Shown: piece after piece, positions 1 to 38,739 of the stretch
Position numbering within the stretch: the stretch's first letter is position 1
How the letters are laid out: the number at the start of each line of letters is the position of its first letter
From: a virus
Lineage: Duplodnaviria > Caudoviricetes
Reading direction: 5' to 3' (one strand)
IMG/VR virus record: IMGVR_UViG_3300022217_000059
Span: 1 to 38,739 of that record
Length of the DNA stretch: 38,739 nt
The notes under the pieces: generated by a model
Told to the model about the DNA's origin: nothing
Seen by the model: the letters and a program-made list of their open reading frames with translations, nothing else
Database searches by the model: none
Made by a program: the position numbers and the translations under genes

Positions 1-128
1 TAGTGTGACGGGAAACGAGAATAGACAGAGACAGAGTGGACGGTGAATCACCGCAGAATGGACTACAGTGCAGTATAGAGTACACTGTAGCTCTGATTAA
101 CCACTAACTCTGATGGAGATTAAATACT

Positions 129-347
129 ATGTTAAACATTGGTGATAACATTGAAGCAGAGGTAAAGGGTGGCAAACTGGTTCTCTCAATCGACCTCTCA
201 CAGAGTGGTAAAGAGTCGGGTTCTGGCAAGATGCTTCTTGTTTGTAACTCCGGCGGGTGGCAGAAAGTTGTAGGTAAAGGTATACCGGACGGTTTCAAGT
301 TCAACCTTACGGGCGGAGTGCCTAACGAGAAAACCCACACTCTGTAA
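129..347 (+). CDS. small hypothetical phage protein
   Basis: 72-aa ORF; GGAG upstream; followed by a hairpin at 361-386. Confidence 0.7.
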   Translation: MLNIGDNIEAEVKGGKLVLSIDLSQSGKESGSGKMLLVCNSGGWQKVVGKGIPDGFKFNLTGGVPNEKTHTL

Positions 348-360
348 GTCAACACTAACA

Positions 361-386
361 TGGGGAGAGGGTAACACCTCTCCCCA
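361..386 (+). terminator. GC-rich stem-loop (terminator or processing site)
   Basis: TGGGGAGAGG-gtaaca-CCTCTCCCCA, perfect 10-bp stem; no clear U-tract. Confidence 0.55.
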
Positions 387-404
387 CTATTCATGGAGGT
401 AGTC

Positions 405-521
405 ATGGAGTGGATATACTTATCAGTCATGGGCAAATACACAGATAATAGGTCACTACTTCACAGGTGCGGATGTGGCACAGTTACAAGTGGTATCAGT
501 TGCAGTCGGTGTGGGGGTTAA
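405..521 (+). CDS. 38-aa Cys-rich miniprotein (not in ORF track)
   Basis: GGAGGT SD then ATG; MEWIYLSVMGKYTDNRSLLHRCGCGTVTSGISCSRCGG; stop lies inside a hairpin. Confidence 0.55.
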   Translation: MEWIYLSVMGKYTDNRSLLHRCGCGTVTSGISCSRCGG

Positions 522-604
522 TACCCCCACGCCCGATACTCTGACTATAAACAGCCTGTGTCTCAACACAGACACGTGTGGCTGATAAGAACGAGGTGTA
601 AAGT

Positions 605-847
605 ATGTATATTATACACAGAGAAGGACTGTTTCCTGCATTATTAGAAGGTATAAGGAACACGAATCGTGAGCCTTATCACTTAGAACTAAGAGTAAGG
701 GAAAAGTATGCAAGAGCAGTGTATGGTAATAGTGGTATGCCTGATGGTAATAATACACACGAGGTTGAGAGACAAGTTAACTCAGGTGATTGGGTGGTTG
801 TGTCCAAGGACAAGCTGGATGAGTTATATAGAAAACACAAGAGGTGA
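605..847 (+). CDS. hypothetical protein
   Basis: GAGGTG SD, 80 aa. Confidence 0.7.
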   Translation: MYIIHREGLFPALLEGIRNTNREPYHLELRVREKYARAVYGNSGMPDGNNTHEVERQVNSGDWVVVSKDKLDELYRKHKR

Positions 848-849
848 TT

Positions 850-1020
850 ATGTATTGTAGTGAGGCAGGGTGTAGTAATGGTGACAAACCATTGAGTACT
901 GTTTGTAGTGAGAGGTCACCGAAGGGGTACTATTGTACCGAGGATGTGGGCCATGAGGGTAATCACATAGCTTGTGGTGCTGAACACAGAATGGAGGAGT
1001 GGGAGGTGAACAGTGGCTGA
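850..1020 (+). CDS. 56-aa Cys/His-rich miniprotein (not in ORF track)
   Basis: GAGGTG SD; MYCSEAGC...CSERSPKGYYCTEDVGHEGNHIAC. Confidence 0.65.
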   Translation: MYCSEAGCSNGDKPLSTVCSERSPKGYYCTEDVGHEGNHIACGAEHRMEEWEVNSG

Positions 1021-1174
1021 TGATAGTTTTATCTGCGAGGAGTGCAAGGAGAAGTCACCTTATCTGTGGATAATGAAGGACAAGCGTGAACTGTGTGAGC
1101 ACTGTGCTGGTGGTGAACCAGATGAGGGTGCAGATGCAGTTAGAGAACCCACTAAAAGAACTGTGGAGGCTTAA
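1013..1174 (+). CDS. 53-aa CxxC...CxxC Zn-finger miniprotein (not in ORF track)
   Basis: GGAGGTG SD, GTG start; CEEC...CEHC. Confidence 0.6.
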   Translation: MADDSFICEECKEKSPYLWIMKDKRELCEHCAGGEPDEGADAVREPTKRTVEA

Positions 1175-1175
1175 C

Positions 1176-1424
1176 ATGGAAAACGGTGTTTGTAAACAGG
1201 CTGTGATAGATACAAGGAGAGACAATCACGGTAAAATTATAAGCCAGAAGGTTGTGGGCTGGAAAGAGTACAAGAGGATGACTGTCACAGAATGGGGGGA
1301 GAGTGAGGCAGGTAAAGCCAAGCTCAAAGAACAGGTAGGCAATCTACCCAAGACTGTTGTTATGTACTCTGCTAAGCCTGAACAAGTTGGTGGGGTGTAT
1401 AGGTGGAAGATAAGGATAGTATAA
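1176..1424 (+). CDS. hypothetical protein
   Basis: GGAGG SD before ATG 1176; start chosen over the ORF-track GTG at 1086. Confidence 0.7.
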   Translation: MENGVCKQAVIDTRRDNHGKIISQKVVGWKEYKRMTVTEWGESEAGKAKLKEQVGNLPKTVVMYSAKPEQVGGVYRWKIRIV

Positions 1425-1447
1425 ACTCTAACAGGGAGGAGAGTGTA

Positions 1448-1654
1448 ATGAGTAAGAAGTTTACAGTAAATATGGTTGAGAGGATTGAGGGTTCTGTTGA
1501 GGTATCTGCGGATAGTCGTGAAGATGCAAGACAGAAGGTACTCAATCTACTCATCCCTGGCGGAGTGGAGAGAGTAAAGAACTCTGTTGAGTTCAACATG
1601 AGAGACCTCAAGCGGAGGGTAACAAGAGTAGTGAGAGAGGATGCCTCTGCATAA
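1448..1654 (+). CDS. hypothetical protein
   Basis: GGAGGAG SD before ATG 1448; motif VEVSADSREDA. Confidence 0.7.
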   Translation: MSKKFTVNMVERIEGSVEVSADSREDARQKVLNLLIPGGVERVKNSVEFNMRDLKRRVTRVVREDASA

Positions 1655-1847
1655 CCCATAATCACCGCAGTCTACGCCTAGACATTGGAGAGGGGGTGAT
1701 ATCAATGTTTTAGAGTAAAGGGACGCCCTAACAAATTATAATTAGGAGAAGAAAGAATTAGAGGTATACTGTAAGGAGTAGGTGACAAGTGGTGGGGTAC
1801 AAGCGATGATGCCTCTGTACCCCACCCACCTACAGAAAGGAGAAGTA

Positions 1848-2420
1848 GTGGATAGAAGCGAACACAGAAGAAAGTTTGGCAAAGAATACCCCGTCACATA
1901 TGATATATGCAAAGAATGTGGAGGGGACTGGTTTAACCACTATGATGCAGATTGCACTGATGAAAGTAGAGAGAGTGGAGGGAAGATAAGAAAGGGGTAC
2001 CAATCAGCAGAGGGTATACCTATTCGTATAGGAGACGAAGTGAAATTAGTCTCCGCCATTGAAGGTGAGAGATATATACTGGAACGTAGAAAGGGGGAAA
2101 TATACGAAGTAGTAACGTATAAGGGTAGGGGTAGACTGTATATCAGAAGCATATCTGGGTCTAATTTATACTGGAACTCCAGTATGGTAACCGTATTATC
2201 AACCGTAAAAGGGGGAAATAGCACTATGAGTGACAACATCAACAACACAATCGCAAAGGTGTACGAGCAGACTCGTAATGCACGGGTAGTGAACAAGTAC
2301 TTCAGCAAGACGATACCGGACAGCCTGTTCGGGGAGTGTGTACTCTCAACCAAAGAGAACAAGAAGAAATTCTTGGACGAAGCCAGAAGGCTTGAGGCAA
2401 AAGCCAAAGCAAAGAAGTAG
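1848..2420 (+). CDS. hypothetical protein (CxxC..H..C N-terminus, IRIGDEV SH3-like strand)
   Basis: AAGGAG SD before GTG 1848; possible internal start at ATG 2226. Confidence 0.7.
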   Translation: MDRSEHRRKFGKEYPVTYDICKECGGDWFNHYDADCTDESRESGGKIRKGYQSAEGIPIRIGDEVKLVSAIEGERYILERRKGEIYEVVTYKGRGRLYIRSISGSNLYWNSSMVTVLSTVKGGNSTMSDNINNTIAKVYEQTRNARVVNKYFSKTIPDSLFGECVLSTKENKKKFLDEARRLEAKAKAKK

Positions 2421-2450
2421 TCAATCAAGTATACGTGGGAAGGAGTTAGT

Positions 2451-2618
2451 ATGGAATACTGGGTAGAAGAGGAGAGTGGGTTGTATTACATCTGCGGTAG
2501 TGGGGGTTTACGCAATCCACTCCCCTTCTACTCCAGACATGAAGCAGAGATAGTGTTGGAAGAGTCAAGAGTAATATCTATATTTATTGCGGAGAGAAGG
2601 AGAGAGGGGTTACAATGA
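2451..2618 (+). CDS. 55-aa hypothetical protein (not in ORF track)
   Basis: AAGGAG SD; ATGA overlap with the next gene. Confidence 0.6.
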   Translation: MEYWVEEESGLYYICGSGGLRNPLPFYSRHEAEIVLEESRVISIFIAERRREGLQ

Positions 2619-2770
2619 GGTGCCAGTGGTGTGGAACTATTCTAATCTTTGGTTGTTGTCCAGCCTGTGCAGGGTATGATGATGCTCGGAAAGAGAAGAT
2701 AGAAACAGCTATAACAAAGTACAAGCCGAAGTTGGTTAAAGATGTTGAGAGATTGAAGAGAAAGGATTGA
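2615..2770 (+). CDS. 51-aa Zn-finger miniprotein (not in ORF track)
   Basis: MRCQWCG...CCPAC; coupled start. Confidence 0.6.
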   Translation: MRCQWCGTILIFGCCPACAGYDDARKEKIETAITKYKPKLVKDVERLKRKD

Positions 2771-2771
2771 T

Positions 2772-2849
2772 ATGTTAGTGTCAATTGTTGATATAAGTAT
2801 TATTGCAGTGTTTATATTATTAACTTTGTATTGTGTAAATAGGAAATAG
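2772..2849 (+). CDS. 25-aa single-TM peptide
   Basis: AAGGA SD; MLVSIVDISIIAVFILLTLYCVNRK. Confidence 0.45.
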   Translation: MLVSIVDISIIAVFILLTLYCVNRK

Positions 2850-2852
2850 AAT

Positions 2853-2993
2853 ATGATGGTGAGTTTTTATACACACTGGCAAGAGTACCCTAGATTTCAG
2901 TTATATTGGAGATGGAAAGAGTACAGACAAGATTTAGACTTAGCAGTAATCGTGTGGGGTAGGTGGTTTGGGGTATTGATAGATTACAGTTAA
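2853..2993 (+). CDS. 46-aa aromatic-rich miniprotein
   Basis: tiles the gap between neighbouring ORFs; AGGA upstream. Confidence 0.45.
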   Translation: MMVSFYTHWQEYPRFQLYWRWKEYRQDLDLAVIVWGRWFGVLIDYS

Positions 2994-3008
2994 TTAAGGA
3001 GAAAAAGT

Positions 3009-3104
3009 GTGAGAGTATTTTACTGTAATATATGTTGTAATTGGATACAATCACCATTCTTTATTACTCATGCACGTAACTGTATAAGGAGGATATTAGT
3101 ATGA
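3009..3104 (+). CDS. 31-aa Cys/His miniprotein
   Basis: AAGGAG SD, GTG; CNICC...H...C; ATGA overlap with the next gene. Confidence 0.45.
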   Translation: MRVFYCNICCNWIQSPFFITHARNCIRRILV

Positions 3105-3304
3105 ATACCGAAGTAATGGATAGGGTTGAGGGTATTCTGCGAGAATTAGCAACACAGCTTGGCACTACTGTTGAACACGTTTATGGAGTACTGATAGACC
3201 AAGTCTACGTAGAAGCATTACAATCTGGGTTTTATTAATTGTTCTTCTTAGCAGGTATAATAGTATCTGTCTACTTGCTGAGGACATATACAAAAGATAT
3301 TTAA
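3101..3304 (+). pseudogene. membrane-protein gene with an in-frame TAA at 3236-3238
   Basis: AAGGAGG SD; LATQLGTTVEHVYGVL...SGFY*LFFLAGIIVSVYLLR; a hydrophobic helix continues in frame after the stop. Confidence 0.5.
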
Positions 3305-3322
3305 AGTAATAGGAGGTAACTA

Positions 3323-3529
3323 GTGGAAGTACACATGATTGACGGAGCTAAGACAGGATTCTATCACTACGATTTAAAGTGTTTCTGCAAGAAGTGTGAG
3401 AAGGAGATGGTAGAGGGTAGGGGTAAGGAATTGAAGGAGAAGGCGAGACACAACGTACACAATTTAAACTTCATGTTTAAGTGTGGGCATGGTGAGAACG
3501 TGTTTATTAATAGATTAAGGAGGAAGTAG
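3323..3529 (+). CDS. small Zn-ribbon-like protein
   Basis: AGGAGGT SD, GTG; CKKC...CGH. Confidence 0.65.
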   Translation: MEVHMIDGAKTGFYHYDLKCFCKKCEKEMVEGRGKELKEKARHNVHNLNFMFKCGHGENVFINRLRRK

Positions 3530-3530
3530 T

Positions 3531-3758
3531 ATGGCATGGTATATTTATCGTCATGGAGATTTTGACTTTACGGAATGCAAGGATAAGCAGGAAGTTCTTA
3601 AAATACTATCGGAAGTTCAAGAGGAAGAGAATGATACCGAGGAGGAGATGAACAGCTTAATAACTGTAATAAAAGGGGAGGAGATTAGGATTACTACCAA
3701 TACAAAAACAGAGGTAGGGTTAGTAGAACCTAAATGTAGTTGTAAAGGAGGTAGGTGA
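3531..3758 (+). CDS. acidic hypothetical protein
   Basis: AAGGAGG SD; ends CSCKGGR. Confidence 0.7.
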   Translation: MAWYIYRHGDFDFTECKDKQEVLKILSEVQEEENDTEEEMNSLITVIKGEEIRITTNTKTEVGLVEPKCSCKGGR

Positions 3759-4918
3759 TGGAGCGTGTACAGAATACTGAGAAGTTACCCGTAAAACTGT
3801 GGTTAGAGGACATAGAAGATGGTGCTATGAAACAAGCTATTAACTTAGCGTACCACCCCTCTGCATTTCACCACATAGTAATAATGCCTGACTCACATCG
3901 AGGCTATGGTATGCCTATAGGTGGTGTATTAGCCACAAGAGATACTGTTATACCTGAAGCAGTGGGTGTGGATATAGGTTGTGGTATGTGTGCTATTCCA
4001 ACAAGTATTATGACTCCTGATAAGGCCAAGCTACGCAGAGTAATGGAACTTGTTAGAGAGCGTGTGCCAGTGGGATTCTCACACCATGTAGAGAGACAGT
4101 CTGGTATGCCAAGCATAGTTGGTATTGGTGGAGATATAGTAGACCGAGAATATGAGTCTGCTACAAAACAGATAGGTACGTTGGGTGGTGGCAACCACTT
4201 CATAGAACTACAGATGGATGAGGAAGGTAGGATGTGGGTTATGATACACTCTGGCTCACGTAATATAGGCTATCAAGTAGCAAAGCATTATAAGGAAGTA
4301 GCTGATACCTTATGTAAGAAATGGTATCATAATGAACTTGTCAAGCAGAGGTTGTCGTTTCTGCCTATAGACTCAGATGAAGGACGCAGTTACTTGGCAG
4401 AGATGAAGTATTGTCTTGAATTCGCTAAGGCCAATAGAGCATTGATGTTATCCAGAGTGCTTGAGTCTATCGGTGAGGTATTTAGTAACGCAGAAGTAAT
4501 AACTCCTGCTATCAATAAGTGTCATAACTTCGTAGAACTGGAAAATCACTTTGGTAAGAACGTATGGGTACATAGAAAGGGGGCTACCAGAGCAAGAGAA
4601 GGAGAGATGGGTATTATACCTGGAAGTCAAGGTACAGCATCATATATCGTGAGCGGTAGGGGAGAAAGGGAGTCATTCACATCATGCTCTCATGGTGCTG
4701 GTAGAGTTATGAGTAGGAAACAAGCACAGAGAGAGCTATCAGTAGTGAGTGAAGTAGCTAAGTTGGATGCTATCGGTGTTATTCACTCCATAAGAGGGAA
4801 GAAGGACTTAGATGAAGCCCCGTCAGCCTATAAGAACATTGACGTAGTAATGGAGAATCAGAAGGATTTAGTGGAAATAGTCCGCAAACTAACACCCTTA
4901 GCAGTTATAAAGGGATAG
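3755..4918 (+). CDS. rtcB: RtcB RNA ligase (3'-phosphate/5'-OH)
   Basis: MPDSHRGYG, VGVDIGCG, GTLGGGNHF, HSGSR, HN, HRKGA, PGSQG, SCSHGAGR, DEAPSAYK. Confidence 0.96.
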   Translation: MMERVQNTEKLPVKLWLEDIEDGAMKQAINLAYHPSAFHHIVIMPDSHRGYGMPIGGVLATRDTVIPEAVGVDIGCGMCAIPTSIMTPDKAKLRRVMELVRERVPVGFSHHVERQSGMPSIVGIGGDIVDREYESATKQIGTLGGGNHFIELQMDEEGRMWVMIHSGSRNIGYQVAKHYKEVADTLCKKWYHNELVKQRLSFLPIDSDEGRSYLAEMKYCLEFAKANRALMLSRVLESIGEVFSNAEVITPAINKCHNFVELENHFGKNVWVHRKGATRAREGEMGIIPGSQGTASYIVSGRGERESFTSCSHGAGRVMSRKQAQRELSVVSEVAKLDAIGVIHSIRGKKDLDEAPSAYKNIDVVMENQKDLVEIVRKLTPLAVIKG

Positions 4919-4933
4919 GGAGTCGCTGATATA

Positions 4934-5407
4934 TCAGTCTAACTCCTCTTTGATATGCTTATTAAGTACATTTAACACTTGTGGAGCGATTACAGTGTTA
5001 CTGCCCTCTTTAAATATATTAGTTATAACAGTACTGGGCTGTGTTGAGGGTAGAAGTCCCAGTGCTTTCATTATATCTGTGCGTTGTTTGAAGGTTAAGT
5101 CCATGAACTTGTTAAGTATCTGTGCGTCTTGGAGTATCGGCGGTAATTTATCTTCCGGTAATTCTCCAGACACTACTTTAGCCACAAGGGTAGCAGTGCT
5201 AATATCCTGCTTAATTGTGTCTATAAGGTCAGGTAGACATTCAGTTAAGCGGAGTGCCTGTTCATGTATCTGGTCACGCTTAGCTTGTGACAGTCTCCAC
5301 ACTGATTTCTGTGAAGTACCTTCACCTTCTAGTTGGTCAGATACCTTCTTAGTAGACAGACCTGTAGCAAGTAGTTGTATAGCTTTATCTTCATTCTCTA
5401 GTTCCAT
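4934..5407 (-). CDS. N-terminal HTH protein (terminase-small-subunit-like or regulator)
   Basis: AIQLLATGLSTKKVSDQL...SQKSVWRL HTH pattern; own perfect promoter; ATG 5407. Confidence 0.65.
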   Translation of the reverse strand: MELENEDKAIQLLATGLSTKKVSDQLEGEGTSQKSVWRLSQAKRDQIHEQALRLTECLPDLIDTIKQDISTATLVAKVVSGELPEDKLPPILQDAQILNKFMDLTFKQRTDIMKALGLLPSTQPSTVITNIFKEGSNTVIAPQVLNVLNKHIKEELD

Positions 5408-5413
5408 ACCAAT

Positions 5414-5442
5414 ATTATAGCACAATTCCGTGTAAATGTCAA
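5414..5442 (-). promoter_or_regulatory. consensus sigma70 promoter, probably giving a leaderless mRNA
   Basis: TTGACA-17 nt-TATAAT with extended -10 TG; ATG 6 nt after the -10 box. Confidence 0.88.
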
Positions 5443-5490
5443 GTAAAAAGTGGGGGTATCATGTGTAAATGTGCAAAATGTAGAGAAGGA

Positions 5491-5518
5491 TTGACTAAAG
5501 ATAGGCCAATAATAGAAT
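5491..5518 (+). promoter_or_regulatory. possible sigma70 promoter, divergent from the previous one
   Basis: TTGACT-16 nt-TAGAAT upstream of the radical SAM gene. Confidence 0.45.
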
Positions 5519-5535
5519 TTGAATAGGGGGAGGGT

Positions 5536-6075
5536 ATGAATAAAGCCAGAGTTATTATCACTGAGAAGTGTGATAAGAAGTGTAAGTATTGTTGTAATAA
5601 GCAGGAGAATATAAAGTCTGTAATGCAACCGATAAGCTATATTGAGGATGTGTTAAAGTTTCAGCCTAACTGTAAAGAGGTTATGATTACTGGTGGTGAG
5701 CCTATGCTACGTCCTCACCTTGTTAAACAGATAGTTTTTAGCATGAAGAAGTGGAATAGTAGGTGGCGGAAGGATATAAAAGTCTATTTATACTCCGCTA
5801 TGTATACCCATCATCTGGGAGAAGTAATGCCATTTATAGACGGTTTGCAGTATACTCTACACACAAGTACAGATATGGATATGTACCGCTTTTATGAACT
5901 ACAGAGAGAACTGAGTAGGTATAAGTACAGTGTCAGGTCATTTAGGTTATATATTAGACAAAACATAACGGATATGATTAATATAAGACCGAGTTTATGG
6001 AATCGTGTAGAAGTGAAACCGTGGATAGTAGATTGCCCCCTACCTTCAGACGAGGAATTATTTGTGTTGCGTTAA
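5536..6075 (+). CDS. small radical SAM protein
   Basis: CDKKCKYC (CxxxCxxC) and ITGGEPMLR; 179 aa. Confidence 0.88.
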   Translation: MNKARVIITEKCDKKCKYCCNKQENIKSVMQPISYIEDVLKFQPNCKEVMITGGEPMLRPHLVKQIVFSMKKWNSRWRKDIKVYLYSAMYTHHLGEVMPFIDGLQYTLHTSTDMDMYRFYELQRELSRYKYSVRSFRLYIRQNITDMINIRPSLWNRVEVKPWIVDCPLPSDEELFVLR

Positions 6076-6099
6076 GTTGTTTAATCCTGACTGCGGAAT

Positions 6100-6128
6100 T
6101 TGACAAGTGTGGCGATTCGTGTTAGAAT
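6100..6128 (+). promoter_or_regulatory. sigma70 promoter
   Basis: TTGACA-17 nt-TAGAAT with extended -10 TG. Confidence 0.8.
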
Positions 6129-6183
6129 TTTAGAAATGGTCGGCTCGCCCTACAGATGAGTACGACTCAACAAGGAGGTTGAT

Positions 6184-6594
6184 ATGAGTAAAATACTGGT
6201 TGGAAAGATTATTAAAGAGATTAGGGTTGCAGAGGACAGAGGAGCAATATGTTTTGTAACAGACGATGGTGAGATTATAGCAAAGGCATATGGTGACTGT
6301 TGTTCTCACACATGGATTGAGCATATAGAGTTACCTGCTATGGGATTGCCAGCAGTAGTATCTTCTGTAGAGGATATTGATATGCCAGATTTAGGCTCCC
6401 CAGACGACTTCGATGTTATTGTTTATTATGGGTGTAAGATTATAACAGATAAGGGTGAGGTTGTTATTGATTATCGTAACTCATCAAACGGTTATTATGG
6501 TGGTAGTTTATCTTGGCCTGATGATTCCTTCTACGGAGGAGTATACGTGCAGAATAAATCTACAGAAAAGTGGGATGTAGTAAAAGAGGAGTAG
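6184..6594 (+). CDS. conserved-type phage hypothetical protein
   Basis: AAGGAGGT SD; GDCCSHTWIE and SNGYYGG motifs. Confidence 0.8.
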   Translation: MSKILVGKIIKEIRVAEDRGAICFVTDDGEIIAKAYGDCCSHTWIEHIELPAMGLPAVVSSVEDIDMPDLGSPDDFDVIVYYGCKIITDKGEVVIDYRNSSNGYYGGSLSWPDDSFYGGVYVQNKSTEKWDVVKEE

Positions 6595-6607
6595 AAAGGA
6601 GGTAAAT

Positions 6608-7201
6608 ATGCCAAGAGGAGATTCAATGTGGGTTAACGACAGTGTAACTGTTACCCTGCCTGACCCCACACCGACTACAACAAGTTACAGATATATTAGT
6701 TCTGTGCTTGGTGGGTCACAACCAGAACAACCAACAGACCCAACAACAGAAGGAAGGAGGAAGAGGATGAAGGTATTTAAACGTGGTATTAATGTAAGAG
6801 TTACTAAAGGAGGTGTAAATGAAGAGAGTTCTGGGAGGGGTAATAGACACAATTACACGAATGGTGAGATTTATACCATCTTTAAGATTGAAAGGGGTGA
6901 CCCTAGTATAACAAGCTACAGGTTGCGTTCTCTGGATGGTCAGTGGGAAGGCAACTGGATTAGCCAAGAAGATTTGGTTATCGCCAATAGGAAGGAGTTG
7001 AAGAAGATTTACTCTGAAATGCTTGCTTTCTCTACTAAAGAGGTTGAGAGGTTGGCGAAGAAGGTGGCGGTGATAGAAAAGTATGATAGTATCGAGGAGG
7101 AGGTGGCACATGAAATAGTCGCACTTGGTGGGGATGTTGATAAGGTCATTTCTTACCTTAAAGGCAATCCTGATATTGAGATAGTTGAACTCGACAGATA
7201 A
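6608..7201 (+). CDS. hypothetical protein (P/T-rich N-terminus, SH3-like core, coiled coil)
   Basis: AAGGAGGT SD; second in-frame SD + ATG at 6767. Confidence 0.75.
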   Translation: MPRGDSMWVNDSVTVTLPDPTPTTTSYRYISSVLGGSQPEQPTDPTTEGRRKRMKVFKRGINVRVTKGGVNEESSGRGNRHNYTNGEIYTIFKIERGDPSITSYRLRSLDGQWEGNWISQEDLVIANRKELKKIYSEMLAFSTKEVERLAKKVAVIEKYDSIEEEVAHEIVALGGDVDKVISYLKGNPDIEIVELDR

Positions 7202-7212
7202 GGAGGATTCAG

Positions 7213-8091
7213 ATGGGAGTTAAGAATTACGGGCATAAGCCCCAGCCTAAGTTCGACAAGGATTACAAGGAGAATGAGTTATTTCTCGGTATAGAATTGG
7301 AGTTAGAGTGCAAAGAGGAGAGAAGCACTGACTCTCTTGCTGATGTTGCTGAGAGAATGATGAACAAGGAAGTGTACTGCAAGAGTGATAGCTCAATAGA
7401 CTACGGATTTGAGATGGTGTCTCATCCCAAAACTATTGCCTATCATAGAAATGGTATGAAATGGTCAGAGACTCTGGAGTTTCTCAGGAAAGAAGGGTGT
7501 ACCAGCCACAATACAAGTACTTGTGGTATCCATGTACACTTCAATAATGAGTTTCTGTCTCCTTCCAAGCGTATCGCACTTGGGGTATTCTTCGCTAGGT
7601 ATGGCAAGAATATAGTGAGAATAGCTCGTAGGTACAGTGGTTTCGGTAAGATAGTGAAGATTGACAAGAAGAATCTGAAGAAGCCCATGCAGCATGGTAG
7701 ACAGGCTATCAACTTCGGTGGTAGGACTATTGAGATAAGAATCTTTAGGGGGTCTTTGGTGCGAGCTACCGTACTGGCAACCCTTGAGTTCGTTGACTCT
7801 ATCGCAAGGTTTGTCAAAGTAACTCCTGTGAAGACTCTTGTCAGAGGAGATGCGTGGAATGAGTATATTAAGTACGTCACCGCTAACTCAACTACTGAGG
7901 AGAAGGAGGGTAAGAGCTACAAGTACCGTGACTTGCTCCCCTACCTCAATTTGGTAAAGGCAGTAAAACCTCTCAAGATAGAGGAAGATAAGATTTACTT
8001 TAACAGAGGTAAGAGCGATACGATAAGTCTCAGGCATACTCATAAGAGAGACGACAGGGAAGTGTATAAACCCAAAACTTCAAGAAGATAA
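7213..8091 (+). CDS. putative COOH-NH2 amidoligase (glutamine synthetase/GCS fold)
   Basis: GIELELE, DSSI, GFEMVSHP, TCGIHVH, TIEIRIFRGSL. Confidence 0.88.
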   Translation: MGVKNYGHKPQPKFDKDYKENELFLGIELELECKEERSTDSLADVAERMMNKEVYCKSDSSIDYGFEMVSHPKTIAYHRNGMKWSETLEFLRKEGCTSHNTSTCGIHVHFNNEFLSPSKRIALGVFFARYGKNIVRIARRYSGFGKIVKIDKKNLKKPMQHGRQAINFGGRTIEIRIFRGSLVRATVLATLEFVDSIARFVKVTPVKTLVRGDAWNEYIKYVTANSTTEEKEGKSYKYRDLLPYLNLVKAVKPLKIEEDKIYFNRGKSDTISLRHTHKRDDREVYKPKTSRR

Positions 8092-8100
8092 GGAGGAACT

Positions 8101-8982
8101 ATGTGTGTTATTGTTAGTAAGGGGGCTGGAATTGAACTGCCTGAGAAAGATGTATTACAACAGTGCTTTAATCACAACGATGATGGTGCTGGATTGATGA
8201 CTCTGAAGGATGATAAGGTTCTTATCAAGAAGGGGTTTATGACGTGGGATGCCTTTGAAGAGGAGCATGAAAGGTTGGTTACTGATAGGATTATTACTGC
8301 GGATTTACCTGTAGTCTATCACTTCAGGATTGCCACCAATGGTAAGACTATGGGGGGAAACTGCCACCCTTTCCCTGTTTCTAAGAGTCTTAGGGCTTTG
8401 AGAGAAACGGATATGCTTACCGAAGCAGGTATCGCACACAATGGAATACTATCTACCTATGGTGAGGGTAGGACTGGGGAGTGGAGTGACACTATGGACT
8501 TCATAAGGAAAGAGATTGCAACACGTCCCAGTATTAAACAAATAGTACTGTCTGGTTTTGAGAATGACGACGACCTAGATGTACTTGATGACAAACTAGG
8601 TTACGGCAACAAGATGGCGATACTTACCCCTGACTCTCTTGTGCGGTTTGGTGCCTCCAGTTGGAAGGAGGATAAAGGTATCCATTTCTCCAACCTGAAC
8701 CATAAGAGGAGTAAGAGGGCTGGTTGTGGTACTGCAAGTGTCAACTATAGTGGGTATACCAAAGGAACCTATGTACTTACTAGAGAGGAGAAGGTTAAAG
8801 AACATTTCCGTGAATTCCTTGATTCCTTTTGGACTGAGTACACCAACTCTAAGGGGCTTTGTGACTTCGACAAGGCATTCGCAAAGGCATGGGGAGAGTT
8901 CATTAGTAAGGCAGATACCGATACCTTCTTTGAACTCTATGATGTGTTAAGGTCTTACAGATATGGAGAGTACCTATCATGA
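8101..8982 (+). CDS. class II (Ntn) glutamine amidotransferase
   Basis: N-terminal MC, NDDGAG, HFRIATNG, NCHPF, HNGIL, SDT. Confidence 0.9.
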   Translation: MCVIVSKGAGIELPEKDVLQQCFNHNDDGAGLMTLKDDKVLIKKGFMTWDAFEEEHERLVTDRIITADLPVVYHFRIATNGKTMGGNCHPFPVSKSLRALRETDMLTEAGIAHNGILSTYGEGRTGEWSDTMDFIRKEIATRPSIKQIVLSGFENDDDLDVLDDKLGYGNKMAILTPDSLVRFGASSWKEDKGIHFSNLNHKRSKRAGCGTASVNYSGYTKGTYVLTREEKVKEHFREFLDSFWTEYTNSKGLCDFDKAFAKAWGEFISKADTDTFFELYDVLRSYRYGEYLS

Positions 8983-9590
8983 CTAAAAATAACGGGATAT
9001 CTGTGTGTGATTATTGCGGTGTTTACCAGTACACTTACTTTATGAACTTCGGCAACCATACCGCTAGGTGTTGTTTTAGATGTAAGTGTATTCATGAGAC
9101 TTATAATCATGAAGAGAGGAGGTGTAAATTGTGTCCAAAGGATGTAGTAAGACATATTCCAGAAGTAGGAGATTTGGTTGTTAGCAGAGTTACTAACACT
9201 CCCTACCTTTGTCACTCAGTAGATGAAGAGTGGATTCACTTGTATGATGTGAAGAAGCTGGGAAAGAAGGTGAAGGTTAAAATAGGTATCAACTTGCCTA
9301 CAAACTTACGTCTTATCGCAAGGAATGTAATAACCAAAGGAAAGGAGCAGATAAAGAAGTGGGCTGGCTATGAGGGTAGGGCAGTGGAAAGTATGGATGG
9401 TGTGACATACTTCCACCCGATAAAGATTGAACAGGTAAGTAAGAAGAAGTTTAATATGGTGCTTAACCGAATATCTGGAAGGGTAGAAAGGTATAGCAAT
9501 ATAAAGCTGAAAAAGGTTAGGCGAATCCTTCGCCAGTGGGATAGTTTAGGGATGCGAGTGTGTGAACTTGATTCTCTAAATTGGAGGTGA
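8979..9590 (+). CDS. hypothetical protein, Cys-rich N-terminus plus PEVGDLV SH3-like domain
   Basis: CDYC..CCFRCKC..CKLC; ATGA coupling. Confidence 0.7.
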   Translation: MTKNNGISVCDYCGVYQYTYFMNFGNHTARCCFRCKCIHETYNHEERRCKLCPKDVVRHIPEVGDLVVSRVTNTPYLCHSVDEEWIHLYDVKKLGKKVKVKIGINLPTNLRLIARNVITKGKEQIKKWAGYEGRAVESMDGVTYFHPIKIEQVSKKKFNMVLNRISGRVERYSNIKLKKVRRILRQWDSLGMRVCELDSLNWR

Positions 9591-9594
9591 ATAT

Positions 9595-10098
9595 ATGAGC
9601 AGTGAGTATGGCACTGTCGGAAGTAGTGGGCTAAAGTTTGATATTATTAATATAGACTACCGTAAGAATGAGCTAACTCTTAAGCCTATAACTATAAACC
9701 TAAAGCATCCTGCAAAGAGCGAGGTTAACTATGGTAAAAGATTAAGGGTTCGTATCTCTGAGAACTATGTATTTGACTTCCAAACTAGAGGACTGTTAGA
9801 CCCAGTGGAAGGTTGTGACTGTAGTAATTGTAGTGCAGTTAGGTCGGGGGAAGCAGAAAGCAATGCAAAGTACATACTCTGGCTACCTACCTCTGGTTCT
9901 GGATACGGTGACGAATATTCATTTATAGTGCCTTTTACTATATTGGATGATTTTAGGGAAGCGGTATATTATGTGAATAAGAAGTATGGGTACAAAAAGG
10001 TTGATTGTGGTTGTCGTTCTGCTGTGCTGTGCAAGATGCATAGTAATAGAGAGAGTATAACTTTTAGAGGTGGAGATGCAAAAATGGCAAGGATGTAA
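9595..10098 (+). CDS. Cys3His-tag family protein 1
   Basis: near C-terminus CGCRSAVLCKMHSNRESITFR. Confidence 0.8.
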   Translation: MSSEYGTVGSSGLKFDIINIDYRKNELTLKPITINLKHPAKSEVNYGKRLRVRISENYVFDFQTRGLLDPVEGCDCSNCSAVRSGEAESNAKYILWLPTSGSGYGDEYSFIVPFTILDDFREAVYYVNKKYGYKKVDCGCRSAVLCKMHSNRESITFRGGDAKMARM

Positions 10099-10801
10099 AG
10101 AGTGTACGTTGTTGGGGTCTGAGTATGTTCCACCCACACTACTACAAGATAGTGACCTACTAATAATAGGACAGAATCCTGGGGAGATGGAGGTGGAAGC
10201 TGGGTATCCTTTCTGTAGTAAAGGTAAATGTGGAAGGGAACTTAGAAATAAGCTGAGAGGTGTTAAGTTCAAATACAGTATATGTAATGCGGTTGGGTGT
10301 TATACTGAGAGTAATAGAATACCCTCATCTAAAGAGATTGCTAATTGTCTGTTTAAGGTGGCGGAAGCTATAAACTATACCAACCCCAAACTTATACTTG
10401 TGCTTGGCAAACCAGCACTTAAATCAGTTACTGGTTTAACTACAGCTATTACTAAGTTGAATGGGCATATCCTTGATGACTATAAAATACCAGTAGCTGT
10501 GTCTGTTCATCCTAGTTATGGTGTAAGAGGTAACACTAAGGTTTGGGAACAAGGGATACTTCCTGCTCTAAGGTATTTTGATAAAGAGAGGCCAGTGGAG
10601 TATGAGGAGACTACAGAGCTACCTGTTATGAAGGAGGCTGGCTTTGATATAGAAACCTCCTCTCTCAAACCAATAGAGAAGGGTAGACTAAAGTGTTTCA
10701 GTGTATCAGATGGTAAAGTAACTAAATTTGTGGAGGTGGAAAATGCCGTTAGGGAGAGTGTGGCCAAGACCAATAGTAGCGAGAAGAGGGAGGAGGATTG
10801 A
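10070..10801 (+). CDS. family-4-like uracil-DNA glycosylase fused to the ExoI fragment of a PolA 3'-5' exonuclease
   Basis: CKEC, IIGQNPGEME, NAVGC, RIPSSKEIANC, PKLILVLGKPA, VHPSY; then AGFDIETSSL. Confidence 0.88.
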   Translation: MEMQKWQGCKECTLLGSEYVPPTLLQDSDLLIIGQNPGEMEVEAGYPFCSKGKCGRELRNKLRGVKFKYSICNAVGCYTESNRIPSSKEIANCLFKVAEAINYTNPKLILVLGKPALKSVTGLTTAITKLNGHILDDYKIPVAVSVHPSYGVRGNTKVWEQGILPALRYFDKERPVEYEETTELPVMKEAGFDIETSSLKPIEKGRLKCFSVSDGKVTKFVEVENAVRESVAKTNSSEKREED

Positions 10802-11060
10802 ACCTCCTTTCAAAGTAGGGGATAGAGTAAGATACTTTAATAGAAAAGCTAGGTATTTAGGTAAACCTGCTAGGATAATTAACATAACGCAATATCCTTG
10901 GGCTACTAATGTAACACTTAGATATGAGGGTAGTGGAATGTGCTCATACTACCACACAACAAAATACTTAGTTAAGTTGAAGAAGAAGATTGAGAGAATC
11001 ACCTGTTGTAAGGGAGCTGTGTCTTGCTCCAAGCATAGGAGCGTAACATTTAGAATCTGA
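10743..11060 (+). CDS. Cys3His-tag family protein 2
   Basis: GGAGGT SD; FKVGDRVR; ends CCKGAVSCSKHRSVTFRI. Confidence 0.85.
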   Translation: MPLGRVWPRPIVARRGRRIEPPFKVGDRVRYFNRKARYLGKPARIINITQYPWATNVTLRYEGSGMCSYYHTTKYLVKLKKKIERITCCKGAVSCSKHRSVTFRI

Positions 11061-11082
11061 CTGAGAGAATGAAAGATTTTGC

Positions 11083-11111
11083 TTGACAAACGAGTTCAAA
11101 TATGGTATAAT
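11083..11111 (+). promoter_or_regulatory. consensus sigma70 promoter
   Basis: TTGACA-17 nt-TATAAT with extended -10 TG. Confidence 0.9.
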
Positions 11112-11158
11112 AGGTTTTGCTAGGCGGGTAGGATTGCTCCCCTGCAATAGGAGGATAT

Positions 11159-11485
11159 ATGGTTAGAGTTGGAGATATAGTAAGAGTAAAGGAGAATGTG
11201 GATGAAGTGCCTATCTCTCTTACACACCGTGAATTTATAGGTATGAGAGGTAAGGTACTTAAAGTATATGGTACTGGTGCTTTTAAGATGCTAGACATTT
11301 ACTTCGAGGACTTAGCAGACTATGATGATGGTCATGAGCTGGATGGTTCTTATGGATTTAGGTATGGTGGGTGGACGCTTCCCAGTACAGAAGTTAAATT
11401 AGCTAGGACTAGTCACAGCTACTGCACTTCTTGTAAAGGAGCTGTAGCTTGTACTGACCACAGGAGTATGGAGTATAGGGGGTGA
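11159..11485 (+). CDS. Cys3His-tag family protein 3
   Basis: VRVGDIVRV; ends CTSCKGAVACTDHRSMEYRG. Confidence 0.88.
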   Translation: MVRVGDIVRVKENVDEVPISLTHREFIGMRGKVLKVYGTGAFKMLDIYFEDLADYDDGHELDGSYGFRYGGWTLPSTEVKLARTSHSYCTSCKGAVACTDHRSMEYRG

Positions 11486-11486
11486 T

Positions 11487-11756
11487 ATGTTTAAAGTTGG
11501 TGATAACATTATAATGAGGAAGAATAGAGGCAGTGTTGTGTTCCCAGATGGTAGTGAAGCGATAGTTATACGCTCAAAGTACAAAAAAGATGGAGAAACT
11601 GTTATAGATATAAAGTTTACTGAGGGCAATGGAGCTGTACACAAGGGAGAGCGTGTATGGGGGATTGGGGTACATAGATTTGAGAGATGTCAGCCTTGTA
11701 AATGTAGGGGGGCAGTTTCTTGTAAGAGACACCGAGTAGTAGAGTTCAGGAGGTAG
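11487..11756 (+). CDS. Cys3His-tag family protein 4
   Basis: FKVGDNII; ends CKCRGAVSCKRHRVVEFRR. Confidence 0.88.
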   Translation: MFKVGDNIIMRKNRGSVVFPDGSEAIVIRSKYKKDGETVIDIKFTEGNGAVHKGERVWGIGVHRFERCQPCKCRGAVSCKRHRVVEFRR

Positions 11757-11757
11757 T

Positions 11758-12027
11758 ATGATTGAAGTCGGAGATATAATTGTAGCTATAAATTGTAATA
11801 AGGATATTCTTGGCTCGTGGTGCAAGGTAACTAAGATAGTAAAGAAACAAAAGTTTGGAGCATCTACTGCTGAGGCGGAGTACTTCGGAGATTGGACTAC
11901 TCCAGTTGGGAATCATCTTGTTGGTTGTCTTGAGGAGAGTAAAGTTAGGTTAGTCGAGACTATACCTTGTGATTGTTACGGTGCAGTCTGCTGTAGATTA
12001 CATAAAGATATCGAATTTAGGGCTTGA
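11758..12027 (+). CDS. Cys3His-tag family protein 5
   Basis: IEVGDIIV; ends CDCYGAVCCRLHKDIEFRA. Confidence 0.88.
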   Translation: MIEVGDIIVAINCNKDILGSWCKVTKIVKKQKFGASTAEAEYFGDWTTPVGNHLVGCLEESKVRLVETIPCDCYGAVCCRLHKDIEFRA

Positions 12028-12052
12028 CATCTGTCGGCAAATGTGCTATAAT
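12024..12052 (+). promoter_or_regulatory. consensus sigma70 promoter whose -35 box overlaps a TGA stop
   Basis: TTGACA-17 nt-TATAAT with extended -10 TG. Confidence 0.9.
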
Positions 12053-12071
12053 GTTTTAGGAGGTCGGGAAA

Positions 12072-12380
12072 GTGCCAAAATTTAAGGTTGGTGATTTGGT
12101 CAGGCTTAGAGAAGATGTAATTTTCCACCATAAATGCAGGGAAGGTAAGATAATAAGGATATATGAAAAAACTGGTACTGACTTCTGTGTTATGTTTGAA
12201 GGGTGGAGAGACGGGCATGATGGGTCTTTAGCTGGAGATGTGAACTGGCAGTATAAAGACTCAAGAAACTGCCGTTGGTTTACTGCACGCTCACTAATAC
12301 TAATTACTATAGAATCTTGCATCGGATGTTATGGTGCTGTGTCCTGTAAAAATCACAGGGAAATAGAATTTAGGGTTTAA
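12072..12380 (+). CDS. Cys3His-tag family protein 6
   Basis: FKVGDLVRL; ends CIGCYGAVSCKNHREIEFRV. Confidence 0.88.
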   Translation: MPKFKVGDLVRLREDVIFHHKCREGKIIRIYEKTGTDFCVMFEGWRDGHDGSLAGDVNWQYKDSRNCRWFTARSLILITIESCIGCYGAVSCKNHREIEFRV

Positions 12381-12403
12381 CAACAATACTTAGGGGGTTG
12401 GGA

Positions 12404-12751
12404 ATGGCGGCTACAATTAGAGTTGGTGACTTAGTATCTTATGTAGCAACAGTAGGAAGCAACCGCTATGCTGTCATACGTGGTAGGAATAAAGATAGTA
12501 TGCCAGAGTATAGGCACGAACCAGAGTGTGACAGACACCAGTACTGGGGTGCCTGGGCTAGTTCTGCTAAAGAAGCACTTAAAGAGTACAAAAATAGCAA
12601 GGCGCAGGTAGGATGGATGCCTAATCATAAACTCACTGTTATAAGAAATGTAAGGGTGTACAATACTAGGTGTGGCTGTTACGGTGCGGTGTCGTGCAAA
12701 CAACATAGAGATATAGAATTCAGAGGGGGTGGTGATGTACATATTTGGTAG
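12404..12751 (+). CDS. Cys3His-tag family protein 7
   Basis: IRVGDLVS; ends CGCYGAVSCKQHRDIEFRGGGDVHIW. Confidence 0.88.
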   Translation: MAATIRVGDLVSYVATVGSNRYAVIRGRNKDSMPEYRHEPECDRHQYWGAWASSAKEALKEYKNSKAQVGWMPNHKLTVIRNVRVYNTRCGCYGAVSCKQHRDIEFRGGGDVHIW

Positions 12752-13400
12752 AGTTCAGCCTACTACTAGGGCTATTGCAGAGGCTATTCCTTGTTTAAGA
12801 GGACGGAGACTAACCAGAATACGTAGGAGAAGGTTGGTAGTTAATTGGGGTCAGTTCCGAGATTTTAGTGACTGTTCCCGTGTGCTTAATGAGAATGCTG
12901 GGAGGAATAAGTACACAGAGCTTAGCTTGTTACATAGGGCTGGAGTACCAGTACCTAGATTTGGTAGAGATATTCCAGACTATGAGTATCTTGGTAGGCG
13001 GAATTCTCATACCAGAGGTAGAGACATTGAGCTTAACGGAGATGGAGACTTCTTCACCGAGCTTATATATAAGAAAGGAGAGTATAGAGTACACGTATTG
13101 GGAGATGACGCACCAGTAATAACCAAGAAGAAGAAGATGAGGGAGGATGCAGACTCTCTGGTGTGGAGTCATGGGAATGGATGGAAACAGATTAGGTATA
13201 GAGAAGGAGGTAGGTATTATGCGAAGTTACAGGAGGTAGGACACGATGCAGTTAAGGCGTTGGACTATGATTTTGGGGCTGTTGATATTGTCATTGATAG
13301 GGATACTGAAAGGGCTATAGTTCTTGAGGTAAACTCTGCTCCTGGACTCATAGAAGATAGGGTGGATGAGTATGTCGAATACTTCAGAGGAGAGGAATGA
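12735..13400 (+). CDS. ATP-grasp ligase (RimK-like, phage type)
   Basis: VVNWG, NKY, EYRVHV, DFGAVDI, LEVNSAPG. Confidence 0.9.
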   Translation: MYIFGRVQPTTRAIAEAIPCLRGRRLTRIRRRRLVVNWGQFRDFSDCSRVLNENAGRNKYTELSLLHRAGVPVPRFGRDIPDYEYLGRRNSHTRGRDIELNGDGDFFTELIYKKGEYRVHVLGDDAPVITKKKKMREDADSLVWSHGNGWKQIRYREGGRYYAKLQEVGHDAVKALDYDFGAVDIVIDRDTERAIVLEVNSAPGLIEDRVDEYVEYFRGEE

Positions 13401-13642
13401 AGATAGGGGACAGAGTAAAATACTGGGGAGGTTGTAGTGAGTGGTATGGACAATCCTGTACTATAGTTAAAACTTCCATAATTAGTTCTTGCTTCGTCAT
13501 TAAATTTGGAGATGGAGAGACTTGGACTTGTAACAAATCCTACTTAAGTGCGTTATACCAGAATATAATAGATTGTGGTTGTAAAGGTGCTGTTGCTTGT
13601 CTACAACACAGAGACATGGAATACAGAGGAGGTTATGTATGA
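13397..13642 (+). CDS. Cys3His-tag family protein 8
   Basis: KIGDRVKY; ends CGCKGAVACLQHRDMEYRGGYV. Confidence 0.88.
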   Translation: MKIGDRVKYWGGCSEWYGQSCTIVKTSIISSCFVIKFGDGETWTCNKSYLSALYQNIIDCGCKGAVACLQHRDMEYRGGYV

Positions 13643-13854
13643 AGAAAGCGATTAGTGTTGGGTTCAGTTTTATGCCGGAACCCTACGAACCAATAAAGAT
13701 TAATGTTTCTATTGAAAGGGAGGAGAATGAGGTAGATACTATAGCACTGGCAGGAGAAGTGAAGAAGGCACTTCAGGATGTATCTGAGGAGTTTGTAGCT
13801 TCTATTCAGAAACTAAAGAAGGAGATTATGGACGAACTCTCTGACGAGGAATAA
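13639..13854 (+). CDS. hypothetical protein
   Basis: GAGGAGG SD, ATGA overlap; YEPIKINVSI followed by a helical C-terminus. Confidence 0.75.
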   Translation: MKKAISVGFSFMPEPYEPIKINVSIEREENEVDTIALAGEVKKALQDVSEEFVASIQKLKKEIMDELSDEE

Positions 13855-13959
13855 GAAATGGAGGTGGGGCATCATGTATTTCGATGCGGGGATTGTAGTA
13901 AGTATACTATTGTTTGTTATAGGTCTATTCTGGATGCAAAGTAGACAAAGGAGGTAGAT

Positions 13960-14094
13960 ATGGTACTGCGTTGTAGTTGTAAACACGAGTATCAGGATAA
14001 GAAGTACGGCAAAGGTATGAGGTATCACAACGAAACGAGAAAGATACAACAGCCATACAGGTGCACTGTATGTGGAACCGGAAGGAGTAAGTAA
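13960..14094 (+). CDS. 44-aa Zn-binding miniprotein (not in ORF track)
   Basis: AAGGAGGT SD; CSCKHEYQDKKYGKGMRYHN...RCTVCG. Confidence 0.75.
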   Translation: MVLRCSCKHEYQDKKYGKGMRYHNETRKIQQPYRCTVCGTGRSK

Positions 14095-14360
14095 TGGGTA
14101 AGAGCGTTAAGTTAGGTAGGGGTTGGAAGGCTGCTGAGGGCAAGTCTTGGGTTGGTACTGTTAAACTTAGTAGGGCGGAGGTAATCTCTGCACTGGAGCA
14201 GACAGATGATAATGAGGATATTTCACTCATGATTTTCACCAACGACTTCAAGAAGAATGATAAGTCACCAGATTTCTACTTGAACTTCTCACCGAGAGAC
14301 GAGAAGAAGTCAGTGTCGAAGCAGATTGTAGATAGCACTAACCGCAAGTCTATATTTTAA
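14094..14360 (+). CDS. small putative ssDNA-binding protein (DUF736-like)
   Basis: GxGW...GTVKL...FTNDFKKNDKSPDF pattern; start of the replication block. Confidence 0.5.
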   Translation: MGKSVKLGRGWKAAEGKSWVGTVKLSRAEVISALEQTDDNEDISLMIFTNDFKKNDKSPDFYLNFSPRDEKKSVSKQIVDSTNRKSIF

Positions 14361-14369
14361 GGAGGATTA

Positions 14370-14549
14370 ATGAAAATACGTGAGATAGCAACGATAGGTA
14401 TATTCTTTGTGTTTGTTGTAGGTGCTGTGATTGGTGCGGTTACAGGTGATGAGTTCAATGTACCTGAGAGAGAGTATCAGGCGGTAACCTACGATGAAGA
14501 AGGTGTTAAGGTATTCCTAGACGGTATTGATTGTGAAAGAGTAGAGTAG
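14370..14549 (+). CDS. 59-aa membrane-anchored protein (not in ORF track)
   Basis: AAGGAGG SD; N-terminal TM helix IGIFFVFVVGAVIGAV. Confidence 0.7.
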   Translation: MKIREIATIGIFFVFVVGAVIGAVTGDEFNVPEREYQAVTYDEEGVKVFLDGIDCERVE

Positions 14550-14557
14550 TTGTCACC

Positions 14558-14651
14558 TGTGGTGGGGTGGCGTTGTAGCCTGACTATGAGAGGGATACGA
14601 CCTACAAAGTCCGATAGCCCTTACGTCGCAGTACAAACTGCCTCCACCACA
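14558..14651 (+). other. long intergenic imperfect hairpin (candidate structured RNA)
   Basis: TGTGGTGGGG/CTCCACCACA outer stem, with inner TTGTA/TACAA, TGAC/GTCG, GAGGG/CCCTT and GAC/GTC pairings. Confidence 0.5.
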
Positions 14652-14670
14652 CCCCCAACAAGGAGATAGT

Positions 14671-14793
14671 ATGTCTATTAAAGTTAAGTGTAATATATGT
14701 GATTTTACTGGGGAGTTGTGTAGTGAGACTACTACCGAGATATTCTTTAGGCACTGCCCCTGTTGTGGGGAGAAAGGATTGTTACCAGTATGA
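14671..14793 (+). CDS. 40-aa Zn-ribbon miniprotein (not in ORF track)
   Basis: AAGGAG SD; CNIC...CPCCG. Confidence 0.7.
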   Translation: MSIKVKCNICDFTGELCSETTTEIFFRHCPCCGEKGLLPV

Positions 14794-14963
14794 ATTATAG
14801 GTGTTCTTATTGCGGAGAAGTCTACTGGGATGGCTTAGAATTAACTTTGCAAGTAAGTGAGATGGCAACACATTTACTTATTACCCACGAGGTAGAACCA
14901 GAAAGAATACTAGAAGCACTACTAGAAGCACTAGTAGATAGTGACCATATAGAAAGGGTATAA
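14790..14963 (+). CDS. C2H2-like Zn-finger miniprotein
   Basis: CSYC...HLLITH; ATGA coupling. Confidence 0.65.
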   Translation: MNYRCSYCGEVYWDGLELTLQVSEMATHLLITHEVEPERILEALLEALVDSDHIERV

Positions 14964-16087
14964 TGCTTAATACAGATTTAGAGTTCAGTTTCTTACGCCT
15001 GTGCTTTGATAAGCCTAGTCTATGGGTATTGGAGTTTACTCCTACTGATAGACAGGTTGATTGGGTGCGGTTACAGGTGGAGAAGTATCGGCGGAAGTAT
15101 AATAAGTACCCTGAGTTCAATGTATTCCTTGACTACTTAAGGGGCAGGTGCGAGTCACAGCAGTACGAGTTTGTTGTAGAGAAGTTGAACCATCCTCTTG
15201 AAGCAGAGTATGTAGAGGATAAAGTTATTAGATTCTTAGAGAGAACTAGGCTTGAGAAAGCTATGTTTGATGCAGAAGTACTGATAAGGGCAGGGAAGGT
15301 TGACGAAGCTAAACTGATACTACTTAAGGGGACGGAGTTAATTGCTCCAAAGTGTATAGATTATGATGAGTATGTTGAGGAAGAGGAGCTTATACATCGT
15401 ATTCCTACTGGTCTTGGTACTATTGATGACACGCTAGAGGGGGGACTACCCAGACACAACTTAGCTCTATTGGTTGGGCCGAAAGCTAGTGGTAAGAGTC
15501 TCACTATGGTTAATCTTGGTGCGAATGCTAGGATGCTTGGCTACAATATCCTACACATATCCTTTGAAGATAGCATCAGACAGATAAGGAAGAGGTATAG
15601 TAAGAAGTTTGGCACCTATAAGGACGACTGGGGTAAGTTAATGATTAATGAGTTCCCATCCGGTGGTGCTACTGTAGCTGACTGTGAAGCATTGACTTCC
15701 TTGTATAGACCTGATGTAGTTATTGTGGATTACCTTAATGAGATGGGTAGTGGGAAGGATAGAGCTAACAGAAGTGAGGAGTTGGGAGATTCTGCTAGAG
15801 GATTGAGGGGTATGAGTACTAGGCACAACTGTACAGTTATTACCGCACAACAGGCTGGCAGGAGTGCTAAGTTCTCAGAGGAGAATGTATCAGCAGAAGA
15901 TGCGTTCTGGTCTTATGAGCCCTCACAGGTAGCAGATGTAGTAATTACTCTTAACCAGACTAGAGACGAGAAGAGAGATAATCACATTAGACTGGTGTTA
16001 GATAGGAATAGGAATGGAGAGGATGGATTAGAGTACAAGTATAATATAGATTATAGTATGATGCGGATGAAGGAGGTGGGGTTATGA
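14963..16087 (+). CDS. SF4 (DnaB-like) replicative helicase
   Basis: IPTG..ID..L.GG, Walker A GPKASGKS, ISFE, VIVDYL, TAQQ, RNRNG. Confidence 0.9.
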   Translation: MLNTDLEFSFLRLCFDKPSLWVLEFTPTDRQVDWVRLQVEKYRRKYNKYPEFNVFLDYLRGRCESQQYEFVVEKLNHPLEAEYVEDKVIRFLERTRLEKAMFDAEVLIRAGKVDEAKLILLKGTELIAPKCIDYDEYVEEEELIHRIPTGLGTIDDTLEGGLPRHNLALLVGPKASGKSLTMVNLGANARMLGYNILHISFEDSIRQIRKRYSKKFGTYKDDWGKLMINEFPSGGATVADCEALTSLYRPDVVIVDYLNEMGSGKDRANRSEELGDSARGLRGMSTRHNCTVITAQQAGRSAKFSEENVSAEDAFWSYEPSQVADVVITLNQTRDEKRDNHIRLVLDRNRNGEDGLEYKYNIDYSMMRMKEVGL

Positions 16088-16266
16088 AGGTAAGCGAACT
16101 AATAGATATACTGAAGGAGAGAGTATTTCACACTGGAGATGTGGATATAAGAGTAGAAATTCCATATAAGAATGGTAATGTTCTTGATATAGATATTGAA
16201 GATGTTATTAATCAGGAAGGATATTACCACACAATAACATTACTTGGAGATGGAGAGTGGAGATAA
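16084..16266 (+). CDS. hypothetical protein
   Basis: AAGGAGGT SD; MKVSELIDIL start typical of small phage proteins. Confidence 0.7.
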   Translation: MKVSELIDILKERVFHTGDVDIRVEIPYKNGNVLDIDIEDVINQEGYYHTITLLGDGEWR

Positions 16267-17015
16267 GGCAGAACTGCTGGATGTGTCCAGTTAAGGGGAG
16301 TACCCCAGATACTGGAGGACACCTATACATAAATACAGTTAAGAATGTATACCACTGTAAGCGGTGTGATGCTAGAGGTGTATGGGAGCCAGGTGCGTTC
16401 CCTGTTGAACAGTGGGTTAGGACAAAGACTGATTATAGTTTTGTTGATTTGTACAGATGGGATAAGAAGACTCCTTACTTAAAAGGTAATACATACCATA
16501 ATAAAGTAAAAGAGTATACCCTCGCTAGATTACCAGAAGAAATAGTATTAGAGAGAACTAAGTGGAGTCCACAAATAGTTAATAGAGTATTCTTCCCAGT
16601 GTATAGTGAAGGTAAGGTAGCTATGTGGCAAGGAAGGAGTATAGATGACAGTAAACCTAGATACTTATCTCACGGTAACGTATCACACTATCTTTACAAC
16701 CTTGAGTATACTACTGATGACTGGTGTACTCTCTGTGAAGGGCCATTTGATGCACTTGCTAGTCCTAATGGTGTCGCTCTATTTGGGAAGAGCATTTCGG
16801 AAGTGCAGAGCATGATACTCACCTCCAAGTTCAAGACTATATACTGGGCATTGGATGGTGATACTAGTAAACAGAAACGGGTGGCTGAACAGAAGCATAA
16901 TATCAAGCAGTTTGTAAAGGTTATTGATGTACCTATGGGTGTTGATGAAGACCCCTCCTCAATAGGAATGGAAGGAATGAAGGAGAAAATATGGCAACTC
17001 TCGCAACCGACATGA
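16257..17015 (+). CDS. DNA primase (Zn finger + TOPRIM)
   Basis: CWMC...YHCKRC, WQGR, CEGPFDA, ALDGD, EDPS. Confidence 0.9.
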   Translation: MEIRQNCWMCPVKGSTPDTGGHLYINTVKNVYHCKRCDARGVWEPGAFPVEQWVRTKTDYSFVDLYRWDKKTPYLKGNTYHNKVKEYTLARLPEEIVLERTKWSPQIVNRVFFPVYSEGKVAMWQGRSIDDSKPRYLSHGNVSHYLYNLEYTTDDWCTLCEGPFDALASPNGVALFGKSISEVQSMILTSKFKTIYWALDGDTSKQKRVAEQKHNIKQFVKVIDVPMGVDEDPSSIGMEGMKEKIWQLSQPT

Positions 17016-17212
17016 CTCCTTATGAAGAGGAGATAGTAGAGAAGATACTACTAGAATTTGATAAGCACGAGTTGCGTACAGTAGAGATATGGACTGATAT
17101 GGTGGTAGATGAGACTATGGTCACTGTCACCTATCAGCCAGGGGAAGGGATAGAGGTAAACCGCAGGAATTATATTTATAAAGAGGAGAAGTTATGTCCG
17201 ATAGATTCATAA
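16991..17212 (+). CDS. acidic hypothetical protein
   Basis: AAGGAG SD; overlaps both neighbours. Confidence 0.65.
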   Translation: MATLATDMTPYEEEIVEKILLEFDKHELRTVEIWTDMVVDETMVTVTYQPGEGIEVNRRNYIYKEEKLCPIDS

Positions 17213-17970
17213 AGATACATGATAATATAGATAAGATACTTACTAGGTCTGGTGGACTTCCTCGTGGTCACTTGATTGAATTCTATGGGCCAGACGGGGA
17301 AGGCAAGTCCACCTTTGCATTACTGTGCATCGCTGCTGCACAAGCACAAGGTATTCAGTGTGGGTTGGTGGACGTGGAGGACTCCTTCGTACCAGAGTAT
17401 GCAGAACACTACGGTGTATGCGTGGAGAAACTTGAACATTATATACCAGATAGTGGAGAGGAGGCATTGAACCGTGCTATTAAGATGTGTGAGGAAGGTT
17501 ATGGGTTGGTGGTTATTGATAGTGTGGCAGGTCTTGTACCGGAGTCTTCAGTTGGGGAAGAGGTGGAAACTGGTGGACAATACGCCCCAATCGCTTCCCT
17601 TCTATCCAGAGCGTTACCTAAACTTAGGAGACAAGCACGGCTTGGGAACACCTGTGTTCTACTACTCAACCAAGTTAGAGCAAATATACAAAGGTTCGGA
17701 ATGGGGCCAGCTACAACAAGTTCTAGTGGTTACGCCCTTAAGCACTTCACAAGTGCAAGATTTGAGATTAGGAAAATCAGTTGGATTAAACAGGGCACTG
17801 AAGTAATAGGTTATAATATAAAGATACGTGCACCTAAGAAGAATAGACTGGCAGTACCTAATAGAGATGGTACATTAGAGATAATATGTGATATGGATGC
17901 CCCTCCTTTGGAGGAGATTAATAAGCGTAAGCAAAAGAAGATAGAACCCATTACATTTAAGGAGGAGTGA
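17194..17970 (+). CDS. recA: RecA-like recombinase (short; lacks the canonical N- and C-terminal domains)
   Basis: GGLPRG..IEFYGPDGEGKST, VDVE, VVIDSVAGL, LNQVR, GYALKH, KNR. Confidence 0.9.
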   Translation: MSDRFIKIHDNIDKILTRSGGLPRGHLIEFYGPDGEGKSTFALLCIAAAQAQGIQCGLVDVEDSFVPEYAEHYGVCVEKLEHYIPDSGEEALNRAIKMCEEGYGLVVIDSVAGLVPESSVGEEVETGGQYAPIASLLSRALPKLRRQARLGNTCVLLLNQVRANIQRFGMGPATTSSSGYALKHFTSARFEIRKISWIKQGTEVIGYNIKIRAPKKNRLAVPNRDGTLEIICDMDAPPLEEINKRKQKKIEPITFKEE

Positions 17971-18161
17971 TGCGGTGTGTATGTGGGGTAACACTTAGAG
18001 ACTATGAAGATGAGTACTGTGGTCAATGCCGCAGGTCTATAAGAACGACTCTAAAAGAGATACTGGAGGGGACTAATGGAGAGGACGAACGAAGAAGCCA
18101 CACCACCTATATTAAAGGACAAGAGGAAGATGGGCAAGGCAGCGAAGAGGAAGGGAAGTAG
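17967..18161 (+). CDS. small Zn-finger protein
   Basis: CVCG...YCGQC. Confidence 0.55.
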   Translation: MMRCVCGVTLRDYEDEYCGQCRRSIRTTLKEILEGTNGEDERRSHTTYIKGQEEDGQGSEEEGK

Positions 18162-18564
18162 GTATGAGCTTAAGGTCGCTAAGACGCTTACTAAACACAC
18201 TAATTTTACATGGAGGCGGACTCCTTATAGCGGAGCTGGTCATATTGCTGGTGATGTGTTTGCTACTGACTTTGAATTTCCTTGGGTTGTAGAGCTGAAA
18301 GATAGGAAGGATACATCATTACTTAAAGTATTTAAGAATCCTGAGTGTATTGCTAAGTGGTTGGAGGATAAGACTATACTTGTCTTTAATGATGGAGGTA
18401 CTGATGTGGTGGTGGCCCCGTGCGAATACCCAACTAATTGTAGACCTAACTTCGGAGCCTACTTAAAGAATAGTAAGGGCGAGTTTATTATGTTTACAAT
18501 GAAGTTATTTTGTGATACAATAAATAGGGAGTATGGGGATGAACGGACAGAAGGTACGACATAG
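18130..18564 (+). CDS. Holliday junction resolvase (PD-(D/E)xK type)
   Basis: KRKGSRYELKVA, RTPYSGA, GDV, VELK. Confidence 0.8.
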   Translation: MGKAAKRKGSRYELKVAKTLTKHTNFTWRRTPYSGAGHIAGDVFATDFEFPWVVELKDRKDTSLLKVFKNPECIAKWLEDKTILVFNDGGTDVVVAPCEYPTNCRPNFGAYLKNSKGEFIMFTMKLFCDTINREYGDERTEGTT

Positions 18565-18766
18565 TATATTAGAAGCCGTATTCAATATAATAGTCGGTAT
18601 GGGTATAAATATGATAGCACAGCTAATTATATTCCCAGCTTATGGTATACGTATAAGCTTAGAAACTAATGTGTATATTGTGTGTTGGTTTACTGCCGTA
18701 TCTCTAGCAAGAAGCTTTGTATTGAGGAGAGCGTTTAACTGGTACACTGTAAGACAGGAGGAATGA
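18533..18766 (+). CDS. two-TM phage membrane protein
   Basis: Q..RHSILEAVFN.IVG...SLARSFVLRRAFN pattern. Confidence 0.75.
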   Translation: MGMNGQKVRHSILEAVFNIIVGMGINMIAQLIIFPAYGIRISLETNVYIVCWFTAVSLARSFVLRRAFNWYTVRQEE

Positions 18767-19041
18767 TGGGCGAGTTAGAACCATGTGAAAAATGTGGCGG
18801 GTATGGAGTAGTGGAAAAAACTACTCCACTAGTTACTTGTCAAAGTTGTAAGCGGACTTTTGATACCCCTCAAGGACTAGGCCAACACTTTCGTTATGGG
18901 TGTAAAGTAAGGAAAGCAAAGTGTTCGCACAACTGGAAGTATGAAAAGAAGGCTCAAAAATGTTTACACGAGACAAAGTTTGGTGCCCCTAGATATGAGA
19001 TATGCACTAAATGCAAGGACAAGAGACTTGTGCCTTGCTAG
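18763..19041 (+). CDS. multi-Zn-finger small protein
   Basis: CEKCGG, CQSCKRTFDTPQGLGQHFRYGC, CSH...CTKC. Confidence 0.7.
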   Translation: MMGELEPCEKCGGYGVVEKTTPLVTCQSCKRTFDTPQGLGQHFRYGCKVRKAKCSHNWKYEKKAQKCLHETKFGAPRYEICTKCKDKRLVPC

Positions 19042-19059
19042 CATCCAAAGGAGGAAGAA

Positions 19060-19239
19060 ATGAGTGAAGAGAAGTGTGAAAGTTGTGGTCATGATATGAA
19101 GCATCATACTACAAGTGGGTGTATTGGTTCGTTCCCTAATGGCGTTAAAGGATACTCTGAGGATGAAGTATTCTACGGTGAATGTCATTGTTACATACAT
19201 CTTGAAAGGCTAAGAAAGGAAGCTAGGAATGAAGTTTAA
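19060..19239 (+). CDS. 59-aa Cys/His miniprotein (not in ORF track)
   Basis: AAGGAGG SD; CESCGH...H....C...CHC. Confidence 0.7.
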   Translation: MSEEKCESCGHDMKHHTTSGCIGSFPNGVKGYSEDEVFYGECHCYIHLERLRKEARNEV

Positions 19240-21109
19240 GACACCGTATCAGGAGTTTATCTATACTAGGACTTATAGTAGGTTTGACTGGGAGAAGGGT
19301 AGGCGTGAATACTTCCCCGAGTCTGTAGAGAGATATTTTAAGTTTATGATGGAGCGTGTACCTAAGAGTAGACATGACCTGTTCTTAGAGACTAAGGATG
19401 ATATGCTAGGGTTGGAAGCTATGCCTAGTATGAGGGCACTATGGAGTGCTGGCCCTGCATTGGAGCGTGAGAATATAGCTGGCTATAACTGTGCTGCCAC
19501 TGTAATAGATAATATAGAATCCTTCCATGAGATTATGTATATACTATTGTGTGGTGGTGGTGTCGGGTATAGTGTAGAGAGGAAGTTTGTTGAGCAGTTA
19601 CCTAAAGTGCCAGAGGTAATAAAGAGAGAAGAGTTTGGTTTGATATTTGAAGATTCTAAAGAAGGTTGGGCAGGAGGGTTCAACACTTACTTGAAGAGTC
19701 TCTTTGTAGGAAGTGAGTTAATATATGACTTATCCAAGATACGACCTGAAGGAGCAGTACTGCGTACATTCGGTGGGCGTGCATCAGGACCAGAACCACT
19801 TAGGTTGTTACTTGAGTTTACTAAAGCTACTATCCTCAACGCAAGAGGAAGAAAGCTAACACCTATAGAATGCCATGATATCTGTTGTTACATAGGTAAT
19901 GTGGTAGTATCTGGTGGGGTTAGAAGGAGTGCGTTGTTATCTCTGTCGAATCTAACAGACTTGCAAATGAGGAGGGCAAAGGAGGGTAATTTCTATGACA
20001 CACATCCCTATAGAGCTATGGCTAATAATAGCGTGTGTTATACTAGACAACCAGACATGCGTACCTTCCTTGAGGAATGGTTGGAGCTTATGGCTTCTGG
20101 CTCTGGGGAGCGTGGTATCTTTAACCGTGAGGCTTGCAACAATCTCTTAGGTGATAGCAGGAGGACGCCTCACGAGGATTTTGTATGTAACCCGTGTAGT
20201 GAAATAATACTTAGACCCAAGCAGTTCTGTAACCTCTCTGAGGTGGTTGTAAGGAAAACTGATACCTTGAGTCGTATCTGTGATAAAGTACGCTCAGCGA
20301 CGATTCTGGGGACAATACAGGGTACTCTCACAGACTTTGGTGTGATAGGGAGTGAGTGGAAAGCTAACTGTGATGAAGAGAGATTGCTTGGCGTGTCCCT
20401 GACTGGTATCTACGACCATCCTATTCTCTCTGGGAACAAAGGGTTCGACAGGCTGGAGGACTGGTTGAACACTATGAAGCTAGTAGCACAGAAGACTAAT
20501 AAGAAGTGGGCCAAGTATCTAGGTGTACCTCAGTCCGCAGCTATTACATGTGTTAAGCCATCGGGCACTGTGTCTCAGCTTGTGAACTCAGCCTCGGGGA
20601 TACATCCTAGATACTCCCGCTTCTATCTCAGACGTGTGGAAGTATCACCTACTGACCCTCTTGCTAAGATGATGATAGAGCAGGGAGTACCACACTTCTT
20701 TGATGGTGAGACTAAGGTTAAGTTTGAGTTCCCTACAAAAGGGCCAGCAGGTACTACAGAGAGACATGAGGTATCTGCACTAGACCAGTTGAACTTATGG
20801 AAGCAGTATCAATCTCACTGGTGTGAGCATAAACCTTCAATGACTGTGTATGTTAGAGATAATGAATGGTTGGAGACTGGTGCGTGGGTGTATAAGAACT
20901 GGAATAGTGTTAGCGGTATCTCGTTCTTGCCTTATGATGCTGGTGTGTATGTTAAACCTCCTTATGAGGAGATAGATGAGTCTACTTATAGAGCATTAAA
21001 CAGCAAGTTCCCCAAGATAGACTTCACTATGTTACCAGAGTACGAGAGTGAGGACTATACTGAGGGAAGCAGAGAGATAGCATGTCAAGGAGGTGCTTGT
21101 GAAGTATGA
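19229..21109 (+). CDS. nrdJ: class II (adenosylcobalamin-dependent) ribonucleotide reductase, monomeric RTPR type
   Basis: RTYSR, PSMRALW, YNC, GGVRRSA, NPCSEI, FCNLSE, TCVKPSGT, C-terminal ACQGGACEV; no beta subunit nearby. Confidence 0.93.
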   Translation: MKFKTPYQEFIYTRTYSRFDWEKGRREYFPESVERYFKFMMERVPKSRHDLFLETKDDMLGLEAMPSMRALWSAGPALERENIAGYNCAATVIDNIESFHEIMYILLCGGGVGYSVERKFVEQLPKVPEVIKREEFGLIFEDSKEGWAGGFNTYLKSLFVGSELIYDLSKIRPEGAVLRTFGGRASGPEPLRLLLEFTKATILNARGRKLTPIECHDICCYIGNVVVSGGVRRSALLSLSNLTDLQMRRAKEGNFYDTHPYRAMANNSVCYTRQPDMRTFLEEWLELMASGSGERGIFNREACNNLLGDSRRTPHEDFVCNPCSEIILRPKQFCNLSEVVVRKTDTLSRICDKVRSATILGTIQGTLTDFGVIGSEWKANCDEERLLGVSLTGIYDHPILSGNKGFDRLEDWLNTMKLVAQKTNKKWAKYLGVPQSAAITCVKPSGTVSQLVNSASGIHPRYSRFYLRRVEVSPTDPLAKMMIEQGVPHFFDGETKVKFEFPTKGPAGTTERHEVSALDQLNLWKQYQSHWCEHKPSMTVYVRDNEWLETGAWVYKNWNSVSGISFLPYDAGVYVKPPYEEIDESTYRALNSKFPKIDFTMLPEYESEDYTEGSREIACQGGACEV

Positions 21110-21321
21110 TTAAAGTAGAGTGTGATAATGGTGTAATATGTCTGATACCTGCGGATGTGTACTCTGAGTGGTGTCAGGCACAGAGGGTAAACGACGGAGG
21201 AACAATTAAAAGTAGATTGGAGGAGTTCTTCTATTATGAGAGGAAAGAAGGTAGGAGAAACAATGTGAATCCCAAAGTAGAAACAAACTACTCAATAAAA
21301 ACAACTAGAAGAGGAGGATAA
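21106..21321 (+). CDS. hypothetical protein
   Basis: ATGA coupling. Confidence 0.6.
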   Translation: MIKVECDNGVICLIPADVYSEWCQAQRVNDGGTIKSRLEEFFYYERKEGRRNNVNPKVETNYSIKTTRRGG

Positions 21322-21322
21322 C

Positions 21323-21508
21323 ATGGCGGAAGATAAGACGACGGAAGAGACACAGGAAGAGGAACAGCATTTCACGCCGGAGCAGACTGAGATATTACTC
21401 GGCCACCTTAATGAACTATATGCTAGGACTGAGTTTCTAAAACAGCAGATAGAGGAACTACAGGGTGGCGGTACTGATAAGGAGGAATCAACTATAGTGG
21501 GGTGTTAA
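21323..21508 (+). CDS. acidic coiled-coil small protein
   Basis: GAGGAGG SD. Confidence 0.7.
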   Translation: MAEDKTTEETQEEEQHFTPEQTEILLGHLNELYARTEFLKQQIEELQGGGTDKEESTIVGC

Positions 21509-23059
21509 ATGGGAATACTACAGCATAAGGAGTGGCTGGAAACTACTCCTCTAGTCGTACATAACGCTAAGTTTGAACACAGTTGGATGTTAAGTAGAGG
21601 TATCAATGCTAATATAGTTGATGATACCCAGTTAATGGCATACGTATACGACCAAAGACTACCCCTTAACCTAGAATCATTAGTACTAAAGTTTGGTATA
21701 GATAAACCTTTTAAGTTTGAACATGGGGATGCAGTAAAGGAGCTTGAAGGAGATAGGTTAAGGGAGAGGAATGCAGCAGATGCTCGTAATACAATAGAGC
21801 TGCGAGATGCTATTGTGTCTAGGCTTACTGAGGAGGAGGAGAAAGTATATAGAGGTGTCCTCCTGCCAGCCTCCAAGAGCATTGCTCGTATAGAACTAGA
21901 AGGGATAGGATGTGATGAAGAAGAAGTCAGGAACGTGGTCAAAGAACTCGAAGAGAAGCTGGTTGAAATACAAATCGGGCAGGATGAAGAAGTTAAAATC
22001 TTATCTGAAGCCTTGGGGAAGGACTTTAACCCTGACAGCAGCGTTCATTGTGGTATGCTTGTCTATGATATACTTGGGTACGAAGCTATCGACTACCCAC
22101 AAGCTCTCACTGCCAGTGGGAACCCAAGTAGTGGAAGAAAAGTGCTCGACAAACTCTTACTCAAGAAAGATAGTGCTACTCTACGAAAACTAATAGAATA
22201 CAAAGTACTGAAAGGAGCTAGAGATTATTATAATGCGTTACTTGGCTATTGTGACGATTGTGGTAGGCATCATATTCTTGACAATGTTATCTATCCTAAT
22301 CTCCTAGTAGGAGTAGCAGCTACAGGTAGGATAAGTTCTAGCCACCCCAACTGTCAGAATAATCCTAAAGGGTGGACAAGGAGATGTTACATCTCTAAGT
22401 ATGGTGGTACTCTACTGGAGATGGACTATGACCAGATAGAACTACGTATCCTTGCTGGTATTAGTGGTGATGAGAAACTGTTGGATGACTTTGCTACTGG
22501 TAAGGACCCTCACTATGAGATGTACAAGGAAGCCTTTGGTACTGATACAGTGCCTGAAGGAGGTCGTGCGGTAGGTAAGATGTTGAACTTCGCTATACCC
22601 TTTGGTAGGGGTGCCGGCGGTATTGCATTTGAGACAGGTGCTGAGTTTAACGAAGCTAAAGCATGGAGGAATAGGTACTGGAAACAGCACAAGAAACTTA
22701 AAGACTACCTATATAATCTACCCAAGGAAGGATGGGTACACTCCCCAACAGGGATGAAGAGGTATGTCACTAAGTGGACACAGGCTAGGAATCATCCTAT
22801 TCAGAACAGTGCACTGGTAGCAATACTTATGGCTATTAACAACGTAATAGACCTAGCAGAGGAACAGGGCACTCCTATAGACCTGACTGTACATGACAGT
22901 ATAAGGTTTGATTGTAAACCAGAGAAGAAGAAAGGGTACAGAGAAGCTATTAAAGAGATGATGGAGTTTAAAGCTGGGGAGGCGTTTAGTTGGCTCCCCA
23001 TACCTTTGACAGTGTCTGGAGAGGAGGGAATAAATTGGGCAGAGATGAAGGACATTTAA
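21509..23059 (+). CDS. polA: family A DNA polymerase lacking the ExoI motif
   Basis: HNAKFE, DDTQLMAY, TGRISSSHPNCQN, motif A DYDQIELR, motif B KMLNFAIPFG, NHPIQ, motif C VHDS. Confidence 0.93.
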   Translation: MGILQHKEWLETTPLVVHNAKFEHSWMLSRGINANIVDDTQLMAYVYDQRLPLNLESLVLKFGIDKPFKFEHGDAVKELEGDRLRERNAADARNTIELRDAIVSRLTEEEEKVYRGVLLPASKSIARIELEGIGCDEEEVRNVVKELEEKLVEIQIGQDEEVKILSEALGKDFNPDSSVHCGMLVYDILGYEAIDYPQALTASGNPSSGRKVLDKLLLKKDSATLRKLIEYKVLKGARDYYNALLGYCDDCGRHHILDNVIYPNLLVGVAATGRISSSHPNCQNNPKGWTRRCYISKYGGTLLEMDYDQIELRILAGISGDEKLLDDFATGKDPHYEMYKEAFGTDTVPEGGRAVGKMLNFAIPFGRGAGGIAFETGAEFNEAKAWRNRYWKQHKKLKDYLYNLPKEGWVHSPTGMKRYVTKWTQARNHPIQNSALVAILMAINNVIDLAEEQGTPIDLTVHDSIRFDCKPEKKKGYREAIKEMMEFKAGEAFSWLPIPLTVSGEEGINWAEMKDI

Positions 23060-23070
23060 AATGTGAGAGT

Positions 23071-23232
23071 ATGTGTAGTATGTTCAACGCTTGTAAAGGT
23101 AAAATAGTAAAGGTGTATACTATAGACACGAAAGGAGAGAGAAGTGGTCCTTGGAAATACTGTGAGGAAGCTGTTAAATCAGATGAGTATAATGGAATCC
23201 AAGTAGTGGAGGTGATAGATGGAGGTGAATAG
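23071..23232 (+). CDS. small hypothetical protein
   Basis: fills the gap between PolA and the nuclease; start uncertain. Confidence 0.5.
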   Translation: MCSMFNACKGKIVKVYTIDTKGERSGPWKYCEEAVKSDEYNGIQVVEVIDGGE

Positions 23233-23851
23233 TACTAAGCTAGGAAGGGAATATGTAATCGATGGGAAGATATACTACTCAGTAACTACCCCGTTGAAAG
23301 TAATATCCTTCCCGCACCTAGAGGTATGGAGAGCTAGAGTAGGGAAAGGAGCAGCGAATAAGATAGCTAAGAAGGCTAGTAACTATGGCACTAAGATACA
23401 CGGTTACTGCGAGGACATCCTTAATGGCAATGAGCCAAACTATAGTAGCATACCTAGGAAGTATCACCCTGATGTTATAGCTTTTAAGGAGTGGGCTGAT
23501 GAGAATGTGACTAAGATAGAGGCTATAGAGGAAGTAGTAATCAATAAGGAAATACCTGTTGCTGGTAGGGTAGACTTTATTGGTACTATTAAAGGTTATC
23601 GTGGTACGTCTGTGTGTGATATAAAGACAGGCAGAACCCGTGCAGAGCACTGGTTGCAGTTAGCCGCTTACCGTGAGAGCTATGGTAAAGGAAGCCGGAG
23701 ACTAATCATCTCCATTAAGAATGGCAAGGTTAGGGTGATACCCTACAAACGTGGAGCTACAGACGACAAGAACATGAAACGTGACTGGGAGATTTATAAG
23801 CACGTGTTCAAGTTGTTCTTGTGGATTAATAAACTATTGAAGGAGGGGTAA
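23219..23851 (+). CDS. PD-(D/E)xK exonuclease (Cas4/RecB-like phage family)
   Basis: YYSVTT, GTKIH, AGRVD, DIKTG, QLAAY. Confidence 0.88.
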   Translation: MEVNSTKLGREYVIDGKIYYSVTTPLKVISFPHLEVWRARVGKGAANKIAKKASNYGTKIHGYCEDILNGNEPNYSSIPRKYHPDVIAFKEWADENVTKIEAIEEVVINKEIPVAGRVDFIGTIKGYRGTSVCDIKTGRTRAEHWLQLAAYRESYGKGSRRLIISIKNGKVRVIPYKRGATDDKNMKRDWEIYKHVFKLFLWINKLLKEG

Positions 23852-24042
23852 TGGATACACCTATTAAGGAACTGGTTAATGTTGTGTGTGAGAAGGAGAT
23901 GGTTGCTACTCAGCAGAAGAAGAATGCGAGATGGAATAGGTTGATAGATGAAGCGTTGAATGGTAGTTATCCTGCCAGAGAAGAGTTAGCTAAAGCTGGC
24001 TTTACATTCTTACTGAGAGATGGGAAGGAATTATATATATGA
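23851..24042 (+). CDS. hypothetical protein
   Basis: AAGGAGG SD; coupled at both ends. Confidence 0.65.
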   Translation: MDTPIKELVNVVCEKEMVATQQKKNARWNRLIDEALNGSYPAREELAKAGFTFLLRDGKELYI

Positions 24043-24695
24043 AGATAAGTGATATGACTAAGAAGGAGATTGTTAAACGGTCTCTGTGGAAGTGTAAACA
24101 CAAGCACACTGGGCTAGTACACCCTAAGTGCTACGAGAGACAAGATGGGTTTAGTGAGCGTGTGGGCTTCCTAGACATAGAAGCCACTAACCTCAATGCT
24201 AACTTTGGTATGACACTGTGTTACTGTATTAAATCTCTTGATGGAGAGATTATATCCAACACAGTTACCCCTAAGGAAGTTAAGTCTCATAGTTTTGATA
24301 AGAGGCTTATGGGAGATTGTATTGAGGATATGAGAAGGTTTGATAGACTGGTTACATGGTATGGCTCTGGCTTTGATATGCCATTCCTACGTGCTAGGGC
24401 TATGTATCATGGGTTAGACTTCCCTGAGAGAGAAGAGGTAATACACAATGATGCTTACATGATGGGAAGAGGTAAGCTTAAGATTCACTCAAAGAGGTTA
24501 CAGGTAGTAGCGGAATTCCTTGGCATAGAAGCTAAAGGGCATCCGCTAAACTACACTGTATGGATGGCAGCAATGACAGGGGATAAGAAAGCACTGGACT
24601 ACATCCTTACTCATTGCAAAGAGGATGTTGTTACAACTGAGGAGGTGTGGAAACGACTGACACCTTACTTAAGAATAACTAGGACCTCTATCTAA
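24039..24695 (+). CDS. stand-alone DEDD 3'-5' exonuclease (RNase H-like)
   Basis: FLDIEAT, TWYGSGFDMPFL, HCKEDV. Confidence 0.88.
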   Translation: MKISDMTKKEIVKRSLWKCKHKHTGLVHPKCYERQDGFSERVGFLDIEATNLNANFGMTLCYCIKSLDGEIISNTVTPKEVKSHSFDKRLMGDCIEDMRRFDRLVTWYGSGFDMPFLRARAMYHGLDFPEREEVIHNDAYMMGRGKLKIHSKRLQVVAEFLGIEAKGHPLNYTVWMAAMTGDKKALDYILTHCKEDVVTTEEVWKRLTPYLRITRTSI

Positions 24696-24698
24696 AAC

Positions 24699-24727
24699 TT
24701 GTGGGGTGTAAATCCCTGCCCCCACAA
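24699..24727. terminator. hairpin between the convergent genome arms
   Basis: TTGTGGGG...CCCCACAA in the 35-bp gap between convergent stops. Confidence 0.7.
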
Positions 24728-24730
24728 TAG

Positions 24731-27700
24731 TTATCTAAGAGTGTAAGGGTTGTCCTCCCCACCTGTGTACTGTTCTCTCTTCAGTTTATTGAATTCTCTG
24801 ATGAACTGGGGAGAGACCATGCCGGGGAGCCTTCTCATAATCTTGTCCAAGTTCTTCTGTTCCTCTTCGCTACCTTGTTCCCACCTAGCATAATACGCAC
24901 GTGCCCTACCTTTAGGGGATTTAATACCTATAAGACCAGCCCAGTACCTCCGCTCAGGAAGACCCTGCATCTTACTATAGTTCCTGTATCTGGAGAATAG
25001 ACGTTTACGTTCCTCCGGCGGAGCTTCCTGTATATACCTACGCACGTCAGCCATTGTAGCTTCACCGTCTTCCATCTGGTCAGTTACCTTATCCAATCCT
25101 TTATTAAGCACAGCTCTCTCAGTATTAGCTTCTATGTTAAACTCACCAAGAGACTCACCATACTTATACCAAGGGTCTGTATACCTAGCTATCCTTCTAA
25201 CTGCTGGTATGTTTAGTGCGAATTGCTTACTGAATAATTCTCTATCCTTAGCTCCTTCAGGGAGTTCAGCACCTACTGCACTACCTATAAGGTTATACCC
25301 ATGCCCAACAAATGAAGTATAAATATTGCCGGAAGTGAAGTACTGTCGTAAAGCGAATCTAGTTCTCTCTGGAGACACACCTGTAGCCTTACCTGCGTTG
25401 ACAAATACAGGGTGTGTATACTTAGTGTACTCTAAGTAAGGGTCTGTCTCTGTCTTACCCTTCCATACCTTCTCTCCTTTCCACATATCATAGTTACCCA
25501 TGACTCCAACAACAGCTTTAGCAGTTGGAGGGAAGAACTGAGAAGGAGTTATGTTAAACATATTGAGTGCAGCTTCTCTAATCCTCTCTGGCTTAACCTC
25601 GTCACCAGCAACTACAGCAGCCAGAGACTCAAACAGAGTAGCGAATACCTGTTGTCCTTGGTCCTTGGCTATCCTGAAGTACACATGTCTCTTAACCCCG
25701 TCTGCATCCTCAAAGCTGTAAGGAGTAGTCATAATCCAGTTAGCATTCCTATCATACTCTGATACCTGACTAAATGCTTCTGGGTTACGGTAGCGGTTGG
25801 CGAAGTATAAACCACCAGCCATAACACCTATCTGGGACATCTTCCACGCAAACAAAGCAGGGTCTTTAGCAAAAGCTCTACCTGAAGCTCTCATAGCTTG
25901 AATACTGGCGTTAAAGTAGGGGAGACCAGAGTCCATAGCCTTAGCCATCCTACCGCCCTGTGAGAAGTCGAGATAAGTACGAGCTATCATAGAGGAGTCA
26001 GCCGAATTAATACCATTCCTCATAGCCCTATTACGCAACGCAAGTCTAACCCACACCTCAGATGTCTCTCCAAGCCAACCAAACTTCTTCTGTAGATTGA
26101 CCAGTGTCTTGTGTGCTTCAACATGAGTTTCTGGTATAAATCTACCTTGGTGGGTAAGGAACTCCATACCACCACCCTCTGCAATATACCTATTATAAGC
26201 ACCCTTTCTACTCACAGCATCTTTGAATGTAGCTTTAAGGTCTGAGCCTAGTTCAAGCATAGCCTTTGGTGCTAGTGAAGAGTATAGTTTACGGTAGTCT
26301 GAAGCCCATACCAGTGCTATATCCCTGAAGAAGTTAGTGAAAGCAAACTCTGGGTTAAGTCCTGTAGCTAGTGGTTTAAGTATGAAGCTACCAGAGACAA
26401 TACGGAAGAACTTAGCTGTACCCTGCGTAAGCAAGGGGTCGCTCTTAACCCACTGGTCAGCTACCTCATCCCTTATAAGTAGTTCTCTTGTCTGTCCATC
26501 TGTCCTATAAGCTATCTTAGTCCAACCTTTAGGAGTATCCGCATACTGAGCTTTGTGGAACTTACCTTTATCATCCACTCTTGCAGGTTTAACTATAGTA
26601 TTGTGCTTGAAGATACCATTGTCAGGTAAATCATCTGCGAGTTTAGCAGCAGTCTTGTTGGCTCTGTTCCTGAAGACAATGTTATTGTGTGAGATTACAG
26701 CCTGTTCAAGTAGACGAGAGGAGTTAGTATCGAACAACTCATCAGCACCTTCCTTAACAAACTCTAACCCCGAAGAACGCACAGATATACGTCTACCAGA
26801 AACACCATGAACACGAGTACTTACCTCTGGGTCAATGTGATTAAGGAATTTAAGTGGTGAATACATGTCGAATTTAGCTAGGTTATCGTAGTCCCCCTTG
26901 CTAATAAGACCCTCTTCCAATCTCTCATCAAGGATAGTCCTCATAGCAGCGAAGTATGTATTAGCCTTGTCCTCAAGTTTCCTACGCATAGAAGGAGGTA
27001 TCTGTGCAATCATGGCGTTAAGCTCATCACCAGTCACTCCTTGTGGTGTCTTAAGCCCCTGTGCAGCGTACCTCTGGTAGAGTCTACGATTAGGGATATA
27101 CATATCCAGCATAGACCTTTCCACCTCGTCAAGGTCACCGTATATCTTAGGCTTTAGTGTCTCCTCCAAGTCGTGCAGGGCTTTAGGGTGTGCCCCTGCG
27201 ATAGCTTGGTGCCTGAAATTCACCTGTTCACCAAGACTACCAGCTTTACCTAGTCTTATCCTAAGAGGACCACTAGTGTCTACTACTTCCTTGTGCGCCT
27301 TCTCATATACTCTCTTCCACGTAGGTAGCAGTGAAGGCTCTAGTGCTTTAGTAGCATCCTGTGCATCCTTGAATAGTTTGAATGCCTTAGCCCCCTGTCC
27401 TGTAAACTGAGGTAACTTCCTAGTTGGCTTCTTGCGGAAAGGGTTGACAATCCAACCACCTTCGTTAGTAAGGAAGTTAGGTATAAGCTTTGGTCTTGAA
27501 GGTGCAAGATGCTTATTAGAGAAGTCTATAAGTTCCTTCATCTTATCTGGACGCAGCAGTCTCTCAAACCTTTCCTTCTGCATAGTATAAAGGAATCTAA
27601 CCTTGGCTGCTAGCACTTCGTCCCTAGAGTAAGGGAAGTGTATAGGATACCTATCCATCCTCTCAGCTTTTCTAAGTACACTAACTGGGTCTAGTGGGCC

Positions 27701-29710
27701 ATGCTTCTCAAACTGCCACACAAATTGACGATACACATCCTCTATCATGTTATCAGCAGTTACTGGAGGAGCCATTTTATCTCCAACACGAGCCCCTCTA
27801 ATCTCATCTATCCCCATCTTAGTTTGTTCAATAAAGTATTTGGGATGACTCTTGATATTCTCCGGGTCCATCTTTAGGTAATAGTTACCTATGATATCAT
27901 GTGCACTACCCTTAGCCACTTCTCTTGGTTTGCCTCTAAGTCTATCACCAATAAACCCACCTTCATTACCTATAACTCTACGTATACTGGCAATGATACC
28001 TTCACCCATATCTTCTGGGTTACCATTATCATAGTCATCAAAATCCGCCCTCCTAGCTTCAGGAGTTAGTATATCATCTACTGGAGTAGTTGTGCGTTTG
28101 AAGTCGAACCATTCAGGCAGCTTGCCTCTCATAGCTCCCACTAGAAGTTCCTTCTTACGCCCACCAGAGAGACCCTTAATAAAGTCTTCTAGTTCCTTGT
28201 CACCGTGAGTTACATTATTCCATATAGCTTTAACTTGTTCTGGGGTAGCGTCATCTATCTGTTTAGCGGTCTTAGCTCCTATTCCCCTTCTAAAGGTTTC
28301 CAGTGCATTCCTTAACCTATTAACACGTAGTTCTCCAGCAGCACCAGAGCCAAACTCTACTACTTTACCAGATACATCACCAAAGGTCTCTGCTGCTTCC
28401 TCAGCACCCCTAGTAGGTACAACAGGAGGTAAGGCAGAGACACCAGTAGTTCTCTCTATATTCTCTTGAACTGTCTTGGCTTTAGCTAGCTTATCTTCAA
28501 AGGTATCAGCAGCATCATGCAACTTACCAACCCTAGTCTCACCGGGCACAGTCCCTTCAAGAGTCTCAAATGCAGTAGTCTTAGCCCTCTGCTCAAATAC
28601 CTCAGCAGACTGAGCAGCAGCCTTAGCTCTAGGTCTACCAACACCAGCGGCTTCCTCAAATGATTCTTTAAGAGTAAGTGAACGAGTCTGGAACTTCTTG
28701 CTCTGTACAATCTTCTCTATATTACGAATCATACGGTCAGCTTTAGCACCAGCTCTAGCTCTAACTATACGCTGCCACTGACCATCCACAAGCCTACCTG
28801 AAGCTATACCTGTTATAATTACTGCGGGGAGTGCGAGTACAGGATGCTTCTCAGAGATAGCTTCCCCCATCAAACCGAGCGGGTAGTCACCAGCAGCATT
28901 GAGTATACCAGAAAGTGCTGATTTACCTGCAACAGTGCCTATAGATTTAGACCCCAACGTAAGTGCACCTTTTCTCCACTGCGTGAAGACAGTAGCACCA
29001 GTAGCTACCTCAAAGGCAGCTAGCGGGTCAACCCAAGGGTTCTTCTCTATACCACCTTTCTCAAGAGCTACACTTAATCTCTCTCCTCTAAGAGCTTCTG
29101 TGAGTTCCTTCTTATCTCTAATGTGACCATACTTCTCTAATATAGGAGCTAAGTCCTCCCTTGTCTTCTTGTCTAGGTCTTTACTGCCAAGTACAAGACC
29201 TGCATAAAACTCATCTAGTTTATGTGCTTCTTCTGAGAATGTGGTTGGGGTAGTCGGAACTCCACGAGCATCCAAGGCTCTACGCCTTGAACGTACCCTC
29301 TGCTCCTGTGTAGTAAAAGGCTGCCCTTTCTTAATGGCAGCTTCCATGCGAGTGTAAGCATTTCTCTCTCGCATAAGGGTAAGCCTTCTCTCTTTAAGGT
29401 CAATACCCCCCACCTTTTGCTTCTCAAGAGCTACTTGCCCCTGTAGGTTCCTCTCAGTCTGAGCTTTCCTCTCCTTGATTAGACGCAGTCTATCCTTCTC
29501 TGGAGCTTCAAAGATGTCCTCGTGTGCCTTGTCATAGGTGTTAGACTCAAGGGTAGAGGAGGCAGGGTCGAGGCCCACCATCTCAAAGAACTCAGGACGA
29601 CTAAAGTCATCACTGTATGTACTGTCGTAGAAACGATGTGCCAGTTCTACATTGTCCATATCAGCATACTCTGGATTCTGAATCTTAAACTCAGGTATTG
29701 AAAGAGGCAT
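24731..29710 (-). CDS. large internal virion/ejection protein (large polyvalent protein-like C-terminus)
   Basis: 1659 aa; LNPEFAFTNFFRD, LDFSQGG...PYFNASIQA motifs; last gene of the virion operon. Confidence 0.75.
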   Translation of the reverse strand: MPLSIPEFKIQNPEYADMDNVELAHRFYDSTYSDDFSRPEFFEMVGLDPASSTLESNTYDKAHEDIFEAPEKDRLRLIKERKAQTERNLQGQVALEKQKVGGIDLKERRLTLMRERNAYTRMEAAIKKGQPFTTQEQRVRSRRRALDARGVPTTPTTFSEEAHKLDEFYAGLVLGSKDLDKKTREDLAPILEKYGHIRDKKELTEALRGERLSVALEKGGIEKNPWVDPLAAFEVATGATVFTQWRKGALTLGSKSIGTVAGKSALSGILNAAGDYPLGLMGEAISEKHPVLALPAVIITGIASGRLVDGQWQRIVRARAGAKADRMIRNIEKIVQSKKFQTRSLTLKESFEEAAGVGRPRAKAAAQSAEVFEQRAKTTAFETLEGTVPGETRVGKLHDAADTFEDKLAKAKTVQENIERTTGVSALPPVVPTRGAEEAAETFGDVSGKVVEFGSGAAGELRVNRLRNALETFRRGIGAKTAKQIDDATPEQVKAIWNNVTHGDKELEDFIKGLSGGRKKELLVGAMRGKLPEWFDFKRTTTPVDDILTPEARRADFDDYDNGNPEDMGEGIIASIRRVIGNEGGFIGDRLRGKPREVAKGSAHDIIGNYYLKMDPENIKSHPKYFIEQTKMGIDEIRGARVGDKMAPPVTADNMIEDVYRQFVWQFEKHGPLDPVSVLRKAERMDRYPIHFPYSRDEVLAAKVRFLYTMQKERFERLLRPDKMKELIDFSNKHLAPSRPKLIPNFLTNEGGWIVNPFRKKPTRKLPQFTGQGAKAFKLFKDAQDATKALEPSLLPTWKRVYEKAHKEVVDTSGPLRIRLGKAGSLGEQVNFRHQAIAGAHPKALHDLEETLKPKIYGDLDEVERSMLDMYIPNRRLYQRYAAQGLKTPQGVTGDELNAMIAQIPPSMRRKLEDKANTYFAAMRTILDERLEEGLISKGDYDNLAKFDMYSPLKFLNHIDPEVSTRVHGVSGRRISVRSSGLEFVKEGADELFDTNSSRLLEQAVISHNNIVFRNRANKTAAKLADDLPDNGIFKHNTIVKPARVDDKGKFHKAQYADTPKGWTKIAYRTDGQTRELLIRDEVADQWVKSDPLLTQGTAKFFRIVSGSFILKPLATGLNPEFAFTNFFRDIALVWASDYRKLYSSLAPKAMLELGSDLKATFKDAVSRKGAYNRYIAEGGGMEFLTHQGRFIPETHVEAHKTLVNLQKKFGWLGETSEVWVRLALRNRAMRNGINSADSSMIARTYLDFSQGGRMAKAMDSGLPYFNASIQAMRASGRAFAKDPALFAWKMSQIGVMAGGLYFANRYRNPEAFSQVSEYDRNANWIMTTPYSFEDADGVKRHVYFRIAKDQGQQVFATLFESLAAVVAGDEVKPERIREAALNMFNITPSQFFPPTAKAVVGVMGNYDMWKGEKVWKGKTETDPYLEYTKYTHPVFVNAGKATGVSPERTRFALRQYFTSGNIYTSFVGHGYNLIGSAVGAELPEGAKDRELFSKQFALNIPAVRRIARYTDPWYKYGESLGEFNIEANTERAVLNKGLDKVTDQMEDGEATMADVRRYIQEAPPEERKRLFSRYRNYSKMQGLPERRYWAGLIGIKSPKGRARAYYARWEQGSEEEQKNLDKIMRRLPGMVSPQFIREFNKLKREQYTGGEDNPYTLR

Positions 29711-30706
29711 TTACTCTCCTATTGGTGTTCTTACTTTAAACGGGTCCGATTTATCTACTTGCTTCTGTGGTAATTGTTCTCTTGGAGCCACTCTACCGAG
29801 TAAGGCAACCGAGTCGTGTACAGCCTGTTCAACTTCAGTACTAACTTCTCCATAAATACCAACTAACTTCTGCATGATAGTCGAAGCAACGTTCTCTGTG
29901 GGAGTAATCTTAGATAAGTTTTCGTGTTCTATAGCGATAGACCAAAGTACATCATCACTTATCCCTTTGAACCTCTCCATATTTTTAAAGGTATTGTAGA
30001 AGAATGTAACATTCTTCTCTCTCTGCCCAGCAGTACCAAGCCTATCCTTCTTTTCCTTACCCTTCAAACTCTTAAGAGCTGCAGCAGACTGGTCTCTCTG
30101 CTGTACTCTGAACTGCTTCTCCTTAAGTAACTGTTGTTTCTGGTATTTAAACTTGGCGAGTTCCTTGTCGTTCTCCTTAACATCACCAGCTTTCTCGTTT
30201 AGATACTTCTCCATAGCACTATCCACCTGTGCTTCAGATTTCTCAAACTGCTTTATCTCATCTACAGCACCATTCTGTACCTCAGTCCAGTAAGCAGCAG
30301 ACAGTTCTGGGTCACTCTGTATTGTCTCCATAAGAGTCTTAGCATCACCAGCTCTCATCCTCTCAGTACCGGGCACAGCTCTATCAATGAAACCCATCTC
30401 ATCCGCTAGATTCTTCATCATAGCAGTACCACGAGTAGACTTGGAATAGTTACGCTCAAACTCATTCACGTCAAGCATTCTATTCTCTGCTTCAAATACT
30501 TGTCTATCTCGGTCTGCCTTATTTCTCTCTATGATAGAACTCTGAATAGTAGCTTGGGTTCCTGCACGAAGAGATTCAAGTCTAGCTTCTCGTTCTGGAG
30601 CCTCTAGTATTCTCTGGTCCTCTTCTCTCCTACGAGCAGTAATCTCTTCAGACAACCTACCCAATGCACCAGACTGTCCTATTGCTCTAAGCAGTGGCAT
30701 AATCAT
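29711..30706 (-). CDS. helical/coiled-coil putative ejection protein
   Basis: 331 aa, charged and helical; synteny. Confidence 0.6.
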   Translation of the reverse strand: MIMPLLRAIGQSGALGRLSEEITARRREEDQRILEAPEREARLESLRAGTQATIQSSIIERNKADRDRQVFEAENRMLDVNEFERNYSKSTRGTAMMKNLADEMGFIDRAVPGTERMRAGDAKTLMETIQSDPELSAAYWTEVQNGAVDEIKQFEKSEAQVDSAMEKYLNEKAGDVKENDKELAKFKYQKQQLLKEKQFRVQQRDQSAAALKSLKGKEKKDRLGTAGQREKNVTFFYNTFKNMERFKGISDDVLWSIAIEHENLSKITPTENVASTIMQKLVGIYGEVSTEVEQAVHDSVALLGRVAPREQLPQKQVDKSDPFKVRTPIGE

Positions 30707-31700
30707 TCCTCCTTATAAACTTACTTATTCCTCTGGTTATTGGTATCATTACCTTGAGGAAGTATTTACCTATAGTACTATCTGGGATACTAGGTTTTAT
30801 CTGGTGGGCCATGTGATATGACCAACCTACACCAAACGGCCTAACTATCTGTGTGAATAACCATGACTTCTGCATAAGGTATACAACCTTGGAAGCCCAC
30901 CACAAGTAGCCAATGAAGAGTTCATCATCAATATGTCTCATCTTATATATCTGTGCGTATCTAAGTATCTTCTTTGGTAGATATCCCTGTCGATTTAGTT
31001 CTGTACAGAGTACTGATTCAATACCAAGTACATCATCTAGGAACCAACCAGCAGCATAACCAATACCAGCACCTATAGCAGTTCCAACACCGGGAACAAT
31101 AGAACCTGCAGCAGCTCCTAAACTAACAGCAGCACCTCTCTCATGTCCTGCTTCAGCAGCTAATGCAGCTCCAGCTAGACCAGCAATAGGAGCAGCAACA
31201 CCCATCAAGCTAGTTGCAGTACCTGTACCAGTAGTACCTGCAACAGTAGCAGCAGCTTCTGGAGCTAAGGACATAGGTGCAGCAGCCGAAGTTACTCCAG
31301 CACCTACACCTGTTACTGCAGGAGCAGTACCAGCGACACCAGCAGCACCGGGAATAATACCCTTAAGTTTCTCATACACACTACCAGCACCAGTGAATAG
31401 TTTATCAGCAGCACTCACGCCCTCTACGTTTGGGGCTAAAGCGCTAATTCCTAGTCCAGCTATATCAACTGCACCGCTAACGGTAGCTGCCTCTCTAATA
31501 TCTTCCGCTTGCTGTTCAGCTAAGTCTAATCTACGCTCCCCCTGTCTTATCTGTGCTTGTGTAGCTTCTGCTGCTCTCTGACTAGCTAACTGTGCTTCTA
31601 TCTGTGAAGTCAGATAATCTCGTCTACGTATAGAAGGACGGCCTGTAACAGCAGCACTCTGTCTGGCTGTCCTCCTAAACCTCTCAAAGTCGAATGCCAT
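30687..31700 (-). CDS. putative ejection/pilot protein with Gly/Ala zipper
   Basis: GAAAGSIVPGVGTAIGAGIG; C-terminal VLCTELNRQG domain; directly after the nozzle gene. Confidence 0.65.
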   Translation of the reverse strand: MAFDFERFRRTARQSAAVTGRPSIRRRDYLTSQIEAQLASQRAAEATQAQIRQGERRLDLAEQQAEDIREAATVSGAVDIAGLGISALAPNVEGVSAADKLFTGAGSVYEKLKGIIPGAAGVAGTAPAVTGVGAGVTSAAAPMSLAPEAAATVAGTTGTGTATSLMGVAAPIAGLAGAALAAEAGHERGAAVSLGAAAGSIVPGVGTAIGAGIGYAAGWFLDDVLGIESVLCTELNRQGYLPKKILRYAQIYKMRHIDDELFIGYLWWASKVVYLMQKSWLFTQIVRPFGVGWSYHMAHQIKPSIPDSTIGKYFLKVMIPITRGISKFIRRNDYATA

Positions 31701-31710
31701 AAGCCTCCTC

Positions 31711-34233
31711 CTAGTTAGTGTCCTGTCTCAGGACTTTATAGTTATACCCTACGAATAAAGGTTCAAACCCCACTGGTTCATTATTAGTCGTTATGGAGAA
31801 CTCAGTGCTATGGAAAGTACCTCTGCCTCCTGTTGATTGCACACTCTCTAATATTCTATACCCAGACTTCTGTGAACTGAAAGAAGTAAGTGAGGTTCCT
31901 GTGGTTACTCCATCAGCATAATAAGTTACAGATATATTATTGGTACTTGTGGAAAGTGCTTTAGTTACTAGTTTAACATACCTTAGCTGGGTCTCTGTCA
32001 TGATAGAATCTTCATGAAGAGGTTGGTCTCCTAGGCGAAAGGTGTAGGTGATATCATTACCATCCATATCATTCCCATTCTCTAACCTGTAAACTTTACC
32101 ATCGTTCTCAGCACCATAGTTGTAATGATTGCCTATAGAATCTACCACAGGGATAGAACACTGTAGATATTCTCCAGTACCTCTATCTATCTCATACCAA
32201 CGCTTTCTCCTAACATCATATACCCACTCCTTGTCTAAGGAACCTGCAGGAGAAGCATCCTTAGAAGAATACATCCAATGATACTCACCATTAATAAAGT
32301 CATAATCACCAACAGACTTATCTATATAATCTGTATCTATAGCGTATGAGTTATTCTGGTCAAATATATCATCAATATCTCCATGTATATCCTGTATAAC
32401 AGAACCATCAAACAAATGTATACCATGACCAGACTGCCAGATAACAGAACTTCTACTGATAGAAGATAATTCTTCTGGACTGATATGAGATACTCTCATT
32501 GTAAGTGGTGCAACACATCCAATAACATCGGAAGCACGATACTGAATCCAATCGTCAGGGTGATTTCCTATAAGTAGCCAAGTCTCAGTAGCCTTACACA
32601 TAACTAGAATATTATAGAGAGAGGAACCAAACTGTCTGTACAAACCTATACCAGCAATAAGTGGTTTATCATCCCCAAAGAATAATGTAGCACTATCGGA
32701 ACCATTAAATACTGAGTTAGTATGCTCTGCTGATACCAGTGTTGTGTTTTGCTTACCTGAAATATTATCACATAAGAATAACCTATTCATAGCAAATACA
32801 GAGAATCTATACAGACCTATATTTGTAGGAGCAGGTATGCCTTTGATAGAATCTACATATATAGTAGCTGACATATTACTCAGTGGTTTAATACGATAGT
32901 AGTAATGAGGTATTCCTGTTAGATTCCTCTTAAATTCCAACTCCGAGGAAGGTGGATTCCAAGTAATAGTACCAGAAGTATTGAACGAGGTATTACCAGG
33001 ATTGTTCTGTGTATTATCTACTAGATTATCCACCGCAGTCCAACCAGAACCAGTCCAATATTCTACTGTTACTATAGTCGATAGTGTATTTACATTATTG
33101 TCCCCAAAAGTAATATCTAATCCGGACAATTGTACAGGAGAGCCGGGTCTTATAGAATCTGTAGTAGCTAAACTAGACATGTCCATATAAGTTATAGCAC
33201 TACCAGATACATAATCTGTAGCAAATATAGCAGTAGCATACTCTTCATAAGAAGAACCTCTATGGTAAATCATAGAAGTTAAATCTACTGTTTCACCACT
33301 TGGGATATCTTTAAGAGCTTGGAAATCTGTATCAAGGGTACATTGAGTAACTGTAGTTGTATTATCTATACCTGCAGTTGTCATTACCCTATACCAATAT
33401 AGTGCTATACCTTGGTATTCTCTAGGTTCTGGTGTGTATAGTGTACTGGTAAAAGACATAGTACCTGTCTGTGCGAATGGAACACCTCCAGAAGCAGTAC
33501 CATCAGACAAACCAGTTACTGCTAACCATCCCAATCCTCCACCACTATCTCCCCAATACCACAAGGACGTTGTAGCAACAGTTGTATTGGCTGTACCAAC
33601 ATAGAATTTTACTCCTTTAAGAGGTCTTGTAGAGCCTATATATATTTGTGTAAAAGCAGTTCCTTGTTTTATAGTTGCTACGTTAACAGAATCTGTAAGA
33701 GAATTAGTTATTACATCTTCATAATCATATACAAACGTATCCCCATCACCGTCATCATGATTTATAAATCCAGCACATCTACTCTCAGTACCGCCGTAAA
33801 TATAAACACCATTTCCATTACAATATACCATTGTATCATCTGGTGCATAGGAGAATCTACCTATATTAACAGTAGAACCAGTTTCATTAAGTATAACACC
33901 AGTAAAATTACCTGTATTTGGTACTGCGGTAGAGTTGTAGTAAAGATTAGATACTGCTGGAGAATCTACAGTAGCAGTGTCCCATGCCTGAGCAAATATA
34001 TACTCTTCCCCATTACCTTTAATAAACTGAAATAGATTCCTTATAAACTTATACGTTGTACTAGTTTCTGTAGAATTTATAACAGACATACCACTAATAC
34101 TACGTATACCAGTATCCGTATACCTTAGATTAGTAAGGGTCTGGAAGTTGGGACCAATAGTAGCCGGGTCTACTGAAGTAACCAGTTTCCCTGTGAGTGG
34201 TATCTCTTTGCGTAGTAATCTTGATTCTGCCAT
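31711..34233 (-). CDS. tail nozzle/stabilisation protein (P22 gp10/T7 gp12-like) with inserted domains
   Basis: 840 aa, beta-rich; IGCVAP, WVYDVRRKRW; synteny after the adaptor gene. Confidence 0.7.
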   Translation of the reverse strand: MAESRLLRKEIPLTGKLVTSVDPATIGPNFQTLTNLRYTDTGIRSISGMSVINSTETSTTYKFIRNLFQFIKGNGEEYIFAQAWDTATVDSPAVSNLYYNSTAVPNTGNFTGVILNETGSTVNIGRFSYAPDDTMVYCNGNGVYIYGGTESRCAGFINHDDGDGDTFVYDYEDVITNSLTDSVNVATIKQGTAFTQIYIGSTRPLKGVKFYVGTANTTVATTSLWYWGDSGGGLGWLAVTGLSDGTASGGVPFAQTGTMSFTSTLYTPEPREYQGIALYWYRVMTTAGIDNTTTVTQCTLDTDFQALKDIPSGETVDLTSMIYHRGSSYEEYATAIFATDYVSGSAITYMDMSSLATTDSIRPGSPVQLSGLDITFGDNNVNTLSTIVTVEYWTGSGWTAVDNLVDNTQNNPGNTSFNTSGTITWNPPSSELEFKRNLTGIPHYYYRIKPLSNMSATIYVDSIKGIPAPTNIGLYRFSVFAMNRLFLCDNISGKQNTTLVSAEHTNSVFNGSDSATLFFGDDKPLIAGIGLYRQFGSSLYNILVMCKATETWLLIGNHPDDWIQYRASDVIGCVAPLTMRVSHISPEELSSISRSSVIWQSGHGIHLFDGSVIQDIHGDIDDIFDQNNSYAIDTDYIDKSVGDYDFINGEYHWMYSSKDASPAGSLDKEWVYDVRRKRWYEIDRGTGEYLQCSIPVVDSIGNHYNYGAENDGKVYRLENGNDMDGNDITYTFRLGDQPLHEDSIMTETQLRYVKLVTKALSTSTNNISVTYYADGVTTGTSLTSFSSQKSGYRILESVQSTGGRGTFHSTEFSITTNNEPVGFEPLFVGYNYKVLRQDTN

Positions 34234-35138
34234 TAGCGTTTCTTAAATGATACTCCAAATCTGCTTCTGTTAGTAGATGAGTTCTGGGTTGCGTTTACTC
34301 TGCGAAGTTGCTTCTCCCACTGTTGATGTAATACATCTCCTGTGTCCATCTCCCTATCCCTATACTTATACAGCCATGCAGCATACTTTATAAGGACGGG
34401 CAGAGAGTCCCTATGAATCTGGTATACACCATAGTCACTAAACACAGGGTCTGGTGACTTAATATAGTATAGTGTTATAGTCTCACTGCTTGTACTGGGT
34501 GGAGGAGAGAGTTTAATTTTGTGCCTTCCCTGCGGCTGTATAACATACGCATCTCCAGAAGTCCAATCATCATCAGTACCATTGAATAGTGCACATACCA
34601 GCACGGTTATAGAAGTCTTTGAAAGGACAACACCTGCACTTCCGTCTGTTGTATTGTGAACATAATCTCCGGCTTCTACATCAGAGAAGTCAGCACCTGT
34701 ATCTGTTAACGTAGCCTCCCCACCTGACGCAGCCCCTGCTGAAGTAGTAGTACCAGATACACGGGTATCCTTAGTATCGTCAGGGATAATAGTAAAGTAA
34801 GAAGGTATAGATATTGAAGTAGTCTCATTATCAACAATTATCTCATCATAGTGTTTATAAGGTATAAAGTAATCGTTAGTTCCGTCGTTGTACTTAATAA
34901 CAAAGTTATCATTATCATCATGTAGATATAGTTTAAGGAAGTCCGGTGTAAGACTATACTCTCCCGTATCCGCAACTGTAGTTACAGTCTGGGTAGACTT
35001 AAGAGAGTTTGTCCTAGCAACAAACTCCCTAGCAGCCTCCCATAGGAATTCGTAAGAGGTACGAGTATCTAGGAATGAGGAACCAGAAGTCTCATTCAAT
35101 AGATTCCTCAAATTGTATATCATACTCGCTCCGTCCAC
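34233..35138 (-). CDS. head-tail adaptor with inserted beta domain
   Basis: helical N-terminus LRNLLNE..., EYSLTPDF, L.PPP...TLYY, LIKYAAW. Confidence 0.7.
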   Translation of the reverse strand: MDGASMIYNLRNLLNETSGSSFLDTRTSYEFLWEAAREFVARTNSLKSTQTVTTVADTGEYSLTPDFLKLYLHDDNDNFVIKYNDGTNDYFIPYKHYDEIIVDNETTSISIPSYFTIIPDDTKDTRVSGTTTSAGAASGGEATLTDTGADFSDVEAGDYVHNTTDGSAGVVLSKTSITVLVCALFNGTDDDWTSGDAYVIQPQGRHKIKLSPPPSTSSETITLYYIKSPDPVFSDYGVYQIHRDSLPVLIKYAAWLYKYRDREMDTGDVLHQQWEKQLRRVNATQNSSTNRSRFGVSFKKR

Positions 35139-35140
35139 TA

Positions 35141-35740
35141 TTACCTCCTGTCTTTACGGAGACGTTCTGGATTAGTGTTCTCTCCAATACGTGCACCGAT
35201 TATCTTATATATCTTGTTAGCACCATCCCTACTTACTTTACCACTGGTGATTCTAACATTACAAGCCCTTGCTAAATCAGGGTCCATCTTAATACAAGGT
35301 TGTTTATTCCTGCGGTGTTCCTCGTGGGGGTCAGCAAAACCATTTCTCATCTCATCACGAGTGAACAAGGACTCTGATATCCTACCACCAATCTCCTCGT
35401 GGGCCTTGGCCAACTTATCTTTAGCAGCAGAAGTTAGACTAGGCATTGACTCATTAATCTCGTCAAGTCTCTTCTTACTCCTACGTATATCTTCTATAAG
35501 CTGTCCCTTCTGGTCACCGGGAATAGCACCTACCTTAAGAGTACGTTCATTCCTAGCAATCTCTTCCTCAAGCTCTTCCTTCTGTCTAGGCAACATCCAA
35601 GCTGGAAGATAGGAAACTGGTTTGCCATCTCTGTCTCTGTCTACCTGACCGAAGAATTCTATCTTAGATTCCTCAGTTGATTCCTTTGTTACTGTCGGTT
35701 CTGTCTTTGGTGCAGCAATCTTCTTTGCTGTCTTAACCAT
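35141..35740 (-). CDS. hypothetical virion-module protein
   Basis: GGAG SD; 199 aa. Confidence 0.75.
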   Translation of the reverse strand: MVKTAKKIAAPKTEPTVTKESTEESKIEFFGQVDRDRDGKPVSYLPAWMLPRQKEELEEEIARNERTLKVGAIPGDQKGQLIEDIRRSKKRLDEINESMPSLTSAAKDKLAKAHEEIGGRISESLFTRDEMRNGFADPHEEHRRNKQPCIKMDPDLARACNVRITSGKVSRDGANKIYKIIGARIGENTNPERLRKDRR

Positions 35741-35760
35741 AATTCACTCCAATATAGTTG

Positions 35761-35788
35761 GGATAGGTGGGGCAAAGCCCCACCATCC
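35761..35788 (-). terminator. stem-loop downstream of the major capsid gene
   Basis: GGTGGGGC-aaa-GCCCCACC, extended by GGAT/ATCC. Confidence 0.7.
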
Positions 35789-35797
35789 ACAGTTAAT

Positions 35798-36730
35798 TTA
35801 GGCTACGATTGAGCCGTAAATCCATCTCCAGTCCTTCCAACCAAACGCAACCCTGAAGTAAATAGCAGCCTTCATGATGTACGTGTCGAAATCGACAGTG
35901 TGCTGAGTCTCAGGAGTTATTCTGTTTAACCAGAGCAAATCCTTCTTCATAGCATCAAGGTCAACAAGGAACCAGTTGTTTGTATCATAGTCGTCCAGTC
36001 TAGGATAAGGGATTATCTTATACCTATTATAGGCAACGTTGATTTGATTAGCCGATGTGGTAGTCGGTTCGTAACCAGCCGGAGTTCCAACAATCTCCCG
36101 TGCCGTGTCTACGAGGTTCTCAGGACAGATAATAGCAAGATTCTCAGAGATTTCGATTCTCTCTGAAATATCATTTCTGAACTGCTTCATAGCCAAACGG
36201 GCAGCAGCGAGTGCTGTCTTGGAGAGTGCAGTTGTACCAGCGTTATCAAAGCCGGAAGCAGTACTAGTACCGGACTTCGTCGAGTGAGAGTCAGACACAA
36301 GTGCCACACCCTCTTCAGAGGTCATGAAGTCAAAGGCTGTAGAAGTAGAATAGGCGAAGGGACGAACCCCAAGCTTCTCCTGCGTTCTATGAGCAGCAGT
36401 GACAAGACCTTCAACACGACTGTCAAGTACTGAATACTTCTTATCGTCGATGAGCTTACGCTCGAACTGCAAACCTCCAGAGTACTCCTTCGGTTCAATC
36501 TTAGTGTGGTATCCCGGTGCAATGGACAGATACGAAATCTTACCATTGAACTCTGGAATATCAGGAACAGCTCCAACGCTGTAGTACTCTTCCCATGCAG
36601 AGTTTGTACTCTGAACATTATAAAGAGTAGGAATCATTGAAGACAGCTCCATCCACTTGTTCTCCTCAACAAGAGTCAACCTCTCATCAAGGAGTCTTAC
36701 AAATTGAGAACTAGTAAGTGGACTAGCCAT
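35798..36730 (-). CDS. major capsid protein (HK97 fold, Mu gpT-like pattern)
   Basis: LIDDKKY, EGVALVSDSH, ICPENL, NNWFL, FRVAFGWKDWRWIYG; strong SD AAAGGAG; downstream hairpin. Confidence 0.85.
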   Translation of the reverse strand: MASPLTSSQFVRLLDERLTLVEENKWMELSSMIPTLYNVQSTNSAWEEYYSVGAVPDIPEFNGKISYLSIAPGYHTKIEPKEYSGGLQFERKLIDDKKYSVLDSRVEGLVTAAHRTQEKLGVRPFAYSTSTAFDFMTSEEGVALVSDSHSTKSGTSTASGFDNAGTTALSKTALAAARLAMKQFRNDISERIEISENLAIICPENLVDTAREIVGTPAGYEPTTTSANQINVAYNRYKIIPYPRLDDYDTNNWFLVDLDAMKKDLLWLNRITPETQHTVDFDTYIMKAAIYFRVAFGWKDWRWIYGSIVA

Positions 36731-36752
36731 AATTTATCTCCTTTCTAATTGG

Positions 36753-37535
36753 TTAGGCTCTAACTGAGCTGAAGTGGTCACCATCAAAGCGGAACTCACA
36801 ATATTCATTACCGGCGGTAGACAAGTCAAGTCTAACTACACTGATAGCGTAGTAGTTAAGTGACAAATCTGCACCAGAATTAATATAGTTACCTTCCGCA
36901 CCTACCTGCATGTAGCTTTCACCCTGCGGTCTTAGAGGAACACGAACAACAATGTCACCAGAAGCAGCAGCATTCACCGTGGGTAAATCCCAAGTGAGAG
37001 CTGTCGTACTAGTGTCATCAGTTACCCTATAGGAACCCCTCGCAGCCCCATCCCTGAAATAGAGAGTGGAGAGGTTGGCGATACCTGTAGAAGTAGCAGC
37101 AGAAGTAGCCGTAGTCGTTGTAGGCGTTCCAGACAAGGCAGTAGCTGCCGGAGCAGTACCATAAGCAGCGTTAAAGATTTTACCTTTAAGAATCGTAGTA
37201 GAATCAATCAACGCAACCTCAACCATAGCCTGAAGGTCGCCCTTCGCCCAAGGTCCTTCTGTCATCACGTAATCCTCGTTACCAGCGGTAGAAGGGTCAG
37301 CATAGGTAATATACTCTGCTTTGTTCGTAGAATCAAAGAGAGGGGATTTCCTATTCGTACCAACTACCACACCAAACGGAACACTCTTAGTAGTAGTATC
37401 ATTAACGCCAAGAGCAGTCGGGAGAGGTGAAACACCTTCATTACCAACTACTACAATCTGACCTACATAAAGAGTATCAGTATTGATAACAGGTGCCCAT
37501 ATCTTCTGTACGGGCCCATGTGCAATAGTAAACAT
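36753..37535 (-). CDS. capsid decoration/minor capsid protein
   Basis: TLYVGQIV...GVVVG beta-tulip-like start; between scaffold and capsid; AAAGGAG SD. Confidence 0.6.
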   Translation of the reverse strand: MFTIAHGPVQKIWAPVINTDTLYVGQIVVVGNEGVSPLPTALGVNDTTTKSVPFGVVVGTNRKSPLFDSTNKAEYITYADPSTAGNEDYVMTEGPWAKGDLQAMVEVALIDSTTILKGKIFNAAYGTAPAATALSGTPTTTTATSAATSTGIANLSTLYFRDGAARGSYRVTDDTSTTALTWDLPTVNAAASGDIVVRVPLRPQGESYMQVGAEGNYINSGADLSLNYYAISVVRLDLSTAGNEYCEFRFDGDHFSSVRA

Positions 37536-37570
37536 ATTTTAGGTCTCCTTTCTATTTATTTGGGGGCGGG

Positions 37571-37960
37571 TCATGGGATACCCCTCCAGTTTTTAGTACC
37601 ACAAAATGGGCAACCTCCAATTATCAAACTGGCGTGAGCGTGTCTGACTCCTATTGGTTCTCCATCGGCACCAATCTCCATGAGCTTATGAGATATACCT
37701 ATACCGCCTATCTTAAGATTCGGGCTATTTACAGCGTCATCTTGATAAGGGGCTTCAACTACACTCTCATGAGCTGTCCCTGCTCGACTGGTCGGACCAC
37801 CTTCTGTGCTCCTTCCATCCTTGTTTATCATACCACAATTCCAACAAGTAAACCATATCCCCGCATCTTCACCACCACCTCTACGATGGTCACCTTTACG
37901 GTCGATACGTCTGCTGTCTTTGGGTATACGTGTATGTGGTTTATAATTACTTTGTGCCAT
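37571..37960 (-). CDS. Zn-ribbon protein in the head module
   Basis: CWNCG ... GCPFCGT. Confidence 0.7.
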   Translation of the reverse strand: MAQSNYKPHTRIPKDSRRIDRKGDHRRGGGEDAGIWFTCWNCGMINKDGRSTEGGPTSRAGTAHESVVEAPYQDDAVNSPNLKIGGIGISHKLMEIGADGEPIGVRHAHASLIIGGCPFCGTKNWRGIP

Positions 37961-38721
37961 TATTTAGTTAGGTAAGGCCTATCATCCCTCTTCAAAGCTC
38001 TGATAACATCCTCGTCCTTCATACCGCTTTCTTTAATAAAAGCAGCAGCTACCGGGTCAAGGTCTGGAACAGTAGTCTCTTCTGCGGGGTTAGTTGAACC
38101 TCCTGCGAGTTTGGTAGGAACCTTGGGATGCTTACCCTTAAGAGGATTCACACCCTTCTCTAGTCTACTAGTAAGTAGTTCTATCTGTGCATCCTTGAAG
38201 TTAATAGAAGCATCCTGAGAAGCATTACCAGTAGGTCTGGTGTTATACTTATTCTGCATAAGGTTGACTACAGCATCTACATCTTCATCAGACATATCCT
38301 TAGTAGCACTCTTTACAGTATTAATATAAGTATCGTCGTACTTCTTAGCATCTGCCTCTCTCTTGTCAGATTCATACTGGAGTAACTTCCTGACATCGCC
38401 AGCAGTTACAAGGTCACCTTCCTCCACCTCTGGAGCTTGTATAATAGTCTCCTGCGATTTAGGTCTCTGTGTTTCCAAGAAAGCATCCATTCTACTTAGA
38501 AACTCATCCTGCTTAGTTTCCATTGCAGATACTCTCCTACCCAGTTGAGACTTCTCTTTATGCTCCTCCTCCTCAGCCAGTCTTGCTTCTTCCTCTGCAG
38601 CTTCTCTTGCTGCAATCTCTTCCTCAGTTTCACTCCCGGTCTTCTCTAACTTTGCGGCCTCTTGCCTTGCAGCTTCCTCTTCAGCGGCTTTTGCTAGAGC
38701 TTCAGCGTTTGCGTCACTCTT
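37960..38721 (-). CDS. capsid scaffolding protein (start codon anomalous)
   Basis: frame stays open for 66 E/A-rich codons upstream of ATG 38523, up to an AAG 5 nt after AGGAGGT; acidic coiled coil upstream of the capsid genes. Confidence 0.65.
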   Translation of the reverse strand, partial: KSDANAEALAKAAEEEAARQEAAKLEKTGSETEEEIAAREAAEEEARLAEEEEHKEKSQLGRRVSAMETKQDEFLSRMDAFLETQRPKSQETIIQAPEVEEGDLVTAGDVRKLLQYESDKREADAKKYDDTYINTVKSATKDMSDEDVDAVVNLMQNKYNTRPTGNASQDASINFKDAQIELLTSRLEKGVNPLKGKHPKVPTKLAGGSTNPAEETTVPDLDPVAAAFIKESGMKDEDVIRALKRDDRPYLTK

Positions 38722-38739
38722 GTTCCACCTCCTCTATAT

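Follow-up and report, generated by a model that had tools for sequence, protein, structure and literature searches.

What does a short tail shared by eight divergent phage proteins do, and is it a true address label or part of the fold core? The question is raised by eight co-oriented genes (+ strand, 9595-13642) of a tailed uncultured phage, whose products have in common a Cys3His tail of about 20 residues with the consensus C-x(0-2)-C-x-[GS]-A-V-x-C-x-x-H-[RKS]-…-h-[ET]-[FY]-R. The locus, which offers a clean natural test of these two roles for shared terminal tags on phage miniproteins, was analysed within the whole available stretch of 38,739 nucleotides (i.e. the window). The tail genes (g1 to g8) and the features discussed with them are as follows.

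9595..10098, + strand: g1 (167 aa); head not related to those of g2-g8; tail, given here and below from its first Cys to the Arg, at 10006-10068 and including a 3-residue insertion.
10076..10801, + strand: family-4 uracil-DNA glycosylase (UDG) and first part of a proofreading exonuclease, forming the N-terminal piece of a split DNA polymerase, between g1 and g2; no tail.
10743..11060, + strand: g2, 105 aa; basic extension and SH3/KOW-like head; tail 11004-11054, with adjacent Cys-Cys.
11083..11111, + strand: perfect sigma-70-type promoter consensus (12/12, 17-nt spacer, TG), upstream of g3.
11159..11485, + strand: g3, 108 aa; head without Cys; tail 11423-11479.
11487..11756, + strand: g4, 89 aa; tail 11697-11750.
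11758..12027, + strand: g5, 89 aa; tail 11968-12021.
12024..12052, + strand: second perfect sigma-70-type promoter consensus; the -35 box overlaps the g5 stop codon.
12072..12380, + strand: g6, 102 aa; Atlas model resembles SH3/KOW-like barrels; tail 12318-12374.
12404..12751, + strand: g7, 115 aa; tail 12671-12724.
12735..13400, + strand: RimK-like ATP-grasp ligase without a tail, separating g7 from g8.
13397..13642, + strand: g8, 81 aa, the shortest member; tail 13574-13627.
21509..23059, + strand: C-terminal piece of a split family A DNA polymerase, a gene outside the tail set that is listed for context.

Each of the eight motifs is in frame and lies at the 3' end, or close to it, of a + strand ORF that has a Shine-Dalgarno site; three proteins extend 9, 8 and 4 residues beyond the tail arginine. 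A profile of the tails run over the six frames of the window recovered exactly these eight at 40.6-54.7 bits, scores that are self-trained as the profile was built from the same tails, and the next match was at -1.4 bits. A looser pattern without the GAV requirement occurred eight times in the window and in none of 200 order-3 Markov windows. An earlier note on this locus had described an array of eight genes ending in nearly the same motif; the eight genes were confirmed but not an uninterrupted run, as the UDG/exonuclease ORF and the ATP-grasp ORF intervene. The residues C, A, V, C, H and R are invariant in 8/8 tails and in one outside member (i.e. P0012), with the first cysteine placed 0, 1 or 2 residues ahead of the second depending on the tail. 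An ORF at 3531-3758 was not counted as a ninth copy, ending in C-x-C-K-G only (4.0 bits). Positions 8500-15000 and 9500-24800 are covered by a single assembled contig of run X1, perhaps the source sample, with one base different and no joints.

Similarity between tails was examined at the codon level for residues shared by tail pairs. Codons were identical for 72 of 128 two-fold residues, against 76.6 predicted by codon usage; for four-fold residues the count was 27 of 80 (26.1 expected) and for six-fold residues 13 of 35 (10.6 expected). As these values lie close to the codon-usage expectation, the likeness of the tails is at the peptide level, which accounts for the 60-74% DNA identity reported among them by a repeat finder. 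An array of DNA repeats or recombination-site cassettes was rejected, there being no nucleotide conservation beyond the peptide requirement, and the prior claim of selection on the peptide is borne out.

Relatives of the tail were sought in family libraries, protein sets and phage records. No entry covering the tail was found in Pfam, PHROGs, NCBIfam, PADLOC or PDB, in agreement with the earlier statement that the motif belongs to no described family. In the Pfam scan, which took the 8 proteins and their 8 tails to E 10 (HMMER filters removing most matches beyond about 0.1), the sole zinc-finger match was zf-C5HC2, at a below-cut-off E of 0.033 to one of the eight tails; Post-SET, SWIM, AN1, B-box and ribosomal L36, considered on account of their spacings, did not appear. 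Among PDB sequences, the one match was a chance similarity to a lipase (E 0.24). Among 1.84 billion proteins only one credible outside member was found, P0012, which has the same two-part layout as the array proteins. A second candidate (P0011; E 3e-5) was dropped as a repetitive 254-aa product without the G-A-V and F/Y-R positions. G000 carries eight tail copies, and 0/80 capsid-related phage records, including 0/5 of those at least 90% complete, have the tail. Because of this single outside member and the 0/80 related records, the tail array is a private, lineage-specific expansion; the 0/80 also leave no set of tail-bearing relatives in which a conserved reader gene could be traced.

In a tblastn comparison of g6, g7, g8 and P0012 with 50,697 phage records, all matches had an E of 0.6-9 and none lay at the tail cysteines and histidine together; the best of those read was an unrelated protein. 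Exact degenerate DNA patterns were found at 1, 6, 0 and 3 loci in viral contigs, in 13 metagenome-contig stretches (three being the window's own contig) and 12 times in prokaryote genomes; all 32 non-self loci were judged to be chance, as none had a head plus a tail. Scans for related loci with the full alignment, the ATP-grasp ligase, P0012 and the polymerase found nothing, and a search of nine long relatives for an analogous array with another tail gave 0-3 shared-end pairs each as compared to 22 in the window. No Rfam families or tRNAs were found in the window and no RNA datasets holding this stretch were listed.

In seven proteins (g2-g8) the head starts with a KOW/SH3-like strand and is probably a small beta-barrel. 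Seven genes had previously been said to begin with this GD strand, which is present in all seven; in g2, however, the start is most likely the ATG at 10743, which puts the strand behind 22 additional residues whose coding stretch overlaps the UDG ORF. When compared to a profile of the others, the whole heads of g2-g7 (i.e. 6/7 GD-strand heads) were above shuffles (0-4 of 500) and four head pairs aligned at z 5.0-6.4, so that most heads look like one diverged fold, while the g1 head was shuffle-like (226 of 500). As judged after removal of the opening strand, similarity among the heads is confined to this first strand. The middles, described before as unalignable by eye, indeed gave no alignment (best of 28 pairs z 2.8), no leave-one-out result better than 35 of 500 shuffles and 0/10 group profile pairs above column shuffles. 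The suggestion of interchangeable binding domains is partly contradicted, the heads not being a set of unrelated and freely exchangeable domains, given the 6/7 above shuffles and the four aligned pairs. A shared opening strand in seven heads, with four pairs at these z-scores, is also the pattern of ordinary old paralogues and as such runs against a docking reading of the tail.

No conserved Cys or His column was found in the heads, that of g3 having no Cys at all, and the predicted metal site is therefore not completed by them. Below-cut-off matches to Pfam SH3_15 were obtained for 2/8 proteins (E 0.015-0.018), and a profile of the array family matched uL24 at E 0.48-1.7. An Atlas model of g6 (pTM 0.63) reached TM 0.50-0.55 with uL24, CAP-Gly and Mind-bomb SH3, none of which attained the level set for naming a match; a single-sequence fold of g6 had a pLDDT of 36 and an Atlas search for g1 gave no usable match. 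The g8 model has five strands (best Z 3.8 in fold searches, no E below 0.001) and a head pLDDT of 68-81 over residues 1-50; its tail is not confident, which is weak evidence of tail independence for a metal-free model from an 8-row alignment. Weak PHROGs matches are confined to the heads (g8 matches four families, 63-77 positions long, at E 0.023-0.1), which fits heads existing elsewhere without the tail. Stand-alone phage SH3/KOW-like miniproteins share the opening [VI]GD strand and weak profile and model similarity with these heads, whereas the matched families span head residues and none the tail.

Head similarity was no predictor of tail similarity (Spearman -0.21 between head z-score and tail identity over 28 pairs), a comparison whose power is low given 8 proteins and 18 columns, of which 7 are invariant. 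Thus, g6 and g7 share 15/18 tail positions at a head z of 1.8 and g3 and g6 share 9/18 at a head z of 6.4, tail types tracking neighbourhood and not head type. This mismatch and the unrelated g1 head support the layout of a variable head and constant tag put forward in the earlier note.

The array is situated in the replication arm, behind host-type promoters and opposite the virion genes, and contains two perfect sigma-70 promoters (12/12 consensus). Genes for an amidoligase and a glutamine amidotransferase lie just upstream and a radical SAM gene at 5536. The family A DNA polymerase is split between the UDG/exonuclease piece (10076-10801) and the C-terminal piece (21509-23059), and seven tail genes lie in the position that is taken, in a complete relative, by the body of its polymerase. 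The tail arginine is encoded by AGA/AGG in 8/8 genes; these codons make up 75% of Arg codons here, giving a p of about 0.10 for 8/8. In 5/8 genes this invariant codon, beginning 10-14 nt before the next start codon, forms the Shine-Dalgarno of the next gene, including those of the UDG piece and ATP-grasp ligase; hence, part of the apparent 'surface' conservation may be a ribosome-binding-site constraint. A full tail is kept by g2, g5 and g6, for which the next start is 107, 53 and 32 nt away.

Judged from sequence and by analogy, the explanation that we favour, tentatively and at somewhat below an even chance, is a portable docking tail, predicted to be metal-bound, on diversified heads, which would work like the SecA/YecA metal-binding domain (MBD) without being a member of it. 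Eight accessory genes of one phage lineage would thereby encode diverged heads, each followed by the same tail. The invariant Cys/Cys/Cys/His suggest that the tail folds around a metal ion and, as metal binding alone would not require G-A-V and h-E-F/Y-R, these conserved non-ligand residues point to a shared binding surface. All eight proteins would likely be docked by the tail onto one common partner, with the heads binding different targets. Early expression is suggested by the promoters and the position in the replication arm, and a host-takeover role by the accessory, lineage-specific character of the genes. The array would probably have grown by duplication and tail exchange between neighbours, helped by the last tail codons acting as the next gene's ribosome-binding site.

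Many of the same observations bear on other explanations. Ordinary lineage-specific expansion, in which a barrel-plus-metal-finger protein was duplicated repeatedly and the tail would serve as a structural finger or a generic nucleic-acid-binding one, its residues kept for the sake of folding and with no common partner, is possible though on the doubtful side. It would account for the above-shuffle heads of g2-g7 and the four aligned pairs, the layout of P0012, the basic character of 6/8 members (pI 8.2-10.9) with their KOW/uL24-like resemblance, and has a precedent in the roughly 35 zinc-ribbon copies of Bacillus phage G as outlined in PMC7824862, but not for a tail on the unrelated head of g1, head similarity limited to the first strand or tail types that follow neighbourhood. 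A metal-bridged clasp is an improbable reading; the first two Cys and the Cys-x-x-His would belong to different sites completed in trans, generating combinatorial homo- and hetero-oligomers. Ligand pairs do belong to different sites in cross-brace fingers (e.g. AN1 and B-box), variable first-Cys spacing and the absence of ligands in the heads leave the geometry open and shared promoters would provide co-expression, but four ligands suffice for a single site and the tails match no Pfam zinc-finger family save the weak zf-C5HC2.

Two further roles for the tail appear very improbable. As a cis-acting translational element, it would act while being made and couple or gate translation of the next gene, perhaps by metal level; the invariant arginine codon and the five Shine-Dalgarno overlaps are in keeping with this role, but general codon usage makes AGA/AGG in 8/8 unexceptional, g2, g5 and g6 retain tails distant from the next start, and folded heads are left unexplained. 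In the other role, to which we give the same small weight, the tail would address its protein to a phage enzyme or to the particle, either as a substrate tag for one of the neighbouring enzymes (ATP-grasp, amidoligase or radical SAM) or as a T4-like packaging signal. The genes for such enzymes lie within or near the array, but the same set is reported from LUZ24-like phages and is present in relatives G027 and G062, which have no tails; a location opposite the virion genes and the N-terminal position of the T4 signal also argue against this role. For the docking tail itself, a bolder form drawn from the sequence seems unlikely. The tail would be an undescribed portable metal-dependent address tag and cassette end, with the peptide docking swappable small-barrel binders on one host machine and the DNA supplying the next gene's ribosome-binding site, so that tagged genes could insert upstream of any gene and cause no polarity; the accumulated tail genes would mark the site at which the UDG-polymerase gene broke into two, now separated by 10.7 kb. 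Should the tail prove to be a docking module, it would be a new 20-residue metal-dependent interaction motif and this virus would address a host or phage hub with eight different heads, i.e. a compact modular host-takeover kit; with nine such tail proteins known, the reach of the finding is limited.

Known systems share separate features with this array. Among T4 internal proteins, too, small and variable phage proteins have one short tag in common but, as described in PMC9026906, the capsid targeting sequence is an N-terminal, cleaved 10-residue propeptide without metal ligands on virion-packaged proteins, and was rejected for C-terminal motifs encoded outside the virion arm. Bacillus phage G has about 35 small metal-binding paralogues private to one lineage (PMC7824862), and G000 likewise has eight paralogues in one genome against 0/80 in related records; those of phage G are zinc ribbons, whereas a short terminal Cys3His add-on (a predicted metal site) follows a barrel-like head in this roughly 54-kb phage, the eight proteins match no zinc-ribbon family and the tail ligands are confined to the last 20 residues. 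The ligand set of three Cys and one His also occurs in CDGSH/NEET proteins and IscR (PMC5859297; PMC3754957), and IscR ends in the same C-x5-C-x2-H spacing as the tails. This set binds iron or 2Fe-2S in the SecA MBD, IscR and CDGSH proteins, the last being first mis-annotated as a zinc finger (PMC5859297); the resemblance only warns that the metal of the tail need not be zinc. The tails lack the CDGSH consensus given in PMC5859297 (C-X-C-X2-(S/T)-X3-P-X-C-D-G-(S/A/T)-H), and an IscR-type 2Fe-2S site (CX5CX5CX2H in a helix-turn-helix regulator, according to PMC3754957) was rejected on the first spacing and the absence of a regulator family match. The precedent for docking is the SecA-type MBD (SEC-C; SecA, YecA/AscA, YchJ), a C-terminal 22-residue Cys3His domain on unrelated bodies that, as summarised in 10.1101/613315 and 10.1101/2020.07.21.215244, binds SecB and ribosomes. 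Membership was rejected, as the spacing is CXCX8C[HC] in the MBD and C-x(0-2)-C-x5-C-x2-H here and SEC-C matched none of the 8 proteins and 8 tails in Pfam. SEC-C copies are spread over bacterial chromosomes, whereas here eight tails, for which such docking is only predicted, are clustered in one phage.

The earlier note had described eight small genes ending in a common motif, and all eight were confirmed as first described:

9595-10098, + strand, g1, Shine-Dalgarno site present
10743-11060, + strand, g2, Shine-Dalgarno site present
11159-11485, + strand, g3, Shine-Dalgarno site present
11487-11756, + strand, g4, Shine-Dalgarno site present
11758-12027, + strand, g5, Shine-Dalgarno site present
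12072-12380, + strand, g6, Shine-Dalgarno site present
12404-12751, + strand, g7, Shine-Dalgarno site present
13397-13642, + strand, g8, Shine-Dalgarno site present

Each encodes a variable head and a common C-terminal Cys3His tail. Across the window, a tail profile matched only g1-g8 (next-best score, -1.4 bits), and a loose pattern without the Gly-Ala-Val stretch gave eight matches versus none in 200 simulated windows. An F/Y-R pair was present close to the C-terminus in 4 of the 36 remaining + strand genes. Codons at shared tail residues were identical in 72/128 two-fold, 27/80 four-fold and 13/35 six-fold cases as compared to codon-usage predictions of 76.6, 26.1 and 10.6, respectively; codon diversity lay at the level expected from codon usage. 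An ORF at 3531-3758 terminates in C-x-C-K-G directly before the RtcB ribosome-binding site (tail-profile score, 4.0 bits); this may represent a tail cut short or a coincidence.

The claim that the tail matches no described family was upheld across Pfam (searched with the eight proteins and eight tails), PHROGs, NCBIfam, PADLOC and PDB sequences, none of which held an entry covering it; the single weak Pfam match to the tails (zf-C5HC2, E 0.033) fell under the cut-off. Among 1,835,955,588 cluster representatives, the profile matched ten proteins: the g1-g8 products, P0011 and P0012. P0012 (82 aa, on a 2,156-nt contig) combines a barrel-like opening strand with a full C-terminal tail, while P0011 was discarded as a repetitive product. 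As about 35 bits are required of a 32-position profile at this database scale, remoter members may escape detection. When 5.8 billion clusters were searched by words, 122 candidates came back, all eight own proteins and P0012 among them; another search gave 696, five of them the window's own. No description of the motif or of such an array was found in literature listings, most subscription papers lying outside the search, and the motif appears to be undescribed.

An [VI]GD opening strand was observed in seven heads. In leave-one-out head profiles, g2, g3, g6 and g7 beat all 500 shuffles, whilst g5 was exceeded by 1, g4 by 4, g8 by 26, P0012 by 28 and g1 by 226 of 500; with the first strand removed, the best result was 35/500. 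The reported unalignable middles stood in that none of ten group-to-group profile comparisons beat column shuffles. Four pairs aligned over the whole head (z 5.0-6.4). The proposed SH3/KOW-like fold stayed under naming bars for Pfam SH3_15 (E 0.015-0.018), uL24 (E 0.48-1.7) and the g6 Atlas model (TM 0.50-0.55 against entries for uL24, CAP-Gly and the Mind-bomb SH3). The predicted g8 model has five strands within residues 6-46 and a low-confidence tail, and gave no clear match in a fold search. The evidence leans towards SH3/KOW-like barrels; the profile, pair and fold results indicate that the seven heads are probably a single diverged fold and that the g1 head is something else. By eye, ORFs 1782-2420, 6608-7201 and 8979-9590 have barrel-like G-D/G-I opening strands and no tail (head profile, E at least 0.29).

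Docking of the proteins on a partner through the tail is the reading that we tentatively adopt. The four invariant ligands would form a small metal-bound module, and the conserved non-ligand residues may provide a common binding surface. It is somewhat doubtful that these are ordinary paralogues with the tail as a structural finger. The tail is present on g1 despite its unrelated head, and similarity between heads was no guide to similarity between tails (Spearman -0.21; one-sided p for a positive association, 0.87; eight proteins, g1 excluded), in keeping with the variable head and constant tag of the earlier note. One tail type extends across the neighbours g5, g6 and g7, whose heads differ, whilst the head type common to g3 and g6 comes with different tail types; at low statistical power, these sequence patterns would fit exchange of tails between neighbouring genes. 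No conserved additional metal ligands were found in the heads. A metal-bridged clasp is considered improbable.

A cis translational role of the tail is very unlikely. The invariant Arg codon starts 10-14 nt ahead of the next start codon in five of the eight genes and forms its ribosome-binding site, and g1, g7 and g8 are extended at the C-terminus only through overlap with the following gene; the tail is, however, complete without a coupled downstream gene in the other three, indicating that coupling does not explain the motif. That the tail is an enzyme or packaging tag is likewise very unlikely: amidoligase, amidotransferase and ATP-grasp genes occur without tails in two related phage records (G027 and G062) and, as described, in LUZ24-like phages. 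An anti-defence role is a speculative possibility.

A capsid protein search yielded 80 related loci (51-68% identity), an abundant uncultured phage group; the same protein had no match in 50,697 annotated phage records. The tail profile matched none of the 80 records, including the five at least 90% complete, whilst the window as control gave eight. Over the whole sequence of nine of the longest relatives, the top tail score was 8.2 bits, and none had a comparable array with shared ends (0-3 pairs each versus 22 in the window). By the same test, the replication arm was common to G034 only, most other relatives sharing virion genes alone, so the telling comparison rests on one genome. As G034 is complete, syntenic with the window and has zero tail genes, the array is accessory. 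[quoted passage not shown] The end of the ATP-grasp gene with the g8 start (13377-13406) and the g8 end with the next start (13619-13648) are 70% alike over 30 nt, a likeness that might have been left by insertion at ribosome-binding-site microhomology.

A family A DNA polymerase is split within its proofreading exonuclease. The ORF at 10076-10801, encoding uracil-DNA glycosylase (UDG) and the first exonuclease motif, aligns to residues 48-288 of the 797-aa UDG-polymerase of G034, and the remainder (21509-23059), 10.7 kb downstream, to residues 294-797. As the two ORFs align end to end on this protein, g2-g8 and the ATP-grasp gene fill the slot of the G034 polymerase body. Both pieces are bridged by a single contig, and a literature search listed no split phage polymerase with UDG. 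Of the three perfect sigma-70 consensus promoters in the window, two, both with TG, lie inside the array; the other (5414-5442) is at a solitary - strand ORF of 163 aa (4934-5442) that is kept in G034 at the virion-arm edge. Looser matches were at chance level (15 observed, 14.8 expected).

The window, a complete record of 38,739 nt, is from a tailed phage. Its - strand carries the genes for capsid, adaptor and tail, and its + strand those for helicase, primase, RecA, ribonucleotide reductase, polymerase and nucleases. A 1,659-aa probable virion/ejection protein (24731-29710, - strand) has relatives of its C-terminal half in G034 and in another related record, G064. Completeness was estimated at 73%, and proteins identical to the window's are recorded on a 54,122-nt contig. 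A sediment metagenome, the only listed run with the stretch, may be its source. The array region was contiguous in a second assembly with one base different, which counts against misassembly, although possibly from the same sample.

By analogy, the best-documented working model for the tail would be the SecA-type metal-binding domain, described as 22 residues common to SecA, YecA and YchJ, through which these proteins dock on SecB and ribosomes (10.1101/613315; 10.1101/2020.07.21.215244). The tail does not meet its ligand spacing (10.1101/613315), nor those of CDGSH (PMC5859297) or IscR (PMC3754957). These three cases make iron conceivable, and the tail metal could be iron. The kind of arrangement, a shared tag or private expansion, is already known: earlier accounts describe a private zinc-ribbon expansion of about 35 copies in phage G (PMC7824862) and variable proteins tagged by a constant peptide in T4 (PMC9026906).
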